A stretch of 64,000 nucleotides of DNA, taken from NCBI GenBank assembly GCA_965262615.1, contig OZ253545.1:768001-832000 (forward strand), written 5' to 3'. Position numbers and translations under genes: made by a program. How positions within the stretch are numbered: position 1 is the stretch's first letter; each line of letters opens with the position of its first letter. The DNA is from Alphaproteobacteria bacterium (lineage in GTDB: Bacteria > Pseudomonadota > Alphaproteobacteria > GM7ARS4 > G965262615). A model generated the notes under the pieces. The model was not told the DNA's origin. It saw only the letters and a program-made list of their open reading frames with translations, and searched no databases. Below are positions 1 through 64,000 of this stretch, one piece after another.

Positions 1-2
1 TG

Positions 3-890
3 CTGGCATCATTGAACGAGGGGGACGAGGTGATTATTCCCGCACCTTACTGGGTGTCTTATCCCGACATGGTGCGGCTGGCGGGGGGCAAGCCCGTGAT
101 TGTGCCGTGCGGCGCGGCGCAAGGCTTCAAACTCACACCTGATGCCTTGCGCGCCGCTCTCACACCTCGCAGCAAGTGGCTGATTGTGAACTCTCCCAGC
201 AATCCAACGGGAGCGATTTACAGTCATGAGGAATTGGCATCCTTGCTGGCGGTGGTGCGGCAGCATGACTCTGTGTGCGTGTTGAGCGATGAGATCTATG
301 AGGGAATTATTTATGATGACGCGCCCTTTGCCTCGTGTACGGCGGTGGCGCGAGATGTCTCAGAAGAGCTCATTGAGCGGGTGTTGGTGGTGAATGGGGT
401 GTCCAAAGCCTATGCCATGACGGGGTGGCGCATTGGCTACGGCGTTGGCTCGGCGAAGCTCATCAAGGGCATGGCGAAAATTCAATCCCAGAGCACTTCC
501 AATGCGTGCAGTGTGAGTCAATATGCGTCATTGGCGGCATTGACGGGGGATGATGGCTTTATGGCGGCGCGCACCGCGGCATTCTCGGCTCGGCGCGATA
601 GGGTGGTGACCGCACTCAATGACATGGCGGGAATTGAGTGTGATGTGCCGCGCGGGGCGTTTTATGTCTTTCCTTCCTGTGCGGGGGTGCTGGGCAAGAA
701 GGATGGTGGCGATGTCATTGCCTCGTCTTTGGATTTTGCCTCTTACCTGCTGCGAGCAGCGCGAGTGGCGGTGGTGGCGGGGGAGGCGTTTGGCATGGAG
801 GGACACATTCGCATCTCCTACGCCACCGATGATGATTCCCTTAAAACCGCCATGAAACGAATAGCAGACGCAGTCGCCCAGCTACGATAG
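3..890 (+). CDS. aspC: PLP-dependent class I/II (aspartate) aminotransferase, 5' end cut by window edge
   Basis: Motifs PAPYWVSY, NSPSNPTG, SDEIYE, SKAYAMTGWRIGY (PLP lysine) and GAFY. Frame is open to the window start. Confidence 0.9.
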   Translation: MASLNEGDEVIIPAPYWVSYPDMVRLAGGKPVIVPCGAAQGFKLTPDALRAALTPRSKWLIVNSPSNPTGAIYSHEELASLLAVVRQHDSVCVLSDEIYEGIIYDDAPFASCTAVARDVSEELIERVLVVNGVSKAYAMTGWRIGYGVGSAKLIKGMAKIQSQSTSNACSVSQYASLAALTGDDGFMAARTAAFSARRDRVVTALNDMAGIECDVPRGAFYVFPSCAGVLGKKDGGDVIASSLDFASYLLRAARVAVVAGEAFGMEGHIRISYATDDDSLKTAMKRIADAVAQLR

Positions 891-915
891 CCCATGCAAA
901 ACCGCGTTTTTTGTT

Positions 916-1560
916 TTATTTGATATATCCCTGGGCAATTAAAATAGTGACAGTAATGCCCCCAAACCACATCAAGATGTTTACTTTGCCTGTGAGAACT
1001 TGCATCTTTGTGTCCAAAGATTGAATTGATTTGATGACATCTGACATAGTCCAGACCTCTGAAGAAATGAGAGACTCCACATCGGCTCCACCAAGCTCTG
1101 TTTTGCCTTGAAGGGGACCCGAATAGCGTTTTATGCTGGGTTTTGCCAATCTGTGTATTTCCAAAGTGAGAAAGTCTTCTTTGAAGGTAAAGGTGACGCG
1201 GCGGGAAGTTGGGTTGACAATCCTAGCAAACAATCTGCCGTGAAAACCTGGATCAATTTGTGCACCTGTTGTGGCATAAATTCCTTTTCTGGCAAGACCA
1301 GAGGTCAGATCAAAACGAGCGGCGTGGCTCTGATTGATTGCGATTATTTCATGAGTGCCGATAATGGCAGAGTCACCAGCCTCAACAATGATAAAACCTT
1401 TTTCAGAAATATCTTCTATTTTCTTTCCTTGAATGGTTGCTCCCTGTTTGCCCACGCGCAAATCGTAGGATGCGGGCTGCAATTGCCTGTCTTCATAATC
1501 AGAAATCTCAATCCCGCCATTATCAAGAGCTTCTTTAATCCCTTTGTCTGACAAAATCAT
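916..1560 (-). CDS. dCTP deaminase/dUTPase-fold protein with C-terminal coiled coil and hydrophobic helix (copy 1)
   Basis: MILSD..., QPASYDLRVG, TSGLARKG, IDPGFHG and YSGP match the Dcd family. C-terminus is ILMWFGGITVTILIA. Confidence 0.75.
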   Translation of the reverse strand: MILSDKGIKEALDNGGIEISDYEDRQLQPASYDLRVGKQGATIQGKKIEDISEKGFIIVEAGDSAIIGTHEIIAINQSHAARFDLTSGLARKGIYATTGAQIDPGFHGRLFARIVNPTSRRVTFTFKEDFLTLEIHRLAKPSIKRYSGPLQGKTELGGADVESLISSEVWTMSDVIKSIQSLDTKMQVLTGKVNILMWFGGITVTILIAQGYIK

Positions 1561-1595
1561 TGCGGCACCCTCTTTTGTTGATGCAATGTTCTTTT

Positions 1596-1624
1596 AATAT
1601 ACTATTTTTTGCTTGGTCTTACAA
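1596..1624 (-). promoter_or_regulatory. sigma70-like promoter of Dcd-like copy 1
   Basis: TTGTAA-N17-TATATT on the minus strand, about 35 bp upstream of the ATG. Conserved in copy 2. Confidence 0.55.
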
Positions 1625-1689
1625 GAATGAACGGAAATTACTTTGAAGACGGTTTGTCCCGTTGTTCAAAAAGAGGTTCGCTGACCGCA
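1598..1689. repeat. Direct repeat of 2423..2514, part of an 825-bp tandem duplication
   Basis: Near-identical ~92 bp TATACTATTTTTTGCTTGGTCTTACAAGAATGAACGG...GTTCGCTGACCGCA. The 825-bp offset equals the offset of the two Dcd-like ORFs. Confidence 0.9.
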
Positions 1690-1740
1690 TTTTTTAATCT
1701 TTTTTCAGCTGCGATAACTCATATAAAACTTCGTTTTGTT

Positions 1741-2385
1741 TTATCTGAAAGATGCCATAATTCCCATCAAAGCGAGCATGACAGGAAAAAGCCACATCAA
1801 CATTTTTACTTGAATTGCGAGCTCTCGCACCTCTCTGCTGGAAGATTGAACCGATTTGATGATGTCTGGCACAGTCCATACCTCTGAAGAAAAGAAATGC
1901 TCCACATCACCTCCATCAAACTCCGTTTTGCCTTGATAGGGACCCGAATAAGGCTTTGTGCTGGGTTCTAACAATTGGTGTATTTCCAAAGTGAGAAAGT
2001 CCTGTTTGAAGGTGAAGGTGACGGGATGAGGCATCAAATTGGTAATGCCAACAAACAATCTGCCGTGATACCCCGGGTCCACTTGTGTGCCTGTTGTGGC
2101 ATAAATTCCTCTTCTGGCATGACCAGAGGTCAGACCAAAACGAGCCGCGTGACTCGCATCCATTCTGATGACCTCATGAGTGCTGAGAAGGGCAGAGTCA
2201 CCAGCCTCAACAACGATAAAACCTCGTTCAGAAATATCTTCTATTTTCTTCCCCTTAAGAGTTGCCACCTGCCTGCCAACGCGCAAATCGTAGGACGCCG
2301 GCTGCAACTGCTTGTCCTCATAACCAGAGATCTCAATCCCTTTATCCCTGAGAGCTTGTTTGATTCCGTTGTCCGATAAAACCAT
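1741..2385 (-). CDS. dCTP deaminase/dUTPase-fold protein with C-terminal coiled coil and hydrophobic helix (copy 2)
   Basis: 214-aa paralogue of 916..1560 with QPASYDLRVG, TSGHARRG, VDPGYHG and YSGPYQG. C-terminus is MLMWLFPVMLALMGIMA. Confidence 0.75.
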   Translation of the reverse strand: MVLSDNGIKQALRDKGIEISGYEDKQLQPASYDLRVGRQVATLKGKKIEDISERGFIVVEAGDSALLSTHEVIRMDASHAARFGLTSGHARRGIYATTGTQVDPGYHGRLFVGITNLMPHPVTFTFKQDFLTLEIHQLLEPSTKPYSGPYQGKTEFDGGDVEHFFSSEVWTVPDIIKSVQSSSREVRELAIQVKMLMWLFPVMLALMGIMASFR

Positions 2386-2420
2386 TGCACGATCCTTTTT
2401 TCTTGAAACGACACCCCGCC

Positions 2421-2449
2421 ACTATACTATTTTTTGCTTGGTCTTACAA
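2421..2449 (-). promoter_or_regulatory. sigma70-like promoter of Dcd-like copy 2
   Basis: TTGTAA-N17-TATAGT on the minus strand. Confidence 0.55.
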
Positions 2450-2490
2450 GAATGAACGGCAATTACTTTGAAGACGGTTTGTCTTGCCGT

Positions 2491-2775
2491 TCAAAAAGAG
2501 GTTCGCTGACCGCAAAATAGTTTTAGTTCATACAAAATTTTGTCAATGAGCAAATCACGCACCGCCAGATAGGGTGTGTAATAATCCACCGCAACAACGC
2601 GCTCCATATCAATATCGTCACAATCCCATTTTTGATCCACAACGATGGCAAACATGGATGACGCACTGATGTCTTCATCCAAAAAATCACTGACGCTGTC
2701 GCCATCAATGGTCTTGACATGCTGGCGCACCAAATTCAGCAAAGCGGTAAAATCTTGAGGGTTCAGCTCGCACAT
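2491..2775 (-). CDS. Hypothetical acidic protein (94 aa)
   Basis: Starts 3 bp after the stop of the preceding gene on the same strand. No recognised motif. Confidence 0.55.
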   Translation of the reverse strand: MCELNPQDFTALLNLVRQHVKTIDGDSVSDFLDEDISASSMFAIVVDQKWDCDDIDMERVVAVDYYTPYLAVRDLLIDKILYELKLFCGQRTSF

Positions 2776-2778
2776 GGC

Positions 2779-3513
2779 TCAATAGGTCTTGCGTTCTTCT
2801 TCCAGTTTTTTGGCATCGTAATGGGCGATGAAATTCTCGTAAGGAATAAAATCGTAGCGCGCGTAATGACTGGCATAAGGCTCGCGTCCCATGACCTTGT
2901 CATATTTCGTCTTAAATTGGGGTGGTGCTAAAATATAGAATTTCGTTCTAAAGGGTTCTAATTGATAGAGGCGAGAAATGGCATTTTCCATCGTTCCAAT
3001 GCTATCCACCACTTCATAGGCTCTTTGCGGGAATGGTTTATCTTTTTTGTCAAAAAAAATGACATCAATGTTTCTGGCTTCGGCAAGAATATCACCATAG
3101 GTAAATGGTGGGAGTTCCGACAAAGTGACAAGGTTTTTGAGAGGCACACCATTGAATTGAGCCGCTTTATCGGCGGTGAATGTGTGGTATTCGTCCAAGT
3201 TACCCAGCTCAATACACACGCCTTCCATGTGAGCGTGCATACGCTCGTCATCTTTTTTGATGGTGGCGAGGGGTGTTTCTTCGTATTGTCTGTCCTTGAG
3301 GGCAAAGATGCCGATGCCCAGCTTTTTGAACGCGGTGTCGGGGTTTTTCATATCTCTGTAAAGCACACCTCTGAGACCCGCCTTCCAGTCATCTGACCGC
3401 TTGGCTTCAGGATAATAGCGTTCAATGGTGTCGTAGATAACTTCCCATGAGGCAACGCCATCATGGTCTTGTAGCAATCGGCGCATGGCTTCTATTTTTG
3501 TTGCGTCACTCAT
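2779..3513 (-). CDS. Putative winged-helix + PD-(D/E)xK restriction-endonuclease-like protein
   Basis: N-terminal helical segment (WKAGLRGVLYR...GIFALK) and C-terminal IDVIFF...PQRAYEV nuclease-like motif. Confidence 0.55.
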   Translation of the reverse strand: MSDATKIEAMRRLLQDHDGVASWEVIYDTIERYYPEAKRSDDWKAGLRGVLYRDMKNPDTAFKKLGIGIFALKDRQYEETPLATIKKDDERMHAHMEGVCIELGNLDEYHTFTADKAAQFNGVPLKNLVTLSELPPFTYGDILAEARNIDVIFFDKKDKPFPQRAYEVVDSIGTMENAISRLYQLEPFRTKFYILAPPQFKTKYDKVMGREPYASHYARYDFIPYENFIAHYDAKKLEEERKTY

Positions 3514-3552
3514 GAAATTATGACTTTAATAAAAAATGTTCGGTAAGGCGAA

Positions 3553-4458
3553 TTATTTTTTTATAATCAATTTTTTGTGGTGTTTTTTGGCAATGACTGT
3601 GGCAAGGAGAATCAATCCTGCCGCGGTGGCAATGGAGCCGCCGCCATTGAAGGCTCGTCCTTCCGTCAGCACCACCAGCGGCACATACAACGCGACAACA
3701 TAGCCCAATAAAACCGATGTGACCGCGATGAGCATCGCCATAATTAATTGCGTGATGGCGTCGCCTCCCAGCACCGCCGCGGTGGTGACTGGAATGGCAA
3801 ACAGTGCAATGGTCACCACCGCTCCTGTTGCCTGAAAACACGCCGCCGCCGCGATTGCCGTGAGCCCTGCCAACACATACCGCCAGCGCGCTGTGGACAT
3901 ACCAATGGACTCGGCATAAATGGGGTCAAAAATCACCACCATCAATTCCTTGCGTAGCGGCAGCACAATCGCCGCCACCAGCACCAACACCAACGCCAAC
4001 ATCCAAATCTCATAGGGCACAAACCACACATCAGACCACGCCACGCCATTCAACAAAGACGGCATCATGATGCCCTCCAAATTGCCATACAACGCATGCT
4101 CAACATCAATATGAAAATGAGACAGCTGCAATCGCTCCAGAAAAAAAACGCCCAAGGCGAAAAAACTGGTGAGCGTCATGCCCATCGCCCCTTGGGTGTT
4201 CAAAACGGTGTGTTTCTCCAGCCACTCGCTCAAGAGCAACGAGAGCATGGCAGCCAGCGTGGCACACAGCAAAATCATGGACGGTGACAGCGTGTGACTC
4301 ACCACCGCCGCCGCCACAATGCCCGGCAACACCGCATGGCTCACCGCATTGGCATACAACAATCCCTGACGCAAAAACAAAAAATGCCCCATCAAACAGG
4401 CAATCATCGCGGTGAGCAACGCCGCGAGCAAGGCGGGAATGTCCAACGCCAGACTCAT
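3553..4458 (-). CDS. Mn/Zn/Fe ABC transporter permease (TroD/MntD-like)
   Basis: Hydrophobic protein with NAVSHAVLPG, LYGNL and FDPIYA. ATG at 4458 overlaps the upstream stop (ATGA). Confidence 0.85.
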   Translation of the reverse strand: MSLALDIPALLAALLTAMIACLMGHFLFLRQGLLYANAVSHAVLPGIVAAAVVSHTLSPSMILLCATLAAMLSLLLSEWLEKHTVLNTQGAMGMTLTSFFALGVFFLERLQLSHFHIDVEHALYGNLEGIMMPSLLNGVAWSDVWFVPYEIWMLALVLVLVAAIVLPLRKELMVVIFDPIYAESIGMSTARWRYVLAGLTAIAAAACFQATGAVVTIALFAIPVTTAAVLGGDAITQLIMAMLIAVTSVLLGYVVALYVPLVVLTEGRAFNGGGSIATAAGLILLATVIAKKHHKKLIIKK

Positions 4459-5324
4459 CGCACGGATCGCCACCGCCCATACCACGAGACAAGCCGTGCC
4501 ACAACAAGGGCGAGCACAAACAAACTCAAAGCCGTGAGCGTGATCATGCTGCCCGCAGGAACGCCCGCCTGCCACGAGGAAATGGCAACGCCCACCGCCG
4601 AGCTCAATGCTCCCAATATAATTGCCATCACCAACGCGCCTCCCATAGAGCGATGCAGCAACAACGCCGCCGCTGGCGGAATGATGGTGAGAGACAAGAC
4701 CAAAATCAATCCCGCCGCCGTCAAGCCGCTCATCACCACCGCCAGCACCAAACACAGCAAGATGAACTCCAAACGCCGACGATTCCAGCCGATGGAATCG
4801 GTGAACACAGGGTCCATCAGCATCACGGTAAAGGCGGGGCGATAGAACCACAACAGCACCGCACTCACCAACGCCAGCACCGCCATGCGAATGCCATCCT
4901 GCAGGGTGATGGTGGCAGCCGAGCCCAGCAATAAATCCTCCAAGCCCGCCTGAGACGACACAGGAAGCGTCTGAATGGCACTCAAAAGCACAATGCCCAC
5001 GCCAAACGACCAGCCAATGATGGAACTGAGCATACTGTCATCGCGCAGACCACTGTGACGCTTGATAAAGGAAAAAATCCACAATCCCACCATGCCGCCG
5101 CCAATGCCGCCCACCGTCAGCCACGGCAAGGAGCGTTCCGATATGCCAAAGCCATAGAGCAACAAAAAAGCAAACGCCATGCCCGGCAGGGTGCAGTGGG
5201 TAATCAAATCCACCGCCATGGAACGGCGAGCCAGCAGGGTGAACAATCCCACCGCCGCCGCCGTGCCGCCGAAAATCGCACTCACCAGTGCCACGAGCAA
5301 ACTGTTGTAGGGGATGTCCATCAT
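4455..5324 (-). CDS. Mn/Zn/Fe ABC transporter permease (TroC/MntC-like)
   Basis: DLITHCTLPG, LLLGSAA and MDPVF motifs of the ABC-3 permease family. Confidence 0.85.
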   Translation of the reverse strand: MMDIPYNSLLVALVSAIFGGTAAAVGLFTLLARRSMAVDLITHCTLPGMAFAFLLLYGFGISERSLPWLTVGGIGGGMVGLWIFSFIKRHSGLRDDSMLSSIIGWSFGVGIVLLSAIQTLPVSSQAGLEDLLLGSAATITLQDGIRMAVLALVSAVLLWFYRPAFTVMLMDPVFTDSIGWNRRRLEFILLCLVLAVVMSGLTAAGLILVLSLTIIPPAAALLLHRSMGGALVMAIILGALSSAVGVAISSWQAGVPAGSMITLTALSLFVLALVVARLVSWYGRWRSVR

Positions 5325-6046
5325 GACAGCAACGAGAAGCCATAGGCTTGGCTGATGTGGGACGGTGTCATGACCTCACGACACGCCCCGCACATCATGG
5401 AGTGGGGGCTCATGAGCCAGACATTGTCAAAGAATTCGGCGATTTTCGCCAAATCATGATGCACCGCCAGCATGGCAACGCCATCGCTCTTCATGGATTG
5501 AAACAGCTCATTGATGATGGTGCGGCTGGCATCATCAATGCCGTTGTAGGGTTCGTCCAGAATGTAGAGCTGGGCTTGCATGGCAAGACTGCGGGCAATG
5601 AGCACTCGTTGTCGCTGTCCGCCGGAGAGGTCGCCAATGGGTTGGTGTGCCGCATCCGCCATGCCCACCCGACCAAGCCACTCCAGTGCCTCGTCTTTGT
5701 GATGCCGCCGAATCAAACCGCCGATGCCAATGCGAGGGTAGAGTCCCATGAGGGTCACATCCAGTGCCGAAAGAGGAAAGTGCCAATCAATATCCTGCAG
5801 CTGCGGAATGTAGGCGATGCGGGAGCGATGAGCATCAATGCCTTTGCCAAAAACACGCACAGAGCCCGATGAAGGGGTCATCAATCCCATGATGGCTTTG
5901 AGAAGCGTGGATTTTCCCACGCCGTTGGGTCCCACAATGGCGGTGAGGCTGGGCTGCGTGATGGCGGCATTGACGCGCTGAAAAACAATCTGCTGACCAT
6001 AGGCACAAGTCAGATCACGAACAGAAAGAATGGCAGCTGCGGGCAT
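5321..6046 (-). CDS. Mn/Zn/Fe ABC transporter ATP-binding protein (TroB/MntB-like)
   Basis: Walker A GPNGVGKST, LSGGQRQR, LDEP and HHDL. Confidence 0.9.
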   Translation of the reverse strand: MPAAAILSVRDLTCAYGQQIVFQRVNAAITQPSLTAIVGPNGVGKSTLLKAIMGLMTPSSGSVRVFGKGIDAHRSRIAYIPQLQDIDWHFPLSALDVTLMGLYPRIGIGGLIRRHHKDEALEWLGRVGMADAAHQPIGDLSGGQRQRVLIARSLAMQAQLYILDEPYNGIDDASRTIINELFQSMKSDGVAMLAVHHDLAKIAEFFDNVWLMSPHSMMCGACREVMTPSHISQAYGFSLLS

Positions 6047-6049
6047 GAC

Positions 6050-7123
6050 TCAGGGTTGAGTCGGCATTTCGGGCGTTGCGGCGATGGTTGTTTGTTGTGG
6101 TTTTTGCGGTGCGGCGTTGTTTTGCTTCTGTGCCAGTTGAGCGTTTTGCGGCTGAATGGCTTTGAGGATGGTTCTCACATTGTGCGCGATCATTCCCAGA
6201 TAAGTTCCTGCGCGCGTTCCTGGCGCACCCATAGAATCGGCATAGAGGATGCCGCCCATCGTGATGTCGTGTCCTCTGGCTTTGCTGCCCTCAATGAGCG
6301 CCTCAACATAGCGCGGATTGACCGAGCTTTCGGCAAACAGTGCGGGGATACTGCGATTGACGGTGAGTTCCACGAGGCGATTGATGTCATGGAGTCCTGC
6401 TTCACTTTCGGTGCTCATTCCTTGAATCCCGCGCACATCAAAGTTGTATCGTCTGCCGAAATAGAAGAACGCGTCATGAGCGGTGAGCAGCACTCGTTCC
6501 TGGTCTGACAGATTTTGCAAGGAGCGGGCGATGGTTTCGTGCAGTCGGGCGGTGGCTTTTTGAAAGACGCGCAACCGCGCCAGATAAAAGGCGGCATTGT
6601 CCAGATCATTGTCGGCGATGCGATTGACCGCCTCACCGATGGCATGACTCCAGATGACGGGGTCCATCCACAGGTGCGGGTCAATGTGTCCCTCGTCACT
6701 GAGATGCAGGCTGCGTTCGGGCACGAGATCCAAGATGGTGACGACTTGTTTGCCGTGCTGTTGCAACCGTCCGATGGGTCTTTTGAGGGGCGCTTCCAGC
6801 GAGGGCCCCGTCCAGATAATCATGTCGGCGGCGGCGAGCAGAGCCATATCCGAACGGGTGGGACGATACAAATGAGGGTCAACGCCCTCCCGCATCAGCG
6901 CAACCACCTCAATGCGTTTGCCGCCGATGCGTCCGATGGGGTCGCTGAGCATGGTGGTGGTGGTGACAACCAGTTGCGTGTACGGGTCGCTCTGCAGCCG
7001 TTGCAGACGCTCATCGCCACCGTAGCCCAGCAGCAACAACGCACACACCCCACACACCACCGCGTAGGCAACCACAAAGGGACGCTGATTCATTGTCATC
7101 AGTTGGCGCATCAATTGGCTCAC
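6050..7123 (-). CDS. Metal ABC transporter substrate-binding protein (TroA/MntA-like)
   Basis: GVDPHLY, DPHLWMDP, TAHDAFFYFG and LYADSMG metal-ligand motifs. GTG start preceded by an AAGGAG RBS. Confidence 0.9.
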   Translation of the reverse strand: MSQLMRQLMTMNQRPFVVAYAVVCGVCALLLLGYGGDERLQRLQSDPYTQLVVTTTTMLSDPIGRIGGKRIEVVALMREGVDPHLYRPTRSDMALLAAADMIIWTGPSLEAPLKRPIGRLQQHGKQVVTILDLVPERSLHLSDEGHIDPHLWMDPVIWSHAIGEAVNRIADNDLDNAAFYLARLRVFQKATARLHETIARSLQNLSDQERVLLTAHDAFFYFGRRYNFDVRGIQGMSTESEAGLHDINRLVELTVNRSIPALFAESSVNPRYVEALIEGSKARGHDITMGGILYADSMGAPGTRAGTYLGMIAHNVRTILKAIQPQNAQLAQKQNNAAPQKPQQTTIAATPEMPTQP

Positions 7124-7141
7124 AGACTCCTTTATGGGCTA

Positions 7142-7160
7142 GTTGCGAATGATTGTCAAT
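7142..7160. promoter_or_regulatory. Putative Fur/Mur-family operator upstream of the metal ABC operon
   Basis: 19-bp imperfect 9-1-9 palindrome GTTGCGAAT-G-ATTGTCAAT, about 20 bp upstream of the binding-protein start. Resembles alphaproteobacterial Fur/Mur boxes. Confidence 0.5.
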
Positions 7161-7261
7161 AGCAAGTAGAGGTATTATGACACATAATCCACACAATTAC
7201 AAAGTGTAATCTTAATTTTTTGTTGGAATTGTCAATCGTGAGGCAGGGGCGCAAGGAGGGC

Positions 7262-7743
7262 TTATTCTTTGTCAAATGGTGGTTCTGTGTTTGCAAAATC
7301 AATCCTTTCTATGGATGGTATCCGAAATGTAAATGCTGTGCGTCCTTGAAATGAGCTCACGGCAAAATCTCCTTCGCCAATAATATCCATTCCTATGAGA
7401 ATGTCGATCTCACCAGATAAACTTTCTGATTCACTCACGAGATGATTTTCAAACATCACACCATTGGGAAGAACGATATTCACACGATATGCCGCAACTC
7501 TTTGAGGTTCTACCGTGCTGGGGGTTCTGACAAGAGCGACACCCACTTGCCGCAAGGCACATTTTTTTGCCACATGCTTTGTGACTGATGTGTGTGTTGC
7601 TCCCGTATCCCAGATGGCTTTGAACTGAATTTTTTGTGCATGGGCATGGGCGTGTGCCACACCCACACATCACTTGAGAGCTCACTCAAGCGAGTGTTTG
7701 CATCAATGGTAAAAGCTTTAATGGGCGGGTTTCTTTGCGCCAT
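7262..7743 (-). pseudogene. Clan AA (retropepsin-like) aspartic protease, apparently frameshifted at a (TG)3 run
   Basis: AIWDTGATHT and ILIGMDII motifs lie in 7262..7666. A plausible N-terminus (MAQRNPPIKAFT..LSSDV) from the ATG at 7743 is in another frame and joins if one TG at 7664-7669 is removed. Confidence 0.6.
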
Positions 7744-7990
7744 CAATAAAGGAAAACCGAGTTTGAAATGTTTGATGGATGCTACGCGGATCCTCCGAAC
7801 ACTCCTGCACCAAGAATGTCCCCAGCTCATGCTTTTTGCTGGTGACCTTGATGGCTTCCTTCACATCATCATAAGCACCAATGACTTGTTGGTCTTTAAT
7901 CACAACAAACTTGCCGTTGTATTTTTTGACCAACGCCTCGTGATTCTCCAAAAAATAATCAAAATCCCGATCCAACTTCCTGTCCAACAT
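7718..7990 (-). CDS. DUF5678-like small protein
   Basis: YFLENHEALVKKYNGKFVVIKDQQVIG pattern. This family is a common upstream partner of clan AA proteases. Confidence 0.7.
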   Translation of the reverse strand: MLDRKLDRDFDYFLENHEALVKKYNGKFVVIKDQQVIGAYDDVKEAIKVTSKKHELGTFLVQECSEDPRSIHQTFQTRFSFIDGAKKPAH

Positions 7991-8175
7991 GATTAATTCC
8001 CTTCGTCAGTGTGTGTTGTTTGTTGCAGAGAGCGTCACCATTCCTCAAGATAAGATGAAAAATGAACCAGCACAAGAGAAAGGCGGGGGAATTCTTTGAA
8101 GATGCCATGGACTTTTTAATTGATTGCAGTTACAATCAAAATCTTATTTCGTTGGAAACATGAAGGAGGCTGGAT

Positions 8176-9534
8176 ATGAAATGCAAAATTAAGGATTGGG
8201 AAATAGGCGAGTTTGACAGTCGCAAACATAAGATAAATTTTGATCCCCCATATCAAAGAACTGAGAAGGCTTGGGATGAAAAAATGCAACAGTTGTTGAT
8301 TGACTCCATCATCAATGGCTATGACATCCCTAAGATTTATCTCCACAAATTAGCGGATGGTGGGTACGATGTTATTGATGGCAAGCAACGCCTAACGGCT
8401 ATATTTCGCTTTCTTAACAATGAATTTGGACTTGCCATTGCTAAGGGGAAAAATAATGGCTTTGAACTGACTGCGCCGTCTTTAAATGATTTTGAAGCCC
8501 GAGACCCTGAGCAAGGGAATATTTTTGATGATTTATCAACAGCATGGCGCGATAAAATCATGGATTTTTCTGTTACAGTAACCATTGTTAGTGATGCTGA
8601 TGAACTGGAAGTTAAAGGCTTTTTTGCTCGCTTGAACAAAGGGAAACAAGTTAATAATACAGAGCTCAGGCGTTCAATTGGCGGGACTCTTATGAATTCA
8701 ATTAAAAGGCTGGCAAAGGATGATTTCTTCACAAAGAAAACGAAATTGTCCAATGACAGATTGATGATGGAAGATATTGCCACTAAATTTATTCTGATTG
8801 AAGATCTTGCCAATTTTTCTCATCCAGAACACAAACCGTATCAGGATTTGAAAAGGGAAGATCTTGATAAAGTTGTTAGACGCTACAAACAAGAAGAGGA
8901 TAGCCAAAAAGTCAAAACATTGGAAAAAATTAAAACATTGGAAAAAATGGCAAAATCCAATCTTCAAGTAATGAAAGATGTATTTGAAGATAATTCGCCC
9001 CTATTGGCACAAAGCTCTATTCAGCTTTATTATCTCTTTATAAGAAAAATAAAGCTTGAATATGGTCACGAAAATTTGAAAGGCTTGCTCAAGTCCTTTT
9101 TAGAGGATTTTGAGGTTGAGCGTCTGCTTGTAAGAGCCAAAACGAAAAGTGATGATGTTAAACCCGTAAATTTGAATGAGGAAGAATTGTTTCGGGAACA
9201 TAGAATACGGCGATTTATTTTAGACCAATCTAAATCCAACGATAAGAAAAGCTTGGAGCGACGAGTAGATACTCTGACAGGCTTTTTCATTGAAAAACAT
9301 CCTGATGTTTTTGTTGTTGTTCGCAAAGATGAAAAGAGGCTTTTTACAAAGGATGAAAGGTTTATCATTTTTAAGCTGAGTGGTGGAAAATGTGCCAATT
9401 GTGGAAAAATATTTAAGGATTTTTCCGACTTTGATGCTGACCATGTCATTTCATGGGCAAAGGGGGGTCCCACCACCATCGCCAATGCCCAAGCTTTGTG
9501 CAAAAGTTGCAACAGAAGCAAAGGCGCGCGCTAA
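8176..9534 (+). CDS. DUF262 (ParB-like) + C-terminal HNH endonuclease, GmrSD-like
   Basis: PPYQR..W, IDGKQRL and FARLNKG (DUF262); CANC...DADHV..GG.T..NAQALCKSCN (Zn-HNH). AT-rich, with AGGAGG RBS. Confidence 0.85.
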   Translation: MKCKIKDWEIGEFDSRKHKINFDPPYQRTEKAWDEKMQQLLIDSIINGYDIPKIYLHKLADGGYDVIDGKQRLTAIFRFLNNEFGLAIAKGKNNGFELTAPSLNDFEARDPEQGNIFDDLSTAWRDKIMDFSVTVTIVSDADELEVKGFFARLNKGKQVNNTELRRSIGGTLMNSIKRLAKDDFFTKKTKLSNDRLMMEDIATKFILIEDLANFSHPEHKPYQDLKREDLDKVVRRYKQEEDSQKVKTLEKIKTLEKMAKSNLQVMKDVFEDNSPLLAQSSIQLYYLFIRKIKLEYGHENLKGLLKSFLEDFEVERLLVRAKTKSDDVKPVNLNEEELFREHRIRRFILDQSKSNDKKSLERRVDTLTGFFIEKHPDVFVVVRKDEKRLFTKDERFIIFKLSGGKCANCGKIFKDFSDFDADHVISWAKGGPTTIANAQALCKSCNRSKGAR

Positions 9535-9584
9535 AAATCATTTTCCCCTTGGCATGATGCCGCGGTTCATTACAATACGGCATT

Positions 9585-9968
9585 ATGGGTGCATTTGGTG
9601 AAGATTTGAGGCGGCTTCATCCCGCTGATTTCAGCATCACTTTTGAGGATGTGGTGAAGCGGTTTCGTGCGGCACTGCTGGCTCAAAAGGTTGAGCTGCC
9701 CAACAAAAATGACCATGACAGGGATGAATTGCGGTGTGAGACTCATCACGCCATTCTTGATTGGGTCAATAGCAACCCAGACATAAGCCCCAGCTTTGTT
9801 GTGGGCAAAACGCCCGAGCTGTATTCAAGGGATTGCTGGCATCACCTAGACGAGATGCGAGAAACCACCATCTTCTTACTGGCTGAACATGTGCTGGTTG
9901 ATGCTCTGCACTATGAATTGATTGAATGGCTTGCCAATGGCGAGATGCCCATCACTCACACATCGTGA
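9585..9968 (+). CDS. Hypothetical protein (127 aa)
   Basis: ORF fills the gap between the HNH gene and folD. No recognised motif. Confidence 0.5.
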
Positions 9969-10822
9969 ATTAGTTTTGCGGCTTTCAATGTATTATGGAG
10001 TAGACAGGCGATGGTCATGGGACCGACGCCGCCGGGCACGGGGGTGATGAATTTCGCGCGCTTCACCGCCTCATCAAAATTCACATCTCCCACGAGGCGT
10101 TTTTTGCCATTTTCTTCAATGCGATTGATTCCCACATCCAACACACACGCGCCCTCTTTGATCCAATCGCCCCGCACCATGCGTGGTCTGCCCACGGCTG
10201 CCACCAGAATATCGGCGGAGCGACACAACTCGGGCAAATCGCGCGTGCGGGAATGGGCAATGGTGACGGTCGCCGATTCTTTCAGCAACAACGCCGCCAT
10301 CGGTTTGCCCACAATGTTGGAGCGTCCCACGATGACGGCATTCTTGCCGCTGAGATCCCCCAGTGCATCCTTTGCCATCATCCAGCATCCCAGAGGCGTG
10401 CACGGAATCAAGCCCTCCAAGCCGCTCCACAGACGACCGGTATTGACGGGATGAAAGCCATCAACATCCTTATCCGCCACAATGGTATTCAAAACCAACG
10501 CCTCATCAATATGAGAGGGCAACGGCAACTGCACCAAAATACCATGCACACCTGCATCATCATTGAGACTTTGCACAAGGGCGAGCAGTGTTTTCTCATC
10601 GGTGTCATCGGGCAGACGATGCTCAAAGGAGTTCATGCCCGCCTGTTTTGTCTCCCGCACCTTGTTACGCACATAGACTTCGCTGGCGGGATTCTCTCCC
10701 ACCAGCACCACCGCCAAACCGGGCGTGATGCCATGCTTTTTGTGCAACGCGCCCACTTCCGTGCCCACCGTATCACACAGCGAGCGGGCAATCTGTTTGC
10801 CATCAATAATGGTGGCACTCAT
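9956..10822 (-). CDS. folD: Bifunctional methylene-THF dehydrogenase/cyclohydrolase
   Basis: [31 protein letters not shown] and [13 protein letters not shown]. Confidence 0.97.
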
Positions 10823-11112
10823 GGCATCATTCCTTGCATGAGGGCAGCATAGAGCAGGTCGCGCACAAAAACAATCACAATCACCGCCGCCACAGGGCTG
10901 ATATCAACGCCATTGATGAGCGGAATGGCGCGCCGAAACGGTGATAAAATCCCATCACCCAGACGACACAGCACATCACACAGCTGGTATAAAAAACGGA
11001 CTTCATCAACCACCCGTGATAGCAACAGCCAGTGCGCCAAAACCGATAAAATCACCACCCACAAGGCAAGAGATAAAATCGTATCAACCATATGGAAGAG
11101 AGCCAGCATCAT
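10819..11112 (-). CDS. yggT: YggT family membrane protein
   Basis: PFRRAIP..GVDISP motif, directly upstream of folD as in many alphaproteobacteria. Confidence 0.85.
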
Positions 11113-11157
11113 GTGTTATGTTGTAGTTTGAGTTGGCTCATCAAGCAAGAGACCACG

Positions 11158-11577
11158 ATGACGCAAAATCACTATTACGACCTCTTTATCAAAGACCTCA
11201 CCGTCTCCACCTGCATCGGCGTCAATGAGGACGAGCAGGGCGCGCCGCAGCGTCTTGTCATCACCATTCACATGCTGGCACACGATGAATGCACCCACAG
11301 CAACGACCAATTGGCGCGCGTGGTGTGTTATAATTCGGTGGTGGAGGATATGCACCAATTGCTTGCCCGCCGTGCTCAGCGTGGCTTGCTAGAGACATTG
11401 GCGGCGGAGATGATGGATCATATTTTGCAAGATGAGCGCATTGTGGCGGTGCGATTGCGTTTGGAGAAGCCCGATGTGCGCCCCGATGCGCGAGCGGTGG
11501 GAATTGCGTGCCATCGCATCAAGCCTCATGTGGATGAGGCACTGTGCCATCGGTTGTGGGCGAGTCATCGTGGGTGA
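11158..11577 (+). CDS. folB: Dihydroneopterin aldolase
   Basis: IGVNEDE..PQRL, VCY, LLETLA and RLEKP motifs. Confidence 0.85.
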   Translation: MTQNHYYDLFIKDLTVSTCIGVNEDEQGAPQRLVITIHMLAHDECTHSNDQLARVVCYNSVVEDMHQLLARRAQRGLLETLAAEMMDHILQDERIVAVRLRLEKPDVRPDARAVGIACHRIKPHVDEALCHRLWASHRG

Positions 11578-12235
11578 TGCGTGGATTATCAAAATTGGCG
11601 GCTCGCTGGCATCCCATCGCTTGCTGACGGCATGGCTGACGGCATCATGCACGGCGGCACGGGTGCGTCCTGTGGTGATTGTCGCGGGAGGCGGCGTGTT
11701 TGCCCGTGCCTTTCAGCCTCTGCAACAGACCCACGCCATCTCTATGGAGGATAGCCATCACCTTGCCATCGCTGCCACCGAACTCTATGGACAATTTTTG
11801 ACGGTGCTCAATCCCATCATCAAGAAGGCGCGCAACCGAGACGAGATGATGCAAGCCGCGGTGGAAAAGCGTCCTGCATTGTTGTTGCCTTCCGAGTTAT
11901 TGCGTCAGCACTCCATGCCTCCTCATTGGCAGGTGACTTCCGACTCCATTGCCGCATTGTGTGCTCGCTATGTGGAGGCGGCGGCGTTGTTTTTTGTCAA
12001 AGCGCGCGCTGCGCCCGGCAAACGGGTTTCTCTGGCTCAATTGCAGAGTGACCAATTGCTGGATCGCGGTGTGAGTTTGCACGCGCCATCGGTGTGTTCT
12101 TGGATGTGTCTGTGTGTGGATGATGTCAATCACTGTTCCGCTTTGGCAACGGGGGATGGACAAGAAGCCGCAAGCGTTGCATCCGTCATTGATACTGACC
12201 ATTATCTTGAGTGGCAGGAGATGAATGATGGCTAA
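11570..12235 (+). CDS. Amino-acid-kinase family protein, MfnE/Orf21-like (methanofuran pathway)
   Basis: IIKIGGSL, VAGGGVFA, SHHLAI and HWQVTSDSIAA, in H4MPT/methanofuran cluster context. GTG start at 11570. Confidence 0.75.
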   Translation: MGDAWIIKIGGSLASHRLLTAWLTASCTAARVRPVVIVAGGGVFARAFQPLQQTHAISMEDSHHLAIAATELYGQFLTVLNPIIKKARNRDEMMQAAVEKRPALLLPSELLRQHSMPPHWQVTSDSIAALCARYVEAAALFFVKARAAPGKRVSLAQLQSDQLLDRGVSLHAPSVCSWMCLCVDDVNHCSALATGDGQEAASVASVIDTDHYLEWQEMNDG

Positions 12236-12773
12236 AACACAGCAGCAGCGATGGGCATGGGCACTCACGGGCTCGGGGCATTTTTTTCAAGAGACATTTG
12301 AGATTATTGCCTCATTGCCTGAGGTGGATGTGTTCATGAGTCCTGCCGCCGATGAATTGCTGTCCATGTATCGGGTGCGTGACAGTCTGCCGTCTCATGT
12401 GCGAATTTTTCGCGACTCCACTGCGTCTGCCGTGCCTGTGGGGCGGTTTTATGAAAATCTCTATCACACATTGGTGATGGCGCCCGTCTCTAGTAATACT
12501 GTTGCCAAATGTGTGTATGGCATATCGGATTCATTGGTGAGCAATGTTTTTGCTCAGGCGGGCAAGTGTCGTGTGGAGTGTGTGGTGTTTCCTTGTGACA
12601 CGGCACAAGAATTGATATCGGCGGCGCCCAAAGGAGATGTGACCGTTTATCCGCGCGCCATTGACCTTGATAATGTGACGCGCCTGCAGGCGTTTGAACG
12701 CACGCGAGTGGCATTGTCATTTGCGAATTTTCGTCAATTGATTGCGCACCGGGCAGATGAGATGGCATCATGA
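12225..12773 (+). CDS. Archaeal-type flavoprotein AfpA / dihydromethanopterin reductase (DmrB-like)
   Basis: WALTGSGH, APVSSNTVAKCVYGISDSL, AQAGKCRV and YPRAIDL. Confidence 0.8.
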   Translation: MMAKTQQQRWAWALTGSGHFFQETFEIIASLPEVDVFMSPAADELLSMYRVRDSLPSHVRIFRDSTASAVPVGRFYENLYHTLVMAPVSSNTVAKCVYGISDSLVSNVFAQAGKCRVECVVFPCDTAQELISAAPKGDVTVYPRAIDLDNVTRLQAFERTRVALSFANFRQLIAHRADEMAS

Positions 12774-14116
12774 GCAAGAATCGTTTTCTTTTTCTCACGG
12801 GGCATCTGGTGCATGAGCCACTGTGTGCATTGGCTGAGCGGCTGCCTGATGACGAATTCATGTGGGAGGTGCGAGATATGGGGGTGCAGGTGGCATCGCT
12901 CATGACCAATAGTGTCATCAAGAGACGCTTGACCGACCTTGATGATGTGTCTCACATCATGCTGCCGGGCTTGATGCGCGGTGAGACGGAAGAGCTGCGT
13001 CAGCATTTTGGCGTGACGGTGGTGCGCGGTCCCGATGATTTTCGTGACATTCCGCAGTGGCTGGGTGCGCCGCCGCCTGTGGTTGATTTGGGAGAGCATG
13101 ACTGTCTTATTTTTGCGGAAATCACCGATGCGCCATTGCTTGCGCCGCAGGACATTCTTGCCACGGCTCGTGTCTTTGCGGCACAGGGTGCTGATGTCAT
13201 TGATGTGGGGTGCTTGCCTGATGTTGCCTTTGACCATTTGGAAAGCGTCATTGCGCTGTTGTGCGATGATGGACACACGGTGAGCATTGATTCGGCTGAT
13301 TATGATGACCTGAGGCGCGGCGTGGCGGCGGGGGCATCGTATATTTTGAGCCTGCATGAAGGCACGGTGGCAAAAGCTCATGAGGATGGGCTGATTCCCC
13401 AAGCCACGCCCATTCTCATTCCCCAAGCGGGGGAGGATATGGATTCTCTTGAGCGCGCCATTGCGTGGTGTCATGCGCGCACGATTGAGTGTCTTGCCGA
13501 CCCTATTCTGACGCCTCTGCCACAGGGGTTGATGAATTCGTTGGTGCGTTATCATCAATTGCGGCAGCGTCATGAGTCAGTTCCCATCTTTATGGGAGTT
13601 GGCAATGTGACGGAGCTGCACGATGCCGATTCTGCGGGTGTGGTGTCACTGTTGATGGGGGTGGCTGCCGAATTGAATGTGGCGGGCGTGTTGATGGTGG
13701 CGGTGAGTCCTCACTGTCGGCGCGCCATTGCTGAGGCGGACAGAGCCCGCCGTATTCATCATTATGCCCGCCGTCATCAGTGTCTGTCCGTGCGCATTGA
13801 TGACGGACTCATGGCGTTGCACGATAAAAAACCCGCATGGCAAGAGCCTCATGCCATTGAGGCGATGGCGAAAAAAATTACCGACCCCAACTATCGCATC
13901 ATGCTGAGCTCGGAGGGCATTCATGTGTTTAACCGAGACATTTACATTGTGGCACAAAGCGTGGATGATGCCTTTGACCAGCTGCAGATGAGCTTCGACC
14001 TCTCTCATGCTTATTATATGGGCGTGCAATTGGCGCGAGCGGAAATAGCGTGGCGGCTTGGCAAAAATTATCAGCAGGATCAAGACCTTCACTGGGGCGT
14101 GGCGGTGTCATCATGA
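12770..14116 (+). CDS. Dihydropteroate-synthase-like protein (Orf20 of H4MPT biosynthesis)
   Basis: FLTGHL, VQVASLMT, IFAEI.DAP, GADVIDVG, SIDS, DPIL.P, GNVTEL.DADS and HAYYMG..LARAEIAW.LGK.Y.QD. Confidence 0.85.
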   Translation: MSKNRFLFLTGHLVHEPLCALAERLPDDEFMWEVRDMGVQVASLMTNSVIKRRLTDLDDVSHIMLPGLMRGETEELRQHFGVTVVRGPDDFRDIPQWLGAPPPVVDLGEHDCLIFAEITDAPLLAPQDILATARVFAAQGADVIDVGCLPDVAFDHLESVIALLCDDGHTVSIDSADYDDLRRGVAAGASYILSLHEGTVAKAHEDGLIPQATPILIPQAGEDMDSLERAIAWCHARTIECLADPILTPLPQGLMNSLVRYHQLRQRHESVPIFMGVGNVTELHDADSAGVVSLLMGVAAELNVAGVLMVAVSPHCRRAIAEADRARRIHHYARRHQCLSVRIDDGLMALHDKKPAWQEPHAIEAMAKKITDPNYRIMLSSEGIHVFNRDIYIVAQSVDDAFDQLQMSFDLSHAYYMGVQLARAEIAWRLGKNYQQDQDLHWGVAVSS

Positions 14117-14703
14117 GTTGTATTTTTGAGGGCATTGTCACCACGCTGGACGATGACGCATCGCCCTATCACGCGCCCTTTGGCATTGTGATGGAACAAT
14201 CCCTTGTGCGGATTGCGCCGTTTCGTCCGTCTCGCAGTTTGGATTTTTTGCTCACCAGACGGTGCGCCGTTTTTAACATGACCGACCATCCGTTGATTTT
14301 TGCGGGATGTTTGACGGGGCGTAAAATATTTGATGTCACCCCCGCCGTCACCATTGAGGGGTTTGGGCTCGCCGCCGCCGTCAGACGTTTGGAATTGCAA
14401 TTGGAAAATGTGGTGGAGGATGAGACGCGTCCCAAGTTATTTTTTCGCATTCGCCATGAGACAAAAGGTGCGGCATGGGAGGGGCATCATCGGGGGCGGG
14501 CGGCGATTATTGAGGCATGCGTCTTACTATCACGCCTGCATATTCTGCCGTCTCAACAGGTTGAGGACACCATGCACCGCCTCGCCGACATCGTGCAGCG
14601 CACCGCAGGCAAGGAAGAAAAGACCGCATGGCAATGGCTGGAAGCGCATCATCAACAATGGAAAGAAAAACATGGCTCGGTTGCTGGTCAGTGTGCAAAA
14701 TAA
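14113..14703 (+). CDS. DUF447 family protein (Orf19 of H4MPT clusters)
   Basis: FEGIVTT, APFG, APFRPS and AIIEACVLLSRLHIL. ATGA overlap with the previous stop. Confidence 0.8.
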   Translation: MSCIFEGIVTTLDDDASPYHAPFGIVMEQSLVRIAPFRPSRSLDFLLTRRCAVFNMTDHPLIFAGCLTGRKIFDVTPAVTIEGFGLAAAVRRLELQLENVVEDETRPKLFFRIRHETKGAAWEGHHRGRAAIIEACVLLSRLHILPSQQVEDTMHRLADIVQRTAGKEEKTAWQWLEAHHQQWKEKHGSVAGQCAK

Positions 14704-15415
14704 ACACGAAGCCGTCATGGCTCATGAGGCGGGGGTTGTCATGATTGATGCCAAAGATGCGGCGCGTGGCAGCTTTGCCCCTTGTGACCTCACCACCTTG
14801 CAAGACATCGCGCGCGTCTGTCCCCATGCCACCTTGAGCGCGGCGTTGGGACCATGTTTTTCTCAAGATGAAGTCAATTCTTGTCGGCAGCTGGAGCTTG
14901 AGGTGGCACAGAAGGAAACATTTTCCTTTGGCAAAATCGCCTATGATGATTCGTTTAATGAGTGCATGACATCGGCTGTATCGTCATCATCATCCTTGCG
15001 GCGCATTGCGTTGGTGTGTGTGGATTGCGTCTCATCATCTCGTGATGAAGAATTTGTCATCCACGCCCATCGGCACGGCTTTGCGGGGGTGATGATGGAC
15101 ACATGGCACAAAAATCATGGTGACTTGTTGCGGCATCGCTCCCTTGAGCAATTGCGTCATTTTATCGCCGCCGCGCATGGGTTGGGTCTTTTGTGTGGTT
15201 TGGCGGGAGGATTGTCATCGCCGCAGTTGATTTTTTTGGCGCGTCACACCGCAGTGGATTATGTGGGGACACGCGGGGGCGTTTGTGAAGGGACGCGCGA
15301 GGGCATCATTGATGCGCCGCGCGTGGCATCCTTGAACAAACAAATCAATGAAACGGCGGGAGCTGCCCCATTGATGGCGGCACCATCGCCACAGGACGCA
15401 CTCACCTCGTCATGA
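14672..15415 (+). CDS. mfnB: (5-formylfuran-3-yl)methyl phosphate synthase (MfnB/Orf22)
   Basis: LLVSV, IDAK..RGS, SAALG, GKI, MMDT..K, CGLAGGL and YVGTRG (DUF556 TIM barrel with conserved lysines). Confidence 0.75.
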   Translation: MARLLVSVQNKHEAVMAHEAGVVMIDAKDAARGSFAPCDLTTLQDIARVCPHATLSAALGPCFSQDEVNSCRQLELEVAQKETFSFGKIAYDDSFNECMTSAVSSSSSLRRIALVCVDCVSSSRDEEFVIHAHRHGFAGVMMDTWHKNHGDLLRHRSLEQLRHFIAAAHGLGLLCGLAGGLSSPQLIFLARHTAVDYVGTRGGVCEGTREGIIDAPRVASLNKQINETAGAAPLMAAPSPQDALTSS

Positions 15416-16332
15416 AATGAGCGATAGCGACACTTCAAATCGTCCGCCACCTCGCGAATGAGAAAATCCCCAATGCCACACCCCACAATGACGCTGTTGT
15501 CTTTGAGCAGTGGATGCAGGCATTGCTTGATGTCATTTTTGCACAGTTCCTTGAATGCGTGTGCCAGTGCAAGGGCATCTTCGTGAGTGACGGCGGCGGC
15601 ATCACACCCCACCATGCGAAGCATGCGCCGAATGCTGTCTTGCTGAGTTTTGGGCTTGCCATCGCAGGTGTCCCATTGGTCGTATTCTTCGGGCAGTGTG
15701 CCCAGAATGCGAAAAACATCGGCGGTGGTGGCAAAGTGTTCCGCCATCAACGAAATGGTCTCCCCGCGCCACGCAATGTGGGATGCCAGAGCCATCAGAG
15801 GTGTGCGAATGACACCGCGATAAACAAGCAACTTGCGCCGCAGGCGATCAAAATCACTGAGAGGAGCGTTGTCATGAAGGGGATGGCAATCGGTGGTGGT
15901 GCTGCCGCAATCCACCATCACGGTGGAAGGATTCTGTGCAAAGCGATGGCGAAGCCAGCTCATCGTGGCGTGCCAATTCATTGAGGCAATACAATCGGGC
16001 GAGATCGTGTCATCGCTGCTGACAAATCCCTTGTCACTGGCATAGATTAAAAGCGGCTGCACCATCTGTGTCATTTGTTTGATAATTTGCCTCACGCCCT
16101 CATGGCGTGAGGCAAAGCAATCTGCCATCTCGCCGCTCATGGTGAGCAAGTGGGTGGCGGATTGGTCATCGTCCCATTGTTGCAACAGGGGTTTGACGGT
16201 GCTGGTGAGCAGAGCGGCATCGCGCCACAGGGCACAGGGATATTGCGCCGCATGCAATGTGTCGTCATGTTTGTGCCAGCGCGCCACTTTGATGTGCGCA
16301 CCGCCGATGTCCCATGCGATGAGGCTGGTCAT
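15259..16332 (-). CDS. Hydantoinase/oxoprolinase-family H4MPT-linked protein (MfnF/Orf9-like)
   Basis: WDIGGAHIK, TMSGEMADCF...EGV, ASMNWHA, DCGSTTTD, GVIRTP and AEHFAT.AD. Confidence 0.85.
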   Translation of the reverse strand: MTSLIAWDIGGAHIKVARWHKHDDTLHAAQYPCALWRDAALLTSTVKPLLQQWDDDQSATHLLTMSGEMADCFASRHEGVRQIIKQMTQMVQPLLIYASDKGFVSSDDTISPDCIASMNWHATMSWLRHRFAQNPSTVMVDCGSTTTDCHPLHDNAPLSDFDRLRRKLLVYRGVIRTPLMALASHIAWRGETISLMAEHFATTADVFRILGTLPEEYDQWDTCDGKPKTQQDSIRRMLRMVGCDAAAVTHEDALALAHAFKELCKNDIKQCLHPLLKDNSVIVGCGIGDFLIREVADDLKCRYRSFHDEVSASCGDGAAINGAAPAVSLICLFKDATRGASMMPSRVPSQTPPRVPT

Positions 16333-17249
16333 GTGAGGTAGAGCCTCGCCCAATCGGGCGGCAAATCAACAATTGAAGTGGTGATGCGGGCATTGATATC
16401 CGCCACCCACCATCGCTCGTCTTGTTCAATCACATCCACCCCCACCATGCCACTGAGCGGCATGACCGCTCCCATCGTGCGTGCCAGTTGCTCGCCTTTG
16501 GCGCGTGCCTCATCATCACCGATGGCGACATCAATGGTTTGCAGAGTCATGCGTCCTTGTCCATCGGTCACCATGTGCTGGCGATTGACGGCAAGACAGG
16601 TGACGCGTTCCGCACCATAAAACAATGAAAGACTCAATGTGTCCCCCGCCATGAAGGGTGTGGCAATCCAATGGACATGATCATCGGCATCGTGCGGCGG
16701 GCGAAACGCGCGGCAATCACGGTCGCTCACATGAACATTAAAAAGACACCCCGCGCCGTCATCAGGCTTGATGACCCACCCCGCAGCGTTTGGTCGTGAG
16801 GGCAGTGCGTACACATCATAGACGGGAATCATATCAAGGTGGGCTGAGAGGTGTTTATAGCTGCGCTTTTTGCTACTGGCAATATTGATGGATGTCTTAT
16901 CACTGAGCCACAGACGACAAGAGGCGGGTGCAATATCGCAACATGAGAGCAGCGCGCCATCGGTCTCTGGCGCAATGGGCAACAGGGCATCATACTGATG
17001 GCAATGCTTGCGCCATTGCTCAAAAGGATTGTCATCGTGAATCATGACGGCGGCATCTTCATGAGCAGGATGCGGCGGCAGGCGATCATCACGGCTATAG
17101 CCGAGCGTGATGTCGTGCTGGCGAAATTCACGCAGCAGCGCGCCCAGCATGGCATCGCCCTCGGCAAGCAAGGATGGCGGCACGAGCTCTTGTCTCATGC
17201 CGCCGCCCCCCACATACTCCACGATGAAGAGTTTTGTCGGTTTTGTCAT
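16329..17249 (-). CDS. ATP-grasp ligase, MfnD/Orf1-like (tyramine-glutamate ligase family)
   Basis: EYVGGGG, LLAEGDAM, IAPETDG, KPDDGAG, SLSL, VNRQ, GMVGVD and DINARITTS. Confidence 0.8.
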   Translation of the reverse strand: MTKPTKLFIVEYVGGGGMRQELVPPSLLAEGDAMLGALLREFRQHDITLGYSRDDRLPPHPAHEDAAVMIHDDNPFEQWRKHCHQYDALLPIAPETDGALLSCCDIAPASCRLWLSDKTSINIASSKKRSYKHLSAHLDMIPVYDVYALPSRPNAAGWVIKPDDGAGCLFNVHVSDRDCRAFRPPHDADDHVHWIATPFMAGDTLSLSLFYGAERVTCLAVNRQHMVTDGQGRMTLQTIDVAIGDDEARAKGEQLARTMGAVMPLSGMVGVDVIEQDERWWVADINARITTSIVDLPPDWARLYLT

Positions 17250-17260
17250 TGGAGAAATCA

Positions 17261-17965
17261 TTGACGCACTTTAACAGAGAGGATTTTTTTGTGGTAGCGG
17301 TGCTGGACGCGCGTCATCGCTGTGTGGTCAAGGCGAATGCGGCGCGTGGGCGGGGCGGATACTATCCATTGCGCCATCATGCTATTGCCTTGCCCACCAC
17401 CGAACGGGTGGTGGATTATTTTCACAAAATGGGAATCAGGAAATTTTATCTTGCCGAATTGACCATGATTCGCGATGGCATCACGCGCCGCCAAGCTTCT
17501 GCGGTCATGCGTCTGGCGCGCCGTCTCCGACATTGCGAATTTTGGCTGGACGGCGGATTTCGTGTCTGGCAGGATGCTCGTTATTTTTTGCCGCAGCGCA
17601 ACATTCATATCATCGCCGCCAGTGAGACTTTGCGCGCCATGCGTCAGTATGATGTGCTACGGCGCATGTTTGGCACGCGGCTCATTGTGTCACTGGACTA
17701 TGAAGCCCATGGACGCTTGCGCGGTCTGGATGCCTTGCGTCTTGCCTCATCCGTGTGGTGGAAACAGCGAGTGATTGTCATGGCATTAAGATTGATTGGC
17801 ACAGCCCGTGGCATGAAATCATCGCCTCTTTGCACATTGCGCGTGCATGGACGCTCTGTGATCCTCATTCAAGGCGGCGGTGTGCGATGCGCGCAAGATG
17901 TGGATTTTCTCAAAACGCACAACGCCAAAGGCGCACTCATCGCCAGTGCATTGTATGAAACATAA
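17261..17965 (+). CDS. HisA/HisF-related TIM-barrel protein (Orf17-like), divergent
   Basis: VLD...VV, WLDGG, ASETL, VSLD, VIVMAL..IG, GGGVR and GALIASALY. TTG start with GGAG RBS. Confidence 0.7.
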   Translation: MTHFNREDFFVVAVLDARHRCVVKANAARGRGGYYPLRHHAIALPTTERVVDYFHKMGIRKFYLAELTMIRDGITRRQASAVMRLARRLRHCEFWLDGGFRVWQDARYFLPQRNIHIIAASETLRAMRQYDVLRRMFGTRLIVSLDYEAHGRLRGLDALRLASSVWWKQRVIVMALRLIGTARGMKSSPLCTLRVHGRSVILIQGGGVRCAQDVDFLKTHNAKGALIASALYET

Positions 17966-18119
17966 TATTTCTTTTGCTGTTATCTTGACACTCTTTTCTT
18001 TTATTACATAATGATTTTGCAGGTGGTTCGCTTCTCAAGGCTGGGATGTCCGACACCTGCCAATTTGTTGTGAACGGTGCATGATTTTTTTTGAAACGGA
18101 ACGGTTCATCGCCGAAAGG

Positions 18120-27834: not shown

Positions 27835-28940
27835 GAGATGGATGTCTCCATCAATGACCTTGCTAGACGCTCAGTCATGCCCGCGATGTAGTCACAGATG
27901 ATTTGTGCACGCGCGTTTTCATCAACTGCTTTCATTCGTCCTTGCCAATGTTCAGGCAATTTTTTATCTCCCTTCATATAGAGAGAAAACAAATCGCGAA
28001 TTAAGTCTTTGCCTTGATTCATTTTGTCCAGGACGGGATTTGATAGATAGACCTTTTTTTTGAGAAAACCTTGCAACAGGTCAAGAGACTGCTGTGCCTC
28101 AGTAGAGAATTGCACCAGCTGATGGTGCTCGCAGTTGCGAACGGTGGTGTCACAGACATCGCTAATGAGGCGAGCAATCAGACGGCGAATGGTTTCATGC
28201 TGGCGGCGTTTTTGCGGCAGTGAGCCATAGAGGCGGGTGACCTCTTGGATAATATCATCAAGCAGAGGGATGAAGGTGAGATCATCCAGCTGAAAAAAAC
28301 CAAAGCGCAGGCTGTCATCAATATCGTGTCCGTTGTAGGCGATGTCATCGGCAGTGGCTGCCAGCTGTGCCTCCAATGAGGGTGAAGCTTTGAGGGGCAA
28401 GTCATACAGTGTGACATAGTGCATCATGCGGGTGTCATTCTCATCAACGGGATTGTGCTTGGCAATGCCGTCAATGGTTTCCCATGAGAGATTGAGTCCG
28501 TCAAACGAGGCGTAACGCTGTTCCAAGCTTGCCACGATATGAAGGGATTGGGTGTTGTGATGAAAGCCGCCATAGGGCACCATCACTTCTTGCAGAGCCT
28601 GTTCGCCTGCATGACCAAATGGAGGATGTCCCAAATCATGCGCCAATGCCACCGCTTCGGTCAATGGCACATTGAGTTCCAGACGCTGCGCCATTGCCGT
28701 GCTCACCTGTGCCACCTCCAGCGAATGAGTCAAACGGGTGCGATGGTGATCATTGCCTTCGTGAGGAATGAACACTTGCGTCTTATACTGCAAGCGGCGA
28801 AAGGCGGAACTGTGAATAATCCGATCGCGATCTCGTTGCCAGCACGAGCGATAGGAATCTTCATCTTCTGCATAGTGGCGTCCCTTGCTTTGCGTGACGG
28901 CAAGATGTTTTAAGGATGATTGATTGGGTACTTGCGTCAT
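27831..28940 (-). CDS. dgt: dGTP triphosphohydrolase (HD family)
   Basis: RDRDRIIHS.AFRRL..KTQV, RTRLTHSLEV, HDLGHPPFGH and DYIAGMT. Confidence 0.92.
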   Translation of the reverse strand: MTQVPNQSSLKHLAVTQSKGRHYAEDEDSYRSCWQRDRDRIIHSSAFRRLQYKTQVFIPHEGNDHHRTRLTHSLEVAQVSTAMAQRLELNVPLTEAVALAHDLGHPPFGHAGEQALQEVMVPYGGFHHNTQSLHIVASLEQRYASFDGLNLSWETIDGIAKHNPVDENDTRMMHYVTLYDLPLKASPSLEAQLAATADDIAYNGHDIDDSLRFGFFQLDDLTFIPLLDDIIQEVTRLYGSLPQKRRQHETIRRLIARLISDVCDTTVRNCEHHQLVQFSTEAQQSLDLLQGFLKKKVYLSNPVLDKMNQGKDLIRDLFSLYMKGDKKLPEHWQGRMKAVDENARAQIICDYIAGMTERLARSLMETSIS

Positions 28941-28978
28941 CGTGTTTACCTTTTTACATTACATGAAGGCGAAAGATA

Positions 28979-29320
28979 ATGAAAGAACCAGCTGTGACAT
29001 TGACTCATAATGCCATCAAACGCATCACCCATGTGGCTCAGCGTGAGGGTCGTGGTGCGGTGGTGTTGCGGATTAGTATTGAGGGGGGGGGCTGTCAGGG
29101 ATTCTCCTACCATTTTGCCTTTGAGGATGCTCCCGCTCAAGACGATTGCGTTTTTGATTACGGCGATGCCCGCCTCGTCATTGATGAAGTCTCGCTGCCA
29201 CTGATGCAAGGCGCGGTGGTGGATTTCATTGAAGATCTCATGGGAGCGCGCTTTCATATTGAAAATCCTCAAGCGTCCTCCTCGTGCGGTTGCGGCACTT
29301 CCTTTAGCATTGAGGAATGA
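28979..29320 (+). CDS. erpA: Fe-S cluster insertion protein (A-type carrier)
   Basis: GGGCQGFSY and NPQA.SSCGCGTSF. Confidence 0.9.
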   Translation: MKEPAVTLTHNAIKRITHVAQREGRGAVVLRISIEGGGCQGFSYHFAFEDAPAQDDCVFDYGDARLVIDEVSLPLMQGAVVDFIEDLMGARFHIENPQASSSCGCGTSFSIEE

Positions 29321-30117
29321 CACAAACCTTCACCATTGCCAGTTGGAATGTCAATTCGGTGCGGATGCGTGCGCCATTGGTGGAACGCTGGCTGCGAGAC
29401 CATGCGGTGGATGTCTTGTTGTTGCAGGAGCTCAAAGCTTTGGAGGAGCAGTGTCCTGTGTCGTTGTTTGAAGAGGCGGGATACAACAGTGCCATTTTTG
29501 GACAAAAAAGCTGGAACGGTGTGGCAATTTTGGCGCGTCAGCCTCTGGAAGATGTGCGCTTGGGATTGCATGATGACGGACGCACCCAAGAAGCTCGTTA
29601 TATTGAAGCGGTGACCCCCTTTGGTGACTCCATGATTCGCGTGGCATCCGTCTATGTGCCCAATGGCAATCCGATGGATGGCCCTTCCTTTGCCAAAAAG
29701 CGCACCTTCATGGCGGATTTGACTCATCGGTGGCAGCAGCTGGCATCCCTTGAGGAGGTGTGCGTGCTGGCAGGAGATTACAACATTCTCAATGATGAAC
29801 GCGACTGCTGGAATGACTTGGAAAAATGGCGCAATGACGCATTGGGAGCAGTGGAAGCACAGCAATGGTATCGTCAGTTATTGTATGGCGGTTTGACCGA
29901 TGCCTTGCGCCACTGTCATGACGAGGGAGGCTTGTATAGTTTTTGGAACTACAAGGGAGGCTCGGTGCAGAGCGACAGAGGCTTATTGATTGATCGCTTT
30001 TTGCTGTCGCCTCAGGCGACCGAGCATCTCAAGGATGTCACCATTGATAAAGACCCTCGCCATGCGGAAAAAGCCTCTGACCACACGGTGCTGGTGTGTC
30101 ATTTAGATATGCCTTGA
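29317..30117 (+). CDS. xth: Exodeoxyribonuclease III
   Basis: SWNVNS, LQELK, NGVAI, YVPNG, GDYN and ASDH. Confidence 0.93.
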   Translation: MTQTFTIASWNVNSVRMRAPLVERWLRDHAVDVLLLQELKALEEQCPVSLFEEAGYNSAIFGQKSWNGVAILARQPLEDVRLGLHDDGRTQEARYIEAVTPFGDSMIRVASVYVPNGNPMDGPSFAKKRTFMADLTHRWQQLASLEEVCVLAGDYNILNDERDCWNDLEKWRNDALGAVEAQQWYRQLLYGGLTDALRHCHDEGGLYSFWNYKGGSVQSDRGLLIDRFLLSPQATEHLKDVTIDKDPRHAEKASDHTVLVCHLDMP

Positions 30118-30124
30118 GGATGCT

Positions 30125-31273
30125 TTATATCAGTTTCAGTTTCAATTTCAAATATTCCATGCCGCGATCGCCTTTGATGCGATTACAATTGCCACAGAGC
30201 AATTGAAGGTTTTCAATGTGATCCGTGCCGCCTTTTTTTCGTGCGATGATATGATCCACTTCGAACTGGCGCAATTCAAAATGCTCATTGCACCCGGCAC
30301 AATTGCCAGCTTGTGCGCCATACAGTGTCTTGGCATGGCTGCGAGGCGGCGGCAGTTTTCCCATATCGGTGCGCTGCGGAATGTCGGTGCGATGAGCTCC
30401 TTTATAAAAGATCCCCACTTCCTTTTTCATGCGTTGTTTCACGAGCTCGGCGGCTTTGGGTGATATATCTATGCCGACCCATTGTCGCTCTTCCAGTTCG
30501 GCGGCAATGCAGGCGGTGGCACAGCCACAGAACGGATCAAGCACAAGATCGCCATTATTGCTACTGGCAGTGATGATGCGTTTCAGCAAGGCAAGAGGCT
30601 TTTGTGTCGGATATCCCGTGCGTTCTTTAGCTTGAGTATTGATAGATGGTATATCCTCCCACCAATCACGAGGCAGACGACCACTCTCATCATCTTTCCA
30701 GCCACTTTTCTCGCCAAAGACCAGAATCTTTTTTTGATTGAAGACAAAATTGGCACTTTTACAATATCTAAAAATGATATCATGTTTTCGTTTGAAGTCT
30801 CCTTTGGTATTGCTCCCACCCCATTTATAGCACCAAACAATCTCATTCCTAAAATTTTTACGACCGAATATGGCATCCATGAGCAATTTGAGGTAGTGGG
30901 ACATGGTGGGGTCACAGTGCAGATAAATGCTTCCTGTTGGTTTCAATACCCGATGCATCTCCAACAAGCGCGCCGCCATGTATACGAGATAGGATTTGTC
31001 ATTGGATGTCATTGTTGCCAGCAATACACGATAGAGGGCTGGATGTTTCGCCTCAATGAGGTTAATCCACTCAACATCAATATCACTGAGAGCCCATGTA
31101 TCTTTAAATTCCGCGCCCGCCGCCTCCGACCCTATGGGAGCGGCATAGTTGGCATTTGAGTTGAATGGTGGGTCTAGGTAAATGAGGTCAACGCATTCAG
31201 AGTTCATGCCTCGCAGGATGAACAGATTATCGGATGTCCATATGGTTTGGCTGGCGAAATTTGGCTCGTTCAT
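30125..31273 (-). CDS. Beta-class N6A/N4C DNA methyltransferase fused to a C-terminal HNH endonuclease
   Basis: YLDPPFNS (motif IV), YPTQKP and VLDPFCGC (motif I), then CAGC...DHI...GG.D...[10 protein letters not shown]. Confidence 0.88.
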
Positions 31274-33105
31274 AGCAGTTGGCGCACTGCCCCATTGGAA
31301 GCCGATGTTGTGAGGGCGGCGTAGGCTTTGAGAGCTTGGCTCACTTTGCGAGGACGGGGTTTGGCGGGTTGCCAGCCGCCGTCTTTGGAAGCGTCCATTT
31401 TTTTGCGCCGTTGCTTGAGTTCTTCATCGCTGATGTCCAGCCGAATGGTGCGCTTGGGTATGTCAATGATGATGGTGTCGCCTTGTTCCACCAGAGCGAG
31501 CGCGCCGCCTTCGGCGGCTTCGGGGGAAATGTGTCCGATGGAAAGACCCGATGTGCCGCCCGAAAAGCGTCCATCGGTGATGAGGGCGCAGTCCTTGCCC
31601 AGATCTTTGGCTTTGAGATAAGAGGTGGGATAGAGCATTTCTTGCATGCCGGGTCCGCCTTTGGGTCCCTCATAGCGAATGACAAGAACCTCCCCAGCCC
31701 GCACATCATCATTCAGGATGGCTTCCACCGCATCCTCTTGGCTTTCAAAAATATGTGCGGGCCCACGAAATGTCAGCAGTGATTCATCCACGCCAGCGGT
31801 TTTGACAATGCAGCCATCGGTAGCAATGTTGCCAGTGAGAACCGCCAGACCGCCATCCTTGCTGTAGGCGTGTTCAATGGAGCGAATACAGCCAAGGGCG
31901 CGATTATCATCAAGACTGTTGTAGTAGGTGTTTTGACTAAATGCCGTCTGCGTGGGCACGCCGCCAGGGGCAGCCAGATAAAACTGACGCACATCATCGC
32001 AGCCATTGGTGATGTCATGGGCGTCCGCCAGCGAGCCGATGGATTGTTCCATGACGGTGGGGCAGTCTTCATGCAGCAGTTTGGCTTTTTTGAGTTCCCC
32101 CAGAACCGCCATGACACCGCCGGCGCGATGAAAATCCTCCATATGAAAATGGGAGCTGGGGGCGATTTTACACACATTGGGAATTGTGCGTGACAGGCGG
32201 TCAATGTCGTTCATGCCAAATGAAATGTCACCCTCCCGTGCGGCAGCCAGCAGATGCAGCACCGTGTTGGTAGAGCCCCCCATAGCGATATCCACCGCCA
32301 TGGCGTTTTCAAAAGAAGGGAAGGCGGCAATGCGGCGCGGCAGGACAGAATCATCATCGTGTTCATAGTAGCGTTTGGTGAGAGCCACGATGCGCCGCCC
32401 TGCGTCCTTGAACAATTGCCCTCGCTTGTGATGGGTGGCGAGCAGACTGCCATTGCCGGGCTGCGCCAATCCGATGGCTTCGGTCAGACAATTCATGGAA
32501 TTGGCGGTGAACATGCCGGAACACGAACCACATGTGGGACACGCACTGCGCTCATACCGCAGTGATTCATCATCACTGACATTGGGATTGGCACTCTGAA
32601 CCATGGCATCAATGAGGTCAATGCTGCGCTCCTTGCCATTGGTTTCAATTTTGCCGGCTTCCATGGGACCGCCCGAGACAAAAATGGTGGGAATGTTGAG
32701 CCGCATCGCCGCCATCAGCATGCCGGGGGTGATTTTGTCACAATTGGAGATGCACACCAGTCCATCGGCACAGTGGGCATTTGCCATGAATTCCACCGCA
32801 TCGGCGATAATTTCGCGCGAAGGGAGAGAATACAGCATACCGTCATGCCCCATGGCAATGCCGTCATCCACGGCGATGGTGTTGAATTCTCGCCCGATGC
32901 CGCCCGCCTCATAGATGGCATCCGCCACCAAGCCGCCCAAGTCTTTGAGATGCACATGCCCGGGCACAAATTGCGTAAAACTATTGGCGATGGCGATGAT
33001 GGGCTTGCCGAAATCATCATCGCTCATGCCGGTGGCGCGCCACAATCCTCGCGCGCCTGCCATGGTGCGTCCGTGGGTTGAGGTGCGTGAGCGATAGACT
33101 CCCAT
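31270..33105 (-). CDS. ilvD: Dihydroxy-acid dehydratase
   Basis: [29 protein letters not shown] and ITDGRFSG. Confidence 0.97.
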
Positions 33106-33125
33106 GACTAATGATTGTTGCAATC

Positions 33126-35744
33126 TCAGGCTGAACTGTCAAGCAATGAGGCAAGGGTGGATTCGTTGGCATCACAAGCCTCAAGGCGAGTTTTGTGCTG
33201 TGCAATCACATCTTCCGAGGCGCGCGTGATGAAGGCTTCATTGGCGAGTTTTTTTTGCAGTTGGGCGCGTTCTTTTTGCACCTCCGTCAGGTTCTTTTGC
33301 AATGTTGTCATGACGGCATTGCTTCGCAGTGCGTGAGGCAAAACCAGTGTGGCGTGATTGTGCTGCGTGCGAATGGTCACACGCCAATCGTCATCCTTGC
33401 CGTTTTCACGCAAGGGATTCAGGCGCGCCAGACGGCACAACGCCTCCTCATACCGATGACACAATTCGTGCCAATGGGAGGATGGCTCTATTGTCAGATG
33501 CCACAAATCATTGGGTTTGACATTCATCAAAGAGCGCATGGTGCGAATACGACCAATGAGATGGATGAACTCATTCACCCCAATGTCAATCTTCTCATGA
33601 GGTGGCAGTGTGACGGGTTCTGGAAATGATTGCGTCACCAGCAACCCCTCATCGTCACTGGCATGATGCCACAATTCCGCACTGACAAATGGCATAAACG
33701 GATGCATCAGACGCAGCAAACAGTGCAAAACATATCCCGTCACATGGCGCGTCTCATGGCTGTGCTGAGCGCGTAGAAGCGGTTTTGCCAGTTCCACATA
33801 CCAGTCGCAAAAATCATCACGGGTGAGATGGAGCAGATGATGGGTTGCCATGTCAAAGCGTCCGTTTTCAATGGCGTGGGTGATGGCGCGGGTGGCATCA
33901 TTGAGACGGCTCACCATCCACAAATTGAGAGGCTCTTGAAGGGTTTCATTGCGCCACGGCTCGGCGCGACATTCATTCATCAGGCAAAAACGGGTGACAT
34001 TCCACAGCTTGGTGGCAAAGTGACGATAGCCCTTCAGGCGCGCCTCATCCATGCGAATGTCTCGCCCCGGTGTGGTGAGTGCGGCAAGCGTAAAGCGAAG
34101 CGAGTCTGCTCCGTAGTCATCCACCAGCTGCAACGGGTCAATCACATTGCCTTTGGATTTGGACATTTTTTGCCCTTTGGCATCGCGCACCAGCGCATGA
34201 ACATAGACTTTGCGAAAAGGAATCGTGTCGGTCAATTCCAGTGACATCATCATCATGCGGGCGACCCAAAAAAAGATAATATCAAATCCCGTCACCAAGA
34301 CGGAGGTGGGATAGTACTGTTTCATGTCATCGCTGTCATTGGGCCATCCCAAAGTGGAGAAGGGCCACAGGGAGGAAGAAAACCATGTGTCCAGCACATC
34401 GGAATCTTGGGTGAGGGTGACAGGCGCGCTGTGGTGTTGTTGTGCTTTTTGCCTCGCTTCTTCCTCGCTCATGGCAACAAAAATGTGTCCTTGTTCATCG
34501 TACCATGCGGGGATGCGGTGTCCCCACCAGATTTGGCGCGAGATGCACCACGGCTGAATGTCGGCGAGCCATTGTTGATAGGTCTTGTTCCACTTGTCGG
34601 GAATGAAGATGGTGTCGCCTTTTTGCATGGCTTCGCTGGCGCGCTGTGCCATTTTTTTGGTGTCCACGAACCATTGGGAAGTGAGGTGCGGCTCAATGAT
34701 CGCTCCAGAGCGATCGCCATGAGGCGTGGGGATGAGGCTCTCTTCTTCTTTGAGCAGTAGATTTTGTTGTGCCAACTCTTTGAGGATGAGGGCGCGCGCC
34801 GCAAAGCGATCCATGCCGCGCCATCGCTCGGGGACTTCATCATTGTAGCGGGCGTGTCCATCAAAGACCGACGGCATGGGCAAGTTATGACGCTCCCCGA
34901 CGGCAAAGTCATTGAAGTCATGAGCGGGCGTGATTTTCACCGCGCCTGAGCCTTTTGTCGGGTCGGCATGGGAATCGGCAATGATGGGGAGAGTGCGATC
35001 AAAAAGCGGCAGACGGCACTCCTTGCCGATGAGAGGTCGGTAGCGTTCATCATCGGGATGCACCGCAACGGCACTGTCACCCGCCATGGTCTCAGGACGG
35101 GTGGTGGCAATGACAATAGAGCCGCCGCCAATCAACGGGTAGCTGATATGCCACAAATGACCCTTCACATCGCGCGTCTCCACCTCCAAATCGGAAATGG
35201 CGGTCGCCAGCACAGGGTCCCAATTGACAAGACGCAAGCCTCTATAAATGAGACCTTTGTGATAGAGCCGAACAAATGCTGTGCGAACGGCGTGAGAGAG
35301 TCCGTCATCCAGCGTGAAGCGGGCGCGCTCCCACGCAGCGGATGCACCCAGTCGTTGCAATTGATTGACGATATGATGCCCCGACTCTTCTTTCCACTGC
35401 CAGACGCGCTTCAAAAATGCCTCTCTGCCCATGCTGTGGCGGTCTTTGTTCTCGGTCTCCAATTGACGCTCCACCAGAGCTTGTGTGGCAATGCCGGCGT
35501 GGTCGGTGCCGGGCTGCCAGAGGGTTTTGCAGCCTCCCATGCGATGATAACGCACCAAAATATCTTGCAAGGTGGTGTTGAGGGCATGACCCATGTGCAG
35601 CCTGCCGGTCACATTGGGCGGCGGCATCATGATACAAAACGCTTCGCCATCGCCCGTGGCGGCAAAGGCGTTGTGACTCATCTCTTGGGAAAAATGATCG
35701 TGTTCAAAGCGGGAGGGATCAAAATTCTTTGGAAGCGTTGTCAT
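33126..35744 (-). CDS. valS: Valine--tRNA ligase
   Basis: [24 protein letters not shown] and KMSKS. Confidence 0.97.
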
Positions 35745-36588
35745 GATTTGTTTTTTTCTTCAGTGCTTGATCAACCGCTTGCTCCACTAATTGGGGCATG
35801 TGTGCCTCCAGCCATTCTTTGGCTTTGAGCTCAATGACATCATCTATTTTTTCTTCTTTGGTGAAGATATGACTGATTTTGCCCTTCAATTGATTCATGA
35901 CAGACGCCTTGACAGATGCCTCATGAGAAACGCCGCCGCTATCCGCCGTGCCAATGAGAGGCAGGCTGATAATGGTGCCGTTGTCATCAATCATGTCGGT
36001 GAGCTCAAGGCACGGAGTGGTCTCGGTGATGGTGTTTTGCGGCGCAGCAGGGAGCTCTTTAACACTTTCTTTGGTGACGGGCTTTTTGAAAACGGCGACA
36101 TCTTCTTGTGGGGGAGGCTCTTCAGCTTTTTTCATGACCGGAGGCGAGAGGATTTTTTCTGTGGGAAATTCACTGGGCGTGTCGGCTTTCACCTCGCTGG
36201 AAGGTTCACTGGGCGGCGTATCGGTTTTCACTGTGCTGAAAAGTTGATTGGGCGGCGTGTCTGTTTTACCGCCGCGAAAAACCGCCGCTTGCGGTGAGGC
36301 AGAAAATTTTTTCCTGGTCAGAGAACGAGCAGGAGCTGATGGCGAAGGGGGCTCAGCAGGTTTTGCAGCAACAGGGGCAGCAGGCGGCGCGGGTGCGGCA
36401 GGAGGCGGCGGCGGTGAAACAGGAGGCGCAGTCTCCACAGGGGGTGCAGTCTCCACAGGGGGTGGTTGAGAGGCAGAGGGCGGCACAGAAGCGTCATCAT
36501 TTTGATCAATGATGCGACTGACCGCACGCAAAATATCTTCGGTGGATTCAAAGCGATCAATTTTGGATGTTTGATTGGAATCGTCCAT
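35719..36588 (-). CDS. popZ: Polar organizing protein Z-like (DUF2497)
   Basis: N-terminal helix EDILRAVSRII, Pro/Glu-rich linker and C-terminal KEWLEAHMPQLVEQAV; canonical tolC-popZ-valS position. Confidence 0.72.
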   Translation of the reverse strand: MDDSNQTSKIDRFESTEDILRAVSRIIDQNDDASVPPSASQPPPVETAPPVETAPPVSPPPPPAAPAPPAAPVAAKPAEPPSPSAPARSLTRKKFSASPQAAVFRGGKTDTPPNQLFSTVKTDTPPSEPSSEVKADTPSEFPTEKILSPPVMKKAEEPPPQEDVAVFKKPVTKESVKELPAAPQNTITETTPCLELTDMIDDNGTIISLPLIGTADSGGVSHEASVKASVMNQLKGKISHIFTKEEKIDDVIELKAKEWLEAHMPQLVEQAVDQALKKKTNHDNASKEF

Positions 36589-36626
36589 GCTCAGTGCTCT
36601 TGAAGGTGTTCTTTGGTGGTTTCAAT

Positions 36627-37910
36627 TTAGTCTTTTGCGCGTGGAATGGCAAGAGTTTGTGGTGTGAGCGCGCCGACCGCTTGCAACAGGCGGTAATGAT
36701 AGAGGGCACGGTCGCGTTTGCTACGCACCAAATCGCTTTGCGATTGAAACAGCTCTTGTTCGGCATTGAGAACATCCAGCACATCTCTTTGTCCCAGTTC
36801 TTCTTCGCTTTGCACCCCATCCAGAGCGAGGCGATTGGCTTTGACCTGATTGCGCAATGCCCGCACACGAGCCGATGAGGCTTGCCACTGATGCCATGCG
36901 GTGGTGGCTTCCTGTTTGATGCGCTCTTTGGCATTGTGATAGAGATACTCTTTGCTACGGCGCAGGCTGCGTTTTTCGTCAATGGTGGCGTAATCGCTGG
37001 CACTGAAAATGTTCATCCGCAGGCGAGCGGTGGCAGTGAGAGAGTCACTGCGGCTGCCCTTGTTGAACGAATCAAACTGACGACCCACACTGCCTTCCAA
37101 TTCAAATGACGGCAGCAACGCAGCAAATGATTCACTCACTTCTTCGCGAGCCGCCTGCCACTCATGACGATGCTTGCGAATGGTGGGATGAGATTGAGCG
37201 CGCGTCAACGCGTCTCCGAGCGATGAAGGGGCTTGTCCGATGAGGGGGGGCTCTTGATCGGCAGGGTTTGTGTCATCAAGCTGCGTGACCTGAATAAAGC
37301 GAGCCCGTGTTGCGGCTAAAGTTGCTTGCGCAGCAGCCGTGGTGGCGCGTGCCGATGCCAGACGCGCCTCAGACTGAGAGACATCCGTCTGCGTGCTGTC
37401 GCCCAGCTCATATCGCTGTGTGACTTCATCTTTTTCCCGTGTGAGCAATTGTTCGTTGTGGCGCGCCAGTTTGACCAGTTCTTGGTCTTGCACAAGATTG
37501 AGATAGGCGGTGATGGCTTCCAGCAGAATTTCTTGCATGACCTCAAGGGTTTGAGCGATTTGTGCTTCTTGATTTTCTTCGGCTTTGCGAATGCGAGCGA
37601 TTTTCGCACCCCCTTCAAAAATAGGTTGGGTAACGCTGATGGATGCGGCGCGTGGGTTTCTGTTTTCATCGGCACTGAAGAAAGCGGTTTTGCTCTCCAC
37701 TTTGGATGTTCCCACACTGGCTTGAGCCGACACGGTGGGCAAGTATGCCAGATACTGCCGCCAGACTCGTGACGATGCGGCATCACGCTCCTCCCGCATC
37801 GCCAGCAGGCGCGGATGATTAAAATAAGCGGACGCAAAACTTTCTTGAAAGCCAACCCCGTGACTATCAGAAATCCATGCCAGTGCGACAATAAAAGCGA
37901 GAATTTTCAT
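36627..37910 (-). CDS. tolC: TolC family outer membrane channel
   Basis: Signal peptide, QPIFEGG, TDVSQSEARL and G.RDVLDVLNAEQEL. Confidence 0.9.
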   Translation of the reverse strand: MKILAFIVALAWISDSHGVGFQESFASAYFNHPRLLAMREERDAASSRVWRQYLAYLPTVSAQASVGTSKVESKTAFFSADENRNPRAASISVTQPIFEGGAKIARIRKAEENQEAQIAQTLEVMQEILLEAITAYLNLVQDQELVKLARHNEQLLTREKDEVTQRYELGDSTQTDVSQSEARLASARATTAAAQATLAATRARFIQVTQLDDTNPADQEPPLIGQAPSSLGDALTRAQSHPTIRKHRHEWQAAREEVSESFAALLPSFELEGSVGRQFDSFNKGSRSDSLTATARLRMNIFSASDYATIDEKRSLRRSKEYLYHNAKERIKQEATTAWHQWQASSARVRALRNQVKANRLALDGVQSEEELGQRDVLDVLNAEQELFQSQSDLVRSKRDRALYHYRLLQAVGALTPQTLAIPRAKD

Positions 37911-38569
37911 GAAACAAAAGCAAATGAGGACGATGTGTGCGCCATTGCCAAAGGAGGGGAATCCAGATTGCTCGCCACCATCACCGCACCGCCTCGGGCG
38001 CGGTGGCGCATCATGGAACAGCTGATGCCATCGTTCACCAGCACCATCAGCACCCCCCGTGATGTCAATTGTTGGGTGAGGTGGCGCATGGACACCCCCT
38101 CATCCACAAAGCCCGCCAACACAATGATGTCATAGGGCGCATGAGGAAGGCAGCCGCTCAGTAAATGACCTTGATGAAAATGAATGTGCTCATCGCCGTG
38201 TGTTTGCTGCTTCAGATGCTCAATATCTGCATCCAGCAGCGTGACACTGAGATTTAATTGACGCGCAATGGCTGTGCCATATAAAGAAGGCTCACCAATA
38301 ATCAGGATGTTGCGGGCATCGGGCACTGCCAGCAATGCCTCTTGCATCAGGCGGGCAAATGTCAAAACTTTGAGCAGGCAACGCTCCGCCGTGATGGGTA
38401 TATTCCGATCGCTATAGGCGATGGCTTGTTGTTTCAGAGGCAGATAGCGTTCTCGCTGCACGCTGGCGATGGCTTCCAGCAGTCGGTCATGAAAAATCCC
38501 TTGCGGACGCAGCTGTCCGTCAATCATTGTGCGCCTTTGCCCGTCACGATTTTTGTCAAAGCGATCCAT
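37907..38569 (-). CDS. pcm: Protein-L-isoaspartate O-methyltransferase family
   Basis: MIDGQLRP, VQRE.Y.P, AYSD and APYDII; pcm-tolC synteny. The SAM motif looks divergent. Confidence 0.8.
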   Translation of the reverse strand: MDRFDKNRDGQRRTMIDGQLRPQGIFHDRLLEAIASVQRERYLPLKQQAIAYSDRNIPITAERCLLKVLTFARLMQEALLAVPDARNILIIGEPSLYGTAIARQLNLSVTLLDADIEHLKQQTHGDEHIHFHQGHLLSGCLPHAPYDIIVLAGFVDEGVSMRHLTQQLTSRGVLMVLVNDGISCSMMRHRARGGAVMVASNLDSPPLAMAHTSSSFAFVS

Positions 38570-38623
38570 TCTTTTTTGTCAAATCACTATTGTATGCTAT
38601 AAAGAGTCGTTGGATAACACAAG

Positions 38624-39877
38624 ATGAATAAAACAGAAAATCAAGAGACTCTGGTGCTGGCGCGCCGCTATCGTCCTGCTCGCTTCACCGATGTGATTGG
38701 ACAGGATGTCTCCGCTCGCATTTTGATGAACAGCTGTGAGACGGGACGAGTGGCTCATGCCTTTTTATTGAGTGGCATCAGGGGCACAGGCAAGACAACG
38801 CTGGCGCGCATCATGGCACTCGCGCTCAATTGTCAGGAGACCGACCGACCCAATCCTCATCCGTGTGGCACATGTGATTCGTGTCGCGCCATTCTGGAAG
38901 GACGCGCCGTGGATGTGATTGAACTGGACGCCGCCAGTCATACCGGTGTGGATCACATGCGCGATCTGCTGGACAGGCTTTCCTATGGCGCGGTGGCGGC
39001 ACGCACCAAGGTGTATATTTTGGATGAAGCTCACATGTTGAGCAAGGGGGCGGTCAATGCATTGTTGAAAACATTGGAAGAGCCACCGTCTGGCGTGGTT
39101 TTTATTCTTGCCACCACCGAATTGGATCGCATTCCTGCCACCATTCGCTCTCGCTGTCAGCATCATGTTTTGCGCCGTGTGTCTCATGGAACTTTGCAAA
39201 AGCATTTTTTGCACATTGCTAGCCAAGAAAATCTCACCTTGCATGAAGATGCCGCCGCCTTGCTGGCGATGCTGGCGGAGGGGTCGGTGCGCGATGGTCT
39301 CTCCTTACTGGATACGGCGATTGCCGCAAGTGACAAGGGAGTCATCACCGCCGCCATCGTCCGAGACATGGTGGGAATGGCACAGCAGACGCAAACGCAG
39401 CAATTGCTGGATCATATTCTTGCCGCCAACACTAGCGACGCCCTCACCCATGCGCGCGCCCTCTATCAAGAGGGCTCCGAGCCCGAACAATTGGCGCGTG
39501 AGCTGTTGCGATTGTGTCATGAATCATTGGTGCATCATGTGATGGAACAACAGACACCAGATGATGCCTTGCTGGTGCGTTACAGTCGTTTGTGGCAAAT
39601 TCTTTTGCACAATTATGAGGACATCACGCACGCTCCTCATCCGATGGCAACACTGGAGATGGGCATTGTGCGGGCGACTCATGCACTCAATGTGGCAGGC
39701 ATGGATGATATGGTGAGACATGTGGCACAGCAATTGCGACATGGTGCGCCGTCACCGCCGCCCCATGCCCCAAAAAAAGATACCACCGCACCTCAAGCCT
39801 TATCCACTGATGAGGCATCTCTCACTGAGGCGGCATTGACACTTTTTCCTGATGCCACCGTTGAGCCCTCGTCCTGA
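38624..39877 (+). CDS. dnaX: DNA polymerase III subunit gamma/tau
   Basis: LARRYRP, GTGKTT, DAAS, DEAHMLS, LLKTLEEPP and SRC. Confidence 0.95.
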   Translation: MNKTENQETLVLARRYRPARFTDVIGQDVSARILMNSCETGRVAHAFLLSGIRGTGKTTLARIMALALNCQETDRPNPHPCGTCDSCRAILEGRAVDVIELDAASHTGVDHMRDLLDRLSYGAVAARTKVYILDEAHMLSKGAVNALLKTLEEPPSGVVFILATTELDRIPATIRSRCQHHVLRRVSHGTLQKHFLHIASQENLTLHEDAAALLAMLAEGSVRDGLSLLDTAIAASDKGVITAAIVRDMVGMAQQTQTQQLLDHILAANTSDALTHARALYQEGSEPEQLARELLRLCHESLVHHVMEQQTPDDALLVRYSRLWQILLHNYEDITHAPHPMATLEMGIVRATHALNVAGMDDMVRHVAQQLRHGAPSPPPHAPKKDTTAPQALSTDEASLTEAALTLFPDATVEPSS

Positions 39878-40494
39878 TGGCGCAGAGCTTGCTGCACCGA
39901 CTCATTGATTCTCTTGCGCGCCTGCCTGGTTTGGGTCCTCGTTCGGCACGGCGCATTGCGTTTCATCTCTTGCGTCATAGGGATTCTCTCATGACACCTC
40001 TGGCGCACATCCTCACCCAAAGCGCACAGCAGATTATGGCGTGTCGCCACTGTGGCAACTGGGATGAGTGCGATCCGTGTCATTTGTGTGATGATGAAAG
40101 CCGTGACAGCCACTCATTGTGTGTGGTGGAGCAAGTATCAGACTTATGGGCTTTGGAGCGGGCGGCGATGTATCAGGGGCGTTATTTTGTTTTGGGAGGC
40201 ACTTTATCGGTCTATCGCGAAATGAATCCCGAATTGTTGCGCCTGCCTCAATTGGTGCAATGGATTGAGCGTCATGATGTGCAAGAGGTCATTCTTGCCA
40301 CCAATGCCACTGTGGATGGACAAATGACCGCCGACTACATTGTGTCTATGCTCACCGAGCATTATGGGGAGCGTTTGCGGGTGTCTCACTTGGCGCGCGG
40401 GCTTCCTGTGGGAGGCGAACTGGACTATTTGGATGATGGCACTCTGGCGGCGGCTTTCACCGAGCGCATTCGCTCTGAGGTGGAGTCAAAATAA
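39877..40494 (+). CDS. recR: Recombination mediator RecR
   Basis: LPGLGPRSARR, C4 zinc finger and GGELDYLDDGTL. Confidence 0.95.
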   Translation: MAQSLLHRLIDSLARLPGLGPRSARRIAFHLLRHRDSLMTPLAHILTQSAQQIMACRHCGNWDECDPCHLCDDESRDSHSLCVVEQVSDLWALERAAMYQGRYFVLGGTLSVYREMNPELLRLPQLVQWIERHDVQEVILATNATVDGQMTADYIVSMLTEHYGERLRVSHLARGLPVGGELDYLDDGTLAAAFTERIRSEVESK

Positions 40495-41411
40495 TGCGTT
40501 TTGCGTTGTGGTGTGTGGGTGTGCTGAGTTTGTCTGCGTTTGACGCGCTCGCCGATACGCCACTGTCTTTTGCACTGGATGAGGGGGAGTCTGTGGAGAT
40601 TGGGGCACAGGGAGATATTACTTGGTCAGAGGTGCATCACAGTTTGACGGCGCGCAAATCGGCTTTTGTGGCACAGGGGCAGCAGCGCGTGGATGCCGAC
40701 ACCATCTTTTTCTTTTTCGCCGATGACCCATCGCAAGATGGCATGGATTCTTTGCAATTGGTCTCAATGGATGCGGCAGGAGAAGTGCATATTCAAAACG
40801 CTCGTAGCCGCGCCACGGCACAGCGTGCCAATTATCATGCGACAACGCGCGTTCTCACTCTTTATGCCGATGAGGCAGAAGAGGTCTGGCTTTATTTTCC
40901 CGACAGAAAGTTTGAACTCACCGCCAAGCAGCAATTGGTTTATGATGACATCAAAGGGCGCGCCCATGCCACAGGAGGCACGCTTTTTACCCATCACCAA
41001 TTCACGCTGCACAGTGATGAGCTCATTGCTTTCATGACGGATGCGCCCAATCGTGCCATGGCGGCGTTGCGTGCCAATCATGGCGTGATTTTGCGTCATC
41101 CCCAAGGGCAGTTGCAAGGCAAGCACGGCGTGTACGACCTTGCCGCCAATGTGGTCACCATGAGTGGCGATGTGCGTCTGACCAGTGACGGTAAGGAATT
41201 TGCGGGTGATTACGGAATTTTTAATTTGCGGACGGGAGTCAGTCGCTTGGTTTCATTTGCCGAAGCCGAGCATTTGCGCGCCCGCTACAAAGCCCCCATT
41301 GAGCGCACCGTTCGCACTGAGATGGGCAGTGACTCAAAACGCCCCACGGCTGTCATCACCATCAATCCCAACGGTGCACAAGAAAACGAACCATCCAGCG
41401 AGCAGCAATGA
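40494..41411 (+). CDS. lptA: LptA/OstA family LPS transport periplasmic protein
   Basis: Signal peptide and repeated beta-jellyroll pattern; lies upstream of lptB across an insertion. Confidence 0.7.
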   Translation: MRFALWCVGVLSLSAFDALADTPLSFALDEGESVEIGAQGDITWSEVHHSLTARKSAFVAQGQQRVDADTIFFFFADDPSQDGMDSLQLVSMDAAGEVHIQNARSRATAQRANYHATTRVLTLYADEAEEVWLYFPDRKFELTAKQQLVYDDIKGRAHATGGTLFTHHQFTLHSDELIAFMTDAPNRAMAALRANHGVILRHPQGQLQGKHGVYDLAANVVTMSGDVRLTSDGKEFAGDYGIFNLRTGVSRLVSFAEAEHLRARYKAPIERTVRTEMGSDSKRPTAVITINPNGAQENEPSSEQQ

Positions 41412-41633
41412 TTAGCCTCTGCGAACGGGCTTGCCTTTAAGTGCCTGTTCATACTCCCATTTGGCGGCAGATGCTCGCGTGACCCTATGCCCCACTTGGA
41501 AAATATGACCTTTTTTGCCGTATGTTCGCTTATGCTCCTCTTCGCGTCGTTGAAGATCATTGGTGATGCCCGTATGGATGATCCTGTTACCTTTTTTGAA
41601 ATGGTACTTATAGATGCACTTATCCTGATACAT
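41412..41633 (-). CDS. Minimal GIY-YIG nuclease-like protein (copy A, 73 aa)
   Basis: IYKY...IHTGITNDLQRREEEH...WE; AAGGAG RBS. Confidence 0.65.
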   Translation of the reverse strand: MYQDKCIYKYHFKKGNRIIHTGITNDLQRREEEHKRTYGKKGHIFQVGHRVTRASAAKWEYEQALKGKPVRRG

Positions 41634-41668
41634 GACAAACTCCTTCAGCAAGATGGGGTGCTGATTCC

Positions 41669-41696
41669 AGTATAGTCTTTATTTGTGTTTTTTCAA
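41669..41696 (-). promoter_or_regulatory. sigma70-like promoter of GIY-YIG copy A
   Basis: TTGAAA-N16-TATACT; repeated at 41962..41990. Confidence 0.5.
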
Positions 41697-41713
41697 TTGA
41701 GCAGGAATAATTA

Positions 41714-41926
41714 TTAGTGAATAGGCGTTCCTTGCCGTGCTTGTTCATGTTCCCATTTGACAGCATCGTATCGCGTCACTCTGTCCCCCACTCTCTCAAC
41801 AGAACATTGGGAATTTTCCTGCTCATATTCTTTTTCAATGAGTTCAATATCTTTGGTGATGCCCGCATAGACAATCTTGCCATCTACTTTCAAAAAGTAA
41901 CGATAAATGCACCTGTCCTTATACAT
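41714..41926 (-). CDS. Minimal GIY-YIG nuclease-like protein (copy B, 70 aa)
   Basis: IYRY...VYAGITKD...VGDRVTR..AVKWE; paralogue of copy A. Confidence 0.62.
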   Translation of the reverse strand: MYKDRCIYRYFLKVDGKIVYAGITKDIELIEKEYEQENSQCSVERVGDRVTRYDAVKWEHEQARQGTPIH

Positions 41927-41961
41927 GACAAACTCCCTCAATAAAATGGACTGCTGATGCC

Positions 41962-41990
41962 AATATAGTCTTTATTTGTGTTTTTTTCAA
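41962..41990 (-). promoter_or_regulatory. sigma70-like promoter of GIY-YIG copy B
   Basis: TTGAAA-N17-TATATT. Confidence 0.5.
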
Positions 41991-42494
41991 TTATGAATTT
42001 GCATAATATGCCTGAATTTTTTTCAAAATGAGCAAAGTAATTTTAGCAAATTGATTGATATCAAAGGTGACTTCCCACTTCGCTTCTATTTTATTATTGG
42101 GATTTTCACCCGTCATGGTGACAGAAGACGCATAGTGGTAAGCATATGCGTGAATAACCTTATGACATAATGGCAAAAAATAAATTGTTTCTTTTTCTTT
42201 CTTACCTTCTTTGCTGGTCATCAGAATCGTGCCACATTTCTCGTCATCAAAAGTACTGAGAATTTTTTCTTTTTGCTTTCTTTTTTCCTCATTTTTGTCG
42301 GCAAGTGTTTGTTCGTTTAATTTACGCATAAAGACGGCGATGATGATGAGCGATTTGGTGGCTGTTTCATTCAATGTGTCGTGATGGGAAGGTGTGTTCA
42401 ATGACTGCATATTTTCTTTTGCCGCAAGAATGGCTTGCAAAAGATAAAGTTCCTTGTGCAATTCGGCAACATTGAAAAGGAATTGAGCATTCAT
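41991..42494 (-). CDS. Hypothetical protein (167 aa, AT-rich)
   Basis: Long ORF in AT-rich DNA. LCHKVIHA is loosely reminiscent of HEPN-type motifs but is not diagnostic. Confidence 0.55.
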   Translation of the reverse strand: MNAQFLFNVAELHKELYLLQAILAAKENMQSLNTPSHHDTLNETATKSLIIIAVFMRKLNEQTLADKNEEKRKQKEKILSTFDDEKCGTILMTSKEGKKEKETIYFLPLCHKVIHAYAYHYASSVTMTGENPNNKIEAKWEVTFDINQFAKITLLILKKIQAYYANS

Positions 42495-42570
42495 GTCACC
42501 ATCATAGACAATGCAATGATGATTGTGAAGTTGGCATCACTGTGCTAGTGTGCGTTTCGTTGTGTGATTG

Positions 42571-43365
42571 ATGGCGACAGGAAAAACAAAAAAACGCAAT
42601 CTATCGGTGGTTCGCGAGGGACTGGCGGTTGAGCACATCACCTATGAGGTGGGTCGTCGGCGCATTGTGCGGGATGTGAGTTTGCATGTGGGGCGCGGCG
42701 AGGTGGTGGCGTTGTTGGGCCCCAATGGGGCGGGTAAGACCAGCACCTTTCATTCCATCACGGGTGTGGTGCGTCCGCGACGAGGAACGGTGTGGCTGGA
42801 TGGCTATGATGTGACGGGCTTGCCGATGTATCGCCGTTCTCGCTTGGGTCTTGGTTATTTGCCGCAGGAGTCTTCCATTTTTCGCGGCATGAGTGTCAGT
42901 GACAACATCATGGCGATTTTGGAGATTGTGGAGAGTGATGCCCTCAAGCGTCGCACCACATTGGATGAGTTGCTGGCGGAGTTTTCCATTTCGCACTTGG
43001 CGGAGGCGGAGTCTGTGTCGTTATCGGGTGGTGAGCGTCGGCGTTTGGAGATTGCTCGCTGTCTTGCGTCAGAGCCTCGCTACATGTTGTTGGATGAGCC
43101 GTTGGCGGGGATTGATCCCATTGCGGTCAATGATATTCGTCACTTGGTGGCGCGTCTGAAAAATCGGGGTCTGGGGGTTTTGATCACCGACCATAATGTG
43201 CAGGAGACCCTTGCCATCTCAGATCGCGCCTACATCATTCATGACGGCACGATTTTGCGCGAGGGCACGCCTGATGACATCATCAAGGATGAGACCGTTC
43301 GCAGCGTGTATTTGGGTGATGATTTCTCGCCGTCTCATTTTGCCACTCTTCGTGCTCGGCGGTGA
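42571..43365 (+). CDS. lptB: LPS export ABC transporter ATP-binding protein
   Basis: GPNGAGKT, YLPQE.SIFR, LSGGERRR.EIAR and ITDHNV. Confidence 0.95.
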   Translation: MATGKTKKRNLSVVREGLAVEHITYEVGRRRIVRDVSLHVGRGEVVALLGPNGAGKTSTFHSITGVVRPRRGTVWLDGYDVTGLPMYRRSRLGLGYLPQESSIFRGMSVSDNIMAILEIVESDALKRRTTLDELLAEFSISHLAEAESVSLSGGERRRLEIARCLASEPRYMLLDEPLAGIDPIAVNDIRHLVARLKNRGLGVLITDHNVQETLAISDRAYIIHDGTILREGTPDDIIKDETVRSVYLGDDFSPSHFATLRARR

Positions 43366-44663
43366 GTGGGGGTTCGGTTGTTTTAGCGGCACCGTCTTCC
43401 CATCAGGGCAAGACTTCTGTGACATTGGCATTGATTGCGGCGTGGAAGAGGCGCGAGCTGCGCGTGGGCGCATGCAAGGTGGGTCCTGACTATATTGATA
43501 GCGGATTGCATCGGCGCGTGGGAGCGGATGTCACAATTAATTTGGACCTGTGGGCGATGCGCGATGAGGTGTGCCGTCATGGATGGCACGAGTTGGAGGA
43601 TGCCAGCGATCGCATCGTGGTGGAAGGCGTGATGGGATTGTTTGACAAAGGCGGCAGAGGCTGCTGCACCGCCGATGTGGCGGCGTATTTGGGGTTGGGG
43701 GTGATTTTGGTGGTGGATGCCGCCCACATGGCGCAATCGGCTGCCGCCTTGCTGGAAGGATTTGCTCACCACAGAGACGATTGCGCGGTGCGGGGGGTGA
43801 TTTTCAATCGCGTGGGCAGTGCCCGCCATGGGTCTTATTTGCGTGAGGCGGCTCATAGTGCCAATGTGCCGTTGTTGGGATTGTTGCCGTCCGAGCCATC
43901 CATTGCCATTGCGTCTCGCCATCTGGGATTGCATCAGGGGCATGAGATGTCCGACCGCTTGGTGCACGATTTGGCTCACTGGCTGGAGAGCAACGCCGAT
44001 GTGTCCGCCATTGAAAAAACGAGTGATTCATCGTCACTGAGTGGGTCATCATCTCACCACAAGTCGTTGGTGTCTCTTTGTGATGTGAGTCATGTGGCGG
44101 TGGCGCGCGATGAGGCGTTTTCTTTTTGTTATGAGTGGCTCACGCGCGGTTGGCAGCGGGCGGGCATGCGCGTCTCTCACTTTTCGCCGTTGGCGGGCGA
44201 GATGCCTCATAAAGATTGTGATGCGGTGATGCTGGTGGGCGGCTATCCCGAGCATCACTTGGAGGCATTGGGGGATGGTTTTTTCGCCACCATGAGGGAG
44301 CTCGCGGCGCGCGGCGTTCCCATTTATGGGGAGTGTGGCGGATTTATGGTTCTGGGGCGCAGTGTGACCGATGGCGATGGGGTGCGTCATGAGATGGCGA
44401 ATTTGTTGCCTGTGGATTTCTCGTTCGTCTCGCCGCGCCGTTCATTGGGCTATCGCCGTTGTCGGTTGGTGCATGATTGTTTTTTGGGGACGAAGGGCAG
44501 GGTGTTGCGGGGGCATGAGTTTCATTACGGACGCATCACCCATCAAGAGGGTGCGCCGCTTTTTCGCATGGAACACGATGACGGCGAAGGCTGGCATGAT
44601 GCTGGTTGTCGGGTGGGGTCGGTGATGGGGAGTTTTTTTCATTTGATAGATTTTGAATCGTGA
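43362..44663 (+). CDS. cobB: Cobyrinate/hydrogenobyrinate a,c-diamide synthase
   Basis: GKT, KVGPDYID, EGVMGLFD, SRHLGL, GGYPE, ECGG and GHEFHY. Confidence 0.9.
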   Translation: MSGGSVVLAAPSSHQGKTSVTLALIAAWKRRELRVGACKVGPDYIDSGLHRRVGADVTINLDLWAMRDEVCRHGWHELEDASDRIVVEGVMGLFDKGGRGCCTADVAAYLGLGVILVVDAAHMAQSAAALLEGFAHHRDDCAVRGVIFNRVGSARHGSYLREAAHSANVPLLGLLPSEPSIAIASRHLGLHQGHEMSDRLVHDLAHWLESNADVSAIEKTSDSSSLSGSSSHHKSLVSLCDVSHVAVARDEAFSFCYEWLTRGWQRAGMRVSHFSPLAGEMPHKDCDAVMLVGGYPEHHLEALGDGFFATMRELAARGVPIYGECGGFMVLGRSVTDGDGVRHEMANLLPVDFSFVSPRRSLGYRRCRLVHDCFLGTKGRVLRGHEFHYGRITHQEGAPLFRMEHDDGEGWHDAGCRVGSVMGSFFHLIDFES

Positions 44664-44705
44664 TTGCGGTATGATGGTGGGTGATTCAACGACAAAAGGG
44701 AGGCG

Positions 44706-45662
44706 ATGATGGCAAAAGCAACGAAACTGGCTCTGGTGGGAGCGGGGCAGATTGGTGGCACACTGGCGCACTTGGCGGCGCAGGATGTGTTTGATGAGAT
44801 TGCCCTTTATGACATCGCGGGGGATATGGCGCGCGGCAAGGCATTGGATTTGATGCAAGCCGGCGCGGTGGAAGGTTTTGAGGCACACATTCACGGCGGC
44901 GATGAGGATTCTTTGGTGCGTGATGCCGATGTGGTGATTGTCACTTCGGGCTTGCCGCGCAAACCCGGCATGAGCCGCGATGATTTGATTGAAAGCAATT
45001 GTGCCATCATCAAAAAAGTGGGGGCGTTGATTAAGACGCAATCCCCCAAGGCGTTTGTGATTGTGGTGACCAATCCGTTGGATGTGATGGTGTGGGTGAT
45101 GCGGCAGGTGACGGGTTTTCCTCATGCACGAGTTGTGGGCATGGCGGGCGTTTTGGACTCGGCGCGTTTTGCTCATTTTTTGAGCGCAGCTCTGGGCATC
45201 GCCAAGAATGATATTTCCTGCACGGTGCTAGGCGGGCATGGTGATTTGATGGTGCCCCTCATCGGTTATTCATCGGCTGGGGGTGTCTCGCTGGATGAAT
45301 GGGTGCACAGCGGGCGGTTGCCACAGGATGTTTTGGATGGCATCATTGAACGCACGCGCGGCGGCGGCGGTGAGATTGTCAAACTGCTGGGGACCGGTTC
45401 GGCGTTTTATGCGCCCGCAGCATCGGCGTTGCGCATGGCGCGAGCGTTTGTCCGAGACGAAAAACGCCTGCTCACCGCGGCGGCATGGCTAAGAGATGCT
45501 TATGGCGAGCGCGATGTTTATGCCGGCGTTCCGGTTACAATTGGTGCGGGTGGCGTTGAGCAAATCGTCCAGCTGAGCCTCAGTGACACGGAGCAAGCGG
45601 CATTCAAACAATCGGTGGCGGCGGTGCGAGAATTAGTTGCCGTTGCCGAAAAAATGATATAA
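44706..45662 (+). CDS. mdh: Malate dehydrogenase (LDH-like)
   Basis: GAGQIGG, PRKPGMSRDDL, LDSARF, GGHGD and GSAFYAPA. Confidence 0.96.
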   Translation: MMAKATKLALVGAGQIGGTLAHLAAQDVFDEIALYDIAGDMARGKALDLMQAGAVEGFEAHIHGGDEDSLVRDADVVIVTSGLPRKPGMSRDDLIESNCAIIKKVGALIKTQSPKAFVIVVTNPLDVMVWVMRQVTGFPHARVVGMAGVLDSARFAHFLSAALGIAKNDISCTVLGGHGDLMVPLIGYSSAGGVSLDEWVHSGRLPQDVLDGIIERTRGGGGEIVKLLGTGSAFYAPAASALRMARAFVRDEKRLLTAAAWLRDAYGERDVYAGVPVTIGAGGVEQIVQLSLSDTEQAAFKQSVAAVRELVAVAEKMI

Positions 45663-45674
45663 AAAGGATTCATC

Positions 45675-46838
45675 ATGACTGTTATTACCAGACCCGCTAT
45701 TGAAGTAACGCAGGGCAGATACAAATTGTATCTGACATCCTTTACTGCCGAGCATTTTAACATGGCTGATTTTTATGATGTTAAGAAATTAAATATTGAC
45801 GCAGAAGGTGGCTATCAAAGAGGTTTGCAAGAAACGCGCGTCAAAAGGTTTGTTACAGACATTGTCCGAGCCTCTCACGATTCGAGGGCAGCTACCGAAG
45901 ATAATAATTTCGGGTCGTGCTTTTATCCCACATCGGTTTTTTTGACAACAGAACATGATGTGAAATATGACGATGAGAAGAGAGAAATATTATTTGACAC
46001 AAGCATTTGTCCTTTCAACATTGTGGATGGTCAGCATCGTGTGGAGGCTTTGCGGAAAGCCAGTAACGGGAATACCGCTTTGGATGATTTTCCCATGCCC
46101 GTCACACTGGCAACCAACCTCAAGGAAGTGGAACAAATGCTTCAATTTTTGATTGTGAATAGCCAACAAAAGAAGGTTGAAAAAGGAGTGGAGCAACACA
46201 TTTATGCGCGTTTATGCGATATGCAAACACTTAAACCAATGCCTTTTTTGCCAGGAGTGGTGGAAAGAGAAGTAGGAAAGGGCTTATATCGTGAGTGTTT
46301 TGACATTGTCAAATTTCTGAATAATGAAGAAACTTCTCCTTGGAAAGGAAAAATTGTCATGGCTGATGATGACCCTAAAAAGAAAGGTGTTAAACAAGCT
46401 GCGTTTGTGGGTAGTTTGAAAAGGTATATTTTTGCCCAAGGCAACCTTTTGCATGAGAAAAAGGATGATATTCGTTATGTGAAAAATTTTCTTTTGAACT
46501 ACTGGATCGCTTTAACCGAATTCGCATCTCGGGACATTCGTATTGAGTCTGATTCAAATATTTTCAAAACAAATGGACTAAACTTTTTTCATGAAATTTC
46601 TAGCCTTTTTGCAGAAAAGTGCTTGAATAATGATGATGCGACAGTCCCCACAATTAGAGGATATTTTGAGGGGGTGAACGACTGTGCGTTGGAATTGGGA
46701 AATGAAAAGGTGGTAAAATTGATGGCATCTGCAAATTGGGCGAAAGGTGGTGAATTTGGTAAATTGAATCTAGGGGGCATTAGGGGCAAGGCTAGTGAAT
46801 ATAGTGCAATTTTTAAGAGTTGGGATTTAGGATTCTAG
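45675..46838 (+). CDS. DGQHR-domain (DndB/ParB-like) protein
   Basis: GYQR, PTSVFL, IVDGQHR and F..VN.QQK.V; AT-rich insert. Confidence 0.85.
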   Translation: MTVITRPAIEVTQGRYKLYLTSFTAEHFNMADFYDVKKLNIDAEGGYQRGLQETRVKRFVTDIVRASHDSRAATEDNNFGSCFYPTSVFLTTEHDVKYDDEKREILFDTSICPFNIVDGQHRVEALRKASNGNTALDDFPMPVTLATNLKEVEQMLQFLIVNSQQKKVEKGVEQHIYARLCDMQTLKPMPFLPGVVEREVGKGLYRECFDIVKFLNNEETSPWKGKIVMADDDPKKKGVKQAAFVGSLKRYIFAQGNLLHEKKDDIRYVKNFLLNYWIALTEFASRDIRIESDSNIFKTNGLNFFHEISSLFAEKCLNNDDATVPTIRGYFEGVNDCALELGNEKVVKLMASANWAKGGEFGKLNLGGIRGKASEYSAIFKSWDLGF

Positions 46839-46854
46839 GCAGTGAGCTCAACCT

Positions 46855-47196
46855 TTGAATATTGCTAATTTAACCCCTCAAGTTGAGCACAAAGTATCCT
46901 TTAGTGGCAGAGAGCTTTTGTCCGTTCCTAAAGAGGCGGGTTGCTATGTGCTGACCAATTTTAGTGGTGAGATTTTTTATATTGGTAGGGCTAAAGATTT
47001 GTGCAGACGCATGGCACAGCATTTAGAAAATCCAAAGATGAGACAGCGAATTACTGCAGGCAAGGCAACTCAATTCCACTATCGCTTGTGTGAGGTCAAA
47101 GAGCTTCCCTATCTTGAAAGAGGCTGGATGAACGAGTATAGAATGAATAATGGTGGCAGGTTGCCCCCTTTTAATGAGGTGGATGCTGCCATCTAA
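46855..47196 (+). CDS. GIY-YIG nuclease family protein
   Basis: GCY...FYIG...DL.RR..QH...LE...LPPFN; TTG start is uncertain. Confidence 0.8.
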   Translation: MNIANLTPQVEHKVSFSGRELLSVPKEAGCYVLTNFSGEIFYIGRAKDLCRRMAQHLENPKMRQRITAGKATQFHYRLCEVKELPYLERGWMNEYRMNNGGRLPPFNEVDAAI

Positions 47197-47223
47197 GATT
47201 TTGCCATCTAATTGGAGGTTTTT

Positions 47224-48393
47224 ATGAATGTTCATGAATATCAGGCGAAACGCCTGCTTGGTCAGTTTGATGTTCCCACGCCTGTTGGGGATGTTGCTTA
47301 CAACACGCATGAGGCGGAGCGCATTGCCAATTGGCTTGATGAGGATGTGATGGTGGTGAAGGCTCAGATTCATGCTGGGGGGCGTGGTTTGGGCGGTGGT
47401 GTCAAGGTGGTGAAATCGGTGGCGGATGTGGTGAAGTCTGCCGATGCCATGTTTGGCATGATGCTCAAAACTCCGCAAACGCCGCCTGAGGGCAAGAAAG
47501 TGCGGCGCGTTTATATTGAAAAGGGGGTTAATATAGACAAGGAGATTTATTTTTGCGTTGTGGTCAATAGGGCAACGGGCGGGGTGGACATCATCGCCAG
47601 CAAGGAAGGCGGCATGGACATTGAGGAAATCGCTCAAAAGAAACCCAAGTCAATCATGAAGGTGTCGTTGCCTGCGGGGGCGCGTCTTGCCTCGCACCAT
47701 GTGCGCCGTCTGTGCTACGGGCTGGGGCTCGGCGGACGCTTGGGACGCAAGGCACAAAAAACCATGCTGAATATTTGGCGCGCCTATGACAATCTGGATG
47801 CCTCCATGCTGGAGATCAATCCACTGGTCACCACCAAAGAGGAGGAGGTCTTTGCTCTGGACTGCAAGGCGGACTTTGACGACAATGCTCTGTTTCGTCA
47901 ACGGCGGGTGGAAGAAATGCGTGATGATGACGAAATGGACCCCCTTGAGCTGGAAGCCGCGCGTCACAATCTCAACTATGTGAAGCTGAACGGCAGCATT
48001 GGGCTCATGGTCAATGGCGCGGGACTCTCAATGGCAACGATGGACATCATTGAGAGCATGGGGGGCAAGGCGGCAAACTTCATGGATGTGGCAGGAGCGG
48101 CAACCTCGGAGCGTGTCGCCGCCGCATTCAAACTGATTTATCGCGATGCCGATGTCAAAGGTATTCTCATCAACATTTTTGGCGGCATGATGCGCTGCAA
48201 CTCCATCGCCGAAGGCTTGGTCGCCGCCGCCGGCGAGGTGGGGCTGGAGAAACCGCTGGTGGTGCGTCTGGAGGGAACAAATGTGGATTTGGGACGCAAA
48301 ATCCTCAAGGACTCGCCCTATCCCATAGAACCAGTCGCCACCATGTACGAGGCGGCGGAGAAAATCGTGAACGCCGTCAAAAAAGGAGGCTGA
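47224..48393 (+). CDS. sucC: Succinyl-CoA synthetase beta subunit
   Basis: [31 protein letters not shown] and RLEGTN; GGAGG RBS. Confidence 0.9.
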
Positions 48394-48394
48394 C

Positions 48395-49273
48395 ATGGCT
48401 ATTTTACTGGACAAAAACACCAAGATTATTTGTCAGGGCTTCACGGGAGCGCAAGGGACATTTCACTCACAGCAGGCGTTGGATTATGGAACGAATTTGG
48501 TGGGCGGCGTGACGCCCGACAAAGGCGGCAGCAAACACTTGGGACTGCCCGTCTTCAACACGGTGGAAGAGGCGGTGGAGAAAACAGGATGCACCGCAAC
48601 GGGCGTTTTTGTGCCGCCACCCTTTGCCGCCGATGCCATCTTGGAGGCGGTGGAGGCTGAGCTGGAACTGGTGGTGTGCATCACCGATGGTGTGCCGGTC
48701 AGCGATATGCAACGAGTCAAAAGTGCCCTTGTGGGCAAAAAAACCCGCCTCGTGGGACCCAATTGTCCGGGCGTTTTGACTCCTGATGTGGGCAAAATCG
48801 GCATCATACCAGGGCATATTTGTCAAAAAGGACGGGTGGGAGTGATTTCTCGCTCCGGCACATTGTCTTATGAGGCGGCGGTGCAGACCAGTCAGTCGGG
48901 GCTGGGGCAATCCACCATCATTGGCATTGGCGGTGACCCTGTCAATGGCACGAACTATGTGGATGCCTTTGAACTCTTCATGCAGGATGATGAAACCGAT
49001 GCCATCATCATCATTGGCGAGATTGGCGGTGTGCCAGAGATCAATGTGGCGCATTATATCAAGGACTTGGGCAAAAAATCCAAACCTGTGGCGGCGTTTG
49101 TCGCAGGGGCTGCCGCACCGCCAGGAAGACGATTGGGACACGCAGGGGCAATCGTCTCGTCTGACGATGAAACCGCTCAAGCCAAAAAAGAAGCTTTGCG
49201 TTCCGCAGGCGCAGTGGTGGCTGATATCATCACCGATATCGGCAAAGCCATGCGCCAAGCGATGAACTCATAA
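48395..49273 (+). CDS. sucD: Succinyl-CoA synthetase alpha subunit
   Basis: QGFTG, GPNCPG, SRSGTL.YE and GHAGA (phospho-His). Confidence 0.92.
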
Positions 49274-49291
49274 CTCAAGAGGAGACACACC

Positions 49292-49816
49292 ATGAAAGCG
49301 CACGCCCTTATTTCTTACATGGGACCCGATAAACCCACGCTTATTTCTTCCATCATTGCGTTGCTGGAGGAGCTGGGCGGCAGCTTTGGTGATGTCACAT
49401 TTGCCACTTTGGGTGAGGCGGGGGAGCTCACCTTTATCTACGAAATGCCCGATGGACTTGAGGTGGATGCGCTCAGAGGCCAATTAGAATCACTGAGTGT
49501 GTTGCAAAGCGGCACGGTGCGGGTGGAATCGTTTGCTTTGAAGGCGGAGAAGGGCCCCACCAGCCGCATCACCCATCGCATTGTGTTGTCTGGCGAGGAT
49601 CGCTCTGGACTGCTCAAAAGCATTATTGATGTGTTGGACAAACACGGTGCGGTGATTGTGCGCATGAATGCCGAGCGACTGCACGGAGCGACAACGGTGC
49701 GCTATGCGGCGCGCATTGCACTGTCGGTGCGCGAGGAGCGCGCCCCTGATTGCCTCAGTGACATGGCGCGCCTTGCGGCTTCTCTCAATATGACCTTGCG
49801 CTACGAGACCGCCTGA
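49292..49816 (+). CDS. Tandem ACT-domain protein (GcvR-like)
   Basis: Two ACT starts, G.DKP.LI and G.DRSGLL. Confidence 0.7.
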   Translation: MKAHALISYMGPDKPTLISSIIALLEELGGSFGDVTFATLGEAGELTFIYEMPDGLEVDALRGQLESLSVLQSGTVRVESFALKAEKGPTSRITHRIVLSGEDRSGLLKSIIDVLDKHGAVIVRMNAERLHGATTVRYAARIALSVREERAPDCLSDMARLAASLNMTLRYETA

Positions 49817-50867
49817 AGCGTTTGGCTTGCCAGCTTGTTTTCAGCAACAGATGATGCAACACAATATGCCCCCATGAGGGCGAGTGGCTTTTGAGTTGTT
49901 CTTCAAGGGCGAGCCATTCTGTCATCACGGCGGTGAGGGTGTCATTGTCCCATAGCTGCCATGTGCGCCTGAAGGCTGCTTTTTGTTTGAAAAAAACGGG
50001 GGGTTTGATGGATGACAGTGCCTCCTCCAAACTCATGCCGTCCGCCATCAAATGATAGCCATCCTGCAGACGGCGCAGATGATAGAGCACAAGGCGCACC
50101 AGCTGAATATGGTCATCGTGCGGCACATGATGCACCCGCACATCCTTCCACTGTCCCAGCATGATGGCATGAGGCAATCGCTCCAAAGACGAAGGAACGC
50201 CATGATGAACCGACAGACACGCCACCACATCGCTTTCGCTCACCTCTTTGGTGTCGTGAGCATAGAGCATCACCATATCTAAAAATCCTAAGAGGTCATC
50301 GCGATTGTCGCTTTTGAGTGCCAGCAATTGACGAGAAGCATCAGGATGAATCGTTTTATCATGTTTTGCGGCGTGTTCTCGCAAGAGGTCGGAGAGGGTG
50401 CGCTCGGAATCTTCGTAACAACCGATGGCGATGAGGTTTTTTTTGTCTTTTTCAAACAGTTGGCGAAGAGGCGAGCGCGGCGCAAGGGCATCGGCTTTGA
50501 CAATCACAGGATGCAGCATATGAGGCAACGCTTTGCGAATGGCTTGAGCCGTGGGACTGTCGGCATCATGAGCGGCATCAATCATGACAAGGCGGGCGTC
50601 CCCAAAAAGTGATGGCATGGCACTTTCCATCTCCAGCCATGCGGCAAGGTCATCCACTTCAGCCGCGCGGCATGAAACAAAGCGCATGGGATCGCTCGTA
50701 ACTTCTTGCAGAGCATCCCGTGACGGCAGTGACAATTGATGCATCGCCCATTCATCACAGCAGCTGCGCGCCAATCCGTGATTGACGCCAAACGCCAACA
50801 AGGATTTCACCTCGCCCGCTGCGGTGCGACGGCAATGGTCGCGCAATTGGTAGGATTTCACTTGCAT
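49785..50867 (-). CDS. holA: DNA polymerase III subunit delta
   Basis: SLFG..RLV, SPLRQLFE, CYED and PPVFFK; downstream of lptE. Confidence 0.8.
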   Translation of the reverse strand: MQVKSYQLRDHCRRTAAGEVKSLLAFGVNHGLARSCCDEWAMHQLSLPSRDALQEVTSDPMRFVSCRAAEVDDLAAWLEMESAMPSLFGDARLVMIDAAHDADSPTAQAIRKALPHMLHPVIVKADALAPRSPLRQLFEKDKKNLIAIGCYEDSERTLSDLLREHAAKHDKTIHPDASRQLLALKSDNRDDLLGFLDMVMLYAHDTKEVSESDVVACLSVHHGVPSSLERLPHAIMLGQWKDVRVHHVPHDDHIQLVRLVLYHLRRLQDGYHLMADGMSLEEALSSIKPPVFFKQKAAFRRTWQLWDNDTLTAVMTEWLALEEQLKSHSPSWGHIVLHHLLLKTSWQAKRFRRSRSARSY

Positions 50868-51337
50868 CAGATGGGATCAATGGTGTGAAGCAATTGCATG
50901 GTGATGCGACTGGCAAGGATGGTCAATAGGTGTTCTCGCAATCGCTGTTTTGCGTGAGAGTCGGCATAGCTGGTGCTGCCAATGCGATAGGTGGCACTCT
51001 CATGCAGCTGGCGTTTGATGACGATGCGTGTTCCTTGGCGCAAAACCACATCGGCAGAGATGATTAATTCACTGCCACGCGCCGATGTGTTGGGCTGAAT
51101 GAATAGTGACTGTGACCTCTCACGCAAAGAAATATCCAACCGATAGGGGGCATCGGGGTGAATGTTGAGTTGCCGATCCAATTGCCCTGCCAAAAAAAGA
51201 TGATGGTCATCATTGTTGGGTGTGAGGGCGATGACCACATTCTTTTTGCGCAATGAATCGCCATAGAGGGGTGTCAGGCTGCAGCCAGCCATCACCAGCG
51301 AAGGCAACAGGACAATCAGTGAGCGGATGACAGGCAT
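50867..51337 (-). CDS. lptE: LPS assembly lipoprotein LptE-like
   Basis: Lipobox MAGC followed by PLYG; position upstream of holA. Confidence 0.7.
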   Translation of the reverse strand: MPVIRSLIVLLPSLVMAGCSLTPLYGDSLRKKNVVIALTPNNDDHHLFLAGQLDRQLNIHPDAPYRLDISLRERSQSLFIQPNTSARGSELIISADVVLRQGTRIVIKRQLHESATYRIGSTSYADSHAKQRLREHLLTILASRITMQLLHTIDPI

Positions 51338-51969
51338 TGTTTCATAAATTGTTGTGCCCGCACAATGATGGCATCATTGATGCCATGACCAAGACCGTGT
51401 TCCAACAGACTGGCAACCGCAATCCCACTGGCTTTGAGCTGAGATTCGGCATCATGCATATGGGTGTAGGCAATGAGGGGGTCGTCACTGCCATGGGTCA
51501 GCAAAACAGGTGGATAGTGGGGCATGGGCGGTGGTGGCTCTGCCAAAATGGACGAAAAACTCATAATCCCCGCCACAGGTGATGCACGCCGCAGGCCCAC
51601 ATGCAATGCCAACATTCCTCCTTGGGAAAAACCGCTCACAATCAAATCGGAGGCATTCAGCTCATAATAGGTGAGCAATTCGTCAAGGTATTGATTGACC
51701 AGCGGCGCACTTGCCGTGAGCAATGACACAATGGCACTGGGTTCTAATCCTTGCGTGAGACTAAACCATTGCCTGCCCATTCCGCCTTCATGAGGGTGTG
51801 GCGCATCAGGAGAGACAAACAGGGTATCGGGAAAATGACGCTGCCAAAAAGTCACTAACCCCAGCAAGTCGTTGCCGTCAGCTCCATAGCCGTGCAACAG
51901 CACCACCAGCGAGCGCGGACGGCTCAAGGAGGAAGGCGCATGGTGGGTGACAAGAGAAAATGATGACAT
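51316..51969 (-). CDS. Alpha/beta hydrolase (phospholipase/carboxylesterase)
   Basis: LHGYGADG, GFSQG, HGSDD and GHGI. Confidence 0.88.
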   Translation of the reverse strand: MSSFSLVTHHAPSSLSRPRSLVVLLHGYGADGNDLLGLVTFWQRHFPDTLFVSPDAPHPHEGGMGRQWFSLTQGLEPSAIVSLLTASAPLVNQYLDELLTYYELNASDLIVSGFSQGGMLALHVGLRRASPVAGIMSFSSILAEPPPPMPHYPPVLLTHGSDDPLIAYTHMHDAESQLKASGIAVASLLEHGLGHGINDAIIVRAQQFMKQCLSSAH

Positions 51970-52033
51970 GGTCTTTTGCTTACCTTGCTTTATCATACGC
52001 AAATGATTATGTCATCTATCAGGAGGCAAAAGG

Positions 52034-52405
52034 ATGGAATCATTACAGATGTATCATAATCCCAATTGCGGGACATCTCGGGGCATTTTGGCACACCTGC
52101 GAGCGCGTGGCATTGAGCCCACCATTGTGCTGTACATGAATGACCCTCCCAGCAAAGAGACACTGCTTTCACTGCTCGCCAAGATGGATGAGGTGCGTCC
52201 CGCCCATGCCATTTTGCGCCGCCGTGAAAAGCTCTGTAGCGAGATGGGGCTGGAGGGCGATGATGTCAGTGAGGAGGCGTTGATTGAGGCAATGGTGGGC
52301 AATCCAGTATTGATTCAGCGTCCCATTTTGATCAAGGGGGATCGCGCCGTGCTGGCGCGTCAAGCCGAAGTGGTGGATGACTTTTTGGATGAGGTGCTGG
52401 AATGA
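52034..52405 (+). CDS. arsC: ArsC/Spx family reductase
   Basis: YHNPNCGTSR and P.LIQRPI. Confidence 0.82.
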   Translation: MESLQMYHNPNCGTSRGILAHLRARGIEPTIVLYMNDPPSKETLLSLLAKMDEVRPAHAILRRREKLCSEMGLEGDDVSEEALIEAMVGNPVLIQRPILIKGDRAVLARQAEVVDDFLDEVLE

Positions 52406-53046
52406 ACAAAACCGAACGCCGCATTGCCGCCAAGAAGCGCAAAGCCGATGCGGCGCGCGGGATTGCTCCGCAACGCTCTTCTGAGACGCGCTTGCCGCCG
52501 GGGCAGCATCTGGTGGCGCAATTTCCCGTCTTGGATTTAGGTATTCAGCCCGCCATTGATACCGCACAGTGGCGATTGACCGTGCATGGCTTGGTGGCAC
52601 AGCCATTGGATTTGGACTGGCAGTCGTTTCATCGGTTGCCGCAAGAAGAGTTTGTGTCGGACATTCACTGTGTGACCAGTTGGTCGCGTTTTGACAATCA
52701 TTGGCGCGGCGTGGCGGTGCGTCATCTGTTGGAGTCGCTGCGTCCCATGCCTGAGGCGCGCTTTGTCTTCATTCGCTCCTCTGACAACTACACCACCAAC
52801 ATGCCCCTTGCTGACTTTGCTCACGAGCAGTGCTTGCTGGCGACTCACTGGGAAGGCAAGCCTCTCACCCGTGAGCACGGTGCACCGGTGCGTCTCATTG
52901 TGCCTCACTTATATTTGTGGAAAAGTGCCAAGTGGATCAAAGAGATCATTCTTGCCGACACCAATGAGCGCGGATTTTGGGAGCAAAACGGCTATCACAA
53001 CGATGCCAACCCGTGGGACGAACAACGATATGCGTGGCAGGAGTGA
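52402..53046 (+). CDS. Sulfite oxidase-like molybdopterin oxidoreductase
   Basis: LPPGQH, DIHCVT.WS, EHG.P.RL..P..Y.WKSAKW and GFWE.NGYH. Confidence 0.88.
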   Translation: MNKTERRIAAKKRKADAARGIAPQRSSETRLPPGQHLVAQFPVLDLGIQPAIDTAQWRLTVHGLVAQPLDLDWQSFHRLPQEEFVSDIHCVTSWSRFDNHWRGVAVRHLLESLRPMPEARFVFIRSSDNYTTNMPLADFAHEQCLLATHWEGKPLTREHGAPVRLIVPHLYLWKSAKWIKEIILADTNERGFWEQNGYHNDANPWDEQRYAWQE

Positions 53047-53055
53047 GAAGCGGTG

Positions 53056-54090
53056 TTACAGCTTCAGGTCGGTTTTGTCTTGCAGCTGACGGCGATATCG
53101 CGTTCGCTCTTTTTGAGGTGCGGGAATCAAGCCAATGTCTGTGGCAATGCCATCATCGCCAATGACATCATCCGACATGAAAAAGCGGGTGTATTCATCC
53201 AAGCCCGTGACCGTGCCCAAGTGTTGCCCCTTGACATAGATATACAAAGGACGAGCGATGGGCCAACCGCCGTCACTGATGGATTCAAAACTGGGCGACT
53301 GACCCCCCACCGTTGCCACCTGAATGCGATCACGATTTTGGTCGTAAAAGCTAAAGCCAAAGACTCCCATCGCACCCTTATTGCTTTGAATACGGGTGAG
53401 CGTCACGGTGTAATCGCCGTCAATGTCCACAGCGACCCCGTCTTTGCGGATGCGTTTGCAAAAAGACTTGAAGGCTTTGGCATCACCGCCCACCAAGTCC
53501 TTGAGCCCCGCCACTTCCTTGCAGCCGCCTCCCATGACGATGGTTTCAAACACATCGCGCGTACCGTGTTTCTCACCGGGAATGAAGGCAAGAATTGTGG
53601 TGTCTGGATAGGCGGGATTGATGTCGCTCCATCGCTCAAAGGGGTTGTCTACCAGCGTGTCATTCACAGGAACTTGCGCCGCCAAAGCCAAGAAAAGATC
53701 TCTAAGAGAGACATCCATAGGCGGCACGGATATATCACTGGCAAACACAATGCCGTCATAGCCGATGCTGAGCTCAATGACCTGCACGCCGTTGGCGTTA
53801 CATGTCTCCAGTTCCTTTTTCTTCATGCGGCGCGAGGCATTGGCGACATCAATGGTGTCAGTTCCCACACCCTGACAGAACAATTTGAGTCCCGCCGAAC
53901 TGCCTCCCGATTCCACCACAGGGGTTTTGAAGTTTGGATACCGCCGCTTGAAGCCCTCCGCCGCCGCCGCAGCGAAAGGCAAAACGGTGGATGAACCCGC
54001 CACACTGACATAATCACGAGCATGAGCATTCGTGAGAGGCAGTGTAAGCATCCCCAAGCATAGCAGGGTCAGCAGGGTTGTTTTTTTCAT
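53056..54090 (-). CDS. pstS: Phosphate ABC transporter substrate-binding protein (PstS family)
   Basis: GSSTVLPF, ESGGSSAG, NASRR, GTRD.F and RPLYIY.K. Confidence 0.88.
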   Translation of the reverse strand: MKKTTLLTLLCLGMLTLPLTNAHARDYVSVAGSSTVLPFAAAAAEGFKRRYPNFKTPVVESGGSSAGLKLFCQGVGTDTIDVANASRRMKKKELETCNANGVQVIELSIGYDGIVFASDISVPPMDVSLRDLFLALAAQVPVNDTLVDNPFERWSDINPAYPDTTILAFIPGEKHGTRDVFETIVMGGGCKEVAGLKDLVGGDAKAFKSFCKRIRKDGVAVDIDGDYTVTLTRIQSNKGAMGVFGFSFYDQNRDRIQVATVGGQSPSFESISDGGWPIARPLYIYVKGQHLGTVTGLDEYTRFFMSDDVIGDDGIATDIGLIPAPQKERTRYRRQLQDKTDLKL

Positions 54091-54117
54091 GGTTAGGTCT
54101 CCTCTGTTAGGGGGTGG

Positions 54118-55344
54118 TTAAAAAGCAAACTGCAGGCGCATTTGCACACCATAGGGCTCATCGGTGCTGTCGCATCCGCACAGCTGTGCGCTGCGCCACG
54201 CTTGCGCCCATTCGGTCATGACGCGAATGTTTTTGACGGGCATCCATATCGCACCGACAGTGACGGCTCGAAATGTGCCTCTGTCAAAGTCGCTGAAAAA
54301 CATCTGATTCCAACGAACACCAACGCCAAACGCACCATAGCCGCCCGATTGAATGTCACGCTTCGGACTCACCCCTTTGGGGATGCCCTTTTTGACATCA
54401 AACTTGTTGTGCTCTCCGGTGAGCCAATAGTTGGCTTGCAGATAAAATCCCATGACGGTGTTGTCATCCCGACTGGAGCTGTTGTTATACCTCACTTGGG
54501 ACAACAGGAATTCGCTCTGCATGGCGAATGATTGATAGCCCACAGCAATCTCGGGGCTAAAATCAATGCGGGCATCGGCATCGGTGGCTTTGACACTGTA
54601 GGTCTTATTGTGAAAGACCGCCTTGGTGAAGGGAGCTCTCGATTCATAAGCCACATCGCCATGACGGTTGTGCACATAATGAACGCTGCCGCCCACATGA
54701 AGATACATGTCATCGTCCATAATGGGCGCAAAGGTGAGCCGAGCCGCCACACCAAAATCGGTGTCATGAGTCTCCTCAAAGGCGGCATTCGCCCCCTTGA
54801 TGGTATCCCCATGCACACCAAAGCCAACCTGACCCATCTTAAACCGATAGTAAATGTTGGCGCCATAGTAACGCGACTCTGGAATCACAACACGCTCCAT
54901 AAAGGGTAGGTTGTTGGAGCTGGAAGGCGGCAACAGTCCAAACGGCGGCTTGTCATGTCCCACCCGCACAATCACATTCTTGATTCCGTTATAATCAAGA
55001 TAGAAACCTTTCATGGAAACACCATTGTCGGAGAAGTCTATGACAGATTTATAGGCAAAGTCCTTGAGGATTTTGCCAGAGAATCCAAAACGGGCTCTGC
55101 GAAACGCTGTTCCAGTATTGCCTTTGACGAATTGGGGATTGCTGTCATCGTCAGCATCAAACAGCGTATCCATATGAAACCGCCCTGAGAGGCGGACCGA
55201 CCAATCTCGGCAGGAGATGGATATTTTGTCCTCATCATAGTCACACTCGGCGAGACTTGCTGCGTGAGCGGGCGCATCAAAAGAGAGCAAAAGGCTTGCG
55301 CCCAATAGTCCTCCCATGATGGTGTTTGGGTTTTTTTTCAACAT
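54118..55344 (-). CDS. OprO/OprP-type phosphate-selective porin
   Basis: FRRARFG..G, FMER, Y.Q..YWLTGE and terminal F; adjacent to pstS. Confidence 0.8.
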   Translation of the reverse strand: MLKKNPNTIMGGLLGASLLLSFDAPAHAASLAECDYDEDKISISCRDWSVRLSGRFHMDTLFDADDDSNPQFVKGNTGTAFRRARFGFSGKILKDFAYKSVIDFSDNGVSMKGFYLDYNGIKNVIVRVGHDKPPFGLLPPSSSNNLPFMERVVIPESRYYGANIYYRFKMGQVGFGVHGDTIKGANAAFEETHDTDFGVAARLTFAPIMDDDMYLHVGGSVHYVHNRHGDVAYESRAPFTKAVFHNKTYSVKATDADARIDFSPEIAVGYQSFAMQSEFLLSQVRYNNSSSRDDNTVMGFYLQANYWLTGEHNKFDVKKGIPKGVSPKRDIQSGGYGAFGVGVRWNQMFFSDFDRGTFRAVTVGAIWMPVKNIRVMTEWAQAWRSAQLCGCDSTDEPYGVQMRLQFAF

Positions 55345-55374
55345 AAGAGCCTCCTTGTTGGTTGAAAAAAACTC

Positions 55375-55416
55375 AAAAAAAAGACCCGATACCTAAAAGG
55401 TAACGGGTCTTTTTTT
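55375..55416. terminator. Rho-independent (probably bidirectional) terminator between the two porin genes
   Basis: A8-GACCCGATACC-TAAAA-GGTAACGGGTC-T7 hairpin. Confidence 0.75.
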
Positions 55417-55440
55417 AAGTGTTCATAACTGGCAATTCAC

Positions 55441-57135
55441 CTACCAACCGACTTGCGCTCGGAACTGAATTCCGTATGGAGCTTGCCGATTTCCATCGGC
55501 TTCCACGACCCATGCCCTGACGAATTCGGTAACGAATTTGGTGTAAGCATTGGGAAGCCAAGTCATATTGATGGTGAGTCCTTCATGTCTTCCAAAGTTA
55601 GCGAATCCATCAGACAGGTCAGCATATTGATATCTGAGTCCGAATCCGATAGCCCCTGACCCTCTTCCTGATCCGAGGAATTCATTGCGAGGCTTGATTC
55701 GTCCAAAGGTAGCACTTTGATCATCGTATTGATTAATCTCACCCGTGAGCCAATAGTTCACTTGGGCATACCAAAGGTGCATTGTGGAATCAAGTTTAAT
55801 TCCATCACTTCCGACAATGGTTGGTCTGAGCAGTGTGTATTCTGCTTGGAAAGCGAGGGGTCCCATGACGAGAGCGGCTTCAGGATTGATAGCGTAGAAC
55901 TCCTCATTGAGGTACTCTTGACTGACATGCGTCTGATAGTCCACGGCAAGGAGTGGCTGGCTTAAAGTTGCTGAGAATGGCGCACCGATTCCGAGGATAG
56001 GATTTGTCTTGGACTGGGCATTATTGAAGTTAGCATAACGACCACTGAATCCAAGGTGGAGAAGGGAGCGATTGCTCAGTTCGAAGGAACTGGTGAAACG
56101 ACCTGTGATTCCCACATCGCCTTGAGCATTGGCGGACTCCTTGGTGTCATCGCTTCCTTCCAGCCCTCCGATATGGACAGCACCGGCAACGGTGTTGCCT
56201 CGTTGGGCGACACGCGCCATGACGGCAAAGCGAGTGATATCATAGAATCCTGGGCGTTCCATGAAGTATTCATTTCCATGGGGAGCGGTTTGTTCCAATC
56301 CAAAGGGGAGTTTCATTAAACCAACCTGCATGATGGCACTATCAAACCCTTGATAACGGACATAGGCATCATGGAGTCCGGCTTTGGTTCTGTGGTCGGA
56401 ATATTCTTCCGATGCGGCGAAGATTCCTTTGAGTTCATAGGCCCAGTCCCTGCTGTAAGTTCCTTGCACACCGAGATAGGCACGATTGATATCGGCATAG
56501 GAGCTGGAGATACCTTCTTGAACCGAATTGAGGAAGACGGCATCAACTTGGATAAGTCCGTTGAGGGACAGTGTCCAGTTGCCACAATCCAGCGTGACCA
56601 ATCCTGTTTCCAGAGCGGCACTGCTCACGACCGCACAGCCAGAAACGCTTCCAGAGCCGAAGTCATCGTAGGATTCGGCGAAAGTTCCGTAATCCTCAAA
56701 ACCTTCATCTTCCATGACCTCAGGCTCTTCCTCTTCTGTGAACATATCCAAGAAACCGTAATCTTGAAAATCCTGCATGGGTTCTTCTTCAACAACCTCC
56801 ATGACGGGCTCCTGATCGTAGCTGTCATAGTCATCGAATTCTTCTTCCTCAAACTCTTCATAGTCAATGTCGGAGACATCAACTTCCTCTTCAAGATCGA
56901 CATCATCGTAGCCTTCCTCAAATTGGTATTCATCGAAGACTTCAACGATTTCTTCCTCTTCTTCGTAATAGAGAGGTTCTTCTTCGTAGAAGAAGGTTTC
57001 TTCTTCCTCTTCGAATTCAAATTCTTCGTCAAAGAACCCGCTGTCCGCGCGTGCGGATTGGGGTGAAACCTGGGAAAGCAGCAAGGAGAAGCCGATAATA
57101 ATTCCCAATGGGATTGAATGCCTCAGAACAAACAT
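55441..57135 (-). CDS. OprO/OprP-type porin with a long acidic N-terminal extension
   Basis: Signal peptide ending ARA, ~129-aa D/E-rich tract, then RAYLG..G, FMER, WY.QVNYWLTGE and terminal W. AGGGAG RBS before the ATG at 57135. Confidence 0.78.
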   Translation of the reverse strand: MFVLRHSIPLGIIIGFSLLLSQVSPQSARADSGFFDEEFEFEEEEETFFYEEEPLYYEEEEEIVEVFDEYQFEEGYDDVDLEEEVDVSDIDYEEFEEEEFDDYDSYDQEPVMEVVEEEPMQDFQDYGFLDMFTEEEEPEVMEDEGFEDYGTFAESYDDFGSGSVSGCAVVSSAALETGLVTLDCGNWTLSLNGLIQVDAVFLNSVQEGISSSYADINRAYLGVQGTYSRDWAYELKGIFAASEEYSDHRTKAGLHDAYVRYQGFDSAIMQVGLMKLPFGLEQTAPHGNEYFMERPGFYDITRFAVMARVAQRGNTVAGAVHIGGLEGSDDTKESANAQGDVGITGRFTSSFELSNRSLLHLGFSGRYANFNNAQSKTNPILGIGAPFSATLSQPLLAVDYQTHVSQEYLNEEFYAINPEAALVMGPLAFQAEYTLLRPTIVGSDGIKLDSTMHLWYAQVNYWLTGEINQYDDQSATFGRIKPRNEFLGSGRGSGAIGFGLRYQYADLSDGFANFGRHEGLTINMTWLPNAYTKFVTEFVRAWVVEADGNRQAPYGIQFRAQVGW

Positions 57136-57395
57136 GAATATACTCCCTCTATCGTTCGTGAAAGAACACTTATATTGCGTTATGGTGTGACTTCGCCGCC
57201 TGACCGATGTCTCGCCCATTGATTGCGATGAAGCCATCAAGGACAGTTTATCGCACATAATCATAATGATTGCAAGAGTGATAAAGTGGAAAATTAATAA
57301 ATAATTCATGAAGACAGGTGGTGGTTAGTTGCCTCTTTGGCGGATGTGTGTCAGCATTGGTGGCTCAATTGGGAGAGAAATTTTGGGAGTTGGGC

Positions 57396-57767
57396 ATGAG
57401 TCTATGGCGTGCATGGCGTGATTTTTGGCTTCGGCGAGCGGCGGTTCTGGTGTATGTGACCTCACCCACCAAGCAAGAAGCCGAGCATCTGGCGCGCAGC
57501 ACGGTGGAGGCACGATTGGCGGCGTGTGCCAATATTTATTCTATGAGGTCTGTGTATCATTGGCAGGGCAAGGTGGTGGATGACGAGGAATGGGCGTTGT
57601 GGCTGAAAACGCGCCGCTCAATGCGTCACGAATTGGTGAGGCATATCGTTGCCCATCATTCTTATGAGTGCCCCTGTGTGGTGATTGTTCCATTGTGGAT
57701 TGGACACATTCCATTCGCACAATGGATTATTGAAAGCACGGGGATTATTGAAAGCACAAGTCATTGA
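57396..57767 (+). CDS. cutA: Divalent-cation tolerance protein
   Basis: RLAACAN, SVYHWQG and HSYECP. Confidence 0.88.
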   Translation: MSLWRAWRDFWLRRAAVLVYVTSPTKQEAEHLARSTVEARLAACANIYSMRSVYHWQGKVVDDEEWALWLKTRRSMRHELVRHIVAHHSYECPCVVIVPLWIGHIPFAQWIIESTGIIESTSH

Positions 57768-57800
57768 CGATTTTTTTTTGTTCATTTATAAGAGGGCATC

Positions 57801-58502
57801 ATGATGGTCAAAAAAGACGAACCCAAGACAGCACAAAAGAAAACGCCAGCCAAAAAGAAGGCTGCCGCGCCGAATGTTGCTGTGCCGAATGTTGCTGTGC
57901 CCAAGACAAAAGCTGTGGCACGCAAGAAAACTGTCTCACCATCGGTCGCCGCAAAGAAGGTTAGTAAATCGGAAGTAAAGCCAGAAATAAAAATTGTCAA
58001 TGGACGCATGGTTCGTAAGGCGCGCCTGCCTCGTCAGGATAGTTACACATTGCGCGCGAGTGAGGTGAATCGTCAGTGGTGGATTGTGGATGCTCGCGGG
58101 TTGGTGCTGGGGCGCATGGCGGCGGTGATTTCGTCTGTGTTGCGCGGTAAGACCAAGCCCACCTATACGCCTCATATGGATGGCGGCGATGGCGTGATTG
58201 TGGTCAATGCGCGCGCTGTGGCATTGACGGGCAATAAGCGCGCCGGTAAGATTTATTATCGTCACACGGGCTATCCGGGTGGACTCAAGGAGCAACAGGC
58301 GGGAGCGATTTTGGATGGCAAGCATCCCGAGCGCGTGGTCACCCTTGCGGTCAAGCGCATGTTGGGACGAGGTCCCATGGCGCGCCAACGGCTGTCTCAT
58401 TTGAAGGTGTATGGAGGCGAGACCCATCCTCATGAGGGATTGCAGCCCAAGTCGCTGGATGTGGCGGCGATGAACAAGAAGAATGTGAGGCATGGATCAT
58501 GA
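57801..58502 (+). CDS. rplM: 50S ribosomal protein L13, with an apparent Lys/Ala-rich N-terminal extension
   Basis: W.IVDA...[16 protein letters not shown] and HTGYPGGLK. Start could alternatively be 58008. Confidence 0.93.
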
Positions 58503-58966
58503 CCGAGACGGTGCAAGAGAAAAAAAGCGAGTCGGCTGAGGCAACACCCAAAGCCGCGCCGCCAATCAAGGACATGCCGCCCAGTGGTTTTTATGCCACC
58601 GGACGCCGCAAGGACGCGGTGGCGCGCGTGTGGCTACGCAAGGGCAAGGGAACGGTGACGGTCAATCATCGCTCTTTTGAGACTTATTTTGCCCGTCCTG
58701 TGTTGCGGATGGTGATTGCTCAGCCGCTGGAGCTGGTGGGGGTGACATCACACTATGATGTTTTTTGCACGGTGAAGGGCGGCGGTTTGTCGGGACAGGC
58801 GGGGGCGGTGCGTCATGGCATTGCTCGCGCCCTGGCGATGAGTGACGATGCCGCTCATTCTCAATTGCGCCGCAACGGATTTCTCACGCGCGATGCTCGC
58901 GTGGTGGAGCGCAAAAAATACGGCAGACACAAAGCGCGCCGTTCCCATCAATTCTCCAAACGCTAA
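58499..58966 (+). CDS. rpsI: 30S ribosomal protein S9
   Basis: [20 protein letters not shown] and QFSKR. Confidence 0.97.
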
Positions 58967-58981
58967 TGGTGAATCACGCCT

Positions 58982-59308
58982 TCAGGGCGCGCTGTCGGAA
59001 AACAGACGAATCACCGCAACCCCCAAAACAATTAATGCGATGCCGATGAGTGCGGCATTGTCCAGCACTTCGTCAAACAGCAGCCATCCCATGACGCTGA
59101 TGAGAATGATGCCGATGGCACTCCACAGGGCATAGGCGATGCCGATGGGAATGGATTGTAGCGACAGGGTGAGAAAATAAAATGACACCCCATAACCCAC
59201 CATCACGATGGTGCTGGGAAGCCACTCAGTGAATTGATTGGTGTATTTGAGTGCCGATGTGGCAATCACTTCGGCAACGATGGCGACAAACAAATACATG
59301 TAATGCAT
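58982..59308 (-). CDS. SMR family efflux transporter (EmrE/Qac-like)
   Basis: AIVAEVIATSALK (conserved Glu), IP.GIAYALWS and four TM helices. Confidence 0.9.
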   Translation of the reverse strand: MHYMYLFVAIVAEVIATSALKYTNQFTEWLPSTIVMVGYGVSFYFLTLSLQSIPIGIAYALWSAIGIILISVMGWLLFDEVLDNAALIGIALIVLGVAVIRLFSDSAP

Positions 59309-59335
59309 GATGCCGTATCGTAATTGGAGCGATGA

Positions 59336-59448
59336 AAAATCACAAGAAGACTTATGATTTTATGGTGATTTTGTTTTGTTGCCAAAAATAAAAATCATAA
59401 GCAGACTTATGATTTTGATTTTGTTTTATTGCCAAAAACAAAAATCAT
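59336..59448. repeat. Tandem ~55-bp duplication, each unit containing an 11-4-11 palindrome
   Basis: AAAATCA(C/T)AAG-(A/C)AGA-CTTATGATTTT at 59336 and 59391, each followed by GATTTTGTTTT(G/A)TTGCCAAAAA. Confidence 0.75.
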
Positions 59449-59817
59449 CATAGTGGCACACAGGGTGATGGTGGCGGCATTGATGCCATCCCACACCTCT
59501 CGTGCAAATCCAAGAGGCACGAAGGGATTGTAAATGACGGCAAAAATCACCAGCACAGCCATGAGCCATTTTGTGGGGGCGGCGCGCGACTGTGTCATCA
59601 TGGATGACAGTCCATGCACAAGAATGACCATGTAGCCACAAATCATCCAACGGGTGAAAATATAGTAGCCATAGGGCAGACCCAACACATCCCCCAGCAT
59701 GGCGACCGAAAGAATGAAAATTGGCAACAGATGATTTGACCAGTGATTAAAAAAGAACACTTTTTTGGTGAGATGGTCACGAACGGCAATACGCCAAGAG
59801 TGTGAAGAAGGTGTCAT
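59407..59817 (-). CDS. Small membrane protein (DUF6804-like)
   Basis: LPYGYY...R, YNP..P and R..W..I pattern; hydrophobic. Confidence 0.6.
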   Translation of the reverse strand: MTPSSHSWRIAVRDHLTKKVFFFNHWSNHLLPIFILSVAMLGDVLGLPYGYYIFTRWMICGYMVILVHGLSSMMTQSRAAPTKWLMAVLVIFAVIYNPFVPLGFAREVWDGINAATITLCATMMIFVFGNKTKSKS

Positions 59818-59831
59818 AGCAGCAGCTCCCT

Positions 59832-60138
59832 GATGCAGTATTGAACAAAACACCCACACTAAGTGTTGGGCGTGCCACACACTAGACATCCTAGATAGCC
59901 CGTCTATTCCCCACAGAACCCATCAGCAAAACTGATGATATGGGTGTTGTATTCAACAGGACACCCAACCAAAGGTTGGATGCCTATGTGTGTGGCAGCG
60001 TGATGGTAGGTTAAAAGGCGATAAAAATCAAGTTTTTTGATTGGGTGTTGTTCTTCACTAGGAGCACCCAGCCCTGTCTATTTCCCTTGCGGCACACGAA
60101 GCACCATTGGGTATTGTATTCAACAGGACACCCAACCC
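59832..60138. repeat. Cluster of palindromic TGGGTG...CACCCA repeats
   Basis: TGGGT(G/A)TTGTATTCAACAGGACACCCAACC at 59941 and 60108, with degenerate copies near 59832, 59866 and 60041. Confidence 0.7.
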
Positions 60139-60144
60139 AATTCA

Positions 60145-60576
60145 TCAAAAGACTGAATATGCGCGTTTTTGTTCAACGGCTTGGCGGTAATAGTTTATAA
60201 TTTCTTTGCTGGTGGAATCGCTTTTGAACAGTCCCTCGCATATCTTGATGAGAATGTCATTGCTCAAATAAGAGTCTTGTCCTTGACTTTGCATGGCAAG
60301 AGGCAGGTTTTGTAAGGCTTCGTGGCTTGTGGAAATGCACCTTGCCCACTTATAGATGATGTAACTGTCACGAATGATGCTGTAATGGTCACCTTTTTTG
60401 AGAAGACATGTTCTATCTATATGATGGCGTTTTCCGCCGTAGCTATTTTTGACACTGGATGCATTGGCGTAAATGATATAGTGACCTTCCTTTTTATTTT
60501 GGGGCGTAAAAGGGTCGGTGAGAGTAAAAGCAGGGTGGTCTTTTATGATGAAGTATCTGCCTCTGTCAAGGCTCAT
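60145..60576 (-). CDS. Putative PanT toxin, MazF/PemK-like (copy 1)
   Basis: ATGA-coupled downstream of a Panacea gene; LTDP, NASSV, D.TCLL..GDH and DS.I.Y. Confidence 0.6.
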   Translation of the reverse strand: MSLDRGRYFIIKDHPAFTLTDPFTPQNKKEGHYIIYANASSVKNSYGGKRHHIDRTCLLKKGDHYSIIRDSYIIYKWARCISTSHEALQNLPLAMQSQGQDSYLSNDILIKICEGLFKSDSTSKEIINYYRQAVEQKRAYSVF

Positions 60577-61166
60577 GCGACCTCACCGTGTTGGTGTATG
60601 TAATCGTCAAGAGCTTGAAAGGAGCGAATTTCGTCACTGCAATCTTTTGCCTCTTCGTCATCGTATCCGTAGGCTTTGAAGACATCTTCGTATGCAATAC
60701 GAATGGAGCTGCCGTGTGGGTCTTGCCACTCAGGGATTTTTTCAGAGTCGTGAGTGTAGTGGGAGAGTTGGTCGGCGGTCATAGAGCCAAACCGATTCCA
60801 TATGTCTTGCATGACACGGTGATTGAGTCTTGACAATCTCCCAACGGCATCTTCGTCTATGGGTTGGTTTTTTTTGAGTTTGATGTCGTATTGATTTGTG
60901 TGGTCAATCCACTCCAGCCAATCTTTTTGTGTTGCCTTTGTTTTGCCCGCCAGCAGATTATAGGTGTGTGACAAAACAGGACCCCGCGGCAAAGAATACA
61001 AATCATCATCACAGATGGTCACGCCATGACTGCCAATGCATTCTCGCTCGGACAAATACAACAGCTTGATGAGTTTCATGACGCTCATCTTGTCGCTCGT
61101 CTGGCGATTTTTATCAAGGAAGAACAAAATCATGTGGGTGGCGGTTCGTTCGCAATACATGTGCAT
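60573..61166 (-). CDS. Panacea (DUF4065/SocA-like) antitoxin (copy 1)
   Basis: KLIKLLYL, GPV, L...TH and PEW motifs. Confidence 0.82.
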   Translation of the reverse strand: MHMYCERTATHMILFFLDKNRQTSDKMSVMKLIKLLYLSERECIGSHGVTICDDDLYSLPRGPVLSHTYNLLAGKTKATQKDWLEWIDHTNQYDIKLKKNQPIDEDAVGRLSRLNHRVMQDIWNRFGSMTADQLSHYTHDSEKIPEWQDPHGSSIRIAYEDVFKAYGYDDEEAKDCSDEIRSFQALDDYIHQHGEVA

Positions 61167-61190
61167 TTTCTCCTGCTCGTGTTATCTACG

Positions 61191-61219
61191 AATATAATAT
61201 CAAAATTTGTCCTTTGCAA
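61191..61219 (-). promoter_or_regulatory. sigma70-like promoter of Panacea TA copy 1
   Basis: TTGCAA-N17-TATATT; the same hexamers occur at 62321..62349. Confidence 0.55.
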
Positions 61220-61267
61220 CAACGGTGGGCAAAGATGGTGCTGTGAAGCGATTTGAAAATCAAGGTT

Positions 61268-61711
61268 TTAAATTTTATATGCACAGCCCTGTTCAACAGC
61301 TTGGCGGTAGAAGTCTTTGACATCAGACCTTGCGAGAGTGCTTTGCATCAAGCCTTTGCATATTTTCATGAGGATGGCGGGAGTGAGGAAGGCATCTTGT
61401 CCTTGACTCTGCATGGCAAGGGGAAGGTTCTGTAAGGCTTCGTGGTTCGTGGAAATGCACTCTGCCCGTTTATAGGCGATGAAACTGTCATGGGTGATGC
61501 TGTAATGGTCACCTTTTTTGAGAAGACATGTTTTATCTACAATTCTCTTCTCGCCTCGCCAATCTCTCACACTAGAAGCATTGACACAAATGACCTTTTT
61601 TTGCGTTTGTCCCTTGGGTTTGCCCTTTGGTATGAATGGATCGGTGAGAATAAAAGCAGGGTGTTCCTTAAAAATAAAATATCTGCCCCTGCTGATGTCA
61701 TCAAGGCTCAT
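61268..61711 (-). CDS. Putative PanT toxin, MazF/PemK-like (copy 2)
   Basis: Paralogue of 60145..60576 sharing TCLLKKGDHYSI and HEALQNLPLAMQSQGQD. Confidence 0.6.
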   Translation of the reverse strand: MSLDDISRGRYFIFKEHPAFILTDPFIPKGKPKGQTQKKVICVNASSVRDWRGEKRIVDKTCLLKKGDHYSITHDSFIAYKRAECISTNHEALQNLPLAMQSQGQDAFLTPAILMKICKGLMQSTLARSDVKDFYRQAVEQGCAYKI

Positions 61712-62295
61712 GCGAGAGCCTCGCCTTGTCGCATTTTTTCTGTAAAAGATTGCTGAAAGCGAATTTCTTCACTGTACATTTTTGCCTCTTTTTCATTGCA
61801 TCCATAGGCTTTGAAAATATCTTCATACTCAATGGGGATAGAACTGCCGTGAGGGTCTTGCCATTCGGGAATTTTTTTGGAGTTGTGGGTGTAGTCAGAG
61901 AGTTGTTGGGCGGTCATAGAGCCAAACCGATTCCATACATCTTCCATAATGTCGTGATCAACTTGAGCCAATCTTCCCAAATTTTTTCTCATGACGGGTT
62001 TATTGTCTTTGATTTTGATATCAAATGTATTGGCAGCATCAATCCATTCCAGCCAATCTTTTTGTGTTGGGTTTGTTTTGCCCGCCAGCAAATCATAGGT
62101 GTGTGACAAAACAGGACCGAGCGGCAAAGAATACATCGTGTCATCACAGATGGTCTCTCCATGCTTGCCAATGCATTCTCGCTCGGACAAATACAACAGC
62201 TTGATGAGTTTCATGACGCTCATCTTGTCGCCCTTCGCACGATTTTGATCAAGGAAGAACAAAATCATGTGGGTGGCGGTTCGTTCGCAATACAT
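61708..62295 (-). CDS. Panacea (DUF4065/SocA-like) antitoxin (copy 2)
   Basis: Paralogue of 60573..61166; AGGAG RBS before the ATG at 62295. Confidence 0.82.
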   Translation of the reverse strand: MYCERTATHMILFFLDQNRAKGDKMSVMKLIKLLYLSERECIGKHGETICDDTMYSLPLGPVLSHTYDLLAGKTNPTQKDWLEWIDAANTFDIKIKDNKPVMRKNLGRLAQVDHDIMEDVWNRFGSMTAQQLSDYTHNSKKIPEWQDPHGSSIPIEYEDIFKAYGCNEKEAKMYSEEIRFQQSFTEKMRQGEALA

Positions 62296-62320
62296 TATTA
62301 TGTCTCCTGTGTTATCTACG

Positions 62321-62349
62321 AATATAATATCAGCGAGTGTGTTTTGCAA
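62321..62349 (-). promoter_or_regulatory. sigma70-like promoter of Panacea TA copy 2
   Basis: TTGCAA-N17-TATATT just past the tRNA 3' end. Confidence 0.55.
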
Positions 62350-62355
62350 CAACGG

Positions 62356-62427
62356 TGGGCGCGGCTGGGATTGAACCAGCGACCCCTACGATGTCAACGT
62401 AGTGCTCTCCCGCTGAGCTACGCGCCC
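62356..62427 (-). tRNA. tRNA-Val (GAC), followed by CCG rather than CCA
   Basis: GGGCGCGTAGCTCAGCGGGAGAGC...TTGACAT...GGTTCAATCCC...CGCGCCCA. Confidence 0.93.
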
Positions 62428-62509
62428 ATGCCTCATCCCTACACATTATCGGCATAAACGGCAAGAGCTGGCTCTTGAGAGACGGCGGCGCGCAAGATAC
62501 AGTAACGCC

Positions 62510-63217
62510 ATGATGCCTCTCACTTCTCACGCATCCACACAAAAGATTTTCACTCGCGTCGCGCCCTATTATGAGCGCATGAATGATGTCATGTCTGGCG
62601 GTTTGCATCGTGTGTGGCGGCGGGTGTTGGTGAATTATTTATTGCGGCATCAGCCGTCTGATTCCATATTGCTGGATGTGGCGGGCGGCGGTGGTGCGGT
62701 GAGTCAGTCTTTTTTAGAATCATTGCCTCAGGGGCATAAGGGCAAAGCGCGCGCCATTGTGTGTGACCACAGTTGGGGCATGATGAAGGAACTGTCACCG
62801 CATCATTCCATTGCCGCCATTGGCGGTGTGGCGGAGCGTTTGCCCATCAAGGATGCATCCATCACCCACTGCTCATGTGCCTACGGATTGCGTAATTTTG
62901 CCGACTATGAAAAATCTTTGCGAGAGATGCGGCGGGTGCTGATGACGGGAGGACGCGTTGCCATCATGGAATTGGGGCGGGTGGATGTGCCGTTGCTCGC
63001 GTCCCTTCACTGTGCCCATGTGAATTATGGCGTGCCGCTGCTGGGACGCGTGATTGCCCATGATGAAGCCAGCTATCGTTATTTGGCACAATCCATCGCG
63101 AATTTTGCCGCGCCGCACGAGGTGATGGCATCCATGGAGTCTGCGGGCTTTGCGGTGATTGGTCACAGGCAATTGCATGGCGGCGCGATCAATTTTTTCT
63201 TTGCCGAGGCGTGGTAG
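62510..63217 (+). CDS. ubiE: Ubiquinone/menaquinone C-methyltransferase
   Basis: MNDVMSGGLHR.W, LDVAGG, AYGLRN and Y.YL..SI..F. Confidence 0.88.
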   Translation: MMPLTSHASTQKIFTRVAPYYERMNDVMSGGLHRVWRRVLVNYLLRHQPSDSILLDVAGGGGAVSQSFLESLPQGHKGKARAIVCDHSWGMMKELSPHHSIAAIGGVAERLPIKDASITHCSCAYGLRNFADYEKSLREMRRVLMTGGRVAIMELGRVDVPLLASLHCAHVNYGVPLLGRVIAHDEASYRYLAQSIANFAAPHEVMASMESAGFAVIGHRQLHGGAINFFFAEAW

Positions 63218-63219
63218 GG

Positions 63220-64000
63220 ATGTCTAAAATGAATGTCCTGATGCGCCTGCGGATGGCGCGTGTGGTGTGGATTTTGGCATCATCGGGGGCGCATCGCGTG
63301 GCGCATCAGTTGGGCGCGCCTGCCAGTTTGGTGCGGGTGATGGCGATTCTTTCGTTCACCAAGGATGACCGCCATCAGGGCGAGGCTTTGGGGCGCGCTC
63401 TGGAGCGGATGGGCGCGGGATTCATCAAACTGGGACAGCTGCTTGCCACCCGCAGTGATATTGTGGGCGAGGCGGTGGCGCGCTCGCTTTCTTTTTTGCA
63501 CGATGACCTCAAGCCGCTCAGTCCTGCGCGCGCCAAAAAACAATTGGAAGAGGTTTTGGGCGGTGAGCTCACAGAGCATTTTCGGACCTGTGATGTGCAC
63601 GCGGTCAAGGCGGCATCCATTGCCCAAATTCACAAAGCCACCACCCATGATGGCAAGACGGTTGCCATCAAGCTGCTGCGTCCCAATGTGATGCGGCAGT
63701 TCATGAAGGATTTTAAGCTTTTGCGCGTTCTTGTGAGTTGGATCGAAAAACATCGCCCCGATTTGCGGCAGTTGCGATTGCATCAGGTGCTGGATCATTT
63801 GGAGGTGACCGTTCGCAATGAGCTGGATTTGCGTCTGGAGGCATCGGCGATGGCGATTATTGGGGAGCGGCTCAGGCAAAGCCGTCATCATCGCGTGCCG
63901 CGAGTGTATTGGCAGTGGAATCACGAGAAACTGCTGGTGATGGAATGGATTGATGCCACACGCATGGATGAGGTGACATTGAGCAAAAAGGAGCGCACCG
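63220..64000 (+). CDS. ubiB: Ubiquinone biosynthesis kinase-like protein, runs off the window end
   Basis: Read from the DNA (absent from the ORF track): FIKLGQLLATRSD, AASIAQ.H.A, VAIKLLRP, ELDLRLEA and LVMEWID. Confidence 0.9.
   Translation, partial: MSKMNVLMRLRMARVVWILASSGAHRVAHQLGAPASLVRVMAILSFTKDDRHQGEALGRALERMGAGFIKLGQLLATRSDIVGEAVARSLSFLHDDLKPLSPARAKKQLEEVLGGELTEHFRTCDVHAVKAASIAQIHKATTHDGKTVAIKLLRPNVMRQFMKDFKLLRVLVSWIEKHRPDLRQLRLHQVLDHLEVTVRNELDLRLEASAMAIIGERLRQSRHHRVPRVYWQWNHEKLLVMEWIDATRMDEVTLSKKERT

Follow-up and report, generated by a model that had tools for sequence, protein, structure and literature searches.

Archaeal-type cofactor genes for H4MPT and methylofuran are clustered in an alphaproteobacterial genome, which raises the question of whether they serve a resident pathway of C1 oxidation or stand there as an orphan. 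The earlier note on this DNA had proposed cryptic C1 metabolism with the enzymes encoded elsewhere or, if these were absent, a repurposed pterin/furan pathway or a cross-feeding role; it saw no fae, mtd, mch, fhc or mptG in the window (the whole stretch of 64,000 nucleotides that was analysed), which agrees with Pfam and NCBIfam scans of the window ORFs. Judging from gene content and linkage, the cluster is very probably the cofactor-supply half of standard lanthanide/XoxF- and H4MPT/methylofuran-linked methylotrophy.

Layout and family assignment of the cluster

Profile searches of the window ORFs found nine cofactor genes, all intact and on the strands claimed earlier (Table 1), and the nine identities proposed in the earlier note were borne out by family matches. 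Six genes run on the plus strand, the minus-strand pair orf9 and orf1 faces this run, and orf17 is divergent. With the likely starts, the six plus-strand genes abut or overlap by 8, 11, 4, 4 and 32 nt, and orf1 and orf9 overlap by 4 nt; the two groups can therefore be regarded as two translationally coupled units. In addition, the 3' end of orf9 overlaps orf22 by 157 nt. The neighbouring folD, a gene of the folate branch, is conserved in position but lies outside the cofactor operon.

Table 1. Genes of the cofactor cluster and its neighbours; likely true starts were judged by the context of the start codon and by the point at which orthologs start to align.
Gene	Product	Position	Strand	Likely start	Basis
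folD	bifunctional methylene-H4F dehydrogenase/cyclohydrolase	9956..10822	-		PRK14188, 465 bits, above cut-off
folB	dihydroneopterin aldolase; heads the plus-strand operon	11158..11577	+	ATG 11158 (as in the earlier note)	PF02152, TIGR00526
orf21	MfnE-like kinase	11570..12235	+	GTG 11570	MfnE match below cut-off; in the long ORF, orthologs align from residue 51-52 onwards
afp/dmrB	FMN flavoprotein of the AfpA/DmrB dihydromethanopterin reductase type	12225..12773	+	ATG 12225 or 12228	PF02441; 3wis/4mwg
orf20	dihydropteroate-synthase-like protein (DUF6513 + pterin-binding + DUF4346)	12770..14116	+	ATG 12770	profiles, orthologs, tree
orf19	DUF447 protein	14113..14703	+	ATG 14113	DUF447_N/DUF447_C; 3b5m
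orf22/mfnB	4-(hydroxymethyl)-2-furancarboxaldehyde-phosphate synthase homolog	14672..15415	+	ATG 14672	PF04476; MJ1099 4rc1
orf9/mfnF	MfnF homolog	15259..16332	-	ATG 16332	TIGR03123, above cut-off
orf1	MfnD-like ATP-grasp ligase	16329..17261	-	ATG 17261 or 17249	preATP-grasp_3 + ATP-grasp_3, MfnD_Meth
orf17	HisA/HisF-family protein	17291..17965	+	GTG 17291	PF00977, TIGR00734
ankyrin-repeat gene	567 aa, low G+C	18120..19823	-		between orf17 and egtB

FolB matched PF02152 (74.1 bits; cut-off 31.8) and TIGR00526 (65.4 bits; cut-off 45.05), Orf9 matched TIGR03123 (274.5 bits; cut-off 244.1) and, more distantly, MfnF (152.6 bits; cut-off 520), and Orf19 exceeded the cut-offs of both DUF447_N (53.5 bits) and DUF447_C (55 bits), with 3b5m as a structural relative (E 3.2e-12). 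Six of the nine proteins (MfnE, Afp, Orf20, MfnB, MfnD and Orf17) scored below curated equivalog cut-offs, of models that are mostly archaeal, and their names therefore rest on homology and synteny. Orf21 scored 66.7 bits with the NCBIfam MfnE model (E 2.2e-18), far below the archaeal cut-off of 300. The closest solved relative of Afp (PF02441, 73.8 bits) is annotated as 'putative dihydromethanopterin reductase (AfpA)' (3wis/4mwg; E 9.4e-48, residues 8-176). Orf1 carries preATP-grasp_3 and ATP-grasp_3 domains and scored 61.7 bits with MfnD_Meth (cut-off 400), and Orf17 scored 48.8 bits with PF00977 and 41.4 bits with the HisA/F-related model TIGR00734.

Orf22 was assigned to the 4-HFC-P synthase family PF04476 (124.1 bits; cut-off 22.4), scored 108 bits against a cut-off of 297 with the archaeal MfnB equivalog, and aligned with the solved Methanocaldococcus jannaschii MfnB, MJ1099 (4rc1; E 3.1e-8). 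In this alignment, I-D-A-K of Orf22 lies opposite I-D-V-K, and M-D-T-W-H-K lies opposite L-D-T-A-I-K. Catalysis by MfnB presumably involves, as worked out in M. jannaschii, an N-terminal Asp-x-Lys with the Schiff-base lysine and a later Asp; the third lysine of the MfnB active site falls in a poorly aligned stretch.

Orf20 matched DUF6513 (68.5 bits) and the DHPS-like model TIGR00284 (179.2 bits; cut-off 256.65). The description of these sequences as strongly diverged held in part: Orf20 has the longest terminal branch among the 85 sequences of its tree (0.84; median 0.11), and shares 42-49% identity with its counterparts in classical methylotrophs, among them Methylobacter, Methylotuvimicrobium, Hyphomicrobium, Methylophilus and Paraburkholderia. 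It is probably the pterin/RFAP condensing enzyme of H4MPT synthesis, and Orf1 is probably the glutamate ligase for the tyramine/tyrosine unit. FolB would supply 6-hydroxymethyl-dihydropterin to folate and H4MPT alike, and Orf21 would form F1-PP, the furan-methanol diphosphate used in methylofuran synthesis. For Orf22, Orf21, Orf9, OrfY, Orf5, Orf17 and Orf1 the roles follow PMC8141765, according to which Orf17 is needed for methylofuran synthesis in Methylorubrum extorquens.

Enzymes that use the cofactors

The host genome is closed (1.54 Mb, one contig, 98.3% complete), and a single block about 0.69 Mb from the cluster, at genome positions 1,476,633-1,488,102, encodes fhcCDAB, a pterin dehydratase, mptG, mtdB, an orfY/MyfA-like ATP-grasp protein, mch, orf5, orf7 and fae, including the whole pathway enzyme set of Fae, MtdB, Mch and FhcA/B/C/D. 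Fae (238 bits), Mch (378 bits), FhcC, FhcD and FhcA scored above curated cut-offs. Below them fell FhcB, which is full length (149.5 bits; cut-off 327.8), MptG (128 bits, under the equivalog cut-off; 105.6 bits with TIGR00144, cut-off 113.5) and the Orf5/MptN-like protein (150.6 bits; cut-off 350). MtdB was called by Mpt_N (104 bits) and Orf7 as CitG (178.8 bits), and the MyfA/OrfY-like call was made solely from an ATP-grasp_3 match of 27.2 bits and the position between mtdB and mch.

The set for H4MPT biosynthesis comprises mptG, orf20, orf19, orf7 and a reductase, which is of the AfpA/DmrB type since DmrA of the DHFR family was not found in the genome. A single Mpt_N dehydrogenase was found, and MtdA is therefore considered absent. 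The methylofuran set comprises orf22/MfnB, orf21/MfnE, orf9/MfnF, orfY/MyfA, orf5/MyfB and orf17, of which Orf9 exceeds the TIGR03123 cut-off and the others are homologs below archaeal cut-offs. No MfnA-type tyrosine decarboxylase (PF00282) was matched in the host genome (one of the five genomes searched, G002, has a match) and no assignable MfnC transaminase was found, so that the furan/tyramine branch is incomplete on paper. Three of six characterised tyramine-type strains in PMC8141765 also lack MfnA.

About 18 kb upstream of the cluster lies xoxF, followed directly by genes for a xoxG-type cytochrome c and xoxJ (MoxJ_2). XoxF belongs to the PQQ methanol/ethanol dehydrogenase family (TIGR03075, 673.8 bits), and its closest solved relatives are the lanthanide-dependent XoxF 6oc5 (E 7.8e-250) and 6dam. 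Its D-Y-D lies opposite D-F-D in the structure alignment and thus contains the extra Asp two residues past the catalytic Asp, which we take to be the mark of lanthanide-type XoxF. PqqC and a formate dehydrogenase alpha subunit above its cut-off are also encoded. The serine-cycle markers seen were the formate-THF ligase FtfL, FolD, and a CitE/malyl-CoA-lyase-like gene adjoining a second sucCD-like pair, which scores below the malate-CoA ligase cut-off; RuBisCO was matched in none of the five genomes.

All of the genes that the earlier note had listed for a genome-wide search (mptG, fae, mtdB, mch, fhcABCD, orf5, orf7, orfY and xoxF) were thus located, and its supposition that the enzymes are encoded elsewhere proved correct. 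The C1 metabolism can no longer be called cryptic, because the complete canonical set and xoxFGJ are present in the same genome. A complete canonical pathway elsewhere had been expected to make the locus ordinary methylotrophy or detoxification, and such a pathway is encoded.

Conservation, proposed working and alternative readings

That the genes are present and intact, belong to these families and keep a conserved linkage was read directly. Orf9 was matched in all three same-order genomes returned, and among 37 other same-class genomes there was one strong match, one weak match and none in 35. Gene order from folD to egtB is identical in G001 and G003, two of the three same-order small genomes, and nearly alike in G002, which has no afp match at the locus; folD is adjacent to the cluster in all three. 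The cluster gene order was also found in other marine Alphaproteobacteria. Across 80 named loci, orf19 adjoins orf20 in 64, orf21 is immediately preceded by a same-strand folB in seven, and all nine genes occur in one. Fae, XoxF, PqqC, FDH, FtfL and the lyase were each found in five of five genomes (the host genome, G001-G003 and G011). A 25.7-kb contig, about 96% identical, spans 9493-18061 and differs in the cluster by frame-preserving indels only (+3 nt, +12 nt and paired +1/-1 changes within 15 nt); every cluster frame is kept in this strain, which we list as evidence of selection. In the same contig 740 other letters replace the ankyrin gene, and G001 and G003 likewise lack it between orf17 and egtB; this gene, a strain-variable insertion, delimits the cluster on the right and has no part in the pathway.

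The best UvrB matches (61-66% identity) are almost all Alphaproteobacteria records, with two titled Flavobacteriaceae, in keeping with the earlier identification of the host as an alphaproteobacterium. G+C content is approximately 40-57% along the window. The symbiotic lifestyle suggested earlier is plausible, short of proof, from the ankyrin protein, the type III secretion genes HpaP and YscO in the genome, and contigs of 93-96% identity from a run that is labelled as sponge metagenome. The runs listed for this stretch included none of RNA.

From homology and the literature we infer the following enzymatic steps, together with expression and the actual substrate. FolB and FolK (encoded elsewhere) would provide activated hydroxymethyl-dihydropterin, Orf20 with Orf19 and MptG (encoded elsewhere) would form the methanopterin skeleton, and Afp/DmrB would reduce dihydro- to tetrahydromethanopterin. 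Orf22/MfnB and Orf21/MfnE, with a transaminase, would yield an activated aminomethyl-furan, and Orf9/MfnF and the MfnD-like Orf1 would couple the furan (F1-PP) to a glutamyl-tyramine or glutamyl-tyrosine unit; Orf17 would act at an early methylofuran step, and MyfA (OrfY-like) and MyfB (Orf5) from the second block would lengthen the polyglutamate tail. Methanol would be oxidised to formaldehyde by the PQQ/lanthanide-type dehydrogenase XoxF, and formaldehyde to formate by Fae, MtdB, Mch and FhcABCD using both cofactors. Formate would then be converted to CO2 via formate dehydrogenase or, via FtfL and the adjacent FolD, to methylene-H4F, which probably feeds serine-cycle assimilation.

It is doubtful that in this reduced, seemingly sponge-associated lineage the pterin economy as a whole is wired to methylotrophy. 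In that case folate supply would be transcriptionally slaved to C1-cofactor synthesis, because the folB that heads the operon is the only FolB-family match in the genome and there is no DHFR-family reductase; methylofuran would be of the tyramine type, because the MfnD-like orf1 is present, with tyramine taken from the host or co-symbionts, because MfnA is missing. If this were true, imported tyramine would be a metabolic dependency binding a methanol-oxidising symbiont to its host.

It is also unlikely that the same genes do no more than detoxify formaldehyde from the cell or host tissue (e.g., from demethylations) in a heterotroph; such a safety valve has been proposed for Burkholderia and Planctomycetes. 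In favour of this role, the genome is small and looks host-associated, and only part of an assimilation route was seen. Against it, a dedicated XoxF-XoxG-XoxJ module lies close by, with linkage to the cluster also in G001, G003 and G011, and PQQ synthesis, FDH, FtfL with FolD, and the malyl-CoA-lyase-like gene beside the second sucCD-like pair are kept in 1.4-1.8-Mb genomes. That the cofactor genes are kept for a repurposed pterin/furan product or for cofactor cross-feeding, independent of a resident H4MPT pathway, is scarcely credible: the sole point in its favour, the physical separation of cofactor and enzyme genes, is the normal methylotroph arrangement in several islands (PMC3615186), Fae, MtdB, Mch and FhcABCD are all intact in the same genome, Pfam/NCBIfam scans revealed neither an exporter nor an additional tailoring gene within the cluster, and the premise of the idea falls away, since the genome encodes all known users of both cofactors.

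The cofactor cluster is thus very likely an ordinary methylotroph module rather than an orphan archaeal-type pathway, because the rest of the pathway, with all its enzymes, is encoded elsewhere in the same genome. The lineage's genomes of 1.4-1.8 Mb retain about 20 H4MPT/methylofuran genes as well as XoxF, PQQ synthesis and formate dehydrogenase, and we therefore argue that methanol/formaldehyde oxidation is central to the lifestyle, which is probably one inside sponges. Being compact and naturally minimised, the locus could be useful as a reference in assigning the steps of Orf17 and Orf19, the MfnC-like transaminase and the source of tyramine.

Comparison with known systems

The islands of proteobacterial methylotrophs (Methylorubrum extorquens, Methylobacillus flagellatus and Methylosinus trichosporium OB3b; PMC8141765 and PMC3615186) contain the same families orf19, orf20, afpA, orf21, orf22, orf9, orf1 and orf17, in line with the earlier view of the cluster as accessory genes of H4MPT-linked formaldehyde oxidation. 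The second island, with fhcCDAB, mptG, mtdB, orfY, mch, orf5, orf7 and fae, is alike too, and the division of genes among several islands is shared (PMC3615186). The order folB-orf21-afp-orf20-orf19-orf22 is unlike the order orf19-orf20-afpA-orf21-orf22 given there for Methylosinus. Unlike in the methylotroph islands, folB heads the operon here, and it is the sole folB in the genome. A DmrA/DHFR-family gene is absent, as in OB3b, and, unlike the compared methylotrophs, the host has no MtdA and a genome of only 1.54 Mb. A further source on proteobacterial 'archaeal-like' H4MPT/methylofuran islands is reportedly Kalyuzhnaya et al. 2005 (J Bacteriol 187:4607).

Of the archaeal pathway of M. jannaschii, homologs of MfnB, MfnD, MfnE, MfnF, the DHPS-like protein, the DmrX/AfpA flavoprotein and the HisA/F-related protein are present, whereas scores are far under archaeal equivalog cut-offs (MfnB 108/297, MfnE 67/300, MfnD 62/400, MfnF 153/520), MfnA was not found in the host genome, and the pathway would run oxidatively. 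In bacteria the product is instead methylofuran, whose polyglutamate tail is built by MyfA and MyfB (PMC8141765).

Sponge-associated, small-genome alphaproteobacterial methylotrophs with an H4MPT pathway are already published as Ca. Methylospongiales from Lamellodysidea metagenomes (Podell et al. 2020, PMC7313196). The available part of that description covers neither xoxF, nor cofactor-cluster anatomy, nor folB linkage; it reports type III secretion and a dH4MPT-dependent oxidation pathway that is complete, in genomes of 1.59 and 1.83 Mb with 52-53% G+C, and already proposes a central role of methanol/formaldehyde oxidation in these sponge symbionts. Compared by this description, the host genome and Ca. 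Methylospongiales have small size, the H4MPT pathway and type III secretion genes in common.

Gene content of the cluster

Both the listing of open reading frames and the Pfam/NCBIfam profile scans bore out the gene list of the earlier note, including gene families, strands and coordinates, and the cluster is the 'archaeal-like' gene set known in detail from methylotrophs. The folD gene and a YggT gene are located directly upstream on the minus strand. Six of the nine cluster proteins fell far short of the cut-off scores curated for the archaeal equivalog models, and the names of these six therefore rest on homology and conserved context. Among solved structures, the sole match to Afp was 3wis/4mwg, a 'putative dihydromethanopterin reductase (AfpA)' (E 9.4e-48, residues 8-176), and Orf22/MfnB aligned with the MJ1099 structure 4rc1 (E 3.1e-8).

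Features of the window (window positions) and of the genome G000 to which it belongs (genome positions)
Feature	Position	Strand	Assignment
tandem dCTP-deaminase-like genes	window 916-2385	-	214 aa each; TIGR02274 82.9 and 88.1 bits
GmrSD_N + HNH nuclease gene	window 8176-9534	+	40% G+C islet
folB	window, start 11158	+	PF02152 74.1 bits
orf21/MfnE-like kinase	window, start 11570	+	NF040622 66.7 bits, E 2.2e-18
afp, AfpA/DmrB-type flavoprotein	window, start 12225/12228	+	PF02441 73.8 bits
orf20, dihydropteroate-synthase-like	window, start 12770	+	DUF6513; TIGR00284 179.2 bits
orf19	window, start 14113	+	both DUF447 domains
orf22/MfnB	window, start 14672	+	PF04476 124.1 bits
orf22/orf9 3' overlap	window 15259-15415		
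orf9/MfnF	window, start 16332	-	TIGR03123 274.5 bits, above cut-off 244.1
orf1, MfnD-like ATP-grasp protein	window, start 17261/17249	-	
orf17, HisA/HisF-family	window, start 17291	+	divergent from orf1
ankyrin gene	window 18120-19823	-	567 aa, ~12 repeats
egtB, egtD	window 19964-22227	+	TIGR03440 530 bits; Methyltransf_33 347 bits
M78 peptidase (IrrE-like) + DUF4411 pair	window 22281-23920	+	low-G+C islet
DNA methylase-HNH fusion	window 30125-31273		
mdh-sucCD set	window 44706-49273		
two SocA/Panacea antitoxin-domain genes	window 60573-62352	-	low-G+C islet
CitE/malyl-CoA-lyase-like gene, xerD-like recombinase, sucC/sucD-like pair	G000:C1:21373-25381 (L106:9373-13381)		
type III secretion genes, HpaP-like + YscO	G000:C1:630415-631799 (L101:18415-19799)	-	
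xoxF	genome 759,703-761,373		PQQ methanol/ethanol-family dehydrogenase
pteridine-reductase-like SDR	G000:C1:764732-765529 (L008:16732-17529)	-	PRK09134 277 bits (cut-off 281)
folK	genome 861,033		
fae, mch	genome 1.485-1.488 Mb		

Likely starts were placed from start-codon context and from the points where ortholog alignments begin. Given these starts, the six genes from folB to orf22, whose stops and starts overlap or abut, probably form one unit, and orf1-orf9 a second. The folB gene heads the plus-strand operon; the possibility that it is a paralog specific to tetrahydromethanopterin (H4MPT) was dropped, since it is the sole FolB-family gene in the genome.

The convergent orf22 and orf9 genes overlap at their 3' ends by 157 nt. 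A mis-called stop was considered as the source of this overlap and was dropped, because both frames are kept in a strain of ~96% identity and similar overlaps occur at the same junction in two same-order genomes (171 nt in G001 and 67 nt in G003) and in a same-class genome (50 nt in G011).

Location of the remaining pathway genes

The genome, of which the window spans bases 768,001-832,000, is a single contig of 1,542,258 bases with an estimated completeness of 98.3%. The genes for which the earlier note had proposed a genome-wide search, mptG, fae, mtdB, mch, fhcABCD, orf5, orf7 and an orfY-like gene, were all found in a second block ~0.69 Mb from the cluster, and xoxF, also on that list, was found ~18 kb upstream of folB. 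The second block contains fhcC, fhcD, fhcA and fhcB on the minus strand, a pterin-4a-carbinolamine dehydratase gene, mptG, mtdB (Mpt_N domain, 104 bits; the only Mpt_N dehydrogenase in the genome), an ATP-grasp gene that occupies the orfY/myfA position, mch, orf5 (MptN-like/MyfB), orf7 (CitG family, 178.8 bits) and fae. The ordinary branch of the earlier interpretation, that the enzymes are encoded elsewhere, is thus the one that stands, with all of them in the same genome, and the suggestion of a cryptic pathway falls.

The XoxF gene is followed by genes for a methanol-metabolism c-type cytochrome and then a MoxJ_2 protein. The best solved relatives of XoxF were the lanthanide-dependent XoxF 6oc5 (E 7.8e-250) and 6dam, and the alignment to solved relatives keeps the D-x-D motif, which we take to be the lanthanide signature. 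Genes for PqqC and formate-THF ligase (FtfL) were found, and the formate dehydrogenase (FDH) alpha subunit scored above cut-off. A CitE/malyl-CoA-lyase-like gene lies together with a recombinase gene and with a second sucCD-like pair, in addition to the mdh-sucCD set of the window, and this second pair may represent the malate thiokinase of a serine cycle. Fae, XoxF, PqqC, FDH, FtfL and the lyase were each present in five of five genomes (G000, G001-G003 and G011).

RuBisCO was found in none of these five genomes, with positive controls. The pmoA/AMO family PF02461 gave no match in the genome, but its control was silent as well (0/14 genomes), so absence is not established. None of the five genomes yielded a DHFR-family (DHFR_1) gene, with controls positive in 10 of 14, and a DmrA-type enzyme was therefore excluded. 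A pteridine-reductase-like SDR encoded in the interval from xoxFGJ to the window possibly substitutes for dihydrofolate reductase.

Conservation among relatives and between strains

The closest matches to UvrB showed just 61-66% identity and were nearly all Alphaproteobacteria records, two being titled Flavobacteriaceae. Among 40 relatives, Orf9 was found in all three same-order genomes (G001-G003, 1.4-1.8 Mb), and the 37 other same-class genomes gave one strong match (G011, 1.6 Mb), one weak match and 35 without any. The G001 match (C3:109709-110743, locus L099) is split within a single open frame of 478 aa, one part covering positions 1-47 of the model and the other 54-299. Tblastn of window proteins on the fetched loci showed that G001 and G003 keep the gene order of the window, namely folD, yggT, folB-orf21-afp-orf20-orf19-orf22, orf9-orf1, orf17 and egtB; G002 had this order but no afp match in its locus, and in G011 the core from folB to orf9 was present. 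In G001, G003 and G011, too, no more than ~15 kb separates xoxF from the cluster.

A single-sequence search of genome contigs for Orf20 loci returned 41 pattern matches, none a confirmed relative. An alignment of five Orf20 proteins was then used for the search and yielded at least 80 named loci with 42-49% identity, including Methylobacter, Methylotuvimicrobium, Methylocucumis, Hyphomicrobium, Methyloceanibacter, Methylophilus, Methylobacillus, Methyloversatilis, Variovorax, Paraburkholderia, Caballeronia and others. Among the 80 matches listed, 27 of which are loci shorter than 15 kb, the genes near orf20 were orf19 (64), afp (58), orf22 (58), folB (16), orf21 (16), orf9 (14), orf17 (8) and orf1 (6). 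Also among the matches listed, the full nine-gene arrangement was seen again in one Alphaproteobacteria record (L107), and four records of uncultured marine Alphaproteobacteria (L128, L140, L148 and L178) come close to it.

A quick tree was computed from 85 Orf20 sequences by maximum likelihood (LG+G4, SH-aLRT only, midpoint-drawn, without outgroup). In it, the window Orf20 grouped with those of G003 and G001 with a support of 90 (not starred), and this group was in loose association with G002 and with the G011/marine clade. Class labels were strongly clustered on the tree (5 changes versus a shuffled mean of 33.3), and the window Orf20 had the longest terminal branch (0.84 versus a median of 0.11). 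The tree fits vertical inheritance in a fast-evolving lineage, with the placement of so long a branch in a quick tree being uncertain.

Parts of the stretch were contained in 12 sequencing runs of five studies, none recorded as RNA, and four runs were compared over window positions 8000-22000, with runs that contain small shares of the stretch (X8-X12) left out; parts lacking contig coverage in X4, X5 and X7 (such as 8000-9400) were interpreted only where the X5 contig bridges or diverges. Run X1, at 98-100% identity, does not count as independent, since the window itself may derive from it. A 25.7-kb contig of X5, labelled marine metagenome, spans 9493-18061, differs there at 349 letters and by 23 gaps (~96% identity), and resumes at 19882. 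Its indels in the cluster all preserve the frame: orf20 gains 3 nt and orf9 gains 12 nt, while in orf22 and orf17 single-base changes come in pairs less than or equal to 15 nt apart. Contigs of X7, labelled sponge metagenome, cover several cluster genes with ~93-96% identity. The pathway genes are present and intact and, by this comparison, are conserved across strains, with variation in the flanking slots.

On the left, the X5 contig diverges from the window to the left of 9493, at the GmrSD/HNH islet just left of folD. On the right, the ankyrin gene between orf17 and egtB (43% G+C versus ~54% around it) occupies a slot (18062-19881) that holds 740 other letters in X5, and G001 and G003 go straight from orf17 to egtB; the site is a strain-variable slot with a eukaryote-like repeat protein. 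Immediately after the cluster come the ergothioneine synthesis genes egtB and egtD, and egtB is the kept right-hand neighbour in G001 and G003.

Two further islets and a methylase-HNH fusion were noticed in the window. The tandem dCTP-deaminase-like genes scored just under the cut-off of 92.8 bits and possibly form a nucleotide-depletion defence pair.

Proposed working and comparison with known systems

From these genes we infer a chemistry, expression and flux in which methanol would be converted to formaldehyde by XoxF, and formaldehyde would be captured on H4MPT by Fae and then oxidised by MtdB and Mch. Transfer to methylofuran and hydrolysis by Fhc would yield formate, which could be oxidised by FDH or converted via FtfL and the adjoining FolD to methylene-H4F. 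The cluster would supply both cofactors. FolB would provide the pterin precursor, and the methanopterin skeleton would be built by Orf20 and Orf19 with MptG, the roles of Orf20 and Orf19 being presumed from family, with Afp/DmrB carrying out the last reduction. The activated furan would come from Orf22 and Orf21, the core would be put together by Orf1 and Orf9, Orf17 would act at an early step, and the glutamate tail would be lengthened by the MyfA-like and MyfB-like ligases of the second block. The roles of Orf22, Orf21, Orf9, OrfY, Orf5, Orf17 and orf1 follow the available text of Hemmann et al. 2021 (PMC8141765).

An Orf1/MfnD-like protein is encoded, but the MfnA-type decarboxylase (PF00282) gave no match in G000 and, among the five genomes, was found in G002 only. 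In the available part of PMC8141765, MfnA is likewise missing from three of six tyramine-type strains; from the correlations there, the gene content hints at a tyramine-type methylofuran with tyramine from elsewhere than MfnA. A pterin supply under the control of the C1 operon, combined with host-derived tyramine for methylofuran, is improbable. The particular features found here, such as folB as operon head, the rearranged order, Orf1 without MfnA and the 157-nt overlap, are minor.

In Methylosinus trichosporium OB3b, the island is orf19-orf20-afpA-orf21-orf22 and dmrA is missing, according to the available text of PMC3615186. The window genome likewise has no dmrA, and the gene order of the window cluster is rearranged, unlike the classical island. 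AfpA/DmrB is described as an alternative dihydromethanopterin reductase in the portion available of PMC6193120. The available text of PMC7313196 describes, under the name Candidatus Methylospongiales, small Alphaproteobacteria associated with sponges that possess type III secretion and the whole dH4MPT pathway. These features are common to the window genome, in which ftfL and hslVU are followed ~3 kb downstream by the start of the type III secretion genes. Methylotrophic metabolism is already in print for a lineage of this sort, and the cluster adds another instance.
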